Below are positions 1 to 50,403 of a stretch of DNA of 50,403 nucleotides, piece by piece (the stretch's first letter is position 1; each line of letters starts with the position of its first letter). The stretch spans positions 1 to 50,403 of the forward strand of contig JAEEHZ010000239.1 of the NCBI GenBank assembly GCA_016281115.1, read 5' to 3'. The translations under genes were made by a program, and so were the position numbers. Under the pieces are notes generated by a model. It made no database searches, was not told the DNA's origin, and saw only the letters and a list, made by a program, of their open reading frames with translations. The DNA comes from Clostridiaceae bacterium. GTDB taxonomy: Bacteria > Bacillota > Clostridia > Oscillospirales > Acutalibacteraceae.

Positions 1-1
1 C

Positions 2-211
2 GAAGTCGTATTTGAAGAAGGCTGTGATAGCGAAACAATGAGCAAAAGCGACCTTACAATCATAAAAAAGTGCATTGCCGAGGACCCGAGGCCGTCTTAT
101 CAGGAAAACGAAACGCGGATTTACAAGATGAAATACAAAAATTTCGACGTTTGCTTCAGGATTTGCAAAAACAAAGCCTTTATCACAAAAATCATACCCG
201 ACGAAAAATAA
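2..211 (+). CDS. 3' end of an unidentified gene (partial, runs off window start)
   Basis: Open frame from base 2 to TAA at 209-211 (...KMKYKNFDVCFRICKNKAFITKIIPDEK*), followed directly by a hairpin. No family recognised. Confidence 0.35.
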   Translation, partial: EVVFEEGCDSETMSKSDLTIIKKCIAEDPRPSYQENETRIYKMKYKNFDVCFRICKNKAFITKIIPDEK

Positions 212-240
212 AAAATCAGGCGAAAACGCCTGATTTTTAT
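212..240. terminator. bidirectional rho-independent terminator between convergent genes
   Basis: AATCAGGCG-aaaa-CGCCTGATT hairpin flanked by an A-run and a T-run. Confidence 0.6.
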
Positions 241-252
241 ATTATATATTCA

Positions 253-1023
253 CTATTTTCTCGATATGATTTCCCGTGCGAGCTCCTTATATGCGGCGGC
301 GCCCTTCGAGTGCTTATCGAAATACATTGCCGGCATGCCGAAGCTCGGCGCTTCCGACAGCCTTACGTTTCTCGGCACGGGCGTTGAAAACAGCTTATCG
401 GGAAAATGCCTTTTGAGCTCCTCAAGCACCTGCATCGTAAGATTCAGTCTGCCGTCGAACATGGTTACTATGACTCCGAAAAGTTCAAGCGACGGATTAT
501 ACGTCTTTTTTATCTTCGATATCGTCATCATAAGCATACTCAGCCCCTCCAGCGCGTAATATTCGCACTGCATGGGCACGACAACGCCGTCCGCGGCGGA
601 AAGCGAATTTATCGTCAGCAGTCCCAGCGACGGCGGGCAGTCTATTATTATATAATCGTAGTCGCATCTTAACGTATCGAGCGCCTTTTTAAGTTTATAC
701 TGTCTTTTTTCCTCGTCGACGAGTTCGATTTCCGCGCCTGCGAGCGATATATCGGCGGGTATGACGTCGAGACCTTTGAATTCGGTTTTTATTATACAAT
801 TATACGGATTTTCTCCCGAAAGCAGCTCATAAGACGTTTTTACGCCTTTTTTTGTTATTCCCACTCCGCTCGTCGCGTTGCCCTGCGGGTCAAAATCCAC
901 AAGAAGCGTCTTTTTGCCCTCTTCTCCGAGGGAAGAAGCGATATTGACCGCGCTCGTCGTCTTTCCGACTCCACCCTTCTGGTTTGCGAACGCGAGTATT
1001 CTGCACTTTATTTCAGAGCCCAT
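253..1023 (-). CDS. ParA/Soj-family partition ATPase
   Basis: Deviant Walker A KGGVGKTT near the N-terminus. 256 aa, typical ParA/Soj length and layout. Confidence 0.9.
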   Translation of the reverse strand: MGSEIKCRILAFANQKGGVGKTTSAVNIASSLGEEGKKTLLVDFDPQGNATSGVGITKKGVKTSYELLSGENPYNCIIKTEFKGLDVIPADISLAGAEIELVDEEKRQYKLKKALDTLRCDYDYIIIDCPPSLGLLTINSLSAADGVVVPMQCEYYALEGLSMLMMTISKIKKTYNPSLELFGVIVTMFDGRLNLTMQVLEELKRHFPDKLFSTPVPRNVRLSEAPSFGMPAMYFDKHSKGAAAYKELAREIISRK

Positions 1024-1047
1024 TGATATTCTCCTTAAACAGACCTT

Positions 1048-3045
1048 TTATGCGTCGGTATTCTGATTCATATAGTCGTCGATTGCGTTTTTGAGTTTTA
1101 CAAGTCCTTCTTCAAGCTCTACGTTATCGAGCTGTGCGCCCGCGGAGTCGAAATGTCCGCCGCCGCCGAGCTTTTCAAGTATGAGCTGGACGTTTATCGT
1201 TCCGTCCGAGCGTGAAGAAATATGCACGCTTCCGTCGATTACGCATATCACGAACGACGCGCTGACTTTTTCAAGCGTGAGAAGCTTATCCGCCGCCTTT
1301 GACGCGGCTATTTTATCCTTCTCGTGCGCTTCCTTTTCATACACCGATATCGCTATTTTTTCCCTGTAAATATGGATATTATTCTCAAACGCCGTTTCGC
1401 GCGTGAAATCCTCTATTGATGTACTGAAAAGCTTATTCGCGTCATACGGGTTTGCGCCTTCGCCTCTCAAATACTGCGCCGCGCCGAACGTCTTTGTTCC
1501 CGTGTTTTTGGTAAACTGGTTTGTATCGAGGCTTATACCCGAGAAGAGCAGGTTTGCCTCCGGTCTTGTGAGGGTTCCCGAGGGCACCGACTGTTCGAGT
1601 ATTTCACACATAAGTTCCGACGCCGAGGACGCCGCAGGCTCAATATACGATATTTTCGGCGGATTTACGAATTCTCCCGTCTTTCTGTGGTGGTCGATTA
1701 CGACGAACGAGCTTGCCGATTCGTACAGTTCCGGCACCTCGAAAAACGTAGGATTATTCACGTCGCACACCACGAGCAGCGTATCCGACCTTATGAGTTC
1801 GTGCGCCATTTCCCTGTCGACGAACAGTTCGTCGTATTCCCCCGCCTTATCCCTCATGCTGTCGAATATCTTTTTGAGGTTGAAGTCGTGCACGTTTACG
1901 ACGACGTTTACGGGAACGCCGTTATATTTTGCTATTCTCGACACGGCGACGCACGACGCTATCGAGTCGTGGTCGGCGTACTTATGTCCCATGGCAATTA
2001 CGTTTCCGCTGTTTTTGATGAGATTTATAAGCTCGTTTGCAATGACTCTCGAGCGCACTTTTGTCTTCTTCTGCACCGATTTCGACCTGCCGCCGTAGTA
2101 TTCGACGGAATTTTCGCTCTTTACGACCGCCTGGTCTCCGCCCCTCTGGAGCGCAAGGTCGAGCGCGTTTCTTGCGACGCTCTCCTTTTCGGCGTACGTT
2201 CCGTTTATTTTGGAAACGCCTATCGACGCGGTAAACGGCATGGTTATATTATCTATTTCGATTTCCCTTATTTTATCGAGAATATCGAACTTATCCTCGT
2301 CGAGTCTTTCGAAATATCTCTGCTCGAAAAGGACGATAAACTTATCCTTATCGTATTCCTTGATTATTCCGCCTATCGACGCGGTCCATTCGTCAAGCAC
2401 GCCGCCTATCGTCGCAAGCGCCGTTCTCTGCTTATCCTGTATGAACTGCACCGCTTCGGAGAAGTTATCTATCACGATAAACGCAACCATGAGCGATTTC
2501 ATATCTATTTCGCGTTTCGCGACTCCAAGCGCAGTAATATCGTTCCAGACGGTTATGCAGTATCCCTTGCCCACCGTCGACGTCTTATAGAAATCTATCT
2601 CGTATTCGGCGATTTCTGTTTTAATCTGCATTGCTTCCGCGTTATCCCTGAACATTCTTGCGGGACTGAGTGTTGAACCGAATATTTCGGACAGTTTTTT
2701 TCCGTAAAGCGTTCCTTTTTCGTTTGCACACGCCAAAAACGCCTTATTATACCAGACTATCTCTCCCGAGTCGTTTACTATGGCTATCGGATTTTTGAAG
2801 GAGGTTACGAAATTTATCGTCATTCCCGACAAAAGCGGACTTTCCTTCGTCATTCCGCTTTTTTTGATTTCGCCGTGTGTGATTATCGCGTTTCCGGCAA
2901 GGAAAAGCAATATTATTATCACTCCCGCGAAAAACAGCGGATATTCTTTTTTCACAAGGCATGCAAGAGTAAGCAGTGCAAGTGCAAAAAGCCCCGCAAG
3001 CACGCTCTTTTTTGCAAACATCTTATTAAGACTTTCTTTTAACAT
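1048..3045 (-). CDS. gdpP: GdpP-type DHH/DHHA1 cyclic-di-AMP phosphodiesterase
   Basis: N-terminal TM helices, central PAS/degenerate GGDEF-like region, DHH motif (HKYADHDSIAS) and DHHA1 GGGGH near the C-terminus. Start moved to the ATG at 3045 because the ORF-track start is TTG. Confidence 0.85.
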   Translation of the reverse strand: MLKESLNKMFAKKSVLAGLFALALLTLACLVKKEYPLFFAGVIIILLFLAGNAIITHGEIKKSGMTKESPLLSGMTINFVTSFKNPIAIVNDSGEIVWYNKAFLACANEKGTLYGKKLSEIFGSTLSPARMFRDNAEAMQIKTEIAEYEIDFYKTSTVGKGYCITVWNDITALGVAKREIDMKSLMVAFIVIDNFSEAVQFIQDKQRTALATIGGVLDEWTASIGGIIKEYDKDKFIVLFEQRYFERLDEDKFDILDKIREIEIDNITMPFTASIGVSKINGTYAEKESVARNALDLALQRGGDQAVVKSENSVEYYGGRSKSVQKKTKVRSRVIANELINLIKNSGNVIAMGHKYADHDSIASCVAVSRIAKYNGVPVNVVVNVHDFNLKKIFDSMRDKAGEYDELFVDREMAHELIRSDTLLVVCDVNNPTFFEVPELYESASSFVVIDHHRKTGEFVNPPKISYIEPAASSASELMCEILEQSVPSGTLTRPEANLLFSGISLDTNQFTKNTGTKTFGAAQYLRGEGANPYDANKLFSTSIEDFTRETAFENNIHIYREKIAISVYEKEAHEKDKIAASKAADKLLTLEKVSASFVICVIDGSVHISSRSDGTINVQLILEKLGGGGHFDSAGAQLDNVELEEGLVKLKNAIDDYMNQNTDA

Positions 3046-3078
3046 CAGCTTTTCGCATCCTTCCAACCTGTCTGTATA

Positions 3079-4158
3079 TTACAAAGGATTCTTCGGCGCA
3101 TACGACCTTCTCACCGTCGACGACGCGCCGATAAACGAAAGAATTATCACAACGGTATTCATTCCGAGAATAAAAATCAGCAAAAATGCGAGCGCAGCGA
3201 CGGCGATTACCGCAAGAGCGCGGCTTCTTATCCTCAAAGCGAAGAATCCGTACACGGATTTTATTCCGAGATACGCAAACGGTATTGACAAAATTGTACT
3301 TACGTTATAAAACGCCGCCGAAAGCACGTTGTTTCCGACAAAGAAATCAAAAATGAAATACGCCGCGTATGAAACATACAAAAATCTTGCGCCGAGCGGA
3401 GACATTGAAAACGTCCAGTCCCTGCCGTCAACGCATTCTTTTTTCATATCCGATATTTTACAGAAAAATCCGTAAATTGCGACCGAAAGCGCCGACAGCA
3501 GCATTCCGAATATCACAAGCGAGCTTACCGCGTTTACCTTTACGTAGTATTCGCTCGTCTGTATGAATTCCTCGACGTAATCGAGCGTCTGCGCGTCATA
3601 CGCGGCGTTTTCCGAAATAATATCGAAAATATTCCTATACGTTTCTCCGACGTACGACGCCGCCGTTTCAACAGCTGTTTTCAGTGTCTCCGGTCTTATA
3701 TTTCCGAACGCCCGCCAAATGAAGATCAGCACGTCGGCTATAATTCCCGCGGAAGCAGCCGTGCAGAGTGCGGCATACGTCTTTGCCTTGTTCTGTTTTA
3801 TTTTTGCGCAATAAGACAAGCAAAGTGCGCAGACAAGGCAAAGAAGAACGTTTACGGCGGAGCCGAAAACGTCGCTTCCGCCCGCAAGCACCGGTATTGC
3901 GGCAAAAGCCAATACGGGCACCGCCATGACGTAAGGCAGAAAACCGTATGATATTATTATCGAATACAAGACCGAGAACAGCGCAAGTGAAAGTATTCCG
4001 AGGACCGAGAAAACGGAAAATCCCGCGGCGTAATGAAGCGCGCATAGTAAAGACAGCGCAAAATACGCAAACATGACTATTCCCTTGTTTTTTCCGCTCT
4101 CGCTCCTGTTTTCGTTCAAAGCCGTTCTCCCGTAAAAAATGTTATTATTTTTTTGCAT
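3079..4158 (-). CDS. polytopic membrane protein, YybS/DUF2232-like
   Basis: Many hydrophobic helices. Lies immediately upstream of gdpP, as yybS-gdpP does in Firmicutes. Confidence 0.55.
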   Translation of the reverse strand: MQKNNNIFYGRTALNENRSESGKNKGIVMFAYFALSLLCALHYAAGFSVFSVLGILSLALFSVLYSIIISYGFLPYVMAVPVLAFAAIPVLAGGSDVFGSAVNVLLCLVCALCLSYCAKIKQNKAKTYAALCTAASAGIIADVLIFIWRAFGNIRPETLKTAVETAASYVGETYRNIFDIISENAAYDAQTLDYVEEFIQTSEYYVKVNAVSSLVIFGMLLSALSVAIYGFFCKISDMKKECVDGRDWTFSMSPLGARFLYVSYAAYFIFDFFVGNNVLSAAFYNVSTILSIPFAYLGIKSVYGFFALRIRSRALAVIAVAALAFLLIFILGMNTVVIILSFIGASSTVRRSYAPKNPL

Positions 4159-4285
4159 ACATTATTATATTAACACAAACGCCCGTTTTTTGCAATACCT
4201 CTCTTTTTTGCGTTTTTTTATTCTTTATCAAAATATTTGTTGACAAACGCGGCTTTTTATGATATACTACATAAGCACCAAAAAC

Positions 4286-4360
4286 GGCCCCCTGGTCAAG
4301 CGGCTAAGACATCGCCCTCTCACGGCGAAAACGGGAGTTCGATTCTCCCGGGGGTCACCA
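4286..4360 (+). tRNA. tRNA-Glu (anticodon CUC)
   Basis: Cloverleaf read by hand: acceptor GGCCCCC/GGGGGTC, anticodon loop CT-CTC-AC, T arm GGGAG-TTCGATT-CTCCC, encoded CCA. Confidence 0.9.
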
Positions 4361-4367
4361 ATTTTGC

Positions 4368-4442
4368 GGCCCGTTGGTCAAGCGGTTAAGACACGGCCCT
4401 TTCACGGCTGTAACATGGGTTCGATTCCCGTACGGGTCACCA
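4368..4442 (+). tRNA. tRNA-Glu (anticodon UUC)
   Basis: GGCCCGTTGGTCAAGCGGTTAAGAC...CTTTCAC...GGTTCGATTCCCGTACGGGTCACCA. Canonical Firmicutes tRNA-Glu shape with CCA. Confidence 0.9.
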
Positions 4443-4447
4443 AAACA

Positions 4448-4479
4448 AAAATCCTGCAGCACACGCGGCAGGATTTTTG
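4448..4479 (+). terminator. rho-independent terminator after the tRNA pair
   Basis: ATCCTGC...GCAGGAT hairpin followed by TTTTT. Confidence 0.7.
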
Positions 4480-4521
4480 TAATGAAGAATGAATAATGAA
4501 TAATGAAAAATCAAGGTGCAA

Positions 4522-4547
4522 AAAACCGCGGCGTTTGCCGCGGTTTT
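4522..4547 (-). terminator. rho-independent terminator of the small minus-strand gene
   Basis: AAAACCGCGGC-gttt-GCCGCGGTTTT. Read on the minus strand it is followed by a T-run. Confidence 0.6.
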
Positions 4548-4550
4548 CAA

Positions 4551-4778
4551 TTATTTTTTATGTTTTTTGGTGCTCAGTCCGAAAAGGCCGAGATAATGGT
4601 TTTTCAGAGCTTTTTTCCAATAATTGTATTCCGATTCGCTTGTCGCTCTGTGCATTTCCATCTTTATATATCTGGTTTCCTTTGAAAAAGGAACGATAAA
4701 TTCCGATATGACTTTTATCGCAAGCAGCAGCAATACCGCTATTGCAAAGATAATTACAAAAAAGGTTCCTGCACTCAT
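4551..4778 (-). CDS. small membrane protein, unknown function
   Basis: 75 aa with an N-terminal hydrophobic helix (FFVIIFAIAVLLLLAI) and its own terminator. Confidence 0.4.
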   Translation of the reverse strand: MSAGTFFVIIFAIAVLLLLAIKVISEFIVPFSKETRYIKMEMHRATSESEYNYWKKALKNHYLGLFGLSTKKHKK

Positions 4779-5059
4779 TGCTACCTCCGCAGTTCTCCAT
4801 AATAAAGATAAACTGTTTTTATTATTCTATCATTTGTTTTGAATTTTGTCAACACTTTATGACTTTTTATTACATCTTTTAATATAATATTTTATTTTAT
4901 GACGTCAGACGGGTATTTATTCGTATTTGTTGTAAAATTAACAAAAATTTAAGATAAATTTATATATCCTTTTATATATTCCCATATCCCATTGTTAATA
5001 TGGTTTGCGGGTGATAAACCCCTCGTAAGTTTTTAAAAATGTTTATAAAACCTCGGTCG

Positions 5060-5083
5060 TTTGTCGTAAATTTTGTCGTAAAT
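5060..5083. repeat. perfect tandem 12-mer TTTGTCGTAAAT x2 abutting the integrase stop; possible arm-type recombinase site
   Basis: Exact tandem duplication read directly at 5060-5071 and 5072-5083. The functional role is inference. Confidence 0.5.
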
Positions 5084-5087
5084 AACA

Positions 5088-6356
5088 TTATGATATTTTG
5101 AACGCTCCGTCTAATCTCGCGAAACTCTCTAATTTCTTTTCTCTCGTCGTCTCATTATACACATCCATCGTAACTCTGATATCTGTATGCCCCATTACTT
5201 CTTGGATGAGTTTTACATTGCTTTCGTTCTCACACATTCTTGTGCAAAACGTATGACGCAGGTTGTGGCAGGAAAAATGCGGCAATAAGATTGGCTGCCG
5301 TCCTTCCGTCTTCGCGTTTTTCATCTCTTGAGTGTTAGCGTCTTTGATAATTCGCTTAATCCAGTAGTTGACATACCATCCCCTGAGTATTTTATCGCGT
5401 GTACAGCCAAATACAAACCCTGTATATCCGTCGACGCAGAAAGTATTAAATCCGTGTATTTTTTGATATTCGTATTCTTTTAACAGGGCAAGTTTTACCT
5501 CGGTGAACATTGGAATATCGCGCACACCCGCACGCGTTTTTGGGGTAGATATTCGCGCCCTTTGGCACGTTTCATTTTTGCGGGCATTGTAAAGCAAATT
5601 ATGATTAATTTTAATAATATTGTTTTCAAAATCACAATCTTCCCAACGCAATCCGCACAACTCTCCGATGCGTAGTCCGGTACCTAGCATAACGGTAAAT
5701 ATAGTTTTCAAATTTTTATATTTAGAGTTTTGAGAAATAAATTCTATAAATCTATCCTGTTGCTGTTCGGTTAAAGAGTGCCGCTTTTTTTGTTTTTCGG
5801 CAATATGTTGTATATGCAATTCTGACAGAACGCCGTCGGTGGGGTTACTACGGATTATGTTATCACGCACAGCCATATTAAATAACGGACATATCATTGT
5901 ATGAATGCCTCTTATTGTTCCCGATGTTAATTTTAAATTTATAGCTAGGTGGCTGTATAATTTTTTTATATCCGAACGCTCTATGTTGGAAATTTTCATG
6001 AAACCTATATTATGACGTATATATTTTTCATATCTATATAAATACTCTGATTTAGTAGTTGGTTTAATTATTTTATGCGAAACATACTCATCAAAACAAT
6101 CGTTTAATGTTGTTTCTTGTGATCTTTTTGTGTCTATATCGTCTTCGATATCCCTGAGGATATGTTTTTCAATATCCCTTAACGCTTCGCACTGCCGTTT
6201 ACCGGGTGGCACTTTGTCGGTAGCCACCAATTTCCAACTATATACGCTGTGTCTACCGCTACTGTCCGTATATTTAAACTCATACTTCCCGTCCGGTCTC
6301 TGGCTCTCGCTGTTTTGTAAAATTCTTCCTTTATTATCTCTTCTTTTTTCGCTCAT
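5088..6356 (-). CDS. int: tyrosine site-specific integrase
   Basis: TGLRIGELCGLRWED (catalytic Arg box) and CHNLRHTF...GHTDIRVTMDVYNE (HxxR...Y). Sits at the junction with tRNA-proximal host DNA. Confidence 0.9.
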   Translation of the reverse strand: MSEKRRDNKGRILQNSESQRPDGKYEFKYTDSSGRHSVYSWKLVATDKVPPGKRQCEALRDIEKHILRDIEDDIDTKRSQETTLNDCFDEYVSHKIIKPTTKSEYLYRYEKYIRHNIGFMKISNIERSDIKKLYSHLAINLKLTSGTIRGIHTMICPLFNMAVRDNIIRSNPTDGVLSELHIQHIAEKQKKRHSLTEQQQDRFIEFISQNSKYKNLKTIFTVMLGTGLRIGELCGLRWEDCDFENNIIKINHNLLYNARKNETCQRARISTPKTRAGVRDIPMFTEVKLALLKEYEYQKIHGFNTFCVDGYTGFVFGCTRDKILRGWYVNYWIKRIIKDANTQEMKNAKTEGRQPILLPHFSCHNLRHTFCTRMCENESNVKLIQEVMGHTDIRVTMDVYNETTREKKLESFARLDGAFKIS

Positions 6357-6394
6357 CAGAAAACCCTCTCCTTGAAAGACAACAGATATATGGG

Positions 6395-6589
6395 TTAAAT
6401 TGTATTAAGTTCATCTATCATCTTCTCAAATTTAATTCTTTTTATTTGCGGTCTGTTGCCATTCCACAATATGTATGCTGCATCGGGATTTTCATTAACA
6501 AGCCTGCGTAGTTTATTTTCTCCTATACGAAAATACGCAGCTGCTTCCTCGACGGAGAGGGTGAATTTTTCATTAATTGGTATTTTCAT
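6395..6589 (-). CDS. xis: excisionase-type HTH DNA-binding protein
   Basis: 64 aa, [20 protein letters not shown] helix-turn-helix, immediately upstream of int. Confidence 0.7.
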
Positions 6590-6637
6590 ACGTCCTCTTT
6601 CCGCCGGAGCGATAAACGCTCCGGCTTAATTATGTAT

Positions 6638-7105
6638 TTATTCAAACATGCTTAGTTGTTCATATTTTTTGTCCGTGCTGCCAAATCCGCCCGATCCGCG
6701 AGCTGTCGAATCAAGCTCGTCCGCCTCTTCAAACTCCACAGAAGAGTATGGCATAATTACAATCTGCGCAATTCGCTCTCCGCGCCTAACTTCTTGTATG
6801 GTATCCGTATCGTTCCTGAGAGCCACAATGATTTCTCCTCTGTAATCTGAGTCTATAACACCCACGCAATTCGCAGGTCTCAAACCTTGTTTTGTAGCCG
6901 CTCCGCTTCGAGCAAATACAGCGCCGAAGTTACCGTCCGGAATTGCCATAGCTACCCCCGTGGGAACTTTTAAAACTCCGTGCGGATATATTAAACATAA
7001 ATCTTCATTAAAATTAGCGTATAAATCATATCCTGCCGCGTATTCCGAACCACGTGTCGGCGTAATTGCGGTATCATTTATTTTTTTAATTTTGATCTTC
7101 ACCAT
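6638..7105 (-). CDS. dut: dUTP diphosphatase
   Basis: dUTPase motifs AGYDL, GVIDSDYRGE and RGSGGFGSTD. Confidence 0.9.
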   Translation of the reverse strand: MVKIKIKKINDTAITPTRGSEYAAGYDLYANFNEDLCLIYPHGVLKVPTGVAMAIPDGNFGAVFARSGAATKQGLRPANCVGVIDSDYRGEIIVALRNDTDTIQEVRRGERIAQIVIMPYSSVEFEEADELDSTARGSGGFGSTDKKYEQLSMFE

Positions 7106-7298
7106 TTAGTTCTCCTTTATATTTTTTTAATGCTCCAAGAGTTATGTATGCCATATCGCAATTCATACACCGGTATCGATATTCACGAAAAAGTTCAGCT
7201 CTTGTGCCTATTATTTGTATTTTTTCGCCACATGCCAGACATTTTCCTTGTTTCATATAAATTCTGCTATCAGCTGGTTTAATGATCTTCGTTATCAT
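7086..7298 (-). CDS. small zinc-ribbon protein, unknown function
   Basis: CLACG...CMNC Cys pairs. Start set at the ATG preceded by AGGAGG (7298). Confidence 0.45.
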   Translation of the reverse strand: MITKIIKPADSRIYMKQGKCLACGEKIQIIGTRAELFREYRYRCMNCDMAYITLGALKKYKGELNGEDQN

Positions 7299-7306
7299 TT
7301 TTCCTC

Positions 7307-7501
7307 CTAGTCTACCGCGATCCAGAGCCCGCAGTGGCATGCTCCCAGTTCTCCCCGCTCAATTTGATCCCTGAACCTTTTACACCTGCATTTTGTGTCG
7401 CAGTTTTTCACAATAGAGCACGGGCAGTAGCCATTGTTGGATTTTAGTTTCTTTTTAATTTCGTTAGCATATTCCGTATCTGGATTTTGAATTATTCTCA
7501 T
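7307..7501 (-). CDS. Cys-rich protein resembling ferredoxin-thioredoxin reductase catalytic subunit
   Basis: CPC...CxC...CHCGLW spacing is reminiscent of the FTR catalytic chain. Lies next to nrd genes. Confidence 0.4.
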   Translation of the reverse strand: MRIIQNPDTEYANEIKKKLKSNNGYCPCSIVKNCDTKCRCKRFRDQIERGELGACHCGLWIAVD

Positions 7502-7519
7502 TTTCTCATTCCTTATGTA

Positions 7520-8104
7520 TTAATTAAACCATTTTACTATTGTCGATCCTTGATATCCCCTTTCCCATATAAACCATGCATAAGCCTGTGCGCTTCCTTG
7601 ACAGGCTTCAAAATCTCCGCCATGAGCGCAGTTAATTCTTTTGCTTGCTACATATATGGTTTTTGGTGGGTATCTGTCGAAAAGATCCCTTCTGCTTTGA
7701 CTTTCGAGAAACAGTAATCTCAAAAACATCGCCACTTTGTTACCTTCCGGGACGCTTTCTATTGCGTGTTCGACAAATTCTTTCGCATATTTATATGGGG
7801 GATTTGTTATAATATCCCCATCAAAACAAACATTTTGTTTAAGAAAGTCCACCCCCCCCTCACCATACCCGCGGTATATCAAATCTGACGAGGTTACGTT
7901 ATATCCATGTTTTTCAAGCACTTTGCTCAAATGTCCAGCGCCGCATGCGCATTCCCAAATATTAGGGTTAAATGTCTCGAGTTCCAGCAGAAGTTCGGCT
8001 GCTATCGGGTCGGTCGCATAATAATCATTTTGCTCTCGAATCGTATTGCTATGATTTGACGCTCCCAGTGTTGAAAATACACCCTTCATATTACTCATTA
8101 ACAA
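7520..8104 (-). CDS. DNA N6-adenine methyltransferase (orphan)
   Basis: SAM motif ECACGAGHL followed by catalytic NPPY. No adjacent restriction enzyme. Confidence 0.75.
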   Translation of the reverse strand: MLMSNMKGVFSTLGASNHSNTIREQNDYYATDPIAAELLLELETFNPNIWECACGAGHLSKVLEKHGYNVTSSDLIYRGYGEGGVDFLKQNVCFDGDIITNPPYKYAKEFVEHAIESVPEGNKVAMFLRLLFLESQSRRDLFDRYPPKTIYVASKRINCAHGGDFEACQGSAQAYAWFIWERGYQGSTIVKWFN

Positions 8105-8577
8105 ATCTCCTCTGCATATTGATTGGGAGATGCTAAAAATACGCCGAGTATTTTGTCGTATCTTTTTTCTTGATCGGGTATATATCTTCCGAATTTTATA
8201 ATTATGTTTTCAAAGCATTTCATCGCGTCAACCATTGATAAAATCTCAGTTTTATTAAATCCGGTATAAATTATCACGGTATCGCGACAATGATATACAA
8301 AACGTAACTTGGCTATAAAATTAAACATCTCCTCAAATTGTTCAAACGGTTCAAGTCCACCAAAGACTATCGCCTTAGTAATATCGTTTAGCAAGTATCT
8401 GTGGATAATATCATCATCAGACACTGCTTTAGTCTCAGCTCTCGCGAGAGAGCTGTTTTGGCAACAGCTCTTCCCGCTTTCTTTATCGCATTTAAAATTA
8501 CAAGTATTTGTGCAAATATACATCGCCGGTTCTTTATAGTTAACGAAATCTTCATCAACCAAATCTTTTATCAGCAT
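8098..8577 (-). CDS. nrdG: anaerobic ribonucleotide reductase activase-like radical-SAM protein
   Basis: Cys cluster CNFKCDKESGKSCCQN, 159 aa, directly downstream of nrdD. Confidence 0.6.
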   Translation of the reverse strand: MLIKDLVDEDFVNYKEPAMYICTNTCNFKCDKESGKSCCQNSSLARAETKAVSDDDIIHRYLLNDITKAIVFGGLEPFEQFEEMFNFIAKLRFVYHCRDTVIIYTGFNKTEILSMVDAMKCFENIIIKFGRYIPDQEKRYDKILGVFLASPNQYAEEIC

Positions 8578-8592
8578 ACCGCACCTCTTGTA

Positions 8593-10521
8593 TTAAGTTA
8601 TGATGTGGGAATTAACATCTTCCCACTCGCGTAATTTAAATTCCTGTGCCCGCTCTTTGGAGTATGTTTTTACCGGCACGAAGAATCCTACAATTCTTGT
8701 GTACTCGGTATCCACCGGCTCTCCGCAATACGGACACACCGTTCCGTAGAATGCGTGGTTATGTTTACACGCTTGAATTTTGGTATTAAATGCAAAATAT
8801 GTTACTCCGTGGTCTGCGACATAATTCAACATATCCCATGCGGTTTCCGGATTATTAAACGGCGCGTCAATATTGATATGTAATATGCTGCCGCCATTGC
8901 AAAAGCCGTCAAATAATGCGGCAATTCTAATACGCTCTTGCAGCGTTGCCTTTATTCCGAGCGGTAAAAACTGGTTGCCATAGAGTGGTAAGTCGGTAAC
9001 CGTTTTACGCGGGAAGAAGAATTTATCTTTTTGCATCAGTTTAGCGGCGGCGGTTTCGCCGGGAATCTGCTCGCAGTTTATTTGGTAATCCACAAGTTTC
9101 ATAAACTCTGCTTTAACTTCATGAATTGTGTCGAAAATCCGCTTTCCAAATCGTTCCGCGTCATCTGTATAGAAAGTGTTTCCCGTTTCATCTACTCTCG
9201 TGTAGCCGAATACTTTCATAGTTTCGTACACCCCAATAAAACCGATTGTATTATAAAGGTGTTCGAAGTCTACCAGCCCGAGAGAAAAGTTTTTAAGCAA
9301 GCCCTTTTCAACATTTCTCTTAATTATATTGCGCACGCAATCTAAAGCCTGTAAATCGAGCCAAACCATGTTCTTTAACGCAGAAATATATGCGTCTTCC
9401 GTTTTGTTTTCTAACGCAAGTCTGGCAAGATTTACCGTGCTTACTTTTACAGATCCCACTTTCAGCGCGGTACCTCCAATAGAGTTAAAATAGCCGAGAC
9501 TTTCGATATTGGATTTAAGTCTGCAGCAATTGGACAAGCTTGTAACCGACGAGTCTACAAATAAATTGCTGTCACTCCATTTTCGATTGTGTTCACATGC
9601 GTATCTTGCAAATTCTTCGTCTACAAATTTGCCATCCTGGCGCAGTAAAGAGATTGAAATTACCGGGAAAGTCATCATATTATGGGTGCGAATTTCAGCT
9701 ACTGTCTCTAAAAACAGTTTTTGAAAATCCATAATGCCTTCGAGTTCGTCTATCATAAACTTGCCGTCCGGAAATTCTGCGCCGCCAAACAGCGCCTCAA
9801 GATATGGATGGTCAAAGAAAGAACAGTTTGAAAATGCTGACTGAATTCCATTCCTGGTGTGAGGCTGGTTTAATGCATATACAAGCCTTTGAATATTTTG
9901 TTGAGCATATTTTTCGGGTGACTCCGTAAAGTAATTATTTTTAATATCTCTATCCCAAAAATAATACATATATGGAATAAGATTCGGTAATCCGACCGCG
10001 CCCGATGAACGGTTACTTGCATAATGTACATATTCTTTAACAAAATCAACGAATGTCACAAGATGCTTGGCGGGTTCAGCATTAAAGTTTTCGAGAAAGA
10101 ATAATCCTCTTTCCGCGAGATCCTTAAGATCATACGCAAAACAATAGTGGACGAAAGATGTCGAATTCGCATCATGCATATACAAATGTCCGTCCCATTC
10201 GTTTTGCAACCAAGCGTTGGCCGCGCTAAAGCCGAAACGCTTATTCATTTCATAATATATTTTATTAAATGCAAGTAATTTCTGGTGCGGCTTGGGCATT
10301 TCGTTTATTAATGTTACTATGTCTTTTTGTCCCACGTTCGCGTTTCCGTCTACCGACGCATCCGCAACGGTTTCCGTGTCAATAAAATGGTCTATAAAAT
10401 CGGTATAACTTAACTGTCCCGGAGCCAATCCGTTCAGAGCTGCCATTTCCTCGCCATATTCACTTTGCATTTTATTGTAAGCATTAACGAAGTTTCGTTT
10501 TAATTCTATATTAATATTCAT
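8593..10521 (-). CDS. nrdD: class III anaerobic ribonucleoside-triphosphate reductase
   Basis: About 640 aa. C-terminal zinc ribbon (CKHNH...CPYCG) and glycyl-radical-type tail TRIVGFF. Start set at the ATG at 10521 with an upstream GAAGAGG. Confidence 0.85.
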   Translation of the reverse strand: MNINIELKRNFVNAYNKMQSEYGEEMAALNGLAPGQLSYTDFIDHFIDTETVADASVDGNANVGQKDIVTLINEMPKPHQKLLAFNKIYYEMNKRFGFSAANAWLQNEWDGHLYMHDANSTSFVHYCFAYDLKDLAERGLFFLENFNAEPAKHLVTFVDFVKEYVHYASNRSSGAVGLPNLIPYMYYFWDRDIKNNYFTESPEKYAQQNIQRLVYALNQPHTRNGIQSAFSNCSFFDHPYLEALFGGAEFPDGKFMIDELEGIMDFQKLFLETVAEIRTHNMMTFPVISISLLRQDGKFVDEEFARYACEHNRKWSDSNLFVDSSVTSLSNCCRLKSNIESLGYFNSIGGTALKVGSVKVSTVNLARLALENKTEDAYISALKNMVWLDLQALDCVRNIIKRNVEKGLLKNFSLGLVDFEHLYNTIGFIGVYETMKVFGYTRVDETGNTFYTDDAERFGKRIFDTIHEVKAEFMKLVDYQINCEQIPGETAAAKLMQKDKFFFPRKTVTDLPLYGNQFLPLGIKATLQERIRIAALFDGFCNGGSILHINIDAPFNNPETAWDMLNYVADHGVTYFAFNTKIQACKHNHAFYGTVCPYCGEPVDTEYTRIVGFFVPVKTYSKERAQEFKLREWEDVNSHIIT

Positions 10522-10531
10522 GTGTACCTCT

Positions 10532-10744
10532 TCATTTTTCCGCATTAAGCATATCAACTGCTTCGCGGAAGTTTAATAATACCCCGTCCAAACTTAACAC
10601 CGGTACTTCTGTGATTCCAAGAGCCAGCATCTCTTCTGTCGAGGTGTTTTCGGTGTAAGTAATATTCTTCTCAGAAAGCTTCTTTTTCAGCACATTGCAT
10701 CGGGGGCACCCGGTAGAATATAAAATAATGTTTTTATTAATCAT
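10532..10744 (-). CDS. glutaredoxin-like NrdH-type redoxin
   Basis: CPRC active site at the start of a 70-aa thioredoxin-fold-size protein. Start at 10744 behind AAGAGGTG. Confidence 0.7.
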   Translation of the reverse strand: MINKNIILYSTGCPRCNVLKKKLSEKNITYTENTSTEEMLALGITEVPVLSLDGVLLNFREAVDMLNAEK

Positions 10745-10770
10745 TTTTTCACCTCTTAATCGGGCTGAGA

Positions 10771-11412
10771 TTATATTATAGTATCCATGTCGCAATCTTC
10801 GCCGATGATATAATCCACGAAACCTTTTTCTTTGGCTTCATCTGCAAACAAATACCATTCAACTCGCAGTTTGCTATCGTATTCAGAGTCTGTAAGCCTG
10901 CTTCTGGAAATAATATATTCTTTAACCCTTTCTTCAATTTTACGTTGAAATTTCATCTGATCCTGCGCTTTGGCACCTGAATTATAAACAAAATTCGAAC
11001 CGTCGTGCATAAGAAATTTAGCGTTTTTTGTTGCAAATCTTTTATGTCCGGCAAGTCCTATAAGGAAGCCCATGCTATACTGATATCCGAGGTTAATCGT
11101 ATACACCGGAGTTTTACTATTTCGGATTACGTCTATCAGCTCAAACCCAGAATCTACTTCTCCGCCATTCGACGTAATATACAGCAATATCGGTTGACGT
11201 TTGTCAACGGGAATTTCCTTATCCTCTTTGTTAATCTGTAAAATATGTCTTACGACATCGGTTATAGACAATTGCTCAATATCGGTAGTTAAAAAAAGTT
11301 TGCGTTGTTGTAAATCTTTTAAGTAAAATAACGAATCTATAGCATTATTTTCTGTTAATACGTTTTCAATATCAACATCGATATCGTAGTATGAATCTTT
11401 TTTAGTCTTCAT
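10771..11412 (-). CDS. ClpP-family (S14) serine peptidase
   Basis: ITSNGGEVDSG, YQYSMGFLI (Ser) and FLMHDGS (His) match the ClpP catalytic contexts. Confidence 0.7.
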   Translation of the reverse strand: MKTKKDSYYDIDVDIENVLTENNAIDSLFYLKDLQQRKLFLTTDIEQLSITDVVRHILQINKEDKEIPVDKRQPILLYITSNGGEVDSGFELIDVIRNSKTPVYTINLGYQYSMGFLIGLAGHKRFATKNAKFLMHDGSNFVYNSGAKAQDQMKFQRKIEERVKEYIISRSRLTDSEYDSKLRVEWYLFADEAKEKGFVDYIIGEDCDMDTII

Positions 11413-11938
11413 TTAAGTGCTCCTTAATCCATTGTGAAATCGTTTCGTCCAGATCACGCAGCGAACCGTTATTTTTTATTAAATAATCGGGTTGTATGCC
11501 GTCTAACGCGGTTTCGCTCGGGTGATGCTGCTGTTCCGGAGAAAGTAAGTTTGTAAAATTATTTCGAACAATTCTAAGATGTGTAACTGCGAAACCGTCG
11601 GACTTCAGCTTGCCAAGTTCATTTGGAAACCTCAAATCCGGTATAATTACATAGTCCCAATTTGTTCCAAAAAATTTTAGTATTGTAGAAATGAAATCAA
11701 CCCAAAAATCCGGTTCTTCTTTTCTGATAATATCCGTCCCGACATATTGTAAAATATGACGTCCGTGTTCGTCCTTCGCGCCATCCCAATTAAAAAATGT
11801 TTTGCAGATATACTTCAGTAAATCGGCGTAATGCGTGATTAATACACGATATTGTTTCTCTCTTAGTTTGTCGGAGAGTAATTTTGCAACTGTGTCTTTA
11901 CCGTTTTGTGCATGGCCTGAAATTGTAATTATCTTCAT
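11402..11938 (-). CDS. deoxynucleoside-monophosphate kinase-like P-loop protein
   Basis: P-loop SGHAQNGKDT at the N-terminus. Start at 11938 behind GGGGTGA. Confidence 0.55.
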   Translation of the reverse strand: MKIITISGHAQNGKDTVAKLLSDKLREKQYRVLITHYADLLKYICKTFFNWDGAKDEHGRHILQYVGTDIIRKEEPDFWVDFISTILKFFGTNWDYVIIPDLRFPNELGKLKSDGFAVTHLRIVRNNFTNLLSPEQQHHPSETALDGIQPDYLIKNNGSLRDLDETISQWIKEHLNED

Positions 11939-11957
11939 ATGTTTTTCACCCCTTTTG

Positions 11958-12368
11958 TCAGATAAAGTTTGAATGTCTTTGAAATTTATCGACGGCATCT
12001 CGAACCGACATTGTTTCGTGCGGGGTATACCATTTATTCTCCAAGCCGTCGTATATCTCGCGCACTTTGCACCATGCTGCTACCACCGGTTTATGTGTAT
12101 CTCTTACTGCGTGTTCGCATATAAATGCCACAGCTTGTTTGCCAACTTTTATAAAATCGTCAACCATGCGCTGTAACGCCAGCCTTTGTCCAAACGGCAC
12201 ATCTGCGTCGCCATATTTTATTTCAAAGATTATGTATTTCGAGTCTTTATACTCAATTAAACCGTCTATATCTGTGGGATAAATACTTCCATCAATTGCC
12301 AAGCCTTTAAAGTCAACCAATTGCTTCATTCTGTTTTGATTGTTAATTTTCGTCCTTATGCTCATCAC
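11958..12368 (-). CDS. hypothetical protein (possible PD-(D/E)xK-like fold)
   Basis: TDIDGLIE...IFEIKYG resembles a D...ExK nuclease core. Weak. Confidence 0.4.
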   Translation of the reverse strand: MMSIRTKINNQNRMKQLVDFKGLAIDGSIYPTDIDGLIEYKDSKYIIFEIKYGDADVPFGQRLALQRMVDDFIKVGKQAVAFICEHAVRDTHKPVVAAWCKVREIYDGLENKWYTPHETMSVRDAVDKFQRHSNFI

Positions 12369-12567
12369 TTCCGTTTTCAGTTATGATTGGCGAGACAAGA
12401 CACGAATCTATAAGTTTCTCAATACAATCACAGCATAAGTTTAAATCAACCGTGTCGCCGTCGTATTTTGTCCCGTACCCAAAACGCCTGTACATTCTGA
12501 AGCCTTCTTGCATATCCCACATATCAAGTTCTTTACCGCATTTATTACAAATTATTTTACTTGACAT
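12343..12567 (-). CDS. small zinc-ribbon protein
   Basis: CNKCG...CCDC Cys pairs, 74 aa. Confidence 0.45.
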   Translation of the reverse strand: MSSKIICNKCGKELDMWDMQEGFRMYRRFGYGTKYDGDTVDLNLCCDCIEKLIDSCLVSPIITENGSDEHKDEN

Positions 12568-12568
12568 A

Positions 12569-12952
12569 TCACACGTTCCTTTCGGTTATTTTAAATGATT
12601 TGAGAAAATCGTTTAAAAAAGATTCTCCTTCGTTATTAACATCACAAATATCTTTTGTAAAGTCAGCATTAGACATAGGATCTCCCATAAGGACAATCGG
12701 ATCGCCCTCATATACTACCTTAATAGGCTTGTCGTTGCCTGCGGTAATTATAAGTACATTATCATCGTAGTTAGGCGTGCTTAAATCCAGAGTATTATAT
12801 CCTAATCTCGCAAACACAGTTGCACTATCTATAAAATCAGTAATTGCGACGCCAACTTTTTTTGCAGCATCTGCCGCAGTGTCCGCAAAAAATTCTATTT
12901 CCTCATTTAACCGATGTATAAGGTTGGAAAAATCTGACTGAATGATCCACAC
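12569..12952 (-). CDS. hypothetical protein
   Basis: 127-aa ORF tightly packed in the operon. No motif recognised. Confidence 0.45.
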   Translation of the reverse strand: MWIIQSDFSNLIHRLNEEIEFFADTAADAAKKVGVAITDFIDSATVFARLGYNTLDLSTPNYDDNVLIITAGNDKPIKVVYEGDPIVLMGDPMSNADFTKDICDVNNEGESFLNDFLKSFKITERNV

Positions 12953-12960
12953 ACACCTCC

Positions 12961-15900
12961 TTAATTAATTTTACTGAATCCCGTCATCACAAAATAAGTG
13001 TTATCGCGATCAAAAGATTTTAAATATACAATATCTCCCTTGTGAATAGGATCTGTATTATATACGTTGTTAAAAATTGTAAATCTACTGTCTTTGCCGC
13101 TTCCTATTGATTTGGTTAAAACCGAATACCCGAATTGCTTATTATCTCTTTTTCTTTTAAGAGGATATATTTCGGTTATATACAATTTGCGGCGATCTTC
13201 TTCTTTGCCGGACACATACCCTGCGTAACCCATAACTTCTTCAAAGTTTTTTGCTTTTGCAACATCACTTAAATCTTCCATGTGCGTAGCTTTGATTGCG
13301 TTTTCGGTTTCTCTCATAATCGAGACGACATCAAGCAATGTGTAACTCTTCGCAACATTCCCTGTTTTTGTTGTCCCTACTGAATATTTGACCACGATAG
13401 GTTCTAACGGAGTTCCGTTAATTTGATCTTTTTTTATTTGCTTTGCTTCGCCCTGCTTAAATGTGTTATAAAACATATCGGTAATATACAGTAACTCTCT
13501 TTGATTCCCAAAATCCGAGAAATAGTCGAGTTTTATCAAAATATCAAGTTGTCTTGTATCAAGCGAGGTTTGTTTTATATCTGTAAGCACATCAACAAAC
13601 TTTGTATACATTTTGCTATGCGCAAGATCATATAATTCCTCCGCGATGCCCTTGCTCATATATTTGATAGACGCGAGTCCCTTAGCAATGAGATTCTTTT
13701 CTTTATCGTAGAAGTATTCGCTTTTCGATATCCCCCATTTAGGCATTGTAACCCGAATTCCTCTCCGGGTGGCGAGTTCAGTTCCGGTTTTAATATCGTC
13801 TTCGTTAGCCGAGTTATTAAGATATGAAGTGATAAACTCAATTGGATAGTAATGCCGGAAATATCCGTAATAATATCCAAGCAAGCAATATGCTATGCTA
13901 TGGTTGTAATTAAACATGTATGAAGACGCGTCTTCGATGACTTTCAAATATTCTGTTACTTCCTTTTCGGCTTCATCTTTCGGCTTTCCGGAACTTGCGC
14001 AATATCCCGCAAGTATTTCCGGCATCATCTTTTCAAGTTCATCGAGTTTTTTCTTTGCAATTCCTCTGCGCACGGTGTCCGCCTTACTTCCGGATAATCC
14101 GCACACATCAGTTAAATAACGGGTTACGTCTTCTTGGTAAACCAAATACCCAAGGTTGACCTCAAGTAGTTTATCTATCGCACTTGACGGGTTTTTATGA
14201 ATTTTCCTTTGCAATAAATCATCTCTGTATGAAGCGCCTGACGGTCTTATGCAAGCTGTAACCAACGACATATCAAAAATACTGTGCGGGTGGAATTTTT
14301 TAAGGCTTTGCGCCGCGAACGAGGATTCAAATTGAAATATCGCGGTTTGATCTTTACATATATCGTCCCAAACCTCTTTATCGTCAAAATCTATATCACT
14401 TGTTTTTGGATACGGCACACCCGCATAATTACAGGTATCTCTTATTACCTTTACCGATTTAAGTATCAACATATCATATTTAATTAATCCCGCCATATGA
14501 GCGTTATCCATATCGAGCGTTAAGCACAATTCGCCGTCTTTATCAAAAACCCCGTAGTTGTCTGCCAATGTAATAGGGCTAATTACCATACCCGCGGAAT
14601 GGATAGACTGTGATATTTTTGTGTCAAACAAACCGTCGAAATAATAAAACAATTCCGGATATTTATGTTTTGTTTTTTCTTCATTTGCATCAAATTCAAG
14701 TTTTATTCTTGCAACGTTAGACAGGCTCCACGGATTATCCTTGTTATTCGGATGTTTTTCACTCCACTCCAAAGCCAGAGCTCTACCTACGTCATCAATA
14801 ACGCCTTTCGCTTTCATAGTTCCGAACGATGCTACCCTTGCCGTAAACTCGGTGCCGAATTTTTCAACTATGTGTTGGAAAATTGCCGGTCTGTCTGTGT
14901 CAACAACGTCTGTATCAATATCGCCCGGCTCTACTCTGTCTTCATTCGCAAAACGTGAAAACAGTGTTCCCCAGGTTTCCGGGTTTAAGTCGGTTATATC
15001 GGTAATATATGCAACTCTGGAACCTCCGACTGAACCCCTGGCGGTACCAACCGCCATTCCGCTATCTCTACACCATGAAATTATTTCCGCCATACTGAGC
15101 ATAAAACCCGTCATTTTCAGTTTGCGCAATACTCTCATTTCCTCATCGATTGCTTTGCGAAATGCGTCGCGTTGGGTTTCCGGAATTATACCTCTTGATA
15201 ATTTATCGTCGAATTTATGTTCAACAAGTTCTGTAAAACGCCTATCGTCTTCTTCTCTTGTACCGTATAGTATAGGATATTTTATCGATGTGTCGAGTTC
15301 GATATCGTCCGTCAAATCATACAAGCGGTTTGTATTCTCTATGGCGCTTAAATATTCCGCTTCTGGTAATGCGTTTTGTTCCCTAAACATTTCAACAAGC
15401 TCGTCATACGTTTTATACGACAAATCAAACGCATCTTCGTCTCCATATGACTTGTGTTTTGATTTTAAGAGAATTGATCTGCACTCGGCTTTATATTTAT
15501 TTGCGCTATGCGTATCAGTACCTGCGATAAGCGGAGTACCGATTTCTTTTGATAATTTTAATAATCGCTTATTATACTCAATTTGCTCGGGATGATTGTG
15601 CGCCTGAACTTCGAGAAAATCGTATTTTTTAGCAAGTTCCATATAGCGCGGATGTGTGTCTGGAAGTCTATTGAGAGGAGACGCAAGACACGCGCTGGTG
15701 GTGATAATATTACTTGAAATACCCAGAAATTCGTCGAAACTTATTCGGTTTGTATAGTAAAAATGCTCTCTATCGGAAGATCTGCTAACCAGCGAATTCA
15801 ATTCTTTGACTCCATCTGCATTTTTTGCTATCAGAATTGTGTGGTAATTATCTCTGATTTTATCTTCAAGGGATTCGGTAAGATAGATTTCTACAGAATG

Positions 15901-16101
15901 TATGTATTTGAGCCCAGCGTTTTTACACGCCGCCAATTTCTCTATCCAATTTAGCGGTTTTCCGCGTCAATGTTCAGAGAATGATATTGCCCTCAACCCA
16001 TCTCTCAGTGCGAGATCAATATATTCTTGTATTTTTGAACAACTATCAAGCAGACTGTATTCCGTATGCACATGGTATGGAATGTATATTTTCTCTGACA
16101 T
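12961..16101 (-). CDS. dnaE: DNA polymerase III alpha (DnaE-type) with an in-frame UGA at codon 45
   Basis: ATG at 16101 behind GGGGGTGA encodes MSEKIYIPYHVHTEYSLLD...AISFSEH (start of the PHP domain). TGA follows at 15967-15969. The same frame then continues RGKPLNWIEKLAACKNAGLKYIHSVEIY... for 991 aa of polymerase. Confidence 0.85.
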
Positions 16102-16974
16102 CTATATCACCCCCTTTAAAATTGCTTGAGATATAACACGCTCGTATTCTCTCTTAATTCTTTTCTTCTTTTCGGAATCTTCTAATAATTCATCAAAAAC
16201 CGACGCGGAGATATTTCCTTCTATTAACAATCTTTGTTTAAATTCTTTTTGATATTTCTCGTCTAAATCAAATCCAATGCCCCTTCTGCCCATAATTTTT
16301 GCCGCAATCAACGAGGTTCCGCTGCCAGCAAAAGGATCTAATATTATATCGCCAGGATGGGTTGACATTTTAATAATACGAATTATCATTGGTAACGGAT
16401 ATACTGTCGGATGTGATAGTTTTAGCATTTGTTTGGTCATGTTGTTTACCCTGTCAAAATACCATACATCTGTAGGGTTCCTACCCGTACCGTCTTTTAG
16501 TCTTTTATCATTTTTAGAAATATAAGGCACTCGTATTTCATTTAAATTAAAAATATAATTATTTAGATCTTTAACAAACCATAGTATGTTTTCATATCTT
16601 CCGGACAATCTGTTGACGCAATTTTGCATATTATTAAAAGTCCACGTAATAATATTTCGCAAAAATAAACCGTTGTCTTTCAAAATTTGATATCCTATGT
16701 ATTGCAACGGCAAAATTTCGTTTGTTTTGCTTGTAGGCACCTGTCCAAGATTTAAGAAAAAACTTCCGTCGGGAGTTAATACCCTACACACTTCTTTGGA
16801 CACATCATTTAATAATTCTTCCCACTCATTTAATGGTATATTATCTTTATATTTTCCGTAAGGCTTGCCAATATTATATGGTGGGGATGTAATTGCCAAT
16901 CTTATTGAGGAATCAGGTATGGTTTTAAGCAGTTCTCTAGAATCACCAACCCTGTAGTCCAAATCTTTAGTCAT
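16102..16974 (-). CDS. DNA methyltransferase, beta-class N4-C/N6-A (orphan)
   Basis: Catalytic SPPY precedes SAM motif DPFAGSGTS, the beta-class order. Confidence 0.85.
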   Translation of the reverse strand: MTKDLDYRVGDSRELLKTIPDSSIRLAITSPPYNIGKPYGKYKDNIPLNEWEELLNDVSKEVCRVLTPDGSFFLNLGQVPTSKTNEILPLQYIGYQILKDNGLFLRNIITWTFNNMQNCVNRLSGRYENILWFVKDLNNYIFNLNEIRVPYISKNDKRLKDGTGRNPTDVWYFDRVNNMTKQMLKLSHPTVYPLPMIIRIIKMSTHPGDIILDPFAGSGTSLIAAKIMGRRGIGFDLDEKYQKEFKQRLLIEGNISASVFDELLEDSEKKKRIKREYERVISQAILKGVI

Positions 16975-16994
16975 ATAATCTCCTATTAATATTC

Positions 16995-17978
16995 TTATTT
17001 GTATTTTAGCCTTTGTTCATAAAGCTTTTTAAAAACCTCAACACCCTTGTCTACGGGGGAGTCCTTGCTGTCCAGCAAATCCTCTCTATCCCATAAATAC
17101 TCGACGTTTACATATCTTTTTAATTTTGCAATATTATGGTCGTCTCGAACTCTTACGTCTTTATCGAGCGCAAAAACCACTCTGCATCCAAGCCACGCAA
17201 GGATTTTCATTTGATGCGGGTTCAAATGCGATGTTAATATCGCCCCGCAATTATGTATTCCCCAGGTATCTGCTAATAAAACGCTTTTACAGCCCTCGAA
17301 CAGAATTATTTCGCGCTTATCGCGTATCGCATCCATGTTTTCAGAGAGTCCATAGATAGTGTCCAGCGTTCCCCATGACTTAAAATAACAATATTTCTTT
17401 TGTTTTTTCTCTTTCCAGAGAGGATCGAGCGTTCTACCGCCTATATTTACTATTTTTCCGTCTAAATTGTGTATCGGATATACCAATCTGTTTGAAAAAC
17501 TGTCATAATAAACCTGAAATTTATCCAAAGATGCTCTGGAGATACCCTCATTTTCCCAGACAGCGAGTTTTTCGCTGTTTTTTTCGTATCTTTCCATGTA
17601 ATTGTCTGGTAATATTGTTGCGCTTGAATGCTTTTGGTTTGTTCTTGGCTTCAAAAACCGCTTGCATGTCATTGTCGCGGCCATTTTTCCTCTTGGAGAG
17701 GATATTTCGCCGTTAATACCCGCGAATTTCTTTAGAATATCTATTGCTTCGCGTGGCGAGCACCGATAATAATACTTAACAAACGTAAAAACGTTTCCTC
17801 CGATGCCGGAACTGTAATCAAAAAATACCGGTGGATCCCTTCTTACCGAAAATGATGGCGTTTTTTCGTCTTTAAAGCAACTTAACCCCCAAAACTCGCC
17901 GTTTCGCTCTGTTAAATCAACAAATTGCGATATAAAATCCACGATGTCTATGCTTTGAATAATATCGTTGAGTTCCAC
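16995..17978 (-). CDS. DnaG-like DNA primase
   Basis: Zinc-finger-region remnant ...KDEKTPSFSV... plus TOPRIM-like EGCKSVLL and ALDKD. GTG start behind AAGAGGTG. Confidence 0.75.
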   Translation of the reverse strand: MELNDIIQSIDIVDFISQFVDLTERNGEFWGLSCFKDEKTPSFSVRRDPPVFFDYSSGIGGNVFTFVKYYYRCSPREAIDILKKFAGINGEISSPRGKMAATMTCKRFLKPRTNQKHSSATILPDNYMERYEKNSEKLAVWENEGISRASLDKFQVYYDSFSNRLVYPIHNLDGKIVNIGGRTLDPLWKEKKQKKYCYFKSWGTLDTIYGLSENMDAIRDKREIILFEGCKSVLLADTWGIHNCGAILTSHLNPHQMKILAWLGCRVVFALDKDVRVRDDHNIAKLKRYVNVEYLWDREDLLDSKDSPVDKGVEVFKKLYEQRLKYK

Positions 17979-18077
17979 GTCATCACCTCTTTGCAGTATA
18001 TATAATTATATTGACACGGTTGAAAATAAAGGGCGGTATACCACCCAAATATTCAGATTTTGCGTGATTTTTATAAG

Positions 18078-19439
18078 TTAATAGGGCATTTCGGGCACGT
18101 GTTGCTGCTTTGCTTCTTCGAGTAAGCAAATATTACCGTTAAAATCAATATTAATCCATTCTCCGTCTACATGTTGCATACCGTTTCTGTTTTGTGCCAC
18201 AACAAGTTTCTTTTGGCCGGAGTTTTCGCCATCCTGTTCGCATTCGTCAGGCGTTTTATCAGTCAACAGCATAATGGTAGACGCGTTCCTGGATATTTTA
18301 ACACTGTCTGCGAGTTTATTATTTGAAGTAAGCTGCGCTGCCGCTAATCCGGCTATACCAAGCTTCCCGCAAATTTCATTTTTAATTAAATCTGTGAGAT
18401 TCCCCAGCTCACTATATACAACATAGGCGTCGGTGCTGCTACCCGTGGGCTTTAAGTAATCAACAATAAGCACGTCGAGTTTACCGAACCTATGGGAAAC
18501 CTTTTTTACCGCGGTGTATATTGTTTGTTTGTCAAAAATCGGCAAATACATATGAACAAGCTTCTGTTGTTTTACCCATTCTATTTGTTTTCTGATTTTT
18601 ATTTCTTCATCTTTGTTATATCTGCCGCTTCTTATTCTGGAAAATTCAATTCCCGTTAAATGAGAAATCAATCTACACAAAAATAACCTGCTCGAAAGTT
18701 CACTATCAAGATAAAAAACCGTTTTACCCTGTCTTAAAATATCCACCGCTTCGTTCAGCATAAACATTGATTTTGCGCCCTTTGCGGGGGCTCCCACAAC
18801 CACTAACTCTCCTTGTTCTATTCTGACGTATTCGTTAAGAGTCGGAAATTTAAAAGGAATACCCGCGTCCCTGCCGTCTTGATGGTTTTCTATTTCAGTC
18901 CACAGTTCATCGACTACATCTTTAAACTCAGGCACGTCATCAACTGTTGAATAATCCACCATAATCTCATCTATTGCGGCATAAATTTTACTTTCAAGGT
19001 TCTTTTCGTCGAGCTTCGTACAGAGCCCCATGCACTCCTTCAACCTTTGAAACGTGTCTCTTCGGAATGCCGCGTCCACAACGTTTGACACCAGCATTTT
19101 ATATTCTTCCAGTGTTCCGCGCGCCAGTACGTCGCTCATATCGACAAGTTCCTGCAGTTTATCAACCGTTAGTTCGCTTGCGAACTTTCTTGTTGCCTCA
19201 GAGGAATTTAAATTCTCCATTATATTATATGGATCGATGGTGGTAATCCCACGTCTGGCAAGATCGCAAATTGCGGTATACACACATCTGTTTTCTTTGT
19301 TTGTAAAGTGTCCGGGTAAGAGATATTCTGAATAAAAAGAAAATTCCGGATTGTGAATCAATGTGGCAATAATACCCGATTCACTTTCTAAACTGTTAAT
19401 ATCTTCGGCTCTAACAATAACACTCACCTCATCTCCCAA
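18078..19439 (-). CDS. DnaB-family replicative helicase
   Basis: N-terminal DnaB-like domain and RecA-type core with Walker A GAPAKGAKS. 453 aa. Confidence 0.85.
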   Translation of the reverse strand: MGDEVSVIVRAEDINSLESESGIIATLIHNPEFSFYSEYLLPGHFTNKENRCVYTAICDLARRGITTIDPYNIMENLNSSEATRKFASELTVDKLQELVDMSDVLARGTLEEYKMLVSNVVDAAFRRDTFQRLKECMGLCTKLDEKNLESKIYAAIDEIMVDYSTVDDVPEFKDVVDELWTEIENHQDGRDAGIPFKFPTLNEYVRIEQGELVVVGAPAKGAKSMFMLNEAVDILRQGKTVFYLDSELSSRLFLCRLISHLTGIEFSRIRSGRYNKDEEIKIRKQIEWVKQQKLVHMYLPIFDKQTIYTAVKKVSHRFGKLDVLIVDYLKPTGSSTDAYVVYSELGNLTDLIKNEICGKLGIAGLAAAQLTSNNKLADSVKISRNASTIMLLTDKTPDECEQDGENSGQKKLVVAQNRNGMQHVDGEWINIDFNGNICLLEEAKQQHVPEMPY

Positions 19440-20215
19440 AATATACAGTCATCGTTCAAACCGCAAAGGAATGAACACATAAAGAATTCCCTGTTTGGCG
19501 GAAATTCCTCGGCCGTCTCAATATCATTAATTAATCCTGTCGCCCATTTAATCGTATCATTGTATGTATTTTTGCAAAACGGTTCTTCAATAAATACTCC
19601 TGTTCTAAAACAATTAAAACATAATGCTTTCGGAAAAACCCCGTACTCTTGTTTGATAGCCAACGAGTAAACATATAATTGTCTCAGCATTTCATCAAGC
19701 TCGTTATCTTTTAAGGTTGGGTTTGTCTTGTTACTGCGTGGCTTTAAGTCTCTGGATTTATTATCAACTATATAAAGTTCTCCGTCTTTTTCTCCGATAT
19801 AATCTATAAATCCCACGAATTGCTTATTGTTTAAACTAAAGTGAACTTCCTTTTCCACGTCGATCATTTTGAATGGCAATGGTTTGAAAGATTGCAAGTA
19901 CTCAGTTCCGGATTTAATATATTTTGAAACTATGTCTCCCGGCGGTCTTGCGCCCTCAACCTCGTTCTGAAAATCAAAGAGAAATTTTATTTGCATTTCT
20001 TCTTTTGAAATTTTACCGCGGTAATATTGCTCTAAGAGTTTGTGCATAAACGAGCCGTATGAACTGTAAAAGTTCTGGTGTTCTTGACAACCCTTTATGT
20101 ATTTCATAAAAAACCTATACGGACACTCGTTATAACACTGAAGCCGTGAATAACTCCAAGTCATCTCGCTTATTAGCGGTTGATAAATCGCGGCTGAATT
20201 ATTTTGCCCGCCCAT
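19424..20215 (-). CDS. PD-(D/E)xK exonuclease, Cas4/RecB-like with Cys cluster
   Basis: N-terminal C...CPYRF, core GFIDYIG...LYIVDNKS, C-terminal CSFLCGLNDDC. Confidence 0.7.
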   Translation of the reverse strand: MGGQNNSAAIYQPLISEMTWSYSRLQCYNECPYRFFMKYIKGCQEHQNFYSSYGSFMHKLLEQYYRGKISKEEMQIKFLFDFQNEVEGARPPGDIVSKYIKSGTEYLQSFKPLPFKMIDVEKEVHFSLNNKQFVGFIDYIGEKDGELYIVDNKSRDLKPRSNKTNPTLKDNELDEMLRQLYVYSLAIKQEYGVFPKALCFNCFRTGVFIEEPFCKNTYNDTIKWATGLINDIETAEEFPPNREFFMCSFLCGLNDDCIFWEMR

Positions 20216-20586
20216 CAGAACGGCAGTTCATCACCAAGCTCGCCGCTGTCTATTGCTATGTTAACAGATTCTTCCGTGTCGACGGCGCTGTTGGCGTTTT
20301 GTGTTTCAAAGCTGAAAATTTTAAAATTGGTATACGTAACTTTTTTCTCTGCGTCATATTTGTTCGAGACGTCTATATCGCCGAGTTTAATTCTATCCCG
20401 CTCTTTCAGTTGGCTGGCATTTTTTGCGGCGACGGTGCCTATAAAACTTACATAACCGTTAAAATCCGTTTCGTATTCCCCGGTACTTCTATTTTTCTTA
20501 CTGATTGAAATACGTCCTTTGGTGCGAGTGTCGGAGATAGGTTCAATCTCCCATACCGTTGCGTAAGCTTCTTTGCGAAATCCCAT
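20215..20586 (-). CDS. ssb: single-stranded DNA-binding protein
   Basis: OB-fold-size protein ending in the acidic tail GELGDELPF, followed by a TGA stop. Confidence 0.8.
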   Translation of the reverse strand: MGFRKEAYATVWEIEPISDTRTKGRISISKKNRSTGEYETDFNGYVSFIGTVAAKNASQLKERDRIKLGDIDVSNKYDAEKKVTYTNFKIFSFETQNANSAVDTEESVNIAIDSGELGDELPF

Positions 20587-20591
20587 ATGTA

Positions 20592-21293
20592 TTACTCTCC
20601 TTTCGAAATAAATTTTGCATTAAAATCTTCTAATAATTTTGATGCTAACATAGGCTCCTTAATGGTAAGATAGTTTGCATTTTTTGCAAATTTGCTAATG
20701 AATTTCTTTGCCTCTTCGCTTTTATCCGGATTATCCGCAAGATATTGCTTAAGAATAGTATCGAATTTTTCGATAATACCCTCCGCAATTGCCTTATCCT
20801 CCGAGGCCTCTGCCGCCTTTTGCTTGCTGCGATACGCGTCAACGTCATATTCGAGACTTGCAATCTGAAAATAATTTGTTAAAAATTGCCTGTCCGTATA
20901 TGTTAATCCACTTCCTATCGCCTGGCTTGGATCGCTTTGAGAGCCTGCAACAAACCACGGCACCTCGATCACATCAAGCGGATCGTCTTCATTTACCCAC
21001 TTAAAAACCATATCTGCGCAGAAAAGCATCTCGGTTGTTGTTTGCTCATACATTTTACCGGTTTTATCAAATTTGGTATTAACAATTACATTTTGAGTAA
21101 TCTTTGAGGTTCCGGGTACTATAGTGGGTATAAGAGATACCCTGTATTTCTTCATACCCGCAGTAACGTTTGCAAGAATTTCACTGATATCGGTATAAGA
21201 GTAATTGTAGCCCTTTTTGCTTTTTTGCGCAACGTCGCTTATTGCTCTGATTTTAGCGAGTCTCTGAATCAAGCTTAATTTTACTTCTTCCAT
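20592..21293 (-). CDS. ERF-family single-strand annealing protein
   Basis: N-terminal ...KGYNYSYTDISEIL... is typical of ERF. Start trimmed to the ATG at 21293 (AGGAG upstream) because the longer ORF overlaps a tRNA. Confidence 0.6.
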   Translation of the reverse strand: MEEVKLSLIQRLAKIRAISDVAQKSKKGYNYSYTDISEILANVTAGMKKYRVSLIPTIVPGTSKITQNVIVNTKFDKTGKMYEQTTTEMLFCADMVFKWVNEDDPLDVIEVPWFVAGSQSDPSQAIGSGLTYTDRQFLTNYFQIASLEYDVDAYRSKQKAAEASEDKAIAEGIIEKFDTILKQYLADNPDKSEEAKKFISKFAKNANYLTIKEPMLASKLLEDFNAKFISKGE

Positions 21294-21334
21294 TTGGCTT
21301 CTCCTTTCTGAATTATTGTTTTGAGCTTTCGCTC

Positions 21335-21409
21335 TGGCAGGGATAGCTGGATTCGAACCAGCGAATGCCGGAGTCAAAGTCCGGTGCCTTACCGCTTGGC
21401 GATATCCCT
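21335..21409 (-). tRNA. tRNA-Gln (anticodon UUG)
   Basis: AGGGATATCGCCAAGCGGTAAGGCACCGGACTTTGACTCCGG...GCTGGTTCGAATCCAGCTATCCCTGCCA. All four arms pair. Confidence 0.9.
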
Positions 21410-21480
21410 ATAATTGCAGTAGTTATAATTATACTGATACTCATATGTATAAGCCTGCATATGCAGGCCTTAGTGTCTGG

Positions 21481-22437
21481 TCACACTGATAAAGTCATTT
21501 TCCATCGTCTGTAGTCATTTAAATATGCTCGAGCAACTCTGCGCACATAAGCTTGGGGTTTGTTTCTGCCCTTGGATAGTTTATACACTTTACCCTCCGT
21601 AAATTTCAATGCCGTGCTGTAAAAATCAACCGGTATTCCCGCGAGCTCTCTTTCATACATTCTATAAAACAAACCGGAAATCCAAACTCTGTAGTAGCTC
21701 ATTTTTATCGGAGTATCGTCTGTTTCTGTTCGCTTCTCATTTACACGCTGTGACAACTTGGCTCTTAAAGTGGGTATGGAGTACGAGCCAAACCCCCTGA
21801 TTAATTCATCCCCATTTACTCTGTCCTTATAGACGAACTTATCTGGATATCCAGGATGTATATATCTGAAGGAATTTAATTCTACGCAGTTTTTAAAGGC
21901 CGGAAGCGCCTCTGTGTATATCGGAAAATCTTCGCCGTCATACCTGACAACCATATTTTCAAAATCCACATCGCTCCTTTTGATTTTTAAAATATTTTCT
22001 TCTGCAACACCGCCGTATGCAAGCCAATAGAAGCACCTGAAAATATTATCTATTGTTTTTTCGCTTTCCGGTTTAAACACTGCGTTCAAACATAATTGCA
22101 AATGTAGCGGATTGCGCACAGTTTGATGCTTGAGATTTGAGTTGTTTGAAAAATTTACATGTAATATCTCATCGCACACGTTTGGAATATCATTACGCAT
22201 GCACCACCGTATATACCCGTGTAATACGGTGATTATCGGCATCTTACTTGACGCTCTGATTCCGGTTAACTTTTCCATTATCGGCATAATGTCATCAGCG
22301 CACCTGGTGCACAAATCCTCTCCCCATTCGCGCTCTTTTGCTTCAAAAGCATTAAATATTGTCTCACAAAGTTTGCGCACACTGATGCTTGTTGTGTACT
22401 CTTTTATAAACTTTGACTTAATTTCTGCATTGTACAT
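21481..22437 (-). CDS. hypothetical protein
   Basis: 318-aa ORF. No catalytic recombinase residues seen. Followed by the palindrome GCCTGCATATGCAGGC. Confidence 0.45.
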   Translation of the reverse strand: MYNAEIKSKFIKEYTTSISVRKLCETIFNAFEAKEREWGEDLCTRCADDIMPIMEKLTGIRASSKMPIITVLHGYIRWCMRNDIPNVCDEILHVNFSNNSNLKHQTVRNPLHLQLCLNAVFKPESEKTIDNIFRCFYWLAYGGVAEENILKIKRSDVDFENMVVRYDGEDFPIYTEALPAFKNCVELNSFRYIHPGYPDKFVYKDRVNGDELIRGFGSYSIPTLRAKLSQRVNEKRTETDDTPIKMSYYRVWISGLFYRMYERELAGIPVDFYSTALKFTEGKVYKLSKGRNKPQAYVRRVARAYLNDYRRWKMTLSV

Positions 22438-22458
22438 AGCCTACCTCCTTATTATGTA

Positions 22459-22911
22459 TCACGCAACCTTTTGGGTCGCGTTTAAATCTATGGCTTGACG
22501 CCACAGATCAAGGAGAACATCTGGTTCCAGATATGATATTGCGGATGAAGCGAGTAAATTTGCCGCAGCTATACGGCTCATATATTTATCGGAAACAGTC
22601 GTTATGTAATTTCCGATACGCTCCTTTGACATTCTTTCTGGATTTTCGCATAAAACCATGCTGTCTTTTCGTAATCCCGTTCCCTTTGACGGGATAACTA
22701 CATGTGTCGGCTGCGAAGACTTTTTAATGGAACTTGTTAGCGGCAATGCTATTATATTGGGGCTGAAATTATTTCCCGTATTGTTTTGAAAAACCAGTCC
22801 GGGTCTCCATCCTCCTTGCTCGCTACCGCTGCCGCCAAAATGCATTAAGTAGATGTCTCCAATTTGAGGCTGCCTGTTTACATTGCTCAAGGTGCCACAT
22901 CCTTTCAACAT
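22459..22911 (-). CDS. MazF/PemK-family toxin-like protein
   Basis: GDIYLMHFGG...GWRPGLVFQN...ALPLTS... matches the MazF/PemK N-terminal core. Confidence 0.7.
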   Translation of the reverse strand: MLKGCGTLSNVNRQPQIGDIYLMHFGGSGSEQGGWRPGLVFQNNTGNNFSPNIIALPLTSSIKKSSQPTHVVIPSKGTGLRKDSMVLCENPERMSKERIGNYITTVSDKYMSRIAAANLLASSAISYLEPDVLLDLWRQAIDLNATQKVA

Positions 22912-22930
22912 TCAATTGGTTTATGAAATA

Positions 22931-22959
22931 AGTATAGCACATCTTTTTTCATTTGTCAA
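22931..22959 (-). promoter_or_regulatory. sigma-A type promoter for the MazF-like gene
   Basis: Minus strand reads TTGACA, a 17-nt spacer, then TATACT. Confidence 0.55.
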
Positions 22960-22990
22960 GTTAATTATAAAATTTGCTTAAAAAATTTTT

Positions 22991-23311
22991 TTAATCTGCT
23001 ATAAACGTATAAAACATATCGTTATCCGAGGTTTTTTTATCACCGCAAACAACAGTTAAAACCGTTCCAATAGTGCATGTTTCGGTATCAATCAAAACAT
23101 ATTTCACACGTTCAAGACACATATATGAAAACTCGTTTCTGAAGAAAATTATATTTGGACATAGCGATGTCAATACAATTTTATATTCTGAAACTTCTTT
23201 TTTTGTATTAAAAGAATTATCAGTTCTTTGATTTTCTGTGTTATAAATATAACGCGACGGCTTGATGTTTTTGCAAAATTTGTCGAATTCCGGCACTGAT
23301 AAAATTTGCAT
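22991..23311 (-). CDS. hypothetical protein
   Basis: 106-aa ORF, first minus-strand gene of the divergent region opposite the repressor. Confidence 0.45.
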   Translation of the reverse strand: MQILSVPEFDKFCKNIKPSRYIYNTENQRTDNSFNTKKEVSEYKIVLTSLCPNIIFFRNEFSYMCLERVKYVLIDTETCTIGTVLTVVCGDKKTSDNDMFYTFIAD

Positions 23312-23328
23312 TTTTCTACACTCCTCTA

Positions 23329-23357
23329 TTGATTTTTTTCGAAGAGTGTGATATACT
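23329..23357 (+). promoter_or_regulatory. sigma-A type promoter with extended -10
   Basis: TTGATT, a 17-nt spacer, then TGaTATACT. Confidence 0.5.
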
Positions 23358-23363
23358 ACTAAT

Positions 23364-23552
23364 GAATATGGTGTTTATTCTGTTTATTCACCATATTCGG
23401 GTTGTAGAAATACAGCTCTTCACTTAGCGGCTCGTTGTATGTTTTGGTTTGTGTTTGTAGCAACGAGCTTGCTTGCTTGGCAGTTGTTTGCAATATGTCT
23501 ACAACTGCAAGCCCTTTCTTTTTGAGGTCATCTTATGGGTGGCCTCTTTTTT
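23364..23552 (+). ncRNA. candidate ~190-nt structured RNA (four hairpins, last one a terminator)
   Basis: 10-bp perfect stem GAATATGGTG/CACCATATTC, 8-bp GCTCGTTG/CAACGAGC, 8+3-bp GCAGTTGT/ACAACTGC, then GAGGTC...GGCCTC followed by T6. No ORF. Confidence 0.35.
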
Positions 23553-23574
23553 GTTAATTATTTTAACAAAACTA

Positions 23575-23603
23575 TTGACAAAAACTATTGTTTATGCTAA
23601 AAT
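23575..23603 (+). promoter_or_regulatory. consensus sigma-A promoter of the repressor gene
   Basis: TTGACA, a 17-nt spacer, then TAAAAT. Overlapped by the direct repeat AAAACTATTG x2, a possible operator. Confidence 0.6.
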
Positions 23604-23682
23604 TATTACAGAAACTTTTGTTTTTCTACATAATACCACAAAAATTTCCAGCTGTCAATAGTAAAAAGGAGATTTTAAAAAA

Positions 23683-24471
23683 ATGTTTAAAATGAAGTTT
23701 TACGACAGATTAAAAGCATTGCGCATAAGCTCGTCGATGACACAAAAAGAACTCAGCAAAAAGATAGGCGTGTCTGTTGTCACAGTGAGAAACTGGGAGT
23801 CTGGAAATAAAAGCCCCTCAATGTCAGCAATCATCTCACTTGCAAAAACTTTCCGCGTATCAACAGATTATATGCTAGGTGTCACCCCAGATATAGAAAC
23901 GGATAACGCACTGCTCAACTTAAGTGAGAAATCCCTCATATTAAATTATAGAGTATTGGATAATTATGGGAGAAAAGTTGTCGAAACTCTTTGCCGTCTT
24001 GAAAAACAAAGAGTAACAGATAATTCTATCGTCACATTATCTGAGTCTCAGAGACCCTGCAGATATATTCCGAAATATCTGATGCCGTCAGCCGCCGGCT
24101 TTTCCGCCCCATTAGACGGGGAGGAATTTGAAATGATGCTAGTAGACGGCAATGTGCCATATGACGCAGATTTTGCGGTTAGTATTCAAGGCGACAGTAT
24201 GTTTCCTTTAATTCGCAATGGCGACATCGTATACGTAAAAAAAACTTCTGAATTAAAAAACGGTGAGGTAGGAATATTCAGCGTAGATGGTGCCGCCTAC
24301 TGCAAACAATATTATATTGATAATAATGGTAATCTGACACTCGTTTCGGCTAATCCGCATTATAAAAGCACTAATGTATTTATTAGCGCAGATAGCAATT
24401 CTGAAGTTCGATGTTACGGCAAAGTATTACTTAAAACAAAAACTTCTCTCCCAAATTATTTTGTAAAATAA
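23683..24471 (+). CDS. CI/LexA-type repressor (XRE HTH + S24 peptidase)
   Basis: MTQKELSKKIGVSVVTVRNWESG HTH and C-terminal GDSMFPLI...VYVKK Ser/Lys dyad. One of very few plus-strand genes in the element. Confidence 0.85.
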   Translation: MFKMKFYDRLKALRISSSMTQKELSKKIGVSVVTVRNWESGNKSPSMSAIISLAKTFRVSTDYMLGVTPDIETDNALLNLSEKSLILNYRVLDNYGRKVVETLCRLEKQRVTDNSIVTLSESQRPCRYIPKYLMPSAAGFSAPLDGEEFEMMLVDGNVPYDADFAVSIQGDSMFPLIRNGDIVYVKKTSELKNGEVGIFSVDGAAYCKQYYIDNNGNLTLVSANPHYKSTNVFISADSNSEVRCYGKVLLKTKTSLPNYFVK

Positions 24472-24499
24472 AAGCAGGGTTTTATCCCTGCTTTTTTTT
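24472..24499 (+). terminator. rho-independent terminator
   Basis: GCAGGG-ttttat-CCCTGC followed by T8. Confidence 0.7.
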
Positions 24500-25085
24500 A
24501 ACAAATATTAGACCAGCTTTCCATGCGCGATTCAGGATAATTTGCACATACGTTCCATGCCGCGGGTTTGAATTTACACATTATTGGCCACTCAAGGTGC
24601 TGATGATGGTAAATCGGCACCATAGTTAATTGACATGGCTCGTCAACATATTCGTTGATTTTTTTAAACAGTCTACGGCTATATAGAACTTGTTCTTTAG
24701 TCAGTCCCGGAGAATAAGTTCCAAGAAAATCGTACATTTTTTTAAAATCTTTCGCTAAAATCAAGTGAAGTAGGCTGTCTTGAATACTATAATACCAATT
24801 TTTACATATTTCGGGATTATATTGGTCTTGTTCAAAATTTTCTCCATAAATATATGACAAATCGTCATGAAATTCGTCTATGAATATCGATGTTTGGTTC
24901 TGTACATATACTCTTCTAACTCTATCAATAAGACTTGACGGTGCAAGATACAAGTTTATAAGTCGCTCGCGTTCTTGCTCGCGTTCTTGTTCGATTATTT
25001 TATTGTTCGCCTTCTGTTTTTTAGCCGACAAGATCTTGTAACTCCAATATGCGCCTCCGAATAACGCAATAAAGAAGTCTAGCAT
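24498..25085 (-). CDS. hypothetical membrane-anchored protein
   Basis: 195 aa with an N-terminal hydrophobic helix. Confidence 0.45.
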   Translation of the reverse strand: MLDFFIALFGGAYWSYKILSAKKQKANNKIIEQEREQERERLINLYLAPSSLIDRVRRVYVQNQTSIFIDEFHDDLSYIYGENFEQDQYNPEICKNWYYSIQDSLLHLILAKDFKKMYDFLGTYSPGLTKEQVLYSRRLFKKINEYVDEPCQLTMVPIYHHQHLEWPIMCKFKPAAWNVCANYPESRMESWSNIC

Positions 25086-25096
25086 CTTACACCCTC

Positions 25097-25327
25097 CTAT
25101 TCTGAAGCCTCTTCAATACAGTTTTTTGCTTCATCAACATTTTCAATTGCTTCTTCAAGCTTATCAATAGCAGTTTCCATTTTTTCATATTTTTCGCTGC
25201 CTTCGAGATTTTCCGGGCAGTTATATAAACAATCTTTTTCTTCATCTAATGCTGAATTTATAAAATTTTCTGCTGTTTCGAGCGCCGACACCGCGCGTTT
25301 CAATATATCTCTGCGACGTTTATTCAT
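25097..25327 (-). CDS. hypothetical acidic coiled-coil protein
   Basis: 76-aa ORF. Confidence 0.4.
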   Translation of the reverse strand: MNKRRRDILKRAVSALETAENFINSALDEEKDCLYNCPENLEGSEKYEKMETAIDKLEEAIENVDEAKNCIEEASE

Positions 25328-25339
25328 TCGGTATCCTCC

Positions 25340-25690
25340 TCACACTTTGCTCCAAATTCCCGGGAAAACAAAGTCAAGCTGTATATTATCACTTTCTACT
25401 TGTTTAATTGCGAATCGTTTGGCATGCTGTAAAATATTATACAATCGATGTGATGGTTCGCTGATTATAATTTCGCCGCAAACCAAAGAAACTGTAATAT
25501 TCATGGTAATATCATTAACATCGACTTCAAACGATACGCCGTTAAATTCTTTTGCGAGCGCGTCTATACCTTCGCAGTTTTTCTTTAAGATTTTTTCTTT
25601 ATCTTTATCAACGCGCCACATTAAGCCGAACTGTTTACCGGCTTCTTCTGTTACCATCGAAACAACATCAAAACATTTTGCGAAACTCAT
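25340..25690 (-). CDS. hypothetical protein
   Basis: Start set at the ATG at 25690 behind GGAGGG. Confidence 0.45.
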   Translation of the reverse strand: MSFAKCFDVVSMVTEEAGKQFGLMWRVDKDKEKILKKNCEGIDALAKEFNGVSFEVDVNDITMNITVSLVCGEIIISEPSHRLYNILQHAKRFAIKQVESDNIQLDFVFPGIWSKV

Positions 25691-25705
25691 TATATATCCC
25701 TCCAT

Positions 25706-26107
25706 TTATTCAAGTGGCAGTGTTAGATCGTAAAACATTAAATTAACCTGAGTTGTACCGTCTGTTTTAGGATATATTTCAATATTTGACGCATATTCAG
25801 ATATTTTATTAAACCAGTTCGGATTAGAAAATGAGATGTTTTTACCGGAAATGCTGATATAACACGTGCTATGATATGGTTTATGCAGGTGACACGATAC
25901 TTTAGCCTTAGAGTCCCTTGTCATATAACGTAATGCGTTGTAAACGCCTTGTATTTGTTTATACTTGACAGGGTTGATAATGGAAGTTTTGTTCTCCTGC
26001 TCTTCTATGTTTTCAGCCAAGATATTTAATAAGCCGTCGAGCATTTCTTCTACTTCATCTTCTGTCATGCCGTCGGTATCTAAATCTATTTCATTCAAAG
26101 CCATCAC
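25706..26107 (-). CDS. hypothetical protein
   Basis: 133-aa ORF. Confidence 0.45.
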   Translation of the reverse strand: MMALNEIDLDTDGMTEDEVEEMLDGLLNILAENIEEQENKTSIINPVKYKQIQGVYNALRYMTRDSKAKVSCHLHKPYHSTCYISISGKNISFSNPNWFNKISEYASNIEIYPKTDGTTQVNLMFYDLTLPLE

Positions 26108-26162
26108 TCCTTTATAATTATTATATTATAACATACATTTATTTATTTTTCAAGTACTATGA

Positions 26163-26378
26163 TCAGCGTTTCATACGCTCATGAATTTGAAATTTTTCTT
26201 CAAGTTCTGTGGGAGAGCGAGCCCTACCAAGTTTATTTAATATCCCGTTGGATAACACTTCGTACAGAATAAAAAATTCTCTGTTATTTTTGCTCGTTAA
26301 TATACACACCGGATTACCATCTTTACCAATATATTTAACTTCTTTGTTTTCATTTTTCGGATATTTAATTTCCATCAT
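26163..26378 (-). CDS. hypothetical protein
   Basis: Start at the ATG at 26378 behind GAGGTG. Confidence 0.4.
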   Translation of the reverse strand: MMEIKYPKNENKEVKYIGKDGNPVCILTSKNNREFFILYEVLSNGILNKLGRARSPTELEEKFQIHERMKR

Positions 26379-27528
26379 ATAACACCTCGACGCAATCGGC
26401 AATAATCTTTGCGGCTTTTACAATCTCATCTTCGGTATTATATTTCGAAAAAGAGATGCGTATGGAATTTCGGGCAATATCCGGCGGCACACCCATAGCA
26501 ATCAGCACGTGACTTGGCTCGGACTCGTGACTCCTACAAGCAGATCCTGAAGATACGCAGACTCCTTTAACATCTAACATTAACAACAAGGTTTCGCTGT
26601 CAACACCCTTTAAACTTATATTTAATATTTTTCCGTGTTTGATTAATAAATTACCGTTGATATTAAGAATTGAGTCTAACCCCTTTGAAGCCAAAGCCGT
26701 TGCGAGCTCCTTATAAAAGACTTGTTTTAATATAGAGGTTTGAATATCGATCTCGTGAATTCGTGCTTTCATTAACTCGCAGGCTTTCCCGAATCCGACG
26801 ATTGCCGCAACGTTTTCTGTTCCGCCCCGCAGCCCGAATTCTTGAGCCACGCCTCCATATATAAGCGGTGTAAGATTTTTCGATCTTACAAATAAAGCTC
26901 CGCATCCTTTTGTGCCGTGTAGCTTATGGGATGATAACGATAAAAAATCACATCCGATTTTATTTACATCTAACTTACAACACCCCGCAGCCTGTACGCA
27001 GTCTGTGTGAAACATGATATTTTTTTCACGACATATTCTTGCTATTGACTCTATGTCGTTTTCAGAACCCGTTTCATTATTCACATACATCACAGAGACA
27101 ATTCCTGTGTTTTCAGTTATCTGTGCTTTTACTTGATTTGGCGAAACACATCCGTGTTTATCTACACCTGCGGTTGATTTATAAAATCCATGTTTTATAC
27201 ACATTGCTTGCACGGATTTAAGTACCGAGTCATGTTCAACCGCACTTGTAATAATATGATTTTTGCCTTGCGACTTTAAATAATTAGCCAATGAGAAGAA
27301 AACCATGTTATTTGACTCGGTTCCGCCCGATGTAAATATAATTTGATCAGGTTCAGCACCTATAAAATCCGCAACCTGAAATCGGGCATTTTCCACTGCT
27401 TTTTTCGCCTCTCTACCAAAAGCATATAACGCTCCGGGATTACCATACTGTTCCCGCATATATGGTATCATCGCATTCAGCACTTCGGGATCAGTTTGTG
27501 TTGTTGCGGCATTGTCAAGATAAATCAT
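26365..27528 (-). CDS. cysteine desulfurase (NifS/IscS class V aminotransferase)
   Basis: PLP lysine context SSHKLHG and catalytic Cys loop SSGSACRS. Start at the ATG at 27528 behind AAGGAG. Confidence 0.9.
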   Translation of the reverse strand: MIYLDNAATTQTDPEVLNAMIPYMREQYGNPGALYAFGREAKKAVENARFQVADFIGAEPDQIIFTSGGTESNNMVFFSLANYLKSQGKNHIITSAVEHDSVLKSVQAMCIKHGFYKSTAGVDKHGCVSPNQVKAQITENTGIVSVMYVNNETGSENDIESIARICREKNIMFHTDCVQAAGCCKLDVNKIGCDFLSLSSHKLHGTKGCGALFVRSKNLTPLIYGGVAQEFGLRGGTENVAAIVGFGKACELMKARIHEIDIQTSILKQVFYKELATALASKGLDSILNINGNLLIKHGKILNISLKGVDSETLLLMLDVKGVCVSSGSACRSHESEPSHVLIAMGVPPDIARNSIRISFSKYNTEDEIVKAAKIIADCVEVLYDGN

Positions 27529-27559
27529 AAGCACCACTCCTTTTGTACAAAATGTATTT

Positions 27560-27925
27560 TTATGTTTCCTCGACTTCAGCTCTGTTTAAATCACCGCTCC
27601 AAAATAACCAGGTTGGGTTTTCTTGCATACTAATTAAATTGTTTTGCTCGACATGTGCCGTAAAGACCACTCCCTCGCTTGATTCCACAAACTCTTTATA
27701 CTTATCTGACATTCTATTGTAGTTTTTACGAGCCTGGATTTTCGGAATATCAAGTAATATTTTATCCCCTTCATTAAAGGGCTTTGGTGGAGTAATATCT
27801 CCTACGCCACCATTAATTATAGCACTTGCATTGTTTATTAATTTTACATATTCTTTTGCGTTTTGTTCTGTAAAACCATTTCTTTTAACTTTTTGTTCCA
27901 GCGCCCTGCGTTGCTTTCTATTCAT
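27560..27925 (-). CDS. hypothetical protein
   Basis: 121-aa ORF. Confidence 0.45.
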   Translation of the reverse strand: MNRKQRRALEQKVKRNGFTEQNAKEYVKLINNASAIINGGVGDITPPKPFNEGDKILLDIPKIQARKNYNRMSDKYKEFVESSEGVVFTAHVEQNNLISMQENPTWLFWSGDLNRAEVEET

Positions 27926-27936
27926 TTAACCACCCT

Positions 27937-28560
27937 TTATCTAATAATATTAGTCCACGAAGTTACATAGCCACTATCCCAGTTTACGTTTGCGGGATTC
28001 TTGTTAAAATACGGCGTTCTTCCGAGAGAACGCGTGGGATCGCAAACAGAGATATCGCCGATATGTTGGATAGTCGCCGGCAAAGTCGTTAAAATATGAA
28101 TTCTATTTTTCTTAGCCCACATTTGTATGTTGGTGTCATCCCCTTTAGCTCCGGAAGGCCAGCTATCTATACATGGTTCAACCCATTCATTACGCATAAT
28201 TATCCCGCAACCGGATAACGTCGTGGTTAATACATATGGAGACTGTGTTGGCAGCCTGCTTTCGGGCACCGGACGAATAAATTGATATGGAAATAAAGAT
28301 ATAATGCTGTGCGGGTGTGATTTAACAATTCTTTCGCAATATGAGAGAAAATTATCACATAACTCAACATCATCTGATAGAACCATCACAAAAGGCTTGT
28401 CCGTTTTCTTTAACCATGCGCGTTTCGCCGTCGGCGCACACCCTATGTGTTCGTAATCCATAAATATATTTTCATCCGGAAGGTTTAATATGCTTTTGTT
28501 TTTATCAATCCAGTTTTGTCTTTCGGGGACGCCAAAAATTCTGATATCAATATTTCCCAT
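27937..28560 (-). CDS. hypothetical protein (possible glycosyltransferase-like)
   Basis: VMVLSDDVELCDNF resembles a DxD-containing GT-A segment. Weak. Confidence 0.35.
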   Translation of the reverse strand: MGNIDIRIFGVPERQNWIDKNKSILNLPDENIFMDYEHIGCAPTAKRAWLKKTDKPFVMVLSDDVELCDNFLSYCERIVKSHPHSIISLFPYQFIRPVPESRLPTQSPYVLTTTLSGCGIIMRNEWVEPCIDSWPSGAKGDDTNIQMWAKKNRIHILTTLPATIQHIGDISVCDPTRSLGRTPYFNKNPANVNWDSGYVTSWTNIIR

Positions 28561-28562
28561 AA

Positions 28563-29276
28563 TTATTCCTCCAATAAATATACTTCGGCATATTGCACTC
28601 CAAAACTTCGTGCTTCTTCGTGAGAGTCAAAATATATATCAATTCTATTACCCTTGATGTTGCCACCGCGGTCTTCCGCTACATATTCTTGTCCGTTAAT
28701 CAACACTCTTGTGCCATAAGGTATTATATTGGTATCAACCGCTATACTGTGATTAGGGCGTAACGCACATCCGCTCGCTCCGTATACAATTTCTTTTCCG
28801 TTTTCGTCAACCGGACGATTTAATGCATATTTACCACAGCATTTTTCACATGAGCAATACGCAGTTAATTTATAATTTCCCAAAAGAATGTCTCCCGACG
28901 TGTCTTTAAGTATACCTTGATACATATCATCGTTTGTTTTAATATCATATTCTATATGTATCTCTTTATATTTGGACGGAGGAGGGTGTATACTATCCAT
29001 TATTCTTACCACGGCGCATAGTGCATCTGATTGATATAAGTCGTCTTTGTTATTAATACATATTTCGATAGGTTCTTTAACATATGTATATGTTTTTAAT
29101 GTGTATTGTTTTATATCAACAAAACCACATAAACCGCATACACAAACTGCTGTTGCAATTCCTATACAAAGCATCTTAGTGTTCAATATTTCACCTTCTT
29201 TCTCTTTTTTTCTTATATGTGCATTATATATAACAAAGTCGCAATCTACACAACGTTTGCGCAGCGAGTCTTTCAA
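28563..29276 (-). CDS. 3D-domain cell-wall-active protein
   Basis: C-terminal IAVD...YVAEDRGG...RIDIYF is a 3D/MltA-like domain, with an internal hydrophobic anchor. Start uncertain: TTG at 29276 or ATG at 29174. Confidence 0.65.
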   Translation of the reverse strand: MKDSLRKRCVDCDFVIYNAHIRKKEKEGEILNTKMLCIGIATAVCVCGLCGFVDIKQYTLKTYTYVKEPIEICINNKDDLYQSDALCAVVRIMDSIHPPPSKYKEIHIEYDIKTNDDMYQGILKDTSGDILLGNYKLTAYCSCEKCCGKYALNRPVDENGKEIVYGASGCALRPNHSIAVDTNIIPYGTRVLINGQEYVAEDRGGNIKGNRIDIYFDSHEEARSFGVQYAEVYLLEE

Positions 29277-29457
29277 GGTTGCGCAGGACGGTGTGTTTTA
29301 ATTATTTAATCTATTTTCTTTGTGACACTTTTACTAACAGCAAAAGTAGTTGCTAGATGAATATTATTAACAACCAATATACATTGCGACGATTATGTAG
29401 TTCCTATAATTTATAACTGAATGTGGCTGGCAACAGCCATTCTTCGGTATACTCACA

Positions 29458-29534
29458 ACTCCGAAAAATTAGTTGGAAAGATTTCTTCGACGGTTTCCCG
29501 TCTTCGAAATCTTTCTAACTAATTTTGAAGGAGT
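29458..29534. other. 77-nt near-perfect long hairpin (about 34 bp with small internal loops)
   Basis: ACTCC..AAAATTAGTTGGAAAGATTT..CGACGG-tttc-CCGTC..AAATCTTTCTAACTAATTTT..GGAGT read directly. Confidence 0.6.
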
Positions 29535-29635
29535 AAAGCAACCATTGCGTTACTATTGCTGACAGCAAATAGCAATCGTACTTTTAAAAAAAATACAATT
29601 AATCTGCATTATAGGTTTAAAATATTTTTTTATTT

Positions 29636-29663
29636 AAAACCCCTCCCGCGTAAACAGGAGGGG
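29636..29663 (-). terminator. probable rho-independent terminator for the upstream minus-strand operon
   Basis: CCCCTCC...GGAGGGG 7-bp stem. On the minus strand it is followed by TTTT and AT-rich sequence. Confidence 0.45.
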
Positions 29664-29881
29664 AAAAAGAAAGGAGTTGATATGCGGAACAACCACAAAC
29701 CGCATATCTATATGAAAAAAACAGAACCCGAAATGTTATTCGGGATACCGGGCTGGGAGAATTGAACTCACTGCTTAAATAAGCATATACCATAAATTAG
29801 AGCCCGGATATATTTATATATAATCTTTAAGTGCTTTAATTAATAATAATATCGTCTTATTATCCCCGACAACACTTTTAA

Positions 29882-30160
29882 TCATTCTTCATCACTCCAA
29901 TCTAATGCTTGACCGCAACGCCAACAGTATTTACTCCTCAACGGCTCTTGTTTGCAAACGGGGCAATAGCAAAATCCAATTTCGTCTTTTGTTAGTTTTT
30001 TGGGTATCTGCTTTTCAAGGGCTTTTATTGCCAAAGCAGTTTCACACTCTTCGCACCTCTTGTTCTTATTGTCATCAGATAAAATTTGAAAATTTATAGA
30101 CCGCATACATTTATCGCAATTCTGATGTATTAACTGCAACAACGCTTCTTCGTATGTCAT
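29882..30160 (-). CDS. double zinc-ribbon protein (paralog family Z)
   Basis: CDKC..CEEC..CPVC..CWRCGQALDWSDEE. Paralogous to 30157-30411 and 45795-46049. Confidence 0.5.
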   Translation of the reverse strand: MTYEEALLQLIHQNCDKCMRSINFQILSDDNKNKRCEECETALAIKALEKQIPKKLTKDEIGFCYCPVCKQEPLRSKYCWRCGQALDWSDEE

Positions 30161-30411
30161 TCCTCATCACTCCATTTCAACGCTTGACCACAATGCTCGC
30201 AGAATGTAGTACCACCATTGATGATGTGTTCCTGCACATTGTCCTTTGATATGCTTCCCCCACAATTTGGACATACTGCCCACATCTGTTCATTTTCGAG
30301 TGGGTTTTTCGGTATCTGCTTTTCAAGGGCTTTTTTGATATTTTCATAATCTTCCAACATCCCCACAAACATCTGGTTCATAATGCGGGTTAATGTTTCT
30401 TTATTTGTCAT
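30157..30411 (-). CDS. zinc-ribbon protein (paralog family Z)
   Basis: CPNCGG...[14 protein letters not shown]. Shares the KALEKQIPK and CGQAL.WSDEE segments with its neighbour. Confidence 0.5.
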
Positions 30412-31022
30412 TCTTCTACCTCGCTATTGCTTGCTAACTCTGCAAGTTCTGATATTTTAAGTTCTCTCAAAAATGTTATTTCTGTTCCAACGCACTTGCT
30501 GTCGCAGTCATTTTCGCCTGTAACGCCTTTAAGTTCAACTTCAAATACACGAACATCTTTACCAATATTACCGCTGTAATAATTGAAAATATCGAGCGGA
30601 GACCTGCAAGCGTGAAAACCGCTTATACATAATTCCGCTTTATCGGTCTTATAAGTTTTCCCAAGTTTATACTGAAAACCATTACAACGCATCTTGCCGT
30701 TTGTTGCTTTGAAATAGAGGTCTTTGTATGTTTTAAGACCGTAACAACCTATGCTCGTAAGCGTGCTGCAATTACAGAACGCACATTTTCCTATGCTCGT
30801 AACGCTATCAGGTATTATTACGCCTTTAAGGCTTTTGCAACCGTAAAATGCATAATTTCCTATGCTCGTAACGCTGTTGGGAATATTTATACTTGTAAGA
30901 TTGGTGCAATAGGCGAAAGCACAATTACCAATACTCGTCACACTCTCTGGAATGTTTATGTTTGTTTTATTGCCTTCGTACTGTATCAATTCCCCATTTT
31001 CAATAACAAAATCTTTGTTCAT
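30408..31022 (-). CDS. BspA-type leucine-rich-repeat protein with conserved C-terminal domain (paralog 1 of 4)
   Basis: Repeats of ...P.SVTSIG..AF..C..L... then YFKATNG.M.C.GFQY...[13 protein letters not shown]...CVGTEITF. No signal peptide. Confidence 0.65.
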
Positions 31023-31324
31023 TCTCTCGCCTCGCTTTTAAGCCATTCGAATAAACACTCTGCTAATTCCTTGTCGCTCATCTCTCTTATTTTATCGCCG
31101 TTTGTCAAATCCTCATCTACCTCGCTTATTTCAACCGTTACAATTTTATATTTTTTCATATCGATTTCTTGTCTTTCAATTTCCGTTTGACACACTAAAC
31201 TTTTCGGAATTAACAGAGGTGGGTGGTAAGCGTCTGCGGTAGTATGATACGGCGGAAAATATCGAAAATCAATTCCCGAAAGAAGTGTATGGTCTTTTTT
31301 TATCATTATTGCTAAATATGTCAT
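31019..31324 (-). CDS. hypothetical protein with TNGDKIR-MSD-ELA module
   Basis: C-terminal [29 protein letters not shown] is shared with 31321-31773 and 46636-46797. ATGA overlap with the upstream gene. Confidence 0.45.
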
Positions 31325-31773
31325 TCTTTTACCTCACTTTTAAGCCATTTGAGCCAATGTTCATAAGGCGAAGGAAAATAAATATCTACCAATTCCGCAA
31401 AGTCCGTAATTTGTTTGTTTATCCACTCCGCCAATTCCTCATCGCTCATCTCTCTTATCTTATCGCCGTTTGTCAATGAACCATTGTTGTATTTCCATTC
31501 TTTGTATGTCATAATTTTCGGATATTCTGCACCTGTATCTATGCAATGCTCAAATCCCCAAGATATTACATAATCTATATATCTTCCCCAATCTTCCGTG
31601 TCATCTTCATCCGAAATCATTGCTTGTTTCAACTCTATGCCGCTTTGCTCAAGCCATCCAAATTCATGTTCAAGATAGTCTATCGTTCCGTCGCTGGATA
31701 TTCCGTTTGTTTCTGCGTTTCTTATTGCGACATTTTCGTCAACACTTAATTCTACAAATACTTTTCTTTTCAT
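31321..31773 (-). CDS. hypothetical protein with TNGDKIR-MSD-ELA module
   Basis: AGGAGG RBS. C-terminal [18 protein letters not shown]...[11 protein letters not shown]. Confidence 0.5.
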   Translation of the reverse strand: MKRKVFVELSVDENVAIRNAETNGISSDGTIDYLEHEFGWLEQSGIELKQAMISDEDDTEDWGRYIDYVISWGFEHCIDTGAEYPKIMTYKEWKYNNGSLTNGDKIREMSDEELAEWINKQITDFAELVDIYFPSPYEHWLKWLKSEVKE

Positions 31774-31964
31774 ATTTCCTCCTGTTACAGTATGATTTTA
31801 CAACATTCAAGGTTGTAATTTTTTTGTTTTACATTGTGGTACAATTATAAACGAAGACGTTCTTAAAGAGAAACCATCTCTGGTTATAATAATAGTTTAC
31901 AATCTCTCATTGTGTTTTACCGGGAAGGTTCGAGCACTGTGACTCATAGTCTATATCTGCTGAC

Positions 31965-31977
31965 TTTTTTTTTTTTT
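31965..31977 (-). repeat. A13 homopolymer (RT sense)
   Basis: 13 consecutive T on the plus strand, counted directly. Confidence 0.95.
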
Positions 31978-31980
31978 GAA

Positions 31981-32036
31981 CTTCTTTTCTTTCTTTCCCT
32001 AGTTTTCCTTTCTTTCTCCTGCCTTACTTTTTTTTT
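31981..32036 (-). repeat. polypurine run (RT sense) ending in A9
   Basis: Plus strand is CTTCTTTTCTTTCTTTCCCTAGTTTTCCTTTCTTTCTCCTGCCTTAC plus T9. Almost pure pyrimidine. Confidence 0.9.
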
Positions 32037-32104
32037 CGAGTAAAGCTGTGGTTGCGCGGATTGGTCAGGGGTGTTCGTCGAGCGAGGTTCTCTCTTTCCG
32101 GTCT

Positions 32105-32140
32105 GTTCAAATTGTTACTTTTGCTATCAGCGAAAAGCAC
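32105..32140 (-). ncRNA. stem-loop + GUAAC-box element, copy D2
   Basis: RT sense GCTTTTCGC-TGATA-GCAAAAGT then AACAATTTGAAC. Shares the exact 14-mer AAGTAACAATTTGA with copy U. Confidence 0.6.
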
Positions 32141-32281
32141 ATTCAGATATGAATGTAATTTCATTGTAAACTCAGATTAATTGCTTGTCATCTACATAGA
32201 TTGGATACCTGTTGCCGGGAGTGGAGGCGAGTGCATCTAACATCATTGCGTTCGTTCCTTGGAAATCTTCCTCGTTCTTGA

Positions 32282-32298
32282 TTTTTTTTTTTTTTTTT
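32282..32298 (-). repeat. A17 homopolymer (RT sense)
   Basis: 17 consecutive T on the plus strand. Confidence 0.95.
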
Positions 32299-32346
32299 AA
32301 ACGCCTAACCGCAATGCCTAATAATACTAGAATTCTTTTCCTGCTA

Positions 32347-32363
32347 TTTTTTTTTTTTTTTTT
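32347..32363 (-). repeat. A17 homopolymer (RT sense)
   Basis: 17 consecutive T on the plus strand. Confidence 0.95.
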
Positions 32364-32430
32364 GCAGTAGGTTTGTTTCTTTCCTGCACTGACGCTTCTT
32401 GGTTTGGTGCAGTAGGGCATTGTGTTTTCA

Positions 32431-32443
32431 TTTTTTTTTTTTT
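32431..32443 (-). repeat. A13 homopolymer (RT sense)
   Basis: 13 consecutive T on the plus strand, starting 2 nt after copy D1 in RT sense. Confidence 0.95.
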
Positions 32444-32445
32444 CC

Positions 32446-32479
32446 GACAATGAGTTACTTCTGCTTACAGCTAAAAGTG
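32446..32479 (-). ncRNA. stem-loop + GUAAC-box element, copy D1
   Basis: RT sense ACTTTTAGC-TGTAA-GCAGAAGT then AACTCATTGTC, about 45 nt after the RT stop codon. Confidence 0.6.
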
Positions 32480-32522
32480 TCCATTAAGCATGGACTATAC
32501 ATGACATAGCAAATTATTTATC

Positions 32523-33662
32523 TTATGATTTTAAATCGCTTCGAATTAATTCAACAATATTCACATTGAATTTATTACCAATATGTTCTACCAGCTTATC
32601 TATCGAAGTTCCTTCTACCATACGGTAATAATTCCTGTACCCCTCCATTATCTGGACATCGGATACGTCCCAGGGCTTTCCGTTTTGTTTATCCATGACA
32701 TATGATGCTAGCATCGCTTGAAATTGTCTTTTCTTTTTATGCCCTACGGTAATTTGGTTATCTTTATTCAACATTACCCCAAGATTCCAGTTGGAGCCGG
32801 CAGATGAACCGTATCGCGTTTTCTTTGAATTGATTGTAAATGGAGCTTCGAAATTGTTCAAAGTGTTGATAATAAACTGTTCTATTTCTTTAAATTTAAA
32901 TGTATATTTTGAGGATATTAAAAAATCGTCTGCATATCTGGTATAAACATAATGCTGGTTGTTATATTCTCTTAAACCATTTGAAAGTTTGAAGTCTATG
33001 GGTATCATCATTACATTTGTGATAACTGGGGATATCGGGGTACCCTGCGGAAGTCCTCCGTCCAGAAATGCAAGTTCCAGCGCCTGACTTAATTCTTTTT
33101 TTCCGATATCATGTTTCATAATTTCCGAAAACGGATAAATCATTGAAAACATCTTTAACACAAATTCCAGACTTGTGCTGCCAAAAAAGTTTGATAAATC
33201 ATATTTTCCAAACCATTTGCTTTCATTTGCCTGATGTCGTTTTACCGCATCAATCGTGCTGCGTTTTCTTATATATGCAAACGCCGACGTATGATATAAG
33301 ACGTGGAAGTCGTTTTCAAAAATTGTTTTAAGTCTGCGTAAAGCGTCCATAAGTTCGGGCTCCGGCGCATCTATCTTACGCAACCCGCCGCTTTTTTTAG
33401 GTATATAAAATTCTCGATATAAAGATTTTCTTGGCTTATTACGCAGTTCCTCGGTTGATTTATTAAACTGTATTAATTTAATGATAAGTTCGCCAATATT
33501 TAACCCGTACGGGCGTTTGCTATTTATATTTTTTACCTCATATGTACGTGTATTTGTAATATTTGGACTAATAATCTGTGGTTTTATTTCCGCTTCGAAT
33601 AAAAATTCTTCCAAAGTCATTTGGTGATACTTTGGCGGCTGTTTAATCGTAATATAAGTCAT
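32523..33662 (-). CDS. reverse transcriptase, retron/DRT-like (RT domain only, about 380 aa)
   Basis: YREFYIPKKSGGLRKIDAP, KYDLSNFFGS (motif A), LPQGTPISPVITN (motif B'), YTRYADDFLISS (motif C), KKTRY...NLGVML. Start at the ATG at 33662 behind GAGGTG. Confidence 0.9.
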   Translation of the reverse strand: MTYITIKQPPKYHQMTLEEFLFEAEIKPQIISPNITNTRTYEVKNINSKRPYGLNIGELIIKLIQFNKSTEELRNKPRKSLYREFYIPKKSGGLRKIDAPEPELMDALRRLKTIFENDFHVLYHTSAFAYIRKRSTIDAVKRHQANESKWFGKYDLSNFFGSTSLEFVLKMFSMIYPFSEIMKHDIGKKELSQALELAFLDGGLPQGTPISPVITNVMMIPIDFKLSNGLREYNNQHYVYTRYADDFLISSKYTFKFKEIEQFIINTLNNFEAPFTINSKKTRYGSSAGSNWNLGVMLNKDNQITVGHKKKRQFQAMLASYVMDKQNGKPWDVSDVQIMEGYRNYYRMVEGTSIDKLVEHIGNKFNVNIVELIRSDLKS

Positions 33663-33886
33663 TTTTTTCACCTCGTTATTTAGATTTACTGTAATCAAAT
33701 AGTATTGAGCTGCATCGCTCTCCATCTGATGGAAGGCCGATCTTTTCTGGGAATTTCTTTAGGATTTCTAAATTTGGCGGTTGGTTGGATGTGTTAATGT
33801 GTGACAATTGCGTTTATGTCTATATTAAATTCGATTGTTCTGGTGGCAGCATTATTTGCATCCTGGTGCTGGTTATTCTTTTTCCC

Positions 33887-33920
33887 GTCAAATTGTTACT
33901 TCCGCCTTCGGCAAGAAGCT
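33887..33920 (-). ncRNA. stem-loop + GUAAC-box element, copy U (upstream of RT)
   Basis: RT sense AGCTTCTTGC-CGAAG-GCGGAAGT then AACAATTTGAC, inside the 290-nt ORF-free leader of the RT. Confidence 0.6.
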
Positions 33921-33951
33921 ACCGTTAGGTAAATAACATTACAGTATTTTT

Positions 33952-34395
33952 TTATATTTTTTTAGATCTTAAACTTTTATTAATTCTTTCTTGCAGGCGT
34001 ATTGGTTTTCCTTTACGCATATCAGTTTGCCCGGGTTTTATGCGAGTGTTTAGTCCCGACGTCATTAAGCGCTCCGGCATATGGTTTAATAACGCATGCG
34101 TTTTCATCTCAGCAGAATACGCCTCTGATGTAGTTTTACAACGCCGACATAATCCGAATTTTTCTTTATAATTATCTATAGTCATGCTATGACTTTCTTT
34201 GACGTGAGAGCCCAGGCGTTTATATGCTCTGCCACAAATATGGCATACTACATACCCACGATAATCTTTAACAATTACACCGTCGGGCGGAAGATCGTTC
34301 ATTTCTCCCCCGGTTTTTAGATACCTATAACAAGCCTGACATCTGGATCCATATGGGCGTCCGCGGATTACATCTCCGCAAAAGGAACATGTCAT
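33952..34395 (-). CDS. zinc-finger protein with Ros/MucR-like DNA-binding motif
   Basis: CHICGRAYKRLGSHVKESHSMTIDNYKEKFGL resembles the MucR C2H2-type finger. N-terminal CSFCG...CQAC ribbon. Start at 34395 behind GGGAGGGGG. Confidence 0.5.
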   Translation of the reverse strand: MTCSFCGDVIRGRPYGSRCQACYRYLKTGGEMNDLPPDGVIVKDYRGYVVCHICGRAYKRLGSHVKESHSMTIDNYKEKFGLCRRCKTTSEAYSAEMKTHALLNHMPERLMTSGLNTRIKPGQTDMRKGKPIRLQERINKSLRSKKI

Positions 34396-34577
34396 ATTAC
34401 CGCCCCCTCCCAACAACCATCTACAGAGACGTCTGCTAGATTAGATATCAAATCATCCGCATCTACCTCGTCAAACATTTTAAGCGCCATGTCGCATGCT
34501 TCGTCTTCTGAGTCGGCGTCGATTTTAAAATTCCACGATCCTTCGTAGTGTACAGCAACATTGTAAAACATAGTCAT
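34392..34577 (-). CDS. hypothetical acidic protein
   Basis: 61-aa ORF in the operon. Confidence 0.4.
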   Translation of the reverse strand: MTMFYNVAVHYEGSWNFKIDADSEDEACDMALKMFDEVDADDLISNLADVSVDGCWEGAVI

Positions 34578-34780
34578 TCTCCTTTCTTTGTTTTGTTATC
34601 AAGTAAATTTATATTATCGGTTTGGCGTGCAAGTTTTACAGCCAATGTAATAATTGATTCAATCATTCTATCCGTATAAGCACACTCATTTCCGAAATTG
34701 TTTGTGTAGTCGATATATGCACGTGACTCAGACATGATACCAGAGACGCAACTACGTATTTTTATTTCTTTGGTTGTCAT
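34574..34780 (-). CDS. hypothetical protein
   Basis: Start at the ATG at 34780 behind AAGGAG. Confidence 0.4.
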   Translation of the reverse strand: MTTKEIKIRSCVSGIMSESRAYIDYTNNFGNECAYTDRMIESIITLAVKLARQTDNINLLDNKTKKGE

Positions 34781-35441
34781 TTTTTCGACTCCTTTCATTG
34801 TTTTTGCTTGCTAACTCTGCAAGTTCAGATATTGTCAATTCTCTTATAAATGTTATCTCTGTTCCGACGCATTTGCTATCGTGTTTATTTTCATTTGTAA
34901 CGCCTTTCAAAGCCACCTCGAAAAGACGAATATCTTTATCAATTTTTCCGTTGTAATAATTGAATACGTCTAACGGTGACCTGCAAGCGTGAAAACCACA
35001 TTCACATAATTGCGCTTTATCGATTTTGTAAGTCTTAACAAGTTCATATTGAAATCCTTGACATTGCATATCACCATTCGTTGCTTTAAAGTAGCGGTCT
35101 TTGTAAGTTTTAAGGCTGCTGCAATTGTAGAATACTCTGCCTCCGATGCTCGTCACACTGTCGGGAATAGTTATGTTTGCAAGACTGTAGCAGTTATTGA
35201 ACGCATATTTTCCTATGCTCGTCACACTATTGCCAATTATAGCATTTGTAAGGCTACTACAATTATCGAACACACAGTTCCCGATGCTCGTCACACTGTC
35301 GCCAATTATTATGCTTGTAAGATTACTACAACCATAGAACGCCCAGTCTTTTATACTTGTAACGCTGTTTGGAATAACCACCTTTGTACCTCTTCCGTTG
35401 TATTTAATCAATGTTCCATTTTCGATTTCAAATTCTTTCAT
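34752..35441 (-). CDS. BspA-type LRR protein with conserved C-terminal domain (paralog 2 of 4)
   Basis: Same repeat and C-terminal [15 protein letters not shown]...CVGTEITF architecture. Confidence 0.65.
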   Translation of the reverse strand: MKEFEIENGTLIKYNGRGTKVVIPNSVTSIKDWAFYGCSNLTSIIIGDSVTSIGNCVFDNCSSLTNAIIGNSVTSIGKYAFNNCYSLANITIPDSVTSIGGRVFYNCSSLKTYKDRYFKATNGDMQCQGFQYELVKTYKIDKAQLCECGFHACRSPLDVFNYYNGKIDKDIRLFEVALKGVTNENKHDSKCVGTEITFIRELTISELAELASKNNERSRKNDNQRNKNT

Positions 35442-35455
35442 TTGTTAATTCCTCC

Positions 35456-36040
35456 TCATTTTTCGCTTGCTAATCTCGCAAGTTCCGATATTGTCAACTC
35501 TCGCAAAAATGTTATCTCTGTTCCAACACATTTTCTATCACCGAAGTGGTTTTCCTCTGTTACGCCTTTGAGTTCAACCTCGAATAACCGTACATCTTTG
35601 CCAAGTTCACCGTAATAATGATTGAACACATCTAACGGACTGCGGCACGCGTGAAAACCATACTCGCATAGTTTTGCTTTGTCGGTTTTATAAGTTTTCC
35701 CGAGTTCATACTGAAAATCTCGACAACGCATGTTTCCGTCCGTTGCTTTGAAATAGCGGTCTTTATAAGTTTTAAGGCTTTCGCAAGCGTAGAACGCACC
35801 GCCTCCTATACCTGTTACGCTATCGGGAATATTTATACTCGTAAGACTGCTACAACTATCGAAAGCATAATGTCCTATGCTCGTAACACTATCGGGGATA
35901 GTTATGCTCGTAAGATTTATGCAACCGTCGAAAGCACAATTACCAATGCTCGTAATCCCGTCTGGGATTTTTACATTTGTATTTTTGTCTGTATATTTAA
36001 TTAAAACTCCGTCTTTAATAACAAAATCTTTGTTTTTCAT
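35456..36040 (-). CDS. BspA-type LRR protein with conserved C-terminal domain (paralog 3 of 4)
   Basis: Same architecture, in tandem with paralog 2. Confidence 0.65.
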
Positions 36041-36091
36041 AATTAAAACCTCAAACCGTTTACGGCGTTCTGCAACCGCTCTGTATTCGTC

Positions 36092-36187
36092 TTAATGTGT
36101 CTTGAAGTCGTTGAAGTGAATTTTCTTTCTCTCTTCGTCAGTTTCAATTCCTACCACCGTTTTTTCGAGATAGTCATCAATAGTCAT
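36092..36187 (-). CDS. possible 31-aa micro-ORF
   Basis: ATGA-coupled to the upstream micro-ORF (MTIDDYLEKTVVGIETDEERKKIHFNDFKTH). Confidence 0.25.
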   Translation of the reverse strand: MTIDDYLEKTVVGIETDEERKKIHFNDFKTH

Positions 36188-36300
36188 TCCTCTTGATCTA
36201 ACTCGATTGTAGCTCCGCATGAGTTTGCAAACAACATAAATTTTATAAACTCAGGTATACTCATCTTTTTAACTTCTTTTAATGATAAGATTATTTTCAT
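36184..36300 (-). CDS. possible 38-aa micro-ORF
   Basis: ATG behind GAGGTGA (MKIILSLKEVKKMSIPEFIKFMLFANSCGATIELDQEE). Confidence 0.3.
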   Translation of the reverse strand: MKIILSLKEVKKMSIPEFIKFMLFANSCGATIELDQEE

Positions 36301-36344
36301 AAAATCACCTCAAAACCACGCTATTAAGTTCTTCATTTTTATAA

Positions 36345-36462
36345 TGGAGCCGACGGCAAGAATCGAACTTGCACCGCGTCTTTTCACCGTTACATATTTA
36401 CTTCTAATACTAACCAGCTTCTCGCGCTTCCTCGCTCAATCTACCTTTAATTGTACGTCGGC
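36345..36462 (-). ncRNA. oversized tRNA-like RNA S2 (118 nt, encoded CCA)
   Basis: Acceptor GCCGACG/CGTCGGC, D arm CAAT-TAAAGGTAG-ATTG, T arm GCAAG-TTCGATT-CTTGC and CCA. However, 64 nt sit where about 23 nt of anticodon arm plus variable loop should be, and no anticodon stem folds. Confidence 0.5.
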
Positions 36463-36496
36463 AAAAAAAAGGCGGCTTAAGAATTATCTTAAGCCG
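36463..36496 (-). terminator. strong rho-independent terminator between S1 and S2
   Basis: Minus sense CGGCTTAAG-ataatt-CTTAAGCCG followed by CC and T8. Confidence 0.7.
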
Positions 36497-36542
36497 TAGG
36501 AGAAAAACTTGAGCATCATAACGACACTCCCAAGTAGCAGTA

Positions 36543-36669
36543 ATGCGGGCGTGGATTTGCACCACGCATAGCAACCATCAGCATCCGTCGCAGTCGCCGC
36601 GTCCCTGTCCATTTTAAGCCCCGGTCATGGGCTACGGATTTCACACGTCTACCTATTCCGTCACCGCAT
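36543..36669 (-). ncRNA. oversized tRNA-like RNA S1 (about 127 nt)
   Basis: D-loop-like GGAATAGGTAGACG, T arm GCGTGG-TGCAAAT-CCACGC and terminal pairing TGCGG/CCGCA. The internal ATCCGT...ACGGAT stem encloses about 50 extra nt. Confidence 0.4.
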
Positions 36670-36695
36670 TATAAAACCTTAATTTTATATTATTT

Positions 36696-37205
36696 TTAAA
36701 GTAAAATATACATACCATCAGGTATGTTTATATTAAGCTCATTTAAATATATAGGAATGGGACAATATTTACCGAGATTATAATGAGTATAATATTCCAT
36801 CATTTCGCTTTCAGTACAATCTCTTATAGCCTGATTATATTGATAATCAAATTTTGCTTCAAAAAAGTCATCAACTCCGACATCGAGGACTGATTCAAGA
36901 CTCGCGATGAGATTTGTATATTCCGCAAAATGATATTCGTTAATTTTATCATATATATTCGGCGCATAATACCCACGTGCAAAGAAATGGATATATTTTT
37001 TTTCGTCAATATCTGTAAAAATATCAACTATAAATTTATTTTCCAAGTCAAGAATATTTAATTGAGGAATTCTTTGCTTGGCTTTTGAGATTAAACGGCT
37101 ATTGTCGCCTCTGAGAAAACACGCGAGTCTTCCAGTGTCGTCATCGTATCGAAAATGCGGACAATCATAACAATCACAGGGCTCTTTGTAACATATATTT
37201 GCCAT
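36696..37205 (-). CDS. hypothetical protein
   Basis: Start at the ATG at 37205 behind GAGGTGG. Cys-rich N-terminus. Confidence 0.45.
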   Translation of the reverse strand: MANICYKEPCDCYDCPHFRYDDDTGRLACFLRGDNSRLISKAKQRIPQLNILDLENKFIVDIFTDIDEKKYIHFFARGYYAPNIYDKINEYHFAEYTNLIASLESVLDVGVDDFFEAKFDYQYNQAIRDCTESEMMEYYTHYNLGKYCPIPIYLNELNINIPDGMYILL

Positions 37206-37207
37206 AT

Positions 37208-37396
37208 TTACCACCTCGTTAACACTGTTTGGTGTATAAAATTTATTTCATAAACTTCTTCTCCGGTAGACCCGCAATCTTCACAACGCCATGCGTAACA
37301 AACTCCCCCGTCACAATCTTTAACATGCCCGTAATCTAAACTATTACTATGACACACCGGACACTCGCCAGCAAATCCGTCAATATACTCATTCAT
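37208..37396 (-). CDS. small zinc-ribbon protein
   Basis: CPVCH...CEDCG. Start at the ATG at 37396. Confidence 0.4.
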   Translation of the reverse strand: MNEYIDGFAGECPVCHSNSLDYGHVKDCDGGVCYAWRCEDCGSTGEEVYEINFIHQTVLTRW

Positions 37397-37400
37397 ATAA

Positions 37401-37751
37401 TTATCCTTTCTGTTTGTGTGAGAAAAACTCACGAAAATTAAGCCATTTTTCTTCCATAATATTTCCAATCTCGTCTATCGAGTCGCCCCATCCTCCGGCT
37501 TTTACGCGAATGTATTTTCCGGGAAGATTTTCCCATTTATCTACGCCGACAACATCAAGTATTTTTGATATAATTTCCATACTCTCGGGGCGAAACACGC
37601 GAGTATTTGCTATTTTATCAAACTCATCAAGAGCATATCCGCCAATATAGCACTCGCAGTTCCCTAAATTTACACCAATATAAAATGTAAAAATCCCATG
37701 GTCTTCGCGTCCGAGCATTACATCTGTGATTATTGCGTTTCTAATTTCCAT
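37401..37751 (-). CDS. hypothetical protein
   Basis: 116-aa ORF. Confidence 0.45.
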   Translation of the reverse strand: MEIRNAIITDVMLGREDHGIFTFYIGVNLGNCECYIGGYALDEFDKIANTRVFRPESMEIISKILDVVGVDKWENLPGKYIRVKAGGWGDSIDEIGNIMEEKWLNFREFFSHKQKG

Positions 37752-37779
37752 TAATTTGTTTTCACCGCCCCATAATTAT

Positions 37780-37992
37780 TTAGCCTAAGATAATCGTATC
37801 GCTCTTTGAGTTGTGATTGGAGTCATAGATTAAATCAATATAATCGTCGTCTAAGGGCGAAAGACCGTAAAACAAACCGTGAAATCCGTTTCCCTCGTTA
37901 TCATCACTCACGACAATATACTTATTTCCATCGCCGTCTTTAATTGCGTTTTTACATATTTCATATAATTCTTTAACGGTTATCTGGTTCAT
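37780..37992 (-). CDS. hypothetical protein
   Basis: 70-aa ORF. Confidence 0.4.
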   Translation of the reverse strand: MNQITVKELYEICKNAIKDGDGNKYIVVSDDNEGNGFHGLFYGLSPLDDDYIDLIYDSNHNSKSDTIILG

Positions 37993-38008
37993 TTATTATC
38001 AACTCCTA

Positions 38009-38263
38009 TTATTCTAACATCATTTCTATCAATATATTTTGAGTCTCCGCGTCAGATATAATTTGACTTAAAATGTATTCAGGATTCTCTCCGGACTCAA
38101 TACCGTCTTCAATAAATTCTCCGATAGCCTCTTTAAATCTGTTTAAAGTGATTGACTTTTTCGGTAACAATTCATCGTTTATAATAGTCATATTAAGGCA
38201 CTTTGCTATTTCATCAAACGAGTGTCCTGAATTTTTAAGATATCTTTCAATATCAATATTCAT
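38009..38263 (-). CDS. hypothetical protein
   Basis: 84-aa ORF. Confidence 0.4.
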   Translation of the reverse strand: MNIDIERYLKNSGHSFDEIAKCLNMTIINDELLPKKSITLNRFKEAIGEFIEDGIESGENPEYILSQIISDAETQNILIEMMLE

Positions 38264-38282
38264 TCTATCTCACCACCATATT

Positions 38283-38498
38283 CTAATATTCTCCGATATA
38301 TCTTCCCGTGTTATTATACACGCCATCCTCTCGTAACACCCTTGTGCAACCCCACTCCTCTATCTGGAGAATCCCCGATGTGGATTTTGAGTCGCCGGTA
38401 GTCATTATTCCAAGTATTCCATAATACGGGCAGCTATTTCGATAACAATTGTCAAAGTTATTCCAAGGACATTTTAGCAAAATATTTTCATTTTTCAT
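38283..38498 (-). CDS. hypothetical protein
   Basis: 71-aa ORF. Confidence 0.4.
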   Translation of the reverse strand: MKNENILLKCPWNNFDNCYRNSCPYYGILGIMTTGDSKSTSGILQIEEWGCTRVLREDGVYNNTGRYIGEY

Positions 38499-38630
38499 TT
38501 TCTGACCTCCTTATATCCATTGGTATATCTCTCACTCTCATACAAGTCGACAAACATCCACATTGTTTATGTCCGTATATTATAGTTCCATTCTTCTTTT
38601 GTCATCAAAACACCTCGTTTAAATCATTTT

Positions 38631-38927
38631 TTATATATCTGACGACACTATAGACAAGTCTCCGCCACCGTACCCACGTTCTTTAACTATATCAAAGAGT
38701 GTCATTTCCGGTTTAATAATTCCATGGAACAATAACGCCCCCGGATACTCGGTAAAAATCCCAACAAGACAAATATCTTTTTTTATCCACATATCATATA
38801 CATGGTATGGTAAAAGATACGACAACACATCTTTTATCTCTGAGCCCTCGGAGAAACCGTAAACATCTGAAATTTTACACGAAGCGCGTATATCCATAGT
38901 ATCTTTGTAAGTAATTGTAAGATTCAT
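38631..38927 (-). CDS. hypothetical protein
   Basis: 98-aa ORF. Confidence 0.4.
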   Translation of the reverse strand: MNLTITYKDTMDIRASCKISDVYGFSEGSEIKDVLSYLLPYHVYDMWIKKDICLVGIFTEYPGALLFHGIIKPEMTLFDIVKERGYGGGDLSIVSSDI

Positions 38928-39361
38928 TTTTCATACCTCTCTTTATATAGCAGTGGATTTTGTAAATAAACCGAACACATTTCATATGCGGTATAAAGAT
39001 GGTGCATCGCCTTTGAGGGAATGTTGGAATAATCCATATCGAGCCATTGTCCTATGACCCCGGTAACATCTTCGCAATACAGGTTATCACGCAAAGGAAG
39101 TGGTATTTGCTGCGTCAGCTCTTGAATGCGCAATGTTATATGATCGGTGGCATAAAACCCCTCAACGCCGGCTTCAAAACATCCGTCCGAGTCTTCGAAT
39201 ATTTTATAATTACATGACAACGCGTCCTCTCTTTCCGAGGTTTTTACTCTTTGCTTAAATGCTTTCAGAGCCTCTTTATAATCGCGATAGACGCCTAATA
39301 TTTCATCTCCGGATTCGCCATCTATACACCACTCTGATCTTATTACATATTGTTTATTCAT
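38924..39361 (-). CDS. hypothetical protein
   Basis: 145-aa ORF overlapping its neighbour by 4 nt. Confidence 0.45.
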   Translation of the reverse strand: MNKQYVIRSEWCIDGESGDEILGVYRDYKEALKAFKQRVKTSEREDALSCNYKIFEDSDGCFEAGVEGFYATDHITLRIQELTQQIPLPLRDNLYCEDVTGVIGQWLDMDYSNIPSKAMHHLYTAYEMCSVYLQNPLLYKERYEK

Positions 39362-39366
39362 ATAAT

Positions 39367-39687
39367 TTACCCCATATTTCGATTTTTGGTTTTTGCAAGC
39401 AGTTCAACAATCGTTGAACTGGTATAATTTACACCCTCTATTAAGTCTCGCCAGTCGACATCAAGAAAACCATCGCATTCTTCAATTGTCGGCGACATCA
39501 TCATAGAGTATTCTCCGTTATCATATACTGTCAAAGATATACACATACACAGCACGTTTCCATACTCGGATTCCGGCTCAAACTCTACTTCATCCATGCT
39601 TTTGGGGTAAGTAAAATAATAAACGTGAGCAGAAAAATCCGGCTCATAAAACCCCTCTTCATATATACACTTACTTGCATCTATCAT
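39367..39687 (-). CDS. hypothetical protein
   Basis: Start at the ATG at 39687 behind AGAGGTG. Confidence 0.4.
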   Translation of the reverse strand: MIDASKCIYEEGFYEPDFSAHVYYFTYPKSMDEVEFEPESEYGNVLCMCISLTVYDNGEYSMMMSPTIEECDGFLDVDWRDLIEGVNYTSSTIVELLAKTKNRNMG

Positions 39688-39700
39688 CCTGCGCACCTCT

Positions 39701-40372
39701 TTAAAATACATCAAGCATTCCGTGAAAACCGTCAATTTGCGTGAACTTCCAGATACCGTTTCCTTTTACAAAATTGATATAATTATTTACTCCAAGCGCG
39801 CATATAAGCCGCACCGTTGTCGCTACCCCGAGCGTCACTCCGCAAGCCGATACCGGAGTTTCTTCCGCCGCTTCTTCGTGTGAAAATTGCATAGATTTTA
39901 ACAAATCCTGTTTCATTTTATAATCGCTCCAGTCCGCCGCATAATGCTGTGCGGATTCAAGTAAAGTTCTGAAATCAAATACCGCTTTTACATACGGACT
40001 GTCCATATGTTTTTCCACGATACTTCTCCGCAATTCAATATTATCTACCGCTATAAAAATATATCCCGACATTAATTTGCCCTGCCACCCCTCGGGTTTA
40101 AGTTCAATTTCGTCTGCGATTTCCGGATTAATATCTATAAGAATGTCTTTTAACGCATCAACTTTTAATTTACCTATATCCTGCTGGCGAAACATCTGGT
40201 TACAAATATTATGAGCTTCAACTTTATCAAAGTCCCACAGCGTCATTTTTGTTATACCGCATCTCGCTAAATTTTCTGCAAGTGTAGAACCCACAGAGCC
40301 ACAACCAACAATATGAATGCGGGATGTGTCTTTTTCCGGCTGGAAAAATTCATAAGACTTGCTTAAATCCAT
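39701..40372 (-). CDS. ThiF/MoeB-family E1-like adenylyltransferase (short form)
   Basis: Rossmann GxGxxG in IVGCGSVGSTLAENLARCG and DFDKVEAHNICNQ. 223 aa. Confidence 0.75.
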   Translation of the reverse strand: MDLSKSYEFFQPEKDTSRIHIVGCGSVGSTLAENLARCGITKMTLWDFDKVEAHNICNQMFRQQDIGKLKVDALKDILIDINPEIADEIELKPEGWQGKLMSGYIFIAVDNIELRRSIVEKHMDSPYVKAVFDFRTLLESAQHYAADWSDYKMKQDLLKSMQFSHEEAAEETPVSACGVTLGVATTVRLICALGVNNYINFVKGNGIWKFTQIDGFHGMLDVF

Positions 40373-40374
40373 AA

Positions 40375-40926
40375 TTACACCTCTTCGCGCATTTGCATTA
40401 TTGTTATATCTTCAATACTGATATTACCAGTATCAGAATCATCCTCATCACCAATATGCTGAATTGCATCACTGCAAGACGTAAATAACTCATCAAACGA
40501 TAAGCTTTCTTCTTCTGCACAAATTTCATCTTCGATGTTTATATCGCCATCCGGATCTTCTTCTTCGAGTGATTCCGGATTTTCTCCTTCGTCATCTTCC
40601 CATATATCGTTGTCGTCACACCATTCAAGCACTGCATCGCATTTTGCGTCATAATCATCACCATCTGCGCCTCGCCACGTGCCGTCGTAATCATCTCTTA
40701 TGTAATAATCACATCCCTCTGGTAAGTCGTTAAGCCAGTCACGGATCTCCTGCCAACTTTCATCCCGAAGAAGATCTTCTATTTCTTGCTCAATTGATTC
40801 TGAATAACTATCAGCAGTCCAAACGTCGTCAACATAGTCATCGCAACCGTTTTCATTACAAAAGTCTATTAAATCGTACCAATCCCAATCGTTATACGCA
40901 ACATCAACAAATTCTTCTCTTGTCAT
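40375..40926 (-). CDS. highly acidic hypothetical protein
   Basis: 183 aa, very rich in D/E (for example EDDEGENPESLEEEDPDGD). Confidence 0.45.
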   Translation of the reverse strand: MTREEFVDVAYNDWDWYDLIDFCNENGCDDYVDDVWTADSYSESIEQEIEDLLRDESWQEIRDWLNDLPEGCDYYIRDDYDGTWRGADGDDYDAKCDAVLEWCDDNDIWEDDEGENPESLEEEDPDGDINIEDEICAEEESLSFDELFTSCSDAIQHIGDEDDSDTGNISIEDITIMQMREEV

Positions 40927-40940
40927 TTAAATTAACCTCC

Positions 40941-41807
40941 TTAATCCATGCAATATCCGTGGCGGCTATACCAACTCACAATATCATCATCGTCATCAAG
41001 CGCGTCAAAATGCTGTTCTTTAATGCGTCCGCCGCGTATTCCCCTTCGTCTGTGTCTTGTGGGTATATCCTCTTCTTTGTCTGTTGTTGTCTTTGAGTCG
41101 GACGTAAATCCAATAGTATTTCCGGGCTTTTGTGTGCTTATTACATGTGTGCTTATTACAACGGCTTTATCGCAAACCATTGTTTTGGCGTCAGTGATAA
41201 ATTTTTCAAGTCCCGTGCCGTCGTCCAAAATCTCAACTTTACAGTCTGATGTTTCGAATAATATGTTCTTTGCCATATCATATATTTTTATTGTCTTGTC
41301 GCCTTTTTTGTTCCATATCATAAATATATAAAACATTGTGTCATCAAGCTGTTCGAGGATTCTATCATATAAGGCGGTATCGACAGAAGACGGCGATGTT
41401 CCCATGTTGACATGCGAGTGCCCCTGCATTCTGATATTGTTAAACACGTCATCTTCGTGTGTCATAAGCCACGTCTGATATTTCGCCTGATCTGTGGTTA
41501 CCGTTGCACCGGTTACTTCCTGTGGATAAACAAGAATGTCGGTGATATAATATTCGTCTTTTGATGCGTCGTCACCTCTTTTTGCTATGCCGTGCCAAGC
41601 GACTTCTTTATCAAATTCCTTAATTAATGTTTGCATTTTTAACCAAGCAAGCTCTGTAAAATAAACAGTCGCTTCTCGTTTAATACCCGAAAACGACTTC
41701 GAGAAACTTATTTTGCCATCGGATAATTTAGCGGCTTGAATCGCTTCATTAAACGCTCGCTTTATTTCTTCTATGTTTTCCGGGGTTAATTTAATTATTT
41801 TAGCCAT
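40941..41807 (-). CDS. JAB/MPN (JAMM) metallopeptidase-domain protein
   Basis: JAMM signature H-S-H-x7-S-x2-D in QGHSHVNMGTSPSSVD. Confidence 0.75.
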   Translation of the reverse strand: MAKIIKLTPENIEEIKRAFNEAIQAAKLSDGKISFSKSFSGIKREATVYFTELAWLKMQTLIKEFDKEVAWHGIAKRGDDASKDEYYITDILVYPQEVTGATVTTDQAKYQTWLMTHEDDVFNNIRMQGHSHVNMGTSPSSVDTALYDRILEQLDDTMFYIFMIWNKKGDKTIKIYDMAKNILFETSDCKVEILDDGTGLEKFITDAKTMVCDKAVVISTHVISTQKPGNTIGFTSDSKTTTDKEEDIPTRHRRRGIRGGRIKEQHFDALDDDDDIVSWYSRHGYCMD

Positions 41808-43287
41808 TTGCGTTTTCCTCCTGTTGTTTTAAATACACAACCGCTTCTTTGGGTGTAACAACGGCGCCGTCGGGAAGTTCTATACATTTCATATTCACCC
41901 GTTCGTCGCTTAAACCATATACTCTGAGCATAAATTCTTGCATAACCGTTGAGTCGGCAAAGTTTAAGCTTTTACACGAGGCAATACACTGCTCGATTGC
42001 ACCTATATAATTATTGTTAAGCAATAATGAATTTATTTGCCTTTCATAATTACCAAGGCAACGATATTTATCTATATGAGGATTTGGCGTGTATCCGTCA
42101 TACTCATATTTGTAAGAGAAGTGATCTCTTGCTCTCACATTTGAATCAAGCTGAAAATCATACGCAGCGCACACCCTGACACGAAGCGTCTGGTCAAGAA
42201 AGATTGCAGTCATTAATTTTTTCATATCTTCCGTCGGAATAATATTATTGCAAGTTCTGCCCCTCGGCTCATATATATAACTATGCTCGTTATCAATCAT
42301 GCTTTTCGCCATATCTTCGTCAAAATATGTGATATAATCTTTCACGCCGAACAGAACGTGAACATTATCAACGCTTTCGAGAACCAAGTGATTGTTGCAT
42401 AAGAAATACTCCATAATTTCAGATTCGTCTTTTGTTTTAGACATTGCCGTCTCTATTCCAAGCAACTTGGTTTCGGTATCGCGCTTCTGTTCTAATTCAA
42501 TTCCGATTTTATTATTTAATTCATTAATTCTGTATATTATACTTTCAATATCTGATCTGAGACGTTCGCATTCACGAGATTCGTAACGAGACTCAAAACC
42601 GGAGAGAAGTTCCTTGATTTTTATCGTCCTAAAATCATATTGTTCCGACATACGCGTCAAACAATCTTTATATTTCTCCGACTTATTCTCTCGTAACGAA
42701 TTAATAAGTTCCATCTCAATTTCCGAAACACCCTCTTCCGGATTAAAATACCACGGCAAGAACGCAAAAATGCCACATTGCAAATAATGCATATCGCGTA
42801 TGTCCATATTATTTGTACAAATTATGACATTTTTATTAACCGGTTCGACAAAACAAGCCACATCAAAACGTTTTTGAAAAAATAACGTTACCTTTTCGAG
42901 CGGGCGCCATTCGGGATGAACTTTACAAAAATTCTGTTTTACCATTGTCATCCAAGCGTTATTGTTCTCCGCTGTTGGATTATAAAAATTAGAAACCAGC
43001 AAAACACCTTGAGCGTCGTGTTGTTCTCCGTTGTAAAAAAATACTCTTCCCGTCGCAATCTCTAGAGCGCGGGTTGTTTCCAAGCCGCTTAGCTGAGATG
43101 CTGAATAAGTAGAATCTCGAAATAACACATTTAACTCTTCATTATTTTTTAATCGAGAACCGAGAAGCGCTCTGAGCGTTGACAAAAATGTAAAATCTGA
43201 ACGCCAAGGTTCTCCGTGAATATTGGAAAAAGCCATATTTGCACCGGTAGATGTAAACGGTGTAGATTGTATAATCTCTTTAAACAT
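41800..43287 (-). CDS. large hypothetical protein of the ThiF/JAB cassette
   Basis: 495 aa. Start trimmed to the ATG at 43287 (GAGAGGAG upstream) because the longer ORF overlaps tRNA-Leu. Confidence 0.5.
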   Translation of the reverse strand: MFKEIIQSTPFTSTGANMAFSNIHGEPWRSDFTFLSTLRALLGSRLKNNEELNVLFRDSTYSASQLSGLETTRALEIATGRVFFYNGEQHDAQGVLLVSNFYNPTAENNNAWMTMVKQNFCKVHPEWRPLEKVTLFFQKRFDVACFVEPVNKNVIICTNNMDIRDMHYLQCGIFAFLPWYFNPEEGVSEIEMELINSLRENKSEKYKDCLTRMSEQYDFRTIKIKELLSGFESRYESRECERLRSDIESIIYRINELNNKIGIELEQKRDTETKLLGIETAMSKTKDESEIMEYFLCNNHLVLESVDNVHVLFGVKDYITYFDEDMAKSMIDNEHSYIYEPRGRTCNNIIPTEDMKKLMTAIFLDQTLRVRVCAAYDFQLDSNVRARDHFSYKYEYDGYTPNPHIDKYRCLGNYERQINSLLLNNNYIGAIEQCIASCKSLNFADSTVMQEFMLRVYGLSDERVNMKCIELPDGAVVTPKEAVVYLKQQEENANG

Positions 43288-43320
43288 ACCAAACTCCTCT
43301 CTTATTCTTGTTTTTTTTTT

Positions 43321-43405
43321 TGGTGGGGAATGCCGGACTCGAACCGGCACGGATTAATCCATCGGATTTTAAGTCCGAAGCGTCTGCCAATTTCACCAAT
43401 TCCCC
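43321..43405 (-). tRNA. tRNA-Leu (anticodon UAA)
   Basis: GGGGAAT...anticodon arm TCGGA-CTTAAAA-TCCGA, long variable arm GGA-TTAA-TCC, T arm GCCGG-TTCGAGT-CCGGC, CCA. Confidence 0.9.
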
Positions 43406-43476
43406 AAAACAAACCCCGCATATTTCAGCGGGGTTGACGATATTTTATGTATTTTTTTTGTTTAAATGTTATTTGT

Positions 43477-43707
43477 TTAAGCGTTATCAGCTTTAACAAC
43501 CTGAAGCAAGAAGCACTTTTCAGTGATACCGAACTGTTCAAATGTCTTGTCCAGGTCTCCGGGATTGAGAGATGCTCCGTCGAGGTGAATAACACCGCGT
43601 CCTGCATAATCTATATCAGCGTCTTCAAGCACCGTTCTTAAAGTCGTGTTCGAGTCAACAATGACTGTTTCTCTTTTTACGTTGTTACCAACAACTACCT
43701 TTATCAT
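43477..43707 (-). CDS. 76-aa protein, candidate beta-grasp/ubiquitin-like partner of the ThiF/JAB cassette
   Basis: Call rests on size and position only. The C-terminus is ...VVKADNA, not GG. AAGGAG RBS. Confidence 0.35.
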   Translation of the reverse strand: MIKVVVGNNVKRETVIVDSNTTLRTVLEDADIDYAGRGVIHLDGASLNPGDLDKTFEQFGITEKCFLLQVVKADNA

Positions 43708-43790
43708 AATTAATCTCCTTTTCTTTAAAACATTTTTTAATAAATTGACAAGCTACGGTATTGCCCGTAGCTTGTTGTTGTGTATCGCAA

Positions 43791-44192
43791 TTACTGTGCA
43801 ACGGTAATGTTGTCAAGAATTGCGCCCTTTTCCGCATCAATTTCTGCGAGGATTGCGGGAATAGTTGCTTCGAGTTTGTTCAGGTTAAGAATAGATGTGC
43901 CGATAGCTTCAGCCACCGCTTCACGAACGTCGCCGCTCATTCCCTCAGATACTACGAGTGTGATTGTAGCGAGCTTGGCATCGTCATGCGTTTCGGTTCC
44001 AAATTCCGCTCCATACTTGTTGATTTTTCCCGAGCCGTTACATACGCCTACACGAAAAATCGGTTCTTTACCGTCTTCTCCGCCTTTCAAAACAAGTGCT
44101 TCGGGACGATACTTTGCAATTTTACGAAGGTCTGCGAGCTTAACGCTTGACGTAACAACCACAGCCTCGCCTGCAATAACAACTTTTGCCAT
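43791..44192 (-). CDS. hypothetical protein
   Basis: 133-aa ORF behind AAAGGAG. Confidence 0.5.
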   Translation of the reverse strand: MAKVVIAGEAVVVTSSVKLADLRKIAKYRPEALVLKGGEDGKEPIFRVGVCNGSGKINKYGAEFGTETHDDAKLATITLVVSEGMSGDVREAVAEAIGTSILNLNKLEATIPAILAEIDAEKGAILDNITVAQ

Positions 44193-44311
44193 ACTTTAAA
44201 TCTCCTTTTATTCTTAATGTGCTCTGTTGGTTGGTTATCCACCCACACCACGGGGAGGTCGAGCCATTGTGGGCGTTGGCGTACCGGAGGGGAGGCGTCC
44301 GGTACGCTTTT

Positions 44312-44731
44312 TTAGGCGGTTCTTACAAGCCCGCCAAAACGCGCCTCTATTGCGATGCTGCCAAATTCGGAGCACCACTCGGCGTCATAATTATATGTAT
44401 ATGACATCGCATATCCACGCTCAATGTCTGCAACGTCATCTTTCCACTCTTCTTCATAATCACTCACGTAAAGAAAAGAATCCATTTTACCAAATACCGA
44501 GTAGCAACGAACAACTGTATATACCAAAGCGTTATGCTCTTCTTCGAATTGTTTTATAAGTTGTTTCTGCTCGTCGTCTACCCAAAACAATGCTCCGAGA
44601 GGAGGTTCGCTCACCATTACCGTGCCGCTTGATTTAAATTGTCTTATGGCGTCAGGAATAATATGAAGCTTTTTCATTCTCTTAACAGCTTCTTCAACCT
44701 TACGCTCTCTGGAAATTATCATATCTTTCAC
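44312..44731 (-). CDS. hypothetical protein
   Basis: 139-aa ORF. Confidence 0.45.
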   Translation of the reverse strand: MKDMIISRERKVEEAVKRMKKLHIIPDAIRQFKSSGTVMVSEPPLGALFWVDDEQKQLIKQFEEEHNALVYTVVRCYSVFGKMDSFLYVSDYEEEWKDDVADIERGYAMSYTYNYDAEWCSEFGSIAIEARFGGLVRTA

Positions 44732-44746
44732 AATAAAACCCCCGTT

Positions 44747-45373
44747 TTATGATTTATATATAGGGTTGTCCTCGTCGTCGAATATCAAATACTCATAAGG
44801 ATATTCTTCAAAAAAATCTTCTCCGTTTTCATCTTCAATAAACATCGGACGGCGAATTACAGTGTTCCATTTTCGCGCAAGATATTCAAGAAAATGCTCT
44901 TTAATATCCTCGAACATATGTTGATCAAAATAATAATTTGTAGAACCTTCGTCTTCGCAAACAGCATCGAGGAATATACACAATGCGTCGTCGAGTTCCG
45001 TCTCTCTTTCTTCTATCAAAGTCTCGTAATCAAACATAGAGTCGTCTTCGTCGCTTTCTTTGCTTTCGTTATCTTTTTTTGCCTCATTGCTCGATAAAAT
45101 TTCAACAACCTTTTCGGTTAAATATTTGTTATAAATTCTTTCCGCTGTTTTTTTGCCGTCAAACTCATTAACGATTTTTTCTGAATAAACTTCATTATCA
45201 TCTGCACATACTATAATTTTTCCTGTTCTGCCGTTGTCTGATTCTGTAAGATAAATTACTATCCCAAAATCATCATTTGAAGCAATTTCAAACATTGTTG
45301 TCGTCATTTCCTGCATATTTTCCTGTAAATATTTCCATACATCAGCAGGTTCTACTGAAATTTTTTTTGCCAT
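44747..45373 (-). CDS. acidic hypothetical protein
   Basis: 208 aa, rich in D/E. Confidence 0.45.
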   Translation of the reverse strand: MAKKISVEPADVWKYLQENMQEMTTTMFEIASNDDFGIVIYLTESDNGRTGKIIVCADDNEVYSEKIVNEFDGKKTAERIYNKYLTEKVVEILSSNEAKKDNESKESDEDDSMFDYETLIEERETELDDALCIFLDAVCEDEGSTNYYFDQHMFEDIKEHFLEYLARKWNTVIRRPMFIEDENGEDFFEEYPYEYLIFDDEDNPIYKS

Positions 45374-45507
45374 AAAACATTCCTCCCAAATTTATATATT
45401 AAAAATCCGATATGTTGTCCTGATTTCATATCGGAAACCCACCCATATGTCCCGGAAACATATGTAAAACAGGAGTGGTAATATTAACTTCACTTTTAAA
45501 ATTACAA

Positions 45508-45795
45508 CTACAGCTTAAAGAAAGAATCTTGCAATAAATCGGTTACTGCCGCTATTTCTTTATCAGACAATCCGTATTTTTCAAGCGGCTCTATAATTCC
45601 TTCTGAAAGCTGAAGTACCGCGTCTTCAATAGATAAAATCACACCATTTTCCAAATCCTCGACAACGTCATTTCCGTCATCGTCGGTTGTTAACCAAAAC
45701 CAGCAATCCATTTTGGTTTTACTCGCAATTTTATTCAACCCGTTATATGCATCGTCGCTTAATATCATTTTCTCACATCCTTTTTCCTCAAACAT
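45508..45795 (-). CDS. hypothetical protein
   Basis: Start at the ATG at 45795, coupled to the upstream stop. Confidence 0.4.
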   Translation of the reverse strand: MFEEKGCEKMILSDDAYNGLNKIASKTKMDCWFWLTTDDDGNDVVEDLENGVILSIEDAVLQLSEGIIEPLEKYGLSDKEIAAVTDLLQDSFFKL

Positions 45796-46049
45796 CACAG
45801 CCTCTGTCCGCAAAAATGGCAATAATTCGGTATATGCGGTTTTCCATTCTTAAACGGGTTTATAAGAGGGAATTTACAATTTGGACAAACTAAAAATATA
45901 TCGCAAGTATCATCTGCAAATTCTAACGGCTTCGTCGGTGTTTGCTTTTTCAAAGCCGCTATTGCTAAATCATATAGTTCTTTTTTTACTTCACACTCTG
46001 TTGCGCTTTTACCCGCAACAAACATTTCTATCGCTTTCTCGTATGTCAT
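45795..46049 (-). CDS. zinc-ribbon protein (paralog family Z)
   Basis: MTYEKAIE...ALKKQTP...CPNC...CHFCGQRL parallels 29882-30160. Confidence 0.45.
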   Translation of the reverse strand: MTYEKAIEMFVAGKSATECEVKKELYDLAIAALKKQTPTKPLEFADDTCDIFLVCPNCKFPLINPFKNGKPHIPNYCHFCGQRL

Positions 46050-46639
46050 TCTTCTACCTCGCTATTGCTTGCTAACTCTGCAAGTTCCGATATTGTAAGT
46101 TCCCGCAAGAATGTAATCTCTGTTCCAACGCACTTGCTGTCTTCGTTGCTTTCGTCTGCAACGCCTTTCAAATCCACCTCAAAAAATCGAACATCTTTGC
46201 CTAATTTTCCGCAATAGTAATTGAACACATCTAACGGAGATTTGCAGGCGTGAAAACCATATCTACACAATTTTGCTTTATCGGTTTTGTAAGTCTTGCT
46301 TAACACATACTGAAAACCTCTACAACAACGCATATTGCCGTCTGTTGCTTTAAAATAGCGGTTAGAATAGGTTACAAGGCTTTCGCAACCCCAAAATGCA
46401 CTAAGTCTTATACTCGTCACGCTATCGGGGATATTTATGCTTGTAAGGCTCGTACAGCCGTAAAACGCACAATTTCCTATACGTGTTACGCTGTCAGGAA
46501 TCGTTATGCTTGTAAGAATGCTACAATGTTCAAACGCATAGGCTCCAATGCTCGTAACACCGTCGGGAATAACAACATCTGTTTCTGTTCCGTGATATTT
46601 AATGAGTTTTCCGTTTTCAATAACAAAATCTTTGTTCAT
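46046..46639 (-). CDS. BspA-type LRR protein with conserved C-terminal domain (paralog 4 of 4)
   Basis: Same architecture. The 3' 100 nt is about 80 percent identical by eye to 30419-30520. Confidence 0.65.
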   Translation of the reverse strand: MNKDFVIENGKLIKYHGTETDVVIPDGVTSIGAYAFEHCSILTSITIPDSVTRIGNCAFYGCTSLTSINIPDSVTSIRLSAFWGCESLVTYSNRYFKATDGNMRCCRGFQYVLSKTYKTDKAKLCRYGFHACKSPLDVFNYYCGKLGKDVRFFEVDLKGVADESNEDSKCVGTEITFLRELTISELAELASNSEVEE

Positions 46640-46797
46640 TCTCTCGCCTCGCTTTTAAGCCATTTGAGCCAACAGTCCGTGCAAGTTGTATCAGTATCAG
46701 CACAGTTTTTACACGAATCATTACGCCAATTATTTTTTTCTATAAAATCTGCCAATTCCTCATCGCTCATATGTCTTATCTTATCGCCGTTTGTCAT
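46636..46797 (-). CDS. small protein with TNGDKIR-MSD-ELA module
   Basis: MTNGDKIRHMSDEELADF...[12 protein letters not shown]. Start at the ATG at 46797 behind GGGAGG. Confidence 0.45.
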   Translation of the reverse strand: MTNGDKIRHMSDEELADFIEKNNWRNDSCKNCADTDTTCTDCWLKWLKSEARE

Positions 46798-46965
46798 TCT
46801 TTTTCCTCCCAATCTAATACTTAACCACAAACCGAGCCACAGGGCTTTCACCTGTGGGAATGGCGGCAATTCAAATACGCGTCTTTAAATTGCATTTTCT
46901 AAAATTCCAAAACTCGTACACCATTTTTTCGTGTTGTAATATTTTTAAGATATTTTCTCTGCAAT

Positions 46966-47031
46966 TCAAGACTGCGGGATTCGAACCCTGCACCTCGGGG
47001 GAACGCGTGCTACCGAATTACACCAAGTCTC
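46966..47031 (-). ncRNA. degenerate, undersized tRNA-like element (about 66 nt)
   Basis: Canonical GGGTTCGAATCCC T-loop, D arm GTGT-AATTCGGTA-GCAC and acceptor pairing AGAGACT/AGTCTTG. But the T stem has a bulge, only 14 nt sit in place of the anticodon arm, and there is no CCA. Confidence 0.3.
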
Positions 47032-47096
47032 TAATATCTGCCGTAGTAAATAAACGGCATATTATAACACGGCTTTATACTCACTACTCAGTTGTT

Positions 47097-47393
47097 TTAT
47101 TTATCAAGATTTTTTATTACTGCTGACTTTAATGAATTTCCCGGCTTAAACGATGGGGTTATGCGAGCCGGAATTGGAAAACCCTCGTTTGTATAAGGAT
47201 TTCTACCCATACGAGGGGCTCTGGTTTTCGGTTCGAAAGTACCAAACCCCGCGAACTGCACTCTATTTCCGTCCGTAAGGGCTGTTGTAATAAACTTTAA
47301 CAGAGAATTTACGACTTCGGAAACCGTTGTTATATTCTGTTTTGTGTCGGCGCTTACCGCACTTATAACCTCTTCTTTGTTTATTTTACTCAT
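47097..47393 (-). CDS. HU/IHF-family DNA-binding protein
   Basis: ...VQFAGFGTFEPKTRAPRMGRNPYTNE... beta-arm signature. Start at the ATG at 47393. Confidence 0.85.
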   Translation of the reverse strand: MSKINKEEVISAVSADTKQNITTVSEVVNSLLKFITTALTDGNRVQFAGFGTFEPKTRAPRMGRNPYTNEGFPIPARITPSFKPGNSLKSAVIKNLDK

Positions 47394-47679
47394 TGCTGTT
47401 TTCTTCCTTCCGCGTGATTTTCCCATTATCATTTTCCGACTGATTTTCCGACTCCAATCTTTTCTCTTCTTTGTAAACCAAAACACAGTCTATAATATTG
47501 CAAATAAGCCATACCCTAAACCATATTATTGCAATACCCGCCATTAAAAGCGCAAGATTAACAATCCACCAAGCCTCGACTATATAGGCAATTATATTTA
47601 GCAACAATGCAAGGCTAAGAGGAACCAGCATATAATCGCTGATAAACCAGGAAAATTTTATATATTTTTTCATACCCAT
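47386..47679 (-). CDS. small membrane protein
   Basis: Two or three hydrophobic helices. Confidence 0.4.
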   Translation of the reverse strand: MGMKKYIKFSWFISDYMLVPLSLALLLNIIAYIVEAWWIVNLALLMAGIAIIWFRVWLICNIIDCVLVYKEEKRLESENQSENDNGKITRKEENSNE

Positions 47680-47683
47680 ACAC

Positions 47684-47890
47684 TCACTTTACCAACGACA
47701 CCACAATAAACCGAATGCCCTTTAAAAACCACGCAGGTATATAAAACAGGTTAGCACAGATTTTACCAACCATACATTGCCCGTCAATAAATTTGTTTTT
47801 CATTTCCTGTGCATTGAAATGACACGATGTTTCAAAATTAATTAAAAACACAAGCCATATAGCGAGCCCAATAAAAACCTTAATCATCAT
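47684..47890 (-). CDS. small membrane protein
   Basis: N-terminal hydrophobic helix. Confidence 0.4.
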   Translation of the reverse strand: MMIKVFIGLAIWLVFLINFETSCHFNAQEMKNKFIDGQCMVGKICANLFYIPAWFLKGIRFIVVSLVK

Positions 47891-47913
47891 AAACCCTCCC
47901 GTTATTTTTGATA

Positions 47914-48099
47914 TTATTTAAAAAGCGGGCACGCAATTACCGTGCACCGCTTACTGTATTTGAGTTTGTTTACAAATTTCTGCGCAAGATATAAAGAATC
48001 AAAGCTTTTTACGAGTTTCTCTTTTGTGTCGTTTACCAAAAAATAAACTTTGTAATATCCCGTACCAGTGTCGTTATCATCATAGCAAGCCCTTGACAT
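47914..48099 (-). CDS. hypothetical protein
   Basis: 61-aa ORF. Confidence 0.35.
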   Translation of the reverse strand: MSRACYDDNDTGTGYYKVYFLVNDTKEKLVKSFDSLYLAQKFVNKLKYSKRCTVIACPLFK

Positions 48100-48528
48100 A
48101 TTATTCCTCCCGTTTAAAATGTTATGAAACCTTGCTAAAAAGAACCCAGATTATATAAACCCATATTAAAAACATAATTGTTAATCCGAAAATTTTCATA
48201 CGCGTTTCCTCGTTTCCAAGCCATTAATGAAGCCAGGCGATAACCCGTTTACCGTTTATCCGGATTTCCACCTCATCACCTTCGCGATACCATTCCACAG
48301 CCTTTGTGTGGCTTTCGGTAATTTCCCCTGTTGAACAATTCATATAATACTTTTCCATTTTAAAAACCCTCGATTCTTAAATTCTCCGTTCTGCGTTTAT
48401 ACGGGCTTACGACCGTTTGAAAAATCAAGTCGCATTAGAGGGCGGGAAACCCCGCCTGTATTGAAAGAAAGGACAAAAAATGGAGAAAACACAACTCTTA
48501 TACTGCACGAAAGATAAAAAAACCCTCC

Positions 48529-48732
48529 CTATATTGTGGTCATAGCCTGATGCCCTGAACCATATGAAACAGTTACTTTAAGGCTTGAAGGACGCCCCAC
48601 GACTGTCGTTCCGTCGGAAAATTTTGCGATGTATTTACCCTTTTCGGTATCGTTAAAAAACCGTACACGAATATTACCGCCTGCACGCTGAATTAAATTT
48701 GCGATACCTTTTTGAAAATCGTCATATCCCAT
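48529..48732 (-). CDS. hypothetical protein
   Basis: 67-aa ORF behind GGGAGG. Confidence 0.4.
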   Translation of the reverse strand: MGYDDFQKGIANLIQRAGGNIRVRFFNDTEKGKYIAKFSDGTTVVGRPSSLKVTVSYGSGHQAMTTI

Positions 48733-48869
48733 AAAAACCTCCCGCTATACTGCTTTTTATAAAAATCAAAAACCCTAATAGGATACCCATAGACCGGCTC
48801 GTCGCCGGTTTCGTCGTATTGTTTAATATCCTCGACGACTCATCAGTATGGTTTTTTTGAAAAACCCTT

Positions 48870-49622
48870 TTACGCCTTTTTGTCTTCCTTGATTTCCTTC
48901 TGTACTACATCATAACCCTTGCCGTCCGTGAGAATACGGTAGCATATCTTTTTAAGATACCCTGCAAGCGTTTTGTGATTTGCAAGCGTAATAGAAGTTT
49001 TTGACTTCTTATTGTCGTTTGCATAGCAGTCAAGGAGATAATTTACGTCGTGAGATATTGCATTATACCCTTCTCCGAGCATTTTATCTACAATATCCTG
49101 CAATGTTTTGAGCATTTGCGTGTTAGAACAAGGGTCTTTCCCCATCTCATATGCCCTTGCAATATCGTTCATTATGAACGCGTCTGAATTTACTTTTGCT
49201 CCGACTCTTTTTGCGGCACGGATAGTGAGATAGTAATTCAATTTCTGAATTACATAAAACCACTTCTTGTCCGCCCCGATACCGCCGTCGATTTTTGTGT
49301 TCATATCGACAAGGTCGATAGGCTTTTCGGTGTCTACGATACTGCGTACTACCATTTTTGTATCCTTATCAATAGTCTCTTTTACCCTTATTGAAGGATA
49401 CGAAAACTGCTTTACCGCGTAATGCATAGGATTGCCCGATTTTTTTGCGTTCTTATAGCAATTGTCTTTTGACACAGCGGTATAATAATTAACCGCCTGT
49501 TCGAGGTCTGCGTCGATAGACTTTTTTTCATCCACCGACTCAGCGTTTTCGGACTTTTCAAGCAATTCCTCAGCCGTTTTCTTGATTTTTTCAAGATTGG
49601 TTGTTGTGAGTGTTAATGCCAT
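48870..49622 (-). CDS. hypothetical protein
   Basis: 250-aa ORF, first gene downstream (minus sense) of a 780-nt ORF-free region. Confidence 0.5.
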   Translation of the reverse strand: MALTLTTTNLEKIKKTAEELLEKSENAESVDEKKSIDADLEQAVNYYTAVSKDNCYKNAKKSGNPMHYAVKQFSYPSIRVKETIDKDTKMVVRSIVDTEKPIDLVDMNTKIDGGIGADKKWFYVIQKLNYYLTIRAAKRVGAKVNSDAFIMNDIARAYEMGKDPCSNTQMLKTLQDIVDKMLGEGYNAISHDVNYLLDCYANDNKKSKTSITLANHKTLAGYLKKICYRILTDGKGYDVVQKEIKEDKKA

Positions 49623-50326
49623 AATGCTAACTCCTTTTGCTTATAAATTTATGAGCGATAAGCCCATAAGAAAACGGTTGACCCGATATTTCATAACTAC
49701 CGGGTCAGCCGCTTGGTTTATAGGTTTATCAAAAGCCGCTTACAATCGGGCGACAAACGGAGGATAGATATCTATCCCGACAGCCTTCCGGCTATGTAAG
49801 CCTTATTTATTCCTGTTTGTCTTACCATTATCCGCATTATAAGCGGCTCAAATCTCATTCATTTCGTGATACTTGACTTAATCGGGCATTATATCTATAT
49901 TTAACTTATCTCTTTGAAAAATTCCTCGGAATTACTTCAATAATGCGTCTATCCTCGGATAAACGCGCATAGATAATTTACGATATACAGCCTTTTACAG
50001 TCTTTTTCATATAGCCTTCTATGATAACGCATTTGAGACGATATGCGACCTTATTTTACATCTAACTCGGTATAACTCTGAGGGTTTTCACTATCCGAAC
50101 CATAGGCTTAATTCCTTATGCACTCAGCGACGGCTAAATTTATCAGCTAACCTTTGATATAGCGTAAGGTCGCTTTTTTTCGTTTATGTCGGAACGATAC
50201 CCTTTACCTTGCATTTTCCAGCAAGCACTCAGACACATAGTATTTCAACTATGAGGCGCAGGCACGCTCTTTGATAGCCTGATATGAGCCATCCCGCTTC
50301 GTTATTTCGGTCGCGGGTCGCCGTAA

Positions 50327-50403
50327 GGTCGGCGGGGTCGTCCGTCCGTCCGTACACTACCACAAGGTAGGGGGTCGGCGGGGTCGTCCGTCCGTCCGTA
50401 CAC
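50327..50403. repeat. GC-rich 31-nt direct repeat x2 (period 46) containing (GTCC)3, truncated by the window end
   Basis: GGTCGGCGGGGTCGTCCGTCCGTCCGTACAC at 50327-50357 and 50373-50403, exact. Confidence 0.85.

Follow-up and report, generated by a model that had tools for sequence, protein, structure and literature searches.

The question raised by this locus is what a reverse transcriptase (RT) carried by a phage and embedded in non-coding sequence makes, and on whose behalf. A retron is usually understood as a unit of an RT, an ncRNA and a toxin, one of each, that protects bacteria from phages. The preliminary description of the stretch analysed here (the window, 50,403 nt) could not match the layout of the RT flanks to a retron msr-msd, to DRT2 or to DRT9. 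Our analysis makes it quite probable that a temperate phage of gut Clostridia carries a genuine retron at this place, with one RT, three to five msr-msd genes and no recognisable adjacent effector.

The gene for the retron-type RT lies at 32523..33662 on the (-) strand and encodes 379 aa plus stop, including an N-terminal extension of ~75 aa. The motifs first read in this ORF (33662-32523, (-)), namely KYDLSNFF, LPQGTPISP, YTRYADDFLISS and YREFYIPKKSGGLRKIDAP, were confirmed, and so was the absence of a fused effector, RVT_1 at residues 87-286 being the sole Pfam domain. The ATG at 33725, which would give a protein of 400 aa, was rejected as the start because the homologues start at MxYIT and because the a2 arm of the upstream ncRNA module lies between both ATGs. 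Codon positions 1 and 2 of the RT gene differ by 0.005 in close pairs, compared with 0.073 at position 3, which indicates purifying selection, and YADD and most RT motifs are invariant among relatives down to 47% identity.

The RT scores best with the models and structures of retron RTs, not with those of DRT2 or DRT9. Its best PADLOC match is RT_II-A (1.5e-46), and the best 25 of 68 matches all belong to retron RT families, with DRT families absent among those 25. The top NCBIfam model is retron_St85_RT with 174 bits against a cut-off of 235; no retron subtype model is matched above its curated cut-off, and the score of the RT below the St85 cut-off therefore suggests a separate sub-clade. 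A phmmer search of the PDB gave the retron Ec83, Ec78, Ec67 and Ec86 RTs as best matches, and the top matches of phmmer and of a Foldseek search with the predicted fold taken together are the retron Ec83, Ec78, I-A, Eco7, Ec86 and Eco2 RTs; DRT9 and DRT2 structures occupy Foldseek ranks 19-34 and one DGR RT rank 28. The NCBIfam Drt2 model matches with 44 bits against a cut-off of 390 and over 82 residues only (1e-11), and the Drt3a match (7e-9) is partial and far under its cut-off. A group II intron was rejected as well: TIGR04416 gives 87 bits where its cut-off is 300, and none of the group II intron models of Rfam matches. Retron RTs carry the motifs NAxxH in region X and VTG in region Y, in which H and G are the most conserved residues (PMC7736814). 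When our RT is aligned to the Ec83 RT, AVKRH stands at NAKIH with H143 kept and NLG stands at VTG with G295 kept; H and G are invariant in the family, and the other motif positions differ from NAxxH and VTG. The RT is a member of the retron clade.

The RT flanks had been described as lacking a credible ORF and as holding repeated structured modules, and both descriptions hold. The intervals 33663-33950 and 31860-32522 contain only short, non-conserved ORFs on both strands, and indels separate close relatives in both flanks; a 92-aa ORF across the A-tracts (32172-32450) was rejected as a gene because of such indels among relatives. A covariance model found five matches in the window, all on the (-) strand, with E values of 2e-12, 2e-11, 3e-8, 9e-4 and 0.055. 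The layout that could not be matched to msr-msd does in fact follow it: each module has a terminal a1/a2 inverted repeat, a G directly 3' of a1, usually with a G opposed to it, two msr hairpins and an msd of 150-250 nt. M1 lies upstream of the RT and M2 and M3 downstream, and the locus is larger than the coordinates first given, with M4 and M5 (29615-29238) lying ~2.3 kb beyond M3.

M1 (msr-msd, 33687..33946, (-)) is built from a1 TACTGTAAT at 33946-33938, a putative branching G at 33937, the opposing G at 33696 and a2 ATTACAGTA at 33695-33687. Its covariance-model match (33945-33879) scores 68.3 bits (E = 2e-12), and its MFE fold is closed by the a1/a2 stem. M2 (32181..32512, (-)) begins 11 nt past the RT stop, with a1 TTGCT-A-TGTCAT at 32512-32501, G at 32500, opposing G at 32192 and a2 ATGACA-AGCAA at 32191-32181; the match at 32508-32438 scores 49.2 bits (E = 3e-8), the a1/a2-closed fold has z = -3.2, and TGTCAT/ATGACA is replaced by TGTAAT/ATTACA in the related loci L002 and L004, which is a compensatory change. 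M3 (31894..32172, (-)) has a 10-bp exact a1/a2 repeat made of a1 AGTTTACAAT at 32172-32163 and a2 ATTGTAAACT at 31903-31894, with G at 32162 and opposing G at 31904, and its match at 32170-32098 reaches 63.8 bits (E = 2e-11). The homopolymer tracts that had been noticed in the flanks fall inside the msd, as A13, A17 and A17 in M2 and A9 and A13 in M3.

M4 (29403..29615, (-)) has a1 CCTATAAT at 29615-29608, G at 29607 and a2 ATTATAGG at 29410-29403. Its msd is a long, near-perfect hairpin like those of canonical retrons, the RNA fold of the whole module reaching -77.4 kcal/mol (z = -9.05); the covariance-model match scores 27.9 bits (E = 9e-4), and M4 is kept in the related locus L175, where the opposing G is present. 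M5 (29238..29390, (-)) is probably a short ncRNA module: a1 GTCGCAAT lies at 29390-29383, G at 29382 and a2 ATTGCGAC at 29245-29238 with a G before it, the covariance-model match is weak (19.4 bits, E = 0.055), the exact 8-nt a2 stands at the expected site, and L175 keeps the a1, msr and a2. A search with Rfam at the gathering threshold returned tRNAs only and, at E values up to 5, no match to the modules; a weak hit of RT-17 at 31709-31814 (E = 0.89) was taken as chance.

The preliminary idea that several template modules belong to this RT is strengthened by related phages, in which at least 105 loci retain several ncRNA modules along with the RT, at fixed positions and on the RT strand. That strand carries all of the 188 covariance-model matches (91 loci) and all of the 266 nhmmer matches, and the relatives keep the gaps around the RT, of ~360 nt upstream and 340-900 nt downstream. 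The signature of a retron ncRNA is an a1/a2 inverted repeat with opposing G residues (PMC7736814). Among 189 unique modules, with a median length of 298 nt, a1/a2 is exact over 7-14 bp, and the a1 arms include 56 distinct 7-mers, every one matched by its a2. In 174 of the modules a G stands just before a2, although this G was not a search requirement, and the msr folds into at least two hairpins in 183. The G after a1, which is the putative branch point, is invariant in an alignment of 67 msr sequences. A longest 5'/3' inverted repeat of 9 bp or more was found in 53 of 92 modules, compared with 8 of 92 controls. A covarying msr hairpin followed by GUAACAAYUUGA is conserved in each module. Hairpin 2 covaries, being 96.4% paired with 199 double-change cells compared with 48.7 in shuffles and with double changes in 7 of its 8 pairs, and sliding the partner lowers its pairing to 46% at most. 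From the MAFFT alignment RNAalifold gave hairpin 2 only, because the length of hairpin 1 varies, and hairpin 1 was judged by single-sequence folds. An msd in the form of a canonical stable hairpin was rejected for most modules (mean fold z of -0.96 over 98 msd; in the window, -0.38 for M1, -0.27 for M2 and +0.15 for M3).

Carriage by a prophage, as first proposed, is confirmed by a GdpP-like host gene, tRNAs and a Tn916-type integrase at 1-6.4 kb, after which come NrdD, Pol III alpha, primase and DnaB. The neighbour described as MucR-like is a ROS/MucR gene at 33952-34416. The LRR paralogs adjoining the RT are hypervariable, those of the window being strongly different from those of the related locus L172. 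Conserved neighbours of the RT include a ThiF/E1-like protein, a JAB-like protein and two unknown proteins, which in the window lie 6 kb from it. None of the tested neighbours is a known retron effector by Pfam, PHROGs, PADLOC or NCBIfam, so that the locus falls outside retron defence systems in their tripartite definition. The identity of the RT follows that of its neighbours (Spearman 0.79 for the ThiF-like and 0.74 for the JAB-like protein); as judged from these sequence comparisons, the RT and the phage backbone diverge together, and the RT is inherited vertically in the phage lineage, unlike retrons that are scattered in defence islands. IMG/VR holds at least 484 relatives of the RT, on contigs of 60-140 kb. 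Among cultured or deposited phages, blastn with the locus as query gave no match, and tblastn found one uncultured faecal phage at 42% identity, all other RTs being at or below 32%.

The msd is a local hot spot of change. Between near-identical phages its interior differs about ten times more than the msr, a2 and the adjacent non-coding DNA, and it also changes faster than the third-codon positions of the RT; conservation of the msr, a1 and a2 exceeds that of synonymous sites. In M1, the msr and a2 are 100% identical to those of L172 and L175, and the msd interior is 41-66% identical. The substitutions comprise 64% transitions, with AG roughly equal to CT and no adenine bias. Such a hot spot points to either diversifying selection on the msDNA sequence or to RT-linked mutagenesis.

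We weighed four other accounts of the locus. The first, that the modules serve the phage as regulatory RNAs or DNA sites (cassettes with a promoter or terminator, antisense RNAs, recombination sites) and do not act as RT templates, is improbable. It would fit the mostly unstructured msd and the position of M4 and M5, 2.3 kb from the RT and past a terminator-like strong hairpin (29663-29640) that precedes them. In some modules a1 also resembles a -10 hexamer (TATAAT in M4, TACAAT in M3), and the a2 of M2 with the a1 of M3 scores as a promoter, so that a1 conservation could be partly promoter-related. However, CTGTAAT, the most frequent a1, has no A at position 2 of the -10 box, the modules accompany the RT family in co-orientation and at fixed offsets in the loci counted above, and a1-a2 covariation over ~300 nt with opposing G residues is the retron signature (PMC7736814). 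A promoter and terminator scan gave counts no higher than shuffles. A system of the UG/DRT type, in which the flanking RNAs would template toxic or protein-coding cDNA as DRT2-like concatemers or a DRT9-like homopolymer, is very unlikely. Like DRT2 and DRT9, the locus combines a stand-alone RT with a structured ncRNA and lacks an effector; the A13-A17 tracts within the templates and the lower places of DRT9 and DRT2 in the Foldseek ranking also speak for this account, and as in those systems the active agent may be what the RT makes and not a partner protein. Yet the RT belongs to another clade by the PADLOC and Drt2 scores given above, the ncRNA architecture is that of a retron, and nothing points to rolling-circle or homopolymer synthesis. 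From A-tracts in its RNA template an RT would make dT, whereas DRT9 makes dA, and tracts of at least 9 A occur in only nine modules, from eight loci including the window.

The account of a decaying or orphaned retron that has lost its effector and has no present function, with fast msd change reflecting lost constraint, deserves slightly less credence still. The missing effector, the unstructured msd and its many low-complexity tracts would agree with it, but the RT is under strong purifying selection and keeps its YADD, the msr, a1 and a2 are more constrained than synonymous sites, and the arrangement is retained in more than 100 related phage loci. Since the msd outpaces both third-codon positions and adjacent non-coding DNA, lost constraint alone is insufficient. 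Least credible of the four is a DGR or DGR-like system, in which the modules would act as template repeats and their cDNA would rewrite a variable region, for example in the LRR-paralog genes. A DGR likewise combines a phage-borne RT with a localised hypervariable segment, and here the templated segments are variable and the LRR paralogs beside the RT differ strongly between the window and L172. In this locus, however, the template itself varies, while the template repeat (TR) of a DGR is conserved; the 50-kb window holds no second copy of any msd, even a related one, and no TR/VR pair, the substitution spectrum is not adenine-specific, and the RT has QGxxxSP and clusters with retron RTs.

The best reading is thus a phage-lineage retron that would produce several msDNAs. 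The region would be transcribed, and every module would fold through its a1/a2 stem and be recognised by the RT through the shared msr hairpin and its tail. The RT would prime at the 2'-OH of the invariant G and copy the msd from the a2-proximal end toward the msr, with the template being removed by an RNase H, either that of the host or, in the L008/L009 sub-lineage, that of the phage itself, an RNase H gene lying directly after the modules there. The predicted outcome is a set of distinct branched msDNAs of ~150-250 nt, some with long dT tracts, in the lysogen or infected cell. Given that RT and backbone diverge together and that no gene for a toxin accompanies the RT, we infer that these msDNAs serve the phage lineage and do not form part of a mobile toxin-antitoxin cassette. 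As for their role, lysogen immunity through an unrecognised or trans-acting effector and some other phage function are tentative proposals of equal standing, and a decoy or counter-defence role is possible with a little less confidence; superinfection exclusion, first suggested beside counter-defence, may likewise be the role.

By RT models the closest known systems are the II-A/St85 retrons (also I-A, Ec78/Ec83), which the locus resembles in its retron-clade RT (by HMM, sequence and fold) and in an ncRNA directly upstream on the same strand with a1/a2, opposed G and two msr hairpins. It differs from them in having three to five ncRNA genes per RT, some downstream and some 2.3 kb off, in lacking NDT, Septu or any other known effector, in its long (150-250 nt), mostly unstructured and hypervariable msd, and in an RT with degenerate NAxxH and VTG motifs, sub-cut-off scores and a 75-aa N-terminal extension. 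Carriage by a prophage is shared with Ec73, Ec67 and many E. coli retrons. An RT and ncRNA without associated protein recall the effector-less retrons of the Retron-Eco5/Ec107 branch, for which the question was raised of whether they rely on trans effectors or have acquired a different function (Mestre et al. 2020, PMC7736814); such retrons lie on chromosomes and have a single ncRNA, whereas here a multi-ncRNA array is fixed in a phage lineage. A full-text literature search, whose coverage was incomplete so that an earlier description is possible, did not turn up any phage retron described as having multiple ncRNAs. A lineage of large temperate gut phages that keeps a toxin-less retron with an array of templates bears on the function of effector-less retrons and on whether phages exploit msDNA for their own ends, and one RT taking several long unstructured msd of 150-250 nt has a trait sought for multiplexed in-cell ssDNA donors.

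One further extension of the retron reading is unlikely, at odds well short of even, and would make the array a self-diversifying retron: msDNAs carrying RT errors would anneal to their own msd loci during replication and edit the genome, in the manner of a natural retron recombineering. If true, the msd would change several-fold faster than neutral sites with the homology-arm ends, msr and a2 fixed, and the phage would keep a panel of changing ssDNAs as decoys or specificity determinants against host or rival-phage systems. The sharply bounded msd hot spot provides a natural test of possible retron cDNA feedback into the genome.

The window carries, in its prophage, a retron-clade reverse transcriptase (RT) gene under purifying selection, together with cognate retron-type ncRNA modules conserved alongside it. 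The RT is a 379-aa protein encoded by a minus-strand ORF (33662-32523) and contains both the palm motifs and the IPKKSGGLRKIDAP box named in the preliminary description; RVT_1 (residues 87-286) is its sole Pfam domain, in agreement with the earlier statement that no effector domain is fused to it. Comparison with retron, DRT, group II and DGR sets, by HMM and by fold, gave retron RTs as the best matches. The best 25 PADLOC matches listed are all retron RT families (top RT_II-A, 1.5e-46), the top NCBIfam match is retron_St85_RT (174 bits, below the cut-off of 235), and the NCBIfam models Drt2 and Drt3a cover no more than a fragment of the RT. A PDB sequence search returned the RT of retron Ec83 first (6e-19), then those of Ec78, Ec67, Kva2 and Ec86; the AlphaFold model (pLDDT 77), used as Foldseek query, likewise places these retron RTs first on predicted structure, with group II, DRT9, DRT2 and DGR RTs at lower ranks. 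Alignment to the Ec83 RT shows that the region X H and the region Y G are retained, with AVKRH in place of NAxxH and NLG in place of VTG (motif definitions: PMC7736814), and about 75 N-terminal residues are without counterpart in solved retron RTs. Identity is ~40% inside the family and falls to <=30% for other retron RTs of the genome and viral collections. Because of the profile, PDB and fold matches on one side, and the degenerate motifs and extra N-terminal residues on the other, the RT is, as judged by sequence and modelled fold, a retron-clade enzyme, yet one of a separate sub-clade. The only deposited phage with a member of this RT family is MT835544, an uncultured and unannotated faecal phage (42% identity); the cultured jumbo Staphylococcus phages MW349128, OR770614 and LC680885 have distant stand-alone RTs (24% identity).

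The flanks of the RT gene hold only short, unconserved ORFs with many indels at 97% RT identity, which bears out the earlier view that they contain no credible ORF. Alignment of these flanks with those of relatives whose RTs are 73-81% identical revealed repeated units that start with CTGTAATG, continue with a variable hairpin and GCTTCTYGCYGTNAGCRGAAGTAACAAYTTGA, and end ~300 nt on with GATTACAG. Searches with a seed HMM, followed by a covariance model (CM), R1, detected modules in nearly every related locus, so that they are conserved with the RT in related phages, and all matches lie on the RT strand (CM, 188/188 in 91 loci; nhmmer, 266/266). Modules usually sit 260-380 nt ahead of the RT start, 10-40 nt past its stop and ~300 nt beyond; in 59 of the 78 full-length loci, two to four modules whose closing inverted repeat (a1/a2) is detectable lie at <=3 kb from the RT. 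Covariation in hairpin 2 is strong (96.4% paired, 199 double-change cells vs 48.7 in shuffles), and pairing is <=46% once the partner is slid. The 5' end of the module pairs with a site at a median of 298 nt downstream, and 189 unique modules have an exact a1/a2 of 7-14 bp, comprising 56 different a1 7-mers, each with a matching a2. Directly after a1 the base is invariably G, and a G directly precedes a2 in 174 of the 189 modules, although this was not a search requirement. The retron msr-msd signature consists of terminal repeats, a pair of opposing G residues and short hairpins in the msr (Mestre et al., PMC7736814), and at the sequence level the module anatomy is exactly this signature; the preliminary description, in which the layout could not be matched to msr-msd, has to be revised on this point. 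No Rfam 15 family matches the modules. One related locus, L094, has a minimal 73-nt module (4184-4256) with hardly any msd, as its a2 (ATTACAGAAC) comes almost straight after the msr; the module immediately next to it is a normal one. All three msd of the related loci L002 and L004-L007 contain a conserved short hairpin, GTTGTCnnnCAAC, whose loop varies; the window lacks this hairpin, which may act as a signal for stopping or for protein binding.

With the filters off, the CM gives five matches in the window, every one of them on the minus strand. M1 (33946-33687) precedes the RT, M2 (32512-32181) begins 11 nt past the RT stop, M3 (32172-31894) comes directly after M2, M4 (29615-29403) lies ~2.3 kb downstream of M3, and M5 (29390-29238) is a weak match (E = 0.055). 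The a1/a2 core of M2, TGTCAT/ATGACA, is TGTAAT/ATTACA in relatives, a compensatory pair. The predicted fold of M4 (z = -9) is that of a textbook retron ncRNA, in which the msd makes a long hairpin, and M4 and M5 are kept, a1/a2 included, in the related locus L175. M4 and M5 may form a transcription unit apart from the RT, since a strong terminator-like hairpin (29663-29640, minus; CCCCTCCTG...CGGGAGGGG, then TTTT) lies shortly before M4. The listed TTG start of a 3D-domain/EntD-like gene (28563-29276) overlaps M5; the comparison with L175 points to a true start further downstream, past an RBS-like GAAGGTG. Just past M3, across the start of the next gene, a weak Rfam RT-17 RNA match (31709-31814, minus) is probably due to chance, as it scores 21.9 bits against a gathering score of 40.4 (E = 0.89).

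The msd, the segment presumed to be copied, has a mean fold z of -0.96 (about 0 for M1-M3). Thirteen msd contain A-tracts of >=8 nt, and none contains such tracts of T, C or G; the poly-A tracts noticed earlier are real and lie inside the M2 and M3 msd. The window and the related locus L172 are 93-100% identical over 12 kb, save for the LRR paralogs and three msd interiors, which are 41-71% identical with identical msr and a2. The LRR_5/DUF7666 paralog cassettes (34752-36040 and 30408-31022) are, besides the msd interiors, the only segments strongly diverged or replaced. Over 77 close phage pairs, which are non-independent and were therefore compared descriptively with no formal test, the mean difference per site was 0.114 for the msd (substitutions only), 0.073 for RT third codon positions, 0.008 for the msr and 0.005 for RT codon positions 1+2; the msd rate was above the RT third-codon rate in 88% of the pairs, and the excess was roughly 3- to 20-fold among the closest. 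Divergence along the module is bell-shaped, from 0-0.03 per site in the msr to 0.10-0.17 at the msd centre, 0.016 in the last 10 nt of the msd, 0.011 in a2 and 0.01-0.018 in the first 60 nt of non-coding DNA past the last module. These differences consist of scattered point substitutions; transitions make up 64%, and the close-pair spectrum has no adenine bias. Loss of constraint alone does not account for this pattern, as the msd outpaces adjacent non-coding DNA, which points instead to diversifying selection or a raised mutation rate: either the msDNA sequence would be diversifying, or the reverse-transcribed segment would mutate faster.

No known retron effector domain was found among the RT neighbours tested. 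A ROS/MucR gene directly adjoins the RT locus, and a conserved four-gene block (39701-43350, minus), also upstream of the RT in the related loci L001-L009, encodes a ~500-aa uncharacterised protein, a ~300-313-aa JAMM-like protein (motif HSHx7Sx2D in its relatives), a ~180-aa uncharacterised protein and a ThiF/E1-like protein that matches CBASS Cap2-type E1-E2 and 6A-MBL cap2_3 models. The block resembles a phage module for ubiquitin-like conjugation or deconjugation. The ThiF-like gene is found alongside the RT in 110 of 126 loci; 6 kb separate block and RT in the window, so that phage synteny seems a better account of their linkage than an operon. RT identity correlates with that of the ThiF-like (Spearman 0.79) and JAB-like (0.74) neighbours, IMG/VR alone holds at least 484 RT relatives on contigs of 60-140 kb, and by these sequence comparisons the RT is vertically inherited within the phage lineage. 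In L004-L008, NAD-salvage-type genes (CTP_transf_like/NMNAT, isochorismatase-type nicotinamidase, PRPP-synthetase-like, NMN transporter) lie 1.5-6 kb downstream of the RT and resemble phage NAD+ reconstitution counter-defence genes; a metallophosphoesterase gene is found at the same distance. An RNase H gene immediately follows the modules in the L008/L009 sub-lineage, and RNase H1 is needed for retron msDNA maturation (PMC8989520).

In contrast to canonical retrons, the window's phage family has several ncRNAs per RT, no known effector among the neighbours, a weakly structured msd (M4 being an exception of canonical type), vertical inheritance of the RT and, in the L008/L009 sub-lineage only, a phage-encoded RNase H. 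Prophage-borne retrons and orphan retrons are already known; in the full-text literature, as incompletely covered here, no retron RT with an array of ncRNA genes, no phage-lineage-wide effector-less retron and no hypervariable msd is described. The RT would prime from the 2'-OH of the invariant G after a1 and copy each msd, RNase H would trim the template, and several msDNAs per cell would result. Because of the vertical inheritance, the lack of a toxin and the NAD-salvage neighbours in relatives, we argue that these msDNAs would serve the phage lineage rather than a mobile toxin-antitoxin cassette; lysogen immunity through an unidentified or trans-acting effector is equally possible.

The prophage location proposed in the preliminary description agrees with the gene content of the window. 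One prophage end (1048-6356) comprises a host-like GdpP-like c-di-AMP phosphodiesterase gene, two tRNA genes (4286-4439) and a Tn916-type tyrosine integrase gene (5088-6356), and is followed by NrdD, Pol III alpha, methylase, primase and DnaB genes. The tRNA genes probably mark the attachment site.

What the first reader, a model, noticed from the sequence alone, without database searches (positions are those of the whole stretch)
31965..32443. Five long homopolymer tracts (A13, A17, A17, A9, A13 in RT sense) and a 47-nt polypurine run directly 3' of the RT
Plus-strand T-runs of 13, 9, 17, 17 and 13 nt lie at 31965-77, 32028-36, 32282-98, 32347-63 and 32431-43. I saw no other homopolymer run of this length (13 nt or more) elsewhere in the 50 kb. 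In RT sense the order is: stem-loop D1, GUAAC box, A13, a 67-nt unit, A17, a 48-nt unit, A17, about 140 nt, stem-loop D2, GUAAC box, about 70 nt, A9, a polypurine run (GGCAGGAGAAAGAAAGGAAAACTAGGGAAAGAAAGAAAAGAAG), then A13. Short repeats recur after the tracts (AAAACACAATG twice, CCTACTGCA twice). Tracts this long are unstable in replication, so their clustering next to an RT suggests function or an RT-linked origin. Option (a): they are templates for homopolymeric cDNA, poly-dT if the RNA is RT-sense, which would be conceptually related to the poly-dA products reported for DRT9. Option (b): they are A-tailed units resembling 3' ends of retrotransposed RNAs, meaning RT-mediated capture of polyadenylated RNA fragments. 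Option (c): they are slippage-prone phase-variation switches.
Basis: partly seen in the sequence, partly recalled or inferred. Interest (0 to 1): 0.8.

Follow-up and report, generated by a model that had tools for sequence, protein, structure and literature searches.

The report
A-tracts inside phage retron-like RNA genes
The long T-runs are real, but they sit in the fast-changing middle of repeated retron-like RNA genes that flank a phage reverse transcriptase, and close relatives lack them, so the repeated RNA genes rather than the runs are the notable feature.

Summary
The five T-runs are present exactly as described, and they are far from chance: 0.03-0.14 runs of 13 or more are expected in 50 kb, and four occur within 480 nt.

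They are not free-standing. In RT sense (minus strand) they lie in the middle of two tandem units, U2 and U3, of about 300 nt each. These units belong to a repeated structured element. Each unit has:
- an inverted repeat a1 followed by a conserved G;
- two hairpins;
- an AGUAAC box;
- a variable middle;
- a conserved AUGUAG junction;
- the matching repeat a2.

The window has five units: U1 lies 5' of the RT, U2 and U3 lie 3' of it, and U4 and U5 lie 2.3 kb further on. The RT is closest to retron RTs and keeps YADD.

In 80 related gut-phage loci I found 173 units, all on the RT strand. a1/a2 covary, and G follows a1 in 125 of 137 units. This is the layout of a retron msr-msd RNA, but multi-copy, phage-borne and without a conserved effector.

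The tracts are not conserved:
- Relatives with a 97%-identical RT lack the three U2 tracts and have A19 or A17 where the window has A9.
- Relatives at 73-81% have no run of 8 or more.

Most likely the tracts are slippage-prone low-complexity sequence in the least constrained (template) part of these RNAs.

The parts
32523..33662 (-). Reverse transcriptase gene (379 aa from ATG 33662). It is retron-lineage and the catalytic YADD is intact.
   Evidence: Best matches: PADLOC retron RT_II-A at 1.7e-46; PDB retron Ec83 RT at 6e-19; NCBIfam retron_St85_RT at 174 bits, below its cutoff of 235. The Foldseek top 12 hits are all retron RTs. YTRYADD is invariant in the family alignment.
33687..33946 (-). 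Unit U1, 5' of the RT. a1 is 33946-33938 (TACTGTAAT), the G is at 33937, hairpin 2 + AGTAAC box is 33919-33895, and a2 is 33695-33687 (ATTACAGTA). It has no long homopolymer.
   Evidence: The inverted repeat is 9/9 complementary. CM R1 scores 75.3 bits. The fold closes with a1/a2.
32181..32512 (-). Unit U2, directly 3' of the RT. a1 is 32512-32501, the G is at 32500, hairpin 1 is 32495-32479, hairpin 2 + AGTAAC box is 32477-32454, and a2 is 32191-32181, preceded by ATGTAG. It holds three of the tracts.
   Evidence: CM R1 scores 55.3 bits. The fold closes with a1/a2.
32431..32443 (-). A13 (T13 on the + strand), just after the U2 box, in the purine-rich segment that follows the box in most units.
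   Evidence: In relatives with a 97%-identical RT the site reads GGGAAAATAGAAC.
32347..32363 (-). A17 (T17 on the + strand) in the U2 middle.
   Evidence: It is replaced by AAAGAGAAAAG in L013/L016.
32282..32298 (-). A17 (T17 on the + strand) in the U2 middle.
   Evidence: It is replaced by an (AT)n microsatellite in L013/L016.
31887..32179 (-). Unit U3, in tandem with U2. The a1 core is 32172-32163 (AGTTTACAAT), the G is at 32162, hairpin 2 + AGTAAC box is 32138-32114, and the a2 core is 31903-31894. It holds A9, the polypurine run and A13.
   Evidence: The arms are 17 nt and 82% complementary. CM R1 scores 53.1 bits. Fold.
32028..32036 (-). A9 (T9 on the + strand) in the U3 middle. Its length is polymorphic.
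   Evidence: The run is A19 in L013 and A17 in L016 at the aligned site.
31981..32023 (-). 43-nt polypurine run in the U3 middle.
   Evidence: Coordinates are. L013 is also purine-rich here, but with a different sequence.
31965..31977 (-). A13 (T13 on the + strand) in the U3 middle.
   Evidence: It is replaced by about 40 nt of AT-rich sequence in L013/L016.
29403..29615 (-). Unit U4, a divergent copy 2.3 kb downstream. a1 is CCTATAAT followed by G, hairpin 2 + AGTAAC box is 29573-29549, there is a long hairpin of about 85 nt, and a2 is ATTATAGG.
   Evidence: Read from the sequence. The whole-unit fold is -77.4 kcal/mol with z = -9.05. CM R1 gives only 12.6 bits.
29238..29390 (-). Unit U5, a short divergent copy. 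a1 is GTCGCAAT followed by G, hairpin 2 + box is 29349-29322, and a2 is ATTGCGAC, preceded by GTGTAG.
   Evidence: CM R1 gives 14.6 bits.

Best explanation
The tracts lie inside two of five copies of a retron-like non-coding RNA gene that accompany a phage-encoded retron-lineage reverse transcriptase.

Unit anatomy, 5' to 3' on the RT strand:
- a1, ending UGYAAU;
- a conserved G;
- two hairpins;
- an AGUAAC box;
- a purine-rich stretch;
- a poorly constrained middle;
- a conserved AUGUAG;
- a2, starting AUURCA.

Inferred mechanism, by analogy with retrons:
- The units are co-transcribed with the RT.
- a1 pairs with a2.
- The RT primes on the G beside that helix.
- It copies the RNA from just 5' of a2 back through the middle.
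- Each unit therefore gives its own small cDNA.

In this phage the U2 and U3 cDNAs would carry T13-T17 blocks and a polypyrimidine block.

The A-runs themselves are most likely not a required signal. They are lineage-specific expansions produced by slippage in an A/purine-rich, weakly constrained template segment. That explains why they are enriched in such units, yet change length or vanish between near-identical phages.

Shown in silico: the units, their strand, the a1/a2 covariation, the conserved G, the RT lineage and the non-conservation of the tracts. Inferred: reverse transcription of the units, priming on the G, and the neutral or slippage origin of the tracts.
For: RT lineage:
- Retron models and structures are the best hits by every method, far ahead of DRT2/DRT9.
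- YADD is conserved.

Units:
- Model R1 finds only U1-U3 strongly in the 50 kb, plus weak U4 and U5.
- It finds 173 copies in 80 related loci, all on the RT strand, clustered just 5' and just 3' of the RT. Most loci have 2-4 copies.
- The best a1/a2 helix averages 9.7 consecutive pairs against 7.1 for shuffled a1.
- Many different a1 sequences each have a matching a2.
- G follows a1 in 125 of 137 units, and the median unit is 302 nt.
- Internal non-Watson-Crick positions in the helix are G.U-type 16 times and A.C-type 2 times, so the helix forms in an RT-sense strand.
- The junction logo is conserved.
- U4 has a canonical long hairpin, with fold z = -9.

Tracts:
- They are absent or altered in relatives with a 97%-identical RT, while the unit ends are nearly identical.
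- The middles are at random-level identity although RT third codon positions are 92% identical.
- Relatives at 73-81% have no run of 8 or more.
- Across 80 loci, 8 of 14 A-runs of 9 or more fall in the 4.5% of sequence covered by units, about 28-fold enrichment. Only about 5% of units have one, positions are not fixed, and there are no T-runs in RT sense.
- Length polymorphism is seen: A9/A19/A17 and A9/A10/A12/A9.
Against: - There is no experimental evidence that any cDNA is made.
- The retron signature motifs are diverged: NAxxH reads AVKRH and VTG reads NLG.
- The RT scores below the NCBIfam retron cutoff.
- The middles of U1-U3, and of units in general, are only weakly structured (z about -1), unlike the long msd hairpin of classical retrons.
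- No conserved effector gene is present.
- The end of a1 (TGTAAT/TACAAT) resembles a -10 hexamer and a2 (ATGACA/ATTACA) a -35. The a2 of U2 and the a1 of U3 form a sigma-70-like promoter match. Part of the sequence conservation could therefore be transcriptional.
- The 28-fold enrichment of A-runs in units shows that something favours them there. Selection for A-tracts in some lineages is not excluded.
Confidence: 0.65

Rival explanations
1. The A-tracts are functional templates. The RT copies them into oligo-dT blocks, possibly lengthened by slippage. These blocks give the cDNA a specific activity, such as binding A-rich RNA or a host protein, or acting as flexible single-stranded linkers between DNA hairpins.
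For: - The tracts lie in the part of the unit that a retron-type RT would copy.
- A-runs are about 28-fold enriched in units, and always as A in RT sense.
- In U2 the A13 and the second A17 flank a predicted long-range stem, 32427-32416 with 32318-32307 (I6).
- U3 stays purine-rich in L013 although its sequence differs.
Against: - About 95% of units have no run of 9 or more.
- Positions are not fixed.
- Phages with a 97%-identical RT lack the three U2 tracts.
- Whole clades with identical unit architecture have none.
Confidence: 0.15
2. The tracts have an RT-linked origin. Error-prone or slipping cDNA from the units is recombined back into the phage genome, so the template segment accumulates homopolymer and microsatellite expansions and turns over quickly.
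For: - The middles of all three RT-proximal units are unalignable between phages whose RT third codon positions are 92% identical.
- An A17 is replaced by (AT)n, and an A9 by A19 or A17.
- In the L037 clade, 37% of middle columns vary against 8% of RT columns, with many indels.
Against: - In the P0029 clade the middles vary at about the rate of RT third positions. That is 8.5% of middle columns against 3.9% of all RT columns, and third positions are 94% identical. This fits simple lack of constraint.
- There is no adenine-specific (DGR-like) spectrum.
- Ordinary replication slippage, plus cassette exchange by recombination between the conserved unit ends, explains the same data.
Confidence: 0.1
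3. The units are cis-acting transcript elements unrelated to reverse transcription, such as promoters, leaders or RNase III processing stems for the RT operon. The A-runs are then just spacer sequence.
For: - The a2 of U2 plus the a1 of U3 match a sigma-70 promoter (ATGACA-17-TACAAT).
- Units precede genes and end a few bases before ribosome-binding sites.
- Some loci have extra units several kb from the RT.
Against: - Units are confined to the neighbourhood of the RT in a 50-kb window with about 60 genes.
- a1/a2 covary over up to 12 bp, well beyond the hexamers.
- The conserved G/UAG junction and the co-occurrence with a retron-type RT match a primer-template RNA.
Confidence: 0.08
4. The tracts are assembly or sequencing artefacts.
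For: Long homopolymers are error-prone in short-read data, so the A19 versus A17 difference could be noise.
Against: - The same five tracts with identical lengths appear in an independent Logan assembly (L017).
- Related loci from other samples carry A-runs at comparable places.
Confidence: 0.02

Closest known systems
Retrons (RT + msr-msd ncRNA, usually with an effector; for example Ec86/Eco1, Ec83/Eco4, Ec78/Eco7)
   Same: - The RT is closest to retron RTs by HMM and by fold.
- The ncRNA is on the RT strand.
- Flanking inverted repeats a1/a2 are present, with a conserved G immediately 3' of a1. In Ec86 this is the position of the branching G; that comparison is from my own knowledge of Ec86.
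- Stem-loops follow the G.
- The template part is variable.
- One unit (U4) has a long hairpin.
   Different: - There are 2-5 ncRNA copies per locus, on both sides of the RT, instead of one upstream.
- Units are about 300 nt, and most have weakly structured, low-complexity middles.
- There is no conserved effector.
- The system is carried in the early/replication region of roughly 100-kb phages of gut Clostridia rather than in a host defence island.
- The NAxxH and VTG motifs are diverged.
- The RT has an N-terminal extension of about 65 aa.
UG27 reverse-transcriptase systems of gut phages, with variable arrays of ncRNAs (Mestre et al. 2022, PMC9226505; bioRxiv 10.64898/2026.09.22.753630)
   Same: - The RT is phage-borne, in gut Bacillota/Bacteroidota phages.
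- It is accompanied by several copies of a structurally conserved, sequence-diverse ncRNA.
- Copy number varies, and extra units occur in neighbouring intergenic regions.
- In UG27 each unit was shown to template a short cDNA. This is the best functional analogue.
   Different: - UG27 is a class 2 UG/Abi RT with YSDD, and it needs two accessory proteins (sORF and bORF).
- UG27 units are about 135-167 nt, with AUCN7UANAG and UUYA motifs and a pseudoknot.
- Here the RT is retron-type with YADD.
- Here the units are about 300 nt, with a1-G...AUGUAG-a2.
- No conserved pair of accessory ORFs was seen.
DRT9 (UG28): protein-primed poly-dA synthesis (PMC12483538)
   Same: An RT lies next to an ncRNA that holds a homopolymer-type template, and slippage on such a tract is conceivable.
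   Different: - The RT family is different. DRT9 structures rank 19th or lower by fold, and no DRT9 model appears among the top sequence hits.
- The product here would be T-rich, not poly-dA.
- The tracts are embedded in mixed sequence and are not conserved.
Diversity-generating retroelements (DGRs) of phages
   Same: A phage-encoded RT lies next to a non-coding template, and a nearby sequence is hypervariable.
   Different: - There is no template-repeat/variable-repeat pair. The middles have no second copy in the window.
- There is no adenine-specific substitution pattern.
- The RT is not DGR-type.

Membership tests
Retron | The RT belongs to the retron RT lineage. | tested here: met
   - PADLOC: the top 25 hits are all retron RT models, the best at 1.7e-46.
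- PDB: retron Ec83 RT at 6e-19, against DRT2 at 9e-4.
- Foldseek: the top 12 hits are all retron RTs.
- NCBIfam: retron_St85_RT at 174 bits, which is below its curated cutoff of 235.
Retron | The characteristic retron RT motifs NAxxH and VTG are present. That these motifs are characteristic is from my own knowledge of the retron literature. | tested here: not met
   Aligned to Ec83, NAKIH corresponds to AVKRH and VTG to NLG. The family consensus is DAVKRH and NWNLG.
Retron | The ncRNA has flanking inverted repeats a1/a2 and a conserved G immediately 3' of a1. | tested here: met
   - Helix score is 9.7 against 7.1 for shuffled a1.
- G follows a1 in 125 of 137 units, with many covarying a1/a2 pairs.
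- G.U-type positions outnumber A.C-type 16 to 2.
- Junction logo.
Retron | A stable msd hairpin lies between msr and a2. | tested here: inconclusive
   U4 has a hairpin of about 85 nt (z = -9), and other clades have 10-bp hairpins in the middle. The middles of U1-U3, and the family average, are weakly structured (z about -1).
Retron | A branched RNA-DNA product (msDNA) is made, with a 2'-5' link at the G. | not testable with these tools
   This needs nucleic-acid extraction, a debranching assay and cDNA sequencing.
Retron | A cognate effector gene is present (tripartite system). | tested here: not met
   Genes flanking the RT differ between loci. The neighbours that recur (ThiF-like E1 and others) are phage synteny, and in this window they lie 6 kb from the RT.
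UG27 RT-ncRNA array | The RT is a class 2 UG/Abi RT with a YSDD active site. | tested here: not met
   YADD is invariant. Retron models beat Drt2 by 174 to 44 bits. No UG27 sequence was available for a direct comparison.
UG27 RT-ncRNA array | Two conserved accessory proteins (sORF and bORF) are required for cDNA synthesis. | tested here: inconclusive
   Clustering of neighbouring ORFs shows no pair of domain-less ORFs fixed next to the RT. The UG27 accessory sequences could not be searched directly.
UG27 RT-ncRNA array | Units are about 135-167 nt with AUCN7UANAG and UUYA motifs. | tested here: not met
   The median unit is 302 nt. The junction motif is AUGUAG|AUURCA, with no conserved AUC.
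DRT9 (UG28) | A UG28 RT with an upstream ncRNA makes protein-primed poly-dA. | tested here: not met
   The RT lineage is retron. The tracts are A in RT sense, so the product would be dT, and they are not conserved.
DGR | A template repeat and a variable repeat differ at adenines, and the RT is DGR-type. | tested here: not met
   There is no second copy of the middle segments in the window. There is no adenine-specific variation. The RT is not DGR-type.

The most novel reading that the evidence does not exclude
A phage-encoded 'multi-template retron'. One retron-lineage RT serves an array of 3-5 self-priming RNAs whose template cassettes turn over rapidly, so the phage makes a changing set of small cDNAs. 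In this phage some would be oligo-dT-rich and polypyrimidine-rich. The phage would use them for its own benefit, for example as decoys or sponges against host defences or nucleic-acid-binding proteins. The A-tracts would be created or maintained by RT or replication slippage in those cassettes.
Probability: 0.3. Interest if true: 0.8.

Novelty: new variant of a known kind. Interest (0 to 1): 0.6.

Why it matters
Retrons are understood as bacterial anti-phage systems with one template RNA and a toxic effector. Here a retron-lineage RT with several cognate template RNAs and no conserved effector sits in the genomes of abundant gut Clostridia phages. At least 556 IMG/VR stretches encode a relative of this RT, and thousands of proteins match it.

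Together with the recently reported UG27 arrays, this suggests that phages have recruited reverse transcription of RNA arrays more than once. That makes the question 'what do phages do with small cDNAs?' directly testable.

The units also offer natural examples of one RT accepting several templates with very different cargo, including long homopolymers. This is relevant to retron-based DNA production. The homopolymer tracts themselves matter less. They mark the unconstrained cargo position and would be a convenient read-out of slippage.

Tried and rejected
- **DNA similarity to known phages:** blastn of the locus against 50,697 phage records gave no match.
- **Rfam:** only tRNAs reached the gathering threshold. 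A permissive scan of 29.2-34.0 kb gave nothing significant. The best RT-related hit was RT-17 at 21.9 bits against a cutoff of 40.4 (E 0.87), overlapping the start of the next gene.
- **Ad hoc hairpin scan:** a hairpin + GTAAC regular-expression scan was too strict and mostly returned noise.
- **RNAalifold:** on the first alignment it recovered only part of hairpin 2, because a 1-nt bulge shifts the register.
- **Automatic a2 detection:** it mis-assigned the a2 of U2 to a chance match inside U3. I corrected this by hand to the bulged helix 32512-32501 with 32191-32181.
- **Fold-statistics script:** one run timed out and was repeated on a sample.
- **Captured-RNA idea:** there are no source copies of the inter-tract segments in the window. 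The host genome could not be searched.
- **DGR idea:** there is no adenine-specific spectrum.
- **Replication-origin or bent-DNA idea:** there is no GC-skew switch and there are no iterons.
- **Terminator idea:** the runs do not follow GC-rich stems on either strand.
- **Coding idea:** the 92-aa ORF 32172-32450 spans hypervariable sequence, and gene callers call nothing here in relatives.
- **Miniature transposon idea:** all 173 copies share the RT strand, and a1/a2 differ between copies with compensatory changes.

Full report
**Observation**

The homopolymer scan confirms T13, T9, T17, T17 and T13 at the stated coordinates. The only other run of 10 or more in the window is a T11 beside a tRNA-Leu gene. 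Under base composition 0.03 runs of 13 or more are expected, and 0.135 under a first-order Markov model. Four lie within 480 nt. The spacings, the 43-nt polypurine run and the short repeats are as described. An independent assembly with an identical RT (L017) has identical tracts.

**Context**

The window is a phage. It carries a DNA polymerase, a DnaB-like helicase, a primase, NrdD and an integrase, and nearly all genes are on the minus strand. The ORF at 32523-33662 (-) is a reverse transcriptase. By every method it is closest to retron RTs:
- PADLOC retron RT_II-A at 1.7e-46, with all 25 top hits being retron models.
- PDB retron Ec83 RT at 6e-19, against DRT2 at 9e-4.
- NCBIfam retron_St85_RT at 174 bits, below its cutoff of 235, against Drt2 at 44 bits.
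- Foldseek on a moderate AlphaFold model (pLDDT 65.6), where the top 12 hits are all retron RTs.

YADD is invariant in the family. The retron motifs NAxxH and VTG read AVKRH and NLG.

**What the tracts sit in**

Read in RT sense, the 750-nt non-coding stretch 3' of the RT and the 290-nt stretch 5' of it contain three copies of one element. Its parts, in order, are:
- an inverted repeat a1 followed by G;
- a small variable hairpin;
- a conserved hairpin (GCUUYYGCYG...AGCRRAAG) ending in an AGUAAC box;
- a purine-rich stretch;
- a middle of about 150-200 nt;
- a conserved 3' part ending AUGUAG;
- a2, complementary to a1.

U1 (33946-33687) has no long run. U2 (32512-32181) holds A13, A17 and A17. 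U3 (32179-31887) holds A9, the polypurine run and A13.

Two more divergent copies lie 2.3 kb downstream. U4 (29615-29403) has a long hairpin and a whole-unit fold z-score of -9. U5 (29390-29238) is short.

A covariance model built from 16 unit 5' parts finds only these copies in the 50-kb window. No Rfam family matches.

**Family evidence**

The RT family is large. It has 5,297 proteins at E<=1e-20, and close relatives sit on contigs of about 90-120 kb. At least 556 IMG/VR stretches encode a relative. In genome collections, members with 40% identity or more are in Clostridia MAGs (Roseburia, Lachnospiraceae, Oscillospiraceae). Below about 35% identity the hits are ordinary bacterial retron RTs.

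In 80 IMG/VR loci the model finds 173 units:
- All are on the RT strand.
- They cluster just 5' of the RT, just 3' of it, and about 300 nt further 3'.
- Loci have 0 to 4 detected units, most often 3.
- The best a1/a2 helix averages 9.7 consecutive pairs, against 7.1 for shuffled a1.
- a1 sequences differ widely and a2 matches each (for example AAGCATGTAAT/ATTACATGCTT and AATACCTGTGAT/ATCACAGGTATT).
- G follows a1 in 125 of 137 non-redundant units, and the median unit length is 302 nt.
- Non-Watson-Crick positions inside the helix are G.U-type 16 times and A.C-type 2 times, so the helix forms in the RT-sense strand.
- The junction is conserved: UGYAAU|G on the 5' side and AUGUAG|AUURCA on the 3' side.

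This is the layout of a retron msr-msd RNA. In Ec86 the branching G directly follows a1 (my own knowledge). The differences are that the RNA is multi-copy, sits on both sides of the RT and is phage-borne. The genes flanking the RT differ between loci. The neighbours that recur (a ThiF-like E1 and others) are phage synteny, and in this window they lie 6 kb away.

**Are the tracts conserved?**

No. In L013 and L016 (RT 97% identical):
- The unit 5' parts and a2-proximal parts are nearly identical to the window.
- The three U2 tracts are replaced by GAAAATAGAAC, AAAGAGAAAAG and an (AT)n microsatellite.
- The A9 of U3 is A19 in L013 and A17 in L016.
- The A13 of U3 is replaced by about 40 nt of AT-rich sequence.

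BLAST aligns everything except the three middles. Global identity of the middles equals that of shuffled sequence (0.45-0.49), although RT third codon positions are 92% identical. Relatives with RTs at 81%, 78% and 73% identity have no run of 8 or more. The 73% group comprises six samples encoding the identical RT protein.

Across the 80 loci:
- 8 of the 14 A-runs of 9 or more fall in the 4.5% of sequence covered by units, about 28-fold enrichment.
- Two of the remaining runs lie 4-23 nt before a unit.
- None is a T-run in RT sense.
- Only about 5% of units carry a run, the longest is A15, and positions vary.

Another lineage shows A9, A10, A12 and A9 at one site.

The middles evolve at or above the rate of RT third codon positions:
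- L037 clade: 37% of middle columns vary against 8% of RT columns.
- P0029 clade: 8.5% of middle columns vary against 3.9% of RT columns.
- There is no adenine-specific bias.

**Interpretation**

The tracts mark the least constrained 'cargo' position of retron-like template RNAs. If the RT works as retron RTs do, U2 and U3 would yield cDNAs with T13-T17 blocks and a polypyrimidine block. Because near-identical phages do without the tracts, they are best read as slippage-driven expansions in an A/purine-rich segment, not as a required signal. The window's middles are 40-45% A, against about 30% for the family.

A functional role for oligo-dT blocks, or an RT-dependent origin of the expansions, is not excluded. 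Both are listed as rivals.

Caveats:
- No cDNA has been demonstrated.
- The retron motifs are diverged.
- Most middles are weakly structured.
- The end of a1 and a2 resemble -10 and -35 hexamers.

**Comparison with known systems**

The closest family is the retron. The closest functional analogue is the UG27 RT system of gut phages. Its variable arrays of roughly 150-nt ncRNAs were recently shown to template short cDNA hairpins. UG27 has YSDD, needs two accessory proteins, and has different unit motifs and sizes, so this is not UG27. DRT9 and DGR are excluded by RT lineage and by the lack of their defining features. Literature searches found no description of a retron-lineage RT with multiple flanking ncRNAs in phages.

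**Verdict**

What is really there is a new, widespread, phage-borne variant of the retron theme. The tracts are a lineage-specific by-product of it.

Noticed in passing
window 39701-41807 (-); L003 368-3660; L178 747-1418; L181 1466-2140: This looks like a phage-encoded ubiquitin-like conjugation module. It has a ThiF/E1-like gene (Pfam ThiF, 4e-22), a neighbour with a JAMM-type HxHx7Sx2D motif (seen in the L003 homologue) and a small beta-grasp-like ORF. In 75 of 81 related loci the module lies directly upstream of the first RNA unit and the RT. In this window about 6 kb of other genes separate them.
   Followed up: partly
window 29238-29615 (-): Two further divergent retron-like units (U4 and U5) lie 2.3 kb downstream of U3. 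U4 has a very stable hairpin of about 85 nt (whole-unit z = -9). The covariance model scores both only weakly, so copy numbers in other loci are probably underestimated.
   Followed up: yes
window 28563-29276 (-): The mechanical ORF for the peptidase-like gene (PHROG L-alanyl-D-glutamate peptidase) starts at a TTG inside unit U5. The real start is probably further in, near 29185-29174, after a GAAGGTGA ribosome-binding site.
   Followed up: no
L013 about 4350-4375 and 4640-4680; L016 same region: Where the window has A17 and A13, the phages with a 97%-identical RT have an (AT)8-9 microsatellite and an AT-rich block of about 40 nt. The low-complexity character persists while the repeat type changes.
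   Followed up: partly
window 32163-32191 (-): The a2 of U2 (ATGACA) and the a1 of U3 (TACAAT) are 17 nt apart and match a sigma-70 promoter at 10 of 12 positions. The conserved ends of a1 and a2 resemble -10 and -35 hexamers in general.
   Followed up: partly
window 34752-35441, 35456-36040, 30408-31022 (-): Three paralogous genes encoding BspA-type leucine-rich repeats plus DUF7666 flank the RT region.
   Followed up: no
window 33952-34416 (-): The gene directly upstream of U1 encodes a ROS/MucR-type zinc-finger protein (Pfam 3.6e-10). It is also present in L013-L016 but not next to the RT in other clades.
   Followed up: no
window 43311-43321: A T11 run abuts the 3' end of tRNA-Leu(taa) at 43321-43405 (-). 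It is the only other run of 10 or more in the window.
   Followed up: no
window 31709-31814 (-): There is a weak sub-threshold Rfam hit to 'RT-17 RNA' (21.9 bits against a cutoff of 40.4, E 0.87). It spans the end of the non-coding region and the start of the next gene and is probably chance.
   Followed up: no
L076-L078, about 2731 and 3612: G9-G10 runs recur at two fixed sites upstream of the RT in one clade. They are the only non-A runs of 9 or more in the 80 loci.
   Followed up: no
RT residues 1-65 (window 33662-33468): The N-terminal extension of about 65 aa (MxYITxxQxPxYxQMTLEEFLF...) is conserved in the family and absent from classical retron RTs. It is modelled with low confidence.
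   Followed up: no

Follow-up and report, generated by a model that had tools for sequence, protein, structure and literature searches.

Why is a single reverse transcriptase (RT) gene in a large gut phage accompanied by repeated copies of one stem-loop? In the window (the whole stretch of 50,403 nucleotides that was analysed), an initial annotation had described three copies of a stem-loop with a GUAAC box that bracket an RT gene, and had suggested that they might be an RT handle placed in front of a template. Retrons are known as systems of one RT, one noncoding RNA (ncRNA) and an effector; they are bacterial anti-phage sensors and have been widely reused in genome editing. We found that the window holds an array of retron-like ncRNA units around one RT gene. 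The stem-loops probably belong to this array, whose ncRNAs would serve one phage-encoded retron-type RT.

The stem-loops are the middle parts of larger units

The three annotated modules, each a hairpin followed by the GUAAC box, were all found in place on the minus strand. In the copy upstream of the RT gene (U), a 5' arm CUUCUUGC (33918-33911), the loop CGAAG and a 3' arm GCGGAAG (33905-33899) are followed by UAAC AAUUUG. The corresponding parts are CUUUUAGC (32477-32470), UGUAA and GCAGAAG (32464-32458) in D1, which lies 46 nt past the RT stop codon (32523), and CUUUUCGC (32137-32130), UGAUA and GCAAAAG (32124-32118) in D2, 340 nt beyond D1. The common position of the bulged nucleotide, the pair changes from C-G to U-G to U-A and from U-G to U-A to U-A, the 14-mer AAGTAACAATTTGA shared by U and D2, and the purine-rich tails were likewise confirmed in the sequence. 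The modules at U, D1 and D2 form the top direct-repeat family of the region, and these are the only places in 50 kb with the box AAGTAACWNWTTG, three in all. The matches go far beyond chance: a covariance model with the three copies in its seed returned them with E values of 4e-13, 5e-11 and 7e-10, and it also detected a fourth copy outside the seed, at E = 5e-6.

Other details of the annotation changed. The three copies are real, but the window contains five, since there are two further ones, D3 (29573-29552) and a degenerate D4 (29346-29328). The supposed 5-nt loop consists of a triloop and the pair that closes it. The short homology noted before the stem (CCTAACGG in U) is present, and it is in fact a second hairpin, here called P0. 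The picture of three copies bracketing the RT thus understates the arrangement, because two more copies, P0 and a closing helix had been missed.

All five units (U, D1, D2, D3 and D4) are on the minus strand and within 4.7 kb of the RT gene, with D3 and D4 about 2.5 kb downstream; the covariance model found the module nowhere else in the 50-kb window. A unit measures about 150 to 320 nt, has the stem-loop module as its middle part and is closed by a long-range helix. Read 5' to 3', it consists of the 5' arm of the closing helix, an invariant G, a NAUA linker, the variable hairpin P0, the annotated hairpin (P1), UAAC-AANUUG, a polypurine tract, a fast-evolving interior, (A)UGUAG and the 3' arm. 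The features of the window are as follows.

33687..33946 (-): unit U, 260 nt from the 5' arm through the 3' arm, directly upstream of the RT gene
33946-33938 and 33695-33687 (-): arms of unit U; the 5' arm UACUGUAAU is the exact reverse complement of the 3' arm AUUACAGUA
33937 (-): invariant G of unit U, next to the inner end of the 5' arm; if retrons are a guide, a candidate for the branching guanosine whose 2'-OH primes synthesis
33921..33930 (-): P0 hairpin of unit U, ACC UAAC GGU
33898..33919 (-): P1 hairpin of unit U, with a G-U closing pair, 5 bp, one bulged nucleotide, 3 bp and a triloop; 56.6 bits
33878..33898 (-): box of unit U, UAAC-AAUUUG, then a purine-only tract
32523..33662 (-): RT gene, 379 aa, with a YADD active site, a QGTPISP motif and NLG replacing VTG
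32186..32506 (-): unit D1, 321 nt, beginning 17 nt past the RT stop codon; model score 44.2 bits
32506-32448 (-): 5' parts of D1, namely 5' arm UGUCAU 32506-32501, G 32500, P0 32495-32479, P1 32478-32457 and box 32457-32448
32197-32186 (-): 3' end of D1, AUGUAG 32197-32192 and 3' arm AUGACA 32191-32186; the interior of D1 is A-rich, with an A13 and two A17 tracts
31895..32171 (-): unit D2, 277 nt, 14 nt after D1; model score 48.7 bits
32171-32108 (-): 5' parts of D2, namely 5' arm GUUUACAAU 32171-32163, G 32162, P0 32157-32139, P1 32138-32117 and box 32117-32108
31903-31895 (-): 3' arm of D2, AUUGUAAAC; the two D2 arms are a detected inverted repeat
29403..29615 (-): unit D3, 213 nt, the copy outside the seed; model score 29.7 bits, E 5e-6
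29615-29542 (-): 5' parts of D3, namely 5' arm CCUAUAAU 29615-29608, G 29607, P0 29600-29574, P1 29573-29552 and box 29552-29542
29410-29403 (-): 3' arm of D3, AUUAUAGG; the interior of D3 has a hairpin of about 35 bp
29238..29390 (-): unit D4, 153 nt, 12 nt after D3, degenerate; weak model match, 11 bits
29390-29328 (-): 5' parts of D4, namely 5' arm GUCGCAAU 29390-29383, G 29382, P0 29377-29347 and P1 29346-29328, which lacks the bulge; UGUC replaces UAAC in the box
29251-29238 (-): 3' end of D4, GUGUAG 29251-29246 and 3' arm AUUGCGAC 29245-29238

Despite its weak model score, D4 has a perfect 8-bp closing helix and the canonical GUGUAG before its 3' arm.

P1 covaries across relatives and folds in the RT sense

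A search of relatives with a covariance model, as the initial annotation had proposed, gave 314 P1 matches at E <= 0.01 (212 + 102), which adjoin homologous RT genes and lie on the RT strand in 314/314 cases. Pairing was assessed in two alignments, one of which contained only sequences outside the model seed. At this family level, 99.9% of cells were paired, and 7/9 and 8/9 pairs changed on both sides. Compensatory cells numbered 216 and 159, compared to 49 and 41 in shuffles, and 0/500 shuffles reached the observed values. The stems thus covary as claimed. The claim that the fold works only in the RT sense was borne out as well: 15.5% of P1 cells are G-U, and 107 of 110 distinct copies form all nine pairs in the RT sense, compared to 7 on the opposite strand.

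In the same 110 distinct copies, the C of UAAC was conserved in 108 and the G of UUG in all 110, and purines fill nearly all of the 11 columns that follow the box. The conserved hairpins are placed as in retrons, between the candidate priming G and the template, but the functional G might just as well be the invariant one of UUG. The P1 module gave no match in 21 loci with retron RTs of about 30% identity, and units were found only beside this RT clade.

A second hairpin and a closing helix complete the units

P0 sequences vary freely and show covariation. Among 92 distinct segments of linker plus P0, 92% fold into a hairpin of at least 4 bp in a fixed register (mean z -3.6). For the closing helix, the cognate 5' arm had a perfect 7-nt complement downstream in 148/186 distinct units, while non-cognate arms gave a mean of 24.8/186. 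An unbiased search for the longest helix yielded a median of 9 bp, compared to 7 in controls. A G stood directly inside this helix, after the 5' strand and on both inner sides, in 135 of 161 units that had been found without using the G as a criterion. When the helix was aligned by sequence only, 89.3% of cells were paired and 9/9 pairs showed double-sided changes, which was seen in 0/500 shuffles. All five units of the window have perfect arms of 6-9 bp with the G next to them, and the full architecture was present in about 80% of units across all position classes. Within the closing helix, A-C cells were about as frequent as G-U cells (10 vs 11), so this helix alone does not prove pairing at the RNA level.

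Two other pairings were considered for the same segments. A closing helix between the GUAAC box and a GUUAC-like 3' box was rejected, since box variants do not covary with the 3' box, which in truth pairs with the motif that precedes P0. We do not claim that the polypurine tract pairs with a pyrimidine tract lying ahead of the 3' box, because the duplex energies of cognate and non-cognate combinations differ weakly (p about 0.09).

The RT is retron-type by sequence and predicted fold

Judged by its sequence and its predicted fold, the RT is retron-type. PADLOC matched it to RT_II-A (1.7e-46), the NCBIfam model retron_St85_RT gave 3.5e-51 with 174 bits, under the 235-bit cutoff, and the best matches of a sequence search of the PDB were retron RTs (Ec83, 6e-19). 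With the predicted fold, the top 13 Foldseek matches were all retron RTs (9e-14); UG/Abi-clade RTs appeared at ranks 19-39, and a DGR RT followed at rank 40 with 1.2e-6. By RT sequence and fold, the St85/Ec78/Ec83 group is closest, with no retron type clearly favoured. The group II RT model scored below the retron models, and a search for intron ribozyme domains in the window region and in 20 relatives gave no match to any Rfam intron family. The RT carries QGTPISP in place of the DGR-type motif. In an alignment with Ec83, the RT has about 55 extra N-terminal residues, and it carries no fused domain. The RT genes of some relatives contain an extra segment of about 231 nt, which is in frame and has no Rfam match and so appears to be an insertion rather than an identified intron. 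The VTG signature of RT motif 7, present in most retrons (PMC8632793), is absent: HVTGV of Ec83 aligns to WNLGV, and NLG is invariant in the clade.

The units as putative templates of one RT

For comparison, we took retrons to have an ncRNA whose ends are complementary, with a conserved G at the branch, short stem-loops in the msr and a hairpin in the msd (PMC8632793). By analogy with them, we infer reverse transcription of the units, in which one RT most likely uses several interchangeable template RNAs. Each unit would be transcribed in the RT sense, probably within a long operon transcript, and its ends would pair as the closing helix of 6-9 bp, each strand of which has a G at its inner end. 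For D3, the inclusion of the 5' arm in a transcript is less easily explained, as this arm, CCUAUAAU, contains TATAAT and sits after a terminator. What is conserved between units and between phages is the 5' domain (NAUA, P0, P1, UAAC-AANUUG and the polypurine tract), which is likely the RT recognition handle, equivalent to the msr. The interior of about 100-250 nt, which ends with (A)UGUAG beside the 3' arm, is likely the template, equivalent to the msd. The initial idea of an RT handle before a template is supported: each module lies within the 5' domain of a unit that has retron msr-msd architecture, beside a retron-type RT.

By the same analogy, once the RT has bound the handle, synthesis would start at the 2'-OH of the G next to the closing helix, and the interior would be copied from the 3' arm side toward the handle, ending near the UAAC box and polypurine tract; the binding, the place of priming, and the synthesis of cDNA and its limits are all inferred from what retrons do. 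One RT-DNA species per unit would give a small repertoire from a single enzyme (five species here, 2-6 in relatives). Such products might act in prophage-borne defence through an effector that has escaped recognition, as decoys against host immunity, or as donors for the Erf-type annealing protein, which the window encodes together with an exonuclease.

A more far-reaching proposal, which we put forward tentatively and with more doubt than belief, is that of a natural multiplexed retron. A core syntenic phage RT with 2-6 interchangeable, shared-handle templates would then provide a changeable RT-DNA repertoire that benefits the phage and is not host defence. Under this proposal, turnover of the template parts would exceed that of the RT gene by a factor of roughly ten or more, and the products might be used as decoys or sponges against host immune sensors, or as single-stranded donors for the Erf/exonuclease recombination module.

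Units keep conserved positions around the RT gene

Relatives carry 2-6 units each, at conserved positions. An upstream unit was present in 78/80 relatives having upstream sequence, 209-571 nt before the RT start, and it is kept across 47-100% RT identity while the flanking genes are mosaic. A unit in the D1 position was found +35 to +100 nt after the stop codon in 54/84 relatives, and units in the D2 position lie at about +310 to +360. The 3' arm is 25-38 nt before a start codon at U (that of the RT), at D4 in the window and at D2 in relatives such as L035, in which the gene after D2 encodes a metallophosphatase. After D1 and D3, the next element is another unit, not a gene.

The distance of 25-38 nt to a start codon would suit cis-acting leader or operator RNAs in the style of lambda nut (boxA + boxB) or HK022 put, from which no cDNA is made. 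The RT or another phage protein would bind P0/P1/UAAC and control translation, stability, processing or antitermination of the operon, and the closing helix would merely bring the handle to the ribosome-binding site of the next gene. The handle is also nut-like in being a hairpin plus a linear box, present in several copies with one transcription direction. We nevertheless consider operators unlikely: D1 and D3 precede another unit, an operator has no need of an unconstrained interior of 150-250 nt, and each feature of the architecture, with a closing helix that has an inner G on each strand, finds its match in retron ncRNAs. Moreover, the restriction of the units to this RT clade, and to within 4.7 kb of the RT in the 50-kb window, argues against such a role.

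The block occupies a syntenic position in phage-like genomes of about 60-140 kb from gut Clostridia. Among the neighbours of the RT gene are a Ros/MucR zinc-finger protein, LRR_5/DUF7666 paralogues and small ORFs without assignment; ThiF is conserved upstream, in 126/144 loci, and there is also a 260-aa HxH..S..D protein. No known retron effector adjoins the RT, and neither ThiF nor the 260-aa protein is a known retron effector. An effector gene or fused domain, as part of a tripartite system, occurs in about 75% of retrons. In many relatives, tRNA arrays, tmRNA and drum RNA lie just downstream of the block. No Rfam family, including retron msr and RT-1 to RT-19, covers the units in the window or in 20 relatives; the sole Rfam match was a sub-threshold one to RT-17 (21.9 vs 40.4 bits) at 31709-31814, outside the units. 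No nucleotide match was found among the cultured phages of INPHARED.

The RNA genes downstream and the syntenic neighbourhood, with ThiF so often upstream, are what would be expected of independent structured sRNAs in a phage RNA-gene island, which would lie near the RT by synteny alone and have no functional link to it. This is distinctly improbable in our view, as the upstream unit is narrowly fixed at 78/80 loci over such a range of RT identity with mosaic flanks, and the co-occurrence of a retron-type RT with a retron-type RNA architecture would be an unlikely coincidence.

Interiors diverge faster than handles

The interiors are the putative templates. That of D3 contains the msd-type hairpin of about 35 bp (fold z = -10.9), that of unit U has z = 0.15, and the mean over 139 interiors was -1.5; some relatives have strongly structured interiors, and other interiors are A-rich and barely structured. 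No conserved motifs beyond lineage-specific ones were found in them. The 5' domains were 98-100% identical where interiors were 60-68% and the RT 96% identical. In 42 close pairs, handles were 99.2-99.7%, RT third codon positions 97.4% and interiors 91-93% identical. Replacement or divergence of the interiors is much faster than that of their flanks, with sharp boundaries, and substitutions between close relatives are mixed, transition-dominated and not A-specific. RT-driven hypermutation of interiors within a population was rejected, since an independent sample showed no difference along 2405 nt with D1 and D2 among them; between two 97%-type contigs there were 2 differences in a unit interior and 1 in the RT. 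This near-identity between samples indicates that interior turnover reflects evolutionary divergence or recombination, not ongoing diversification.

Rapid exchange between sharp boundaries would also be explained by elements acting at the DNA level, with the arms as recombinase or invertase sites around exchangeable or invertible cassettes, or with arms and boxes as promoter elements. Many 5' arms resemble -10 hexamers (TGTAAT, TACAAT, TATAAT), and the A-C cells of the closing helix, as many as its G-U cells, fit this idea too. We regard DNA-level elements as highly unlikely. P1 and P0 need G-U pairs and fold only in the RT sense; with 0/314 modules on the opposite strand, no inversion was seen; and the arms CUGUAAC, CGGCAAU, CCCAAU and CUGCGAU are poor -10 elements in which complementarity is kept. 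Scans for sigma-70-type promoters were at background. We therefore rejected a sigma-70 -10 element in the 3' box or in the 5' arm: promoter-like sites numbered 21, compared to 18.8 expected, and many arm variants are not -10-like.

A custom scan of the window for DGR-type TR/VR pairs returned 12 scan windows, all of them ends of paralogous LRR_5/DUF7666 genes or similar, with mismatches that were not A-specific; the only DGR-like signals came from the 3' ends of four paralogous LRR_5/DUF7666 genes. Although the RTs of gut phages are generally presumed to be of the DGR type (PMC8241571) and the interiors are A-rich, it is almost certainly wrong to see the units as template repeats whose mutagenised cDNA rewrites the variable region of a target gene, since no unit has a related copy elsewhere in the 50-kb window, substitutions between close relatives are not A-specific, and the RT, with its QGTPISP motif, is closest to retron RTs, a DGR RT ranking 40 by fold.

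Significance and comparison with known systems

The array of retron-like ncRNAs shows retron RNA logic in a different setting, namely putative shared-handle templates around a single divergent RT, with no visible effector, in a block whose location is conserved throughout a large lineage of phages from gut Clostridia. We could not find an arrangement with several template RNAs per RT described for natural retrons; natural multi-ncRNA retrons and this phage RT clade were not found in the literature, of which our coverage was partial. Reverse transcription of the units would mean that natural retrons can be multiplexed; it would make a compact, well-defined handle (P0/P1/UAAC plus a closing helix of 6-9 bp) with hundreds of natural variants available for engineering, and would raise the question of what use a phage makes of a fast-evolving RT-DNA repertoire. 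Should the more tentative proposal of a natural multiplexed retron hold, phages would be using retron chemistry for their own ends, and engineered retron arrays would have their counterpart in nature. The result also shows that the abundant RTs of gut phages are not all DGR enzymes. The putative priming G residues, the handle and the template boundaries are predicted to the nucleotide, and the system is directly testable from the comparative data.

DGRs share with this locus a phage RT and an adjoining non-coding template region; here, in contrast, neither a TR/VR pair nor an adenine-specific pattern is present, the RT belongs to another clade, and no Avd was found. Lambda nut and HK022 put also combine a short hairpin with a linear box in a few copies and one transcription direction in a phage genome, but they lie just downstream of early promoters, have neither a closing helix nor a link to an RT, and do not form tandem units with long variable interiors. 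In DRT2 and DRT9, a conserved structured ncRNA next to the RT gene is both handle and template, as is likely here, whereas their RTs are UG/Abi-related, with one ncRNA of another architecture and rolling-circle or homopolymer synthesis.

The likeness to retrons such as Retron-Eco1/Ec86 is the closest. It extends to the RT clade, to an ncRNA directly upstream on the same strand as the RT, to complementary, covarying 5' and 3' ends with a conserved G right after the 5' arm, and to short stem-loops followed by a variable region, sometimes with a long hairpin, so that the handle is conserved while the template diverges. Unlike in these retrons, there are 2-6 units per RT, including tandem downstream units and units kilobases away; the closing helix has just 6-9 bp, and a UAAC-AANUUG box and a polypurine tract are conserved. 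Many interiors are A-rich and weakly structured, no effector is recognisable, the RT has NLG and not VTG, and the synteny is that of phage-like genomes, not of a defence island. Engineered retron arrays, the "multitrons", are synthetic, were derived from Eco1 and serve multiplexed recombineering (bioRxiv 10.1101/2023.07.17.549397). The array in the window differs from them in being natural, with RT-DNA products that are hypothetical, and resembles them in having several ncRNA/msd units per retron RT, from which several RT-DNAs would arise in one cell.

A bulged hairpin and UAAC box recur on the RT strand

The initial annotation had described three repeated elements around the reverse transcriptase (RT) gene, U, D1 and D2, and all three were recovered on the minus strand at exactly the positions and with the sequences that it reported. 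Among the direct-repeat families of the region they rank first, and the 50 kb of the window contain just three copies of the box AAGTAACWNWTTG, all at these sites. Relatives carrying a homologous RT were taken from viral sequences (84 loci, RT 47-74% identical) and from genome assemblies (80 loci). A simple pattern search showed that the bulged hairpin, P1, recurs together with a UAAC/UAUC box, always on the RT strand and with very different stems (CUCUGUAU/AUCAGAG, CGUCGAGG/UCCGGCG, CACUAUGG/CCUAGUG and others). At E <= 0.01, the covariance model R1, the E-values of which are rough, gave 212 matches in the viral set and 102 in the assembly set, all on the RT-sense strand. It gave none in 21 loci whose RT shares only about 30% identity, namely cyanobacterial and myxobacterial retrons.

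Pairing was observed in 99.9% of P1 cells, compared to 27-46% in slid controls. Double-sided changes were found at 7/9 pairs in a first alignment, which is partly circular since its seed was selected for pairing, and at 8/9 pairs in a second one made of non-seed sequences only, though model-aligned (0/500 shuffles in both). G-U pairs accounted for 15.5% of P1 cells. All nine pairs were kept in 107 of 110 distinct copies, versus 7 of 110 when the opposite strand was read; thus, the earlier argument that the fold works only in the RT sense is valid at the family level. The loop, previously described as 5 nt long, is in fact a triloop with a covarying closing pair (C-G/U-A/G-C), and the base of P1 is extended by a G/A-U pair. 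Among the same 110 distinct copies, the C of UAAC was conserved in 108 and the G of UUG in all, and the UUG box was followed by a purine-only tract of 11 columns.

A second hairpin and a closing helix complete the unit

Further features were found by inspecting the 70 nt located 5' of every module (P1 plus box). The "short homology" noted before the stem is present but is actually a hairpin, P0, which directly adjoins P1, varies in sequence and often carries a GNRA, UUCG or UUU loop; it folds in 92% of 92 distinct segments (mean z -3.6). Located 4-5 nt 5' of P0 is a motif, CUGUAAU/CUGUAAC/UGCAAU, after which come an invariant G and NAU(A/U). It is the reverse complement of a conserved "3' box" (AUGUAG-AUUACAG/GUUACAG/AUUGCAG) at the unit end, with which it forms a closing helix of covarying arms (CGGCAAU:AUUGCCG, CUGUAUU:AAUACAG, CUGUGAU:AUCACAG, CUGCGAU:AUCGCAG, CUAUAAU:AUUAUAG and CCCAAU:AUUGGG).

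A perfect 7-nt downstream complement was present for the cognate arm in 148 of 186 distinct units, compared to a mean of 24.8 and a maximum of 36 for non-cognate arms. An unbiased longest-helix search yielded a median of 9 bp versus 7 in controls, with a G after the 5' strand in 135/161 units and a G before the 3' strand in 135/161. In a sequence-only alignment, 89.3% of the closing helix was paired and double-sided changes occurred at 9/9 pairs (0/500 shuffles). Taken alone, this helix tells neither the strand nor RNA from DNA (11 G-U versus 10 A-C cells); that discrimination comes from the hairpins.

The window holds five units

Besides U, D1 and D2, which had been counted as the only copies, a whole-window scan with filters off detected a fourth, non-seed module, D3 (E = 5e-6), and a weak fifth one, D4; no other was found in the 50 kb by the unfiltered model scan. 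Perfect arms of 6-9 bp, followed by G, are present in all five units.

Units, RT gene and terminator in the window
33946-33687, minus: unit U, perfect arms and G
33662-32523, minus: RT gene, 379 aa, Pfam RVT_1, between the modules
32506-32186, minus: unit D1, perfect arms and G
32171-31895, minus: unit D2, perfect arms and G
29663-29640, minus: strong intrinsic-terminator-like hairpin (10 bp, 7 G-C, U-run), 25 nt upstream of D3
29615-29403, minus: unit D3, perfect arms and G
29390-29238, minus: unit D4, perfect arms and G, weak model match

D1 and D2 are a tandem pair 14 nt apart and D3 and D4 another 12 nt apart; five genes and the terminator lie between D2 and D3. The D3 5' arm contains TATAAT.

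Among relatives, 78/80 loci have U at 209-571 nt ahead of the RT start and 54/84 have D1 at +35 to +100; the D2 position is about +310 to +360. The number of modules per locus is 0-6, most commonly three, and about 80% of the units of each position class have the full architecture. Coverage was about 50 kb for the window genome and 5-11 kb per relative; the relatives are all metagenomic, and MAG binning assigns their hosts mostly to Oscillospiraceae, Lachnospiraceae, Ruminococcus and Acutalibacteraceae.

The RT is closest to retron RTs

RT homologues number in the thousands, many of them 70-80% identical and on contigs of 60-140 kb. The best matches were retron RTs in every library searched: RT_II-A in PADLOC, retron_St85_RT in NCBIfam (174 bits, under the model's 235-bit cutoff) and Ec83/Ec78/St85/Ec67/Ec86 in the PDB. 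With an AlphaFold model of moderate confidence (pLDDT 73.6), the predicted fold had retron RTs as all 13 top Foldseek matches, with group II, DRT2/DRT9 and DGR RTs lower. Motifs YADD and QGTPISP are present, whereas the retron "VTG" signature is replaced in this clade by an invariant NLG, and the N-terminus is about 55 residues longer than that of Ec83.

In some RT genes of the clade, about 231 nt (77 codons) are inserted in frame between window-RT residues 94 and 95: L049, L055, L072 and L079 (locus coordinates ~2782-3014), and probably L107, L120 and L130. The inserted stretch has no Rfam match and so may represent an additional domain or insert instead of an intron.

Unit interiors evolve fast

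The interiors are variable and A/C-rich, and no motif common to them across lineages was found. Those of D1 and D2 contain poly-A tracts (~32445-32433, A13; 32364-32348, A17; 32298-32282, A17; 31977-31965, A13). Folding is moderate on average (mean z -1.5), some interiors being long hairpins (D3, z -10.9). Their rate of evolution far exceeds that of all surrounding sequence: in 42 locus pairs with RT genes at least 97% identical, identity was 99.2-99.7% for handles (the 5' domains), 97.4% for RT third codon positions and 91-93% for interiors. Compared to the closest relative, L165 (RT 96.1%), handles are 98-100% and interiors 60-68% identical, with many indels and sharp boundaries. There (6200-7000), (AT)n-like or ATAC-rich simple sequence replaces the poly-A tracts, which is low-complexity turnover. 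Ongoing hypermutation was rejected: an independent sample was identical over 2,405 nt, and two other contigs showed only 2 interior differences.

The block lies among phage replication and RNA genes

Synteny of the RT/unit block extends over a wide lineage of phages: ThiF lies upstream of it in 126/144 loci, and tRNA arrays are found on its downstream side.

Other features of the window
1048-3066, minus: GdpP-like protein (PAS, GGDEF_GdpP, DHH, DHHA1), cyclic-di-AMP phosphodiesterase-type, in a phage-like genome
8593-10557: anaerobic ribonucleotide reductase
20592-21377 and 19424-20215, minus: Erf-like single-strand annealing protein and exonuclease, recombination module
26365-27537: class-V aminotransferase
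30408-31022, 34752-35441, 35456-36040 and 46046-46639, minus: four BspA-type LRR_5 + DUF7666 paralogues
31709-31814, minus: sub-threshold Rfam RT-17 RNA match (21.9 versus 40.4 bits, E 0.73)
33952-34416, minus: Ros/MucR-type zinc-finger gene, directly upstream of U
39701-40372: ThiF/E1-like gene
40941-41807: 260-aa protein with HxH...S..D

The 260-aa protein, JAB/MPN-like by eye and without a Pfam match, occurs in 104/144 loci (for the pair with ThiF, e.g., L130 2003-2677 and L013 14-796); in the window, additional genes spanning about 5.7 kb intervene between the pair and U. The closest relatives (L165, L166 and L171) also have the Ros/MucR-type gene, but more distant ones lack it, so it is not a conserved RT partner. 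The LRR_5 + DUF7666 paralogues share a gene junction, AGCGAGGTAGAAGAATGAC, overlapping the next start codon and look like duplicated cassettes; their nearly identical 3' ends produced a false DGR-like signal. The RT-17 match, which spans the start of a 150-aa gene after D2, is probably due to chance.

In many relatives (many loci 4700-6300), the tRNA arrays follow immediately, with up to 16 tRNAs and a tmRNA in L052 (2543-2921) and a drum RNA in L035 (5205-5310); the RT block adjoins a phage RNA-gene island. Surrounding genes are of replication and recombination (PolIII alpha, DnaB, primase, Erf and exonuclease), and the setting resembles a core phage function more than a defence island, which is only a lead. 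Engineered recombineering pairs retron RT-DNA with this annealing-protein type.

The units as proposed retron-like ncRNAs

According to a review of prokaryotic RTs (PMC8632793), the 5' and 3' ends of a retron ncRNA are complementary, a conserved branching G in msr serves as the 2'-OH primer, the number of short msr stem-loops varies, and msd forms a hairpin. Because the units agree with this list point for point and U occupies the position of a retron ncRNA, we read each unit as a putative retron-like ncRNA, in which the P1 module would be the core of an msr-like handle and the fast-evolving interior an msd-like template. The structure of the units, their covariation, strand and position, their co-occurrence with this RT clade and the retron affinity of the RT are observed. 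The RT would bind the handle, with priming at the G adjoining the 5' arm (or, alternatively, at the invariant G of UUG); copying would proceed from the 3'-arm side and may end around the UAAC box and the polypurine tract.

Other readings of the units as RNAs are a leader or operator RNA, against which the main point is that D1 and D3 precede another unit and no gene, and an island of unrelated sRNAs. Against DNA-level sites stand the absence of any inverted module and the dependence of the hairpins on G-U pairs. The system is not a DGR, since the interior substitution spectrum is mixed and the units have no TR/VR partner in the window.

No Rfam family covers the units, and cultured phages gave no nucleotide match. 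Full-text literature searches turned up engineered retron arrays but none from nature, and no account of this RT clade. The system departs from known retrons in that one RT has several ncRNAs, VTG is missing, a known effector is absent and the setting is that of the phage core; we file the system as retron-like and new in these respects.
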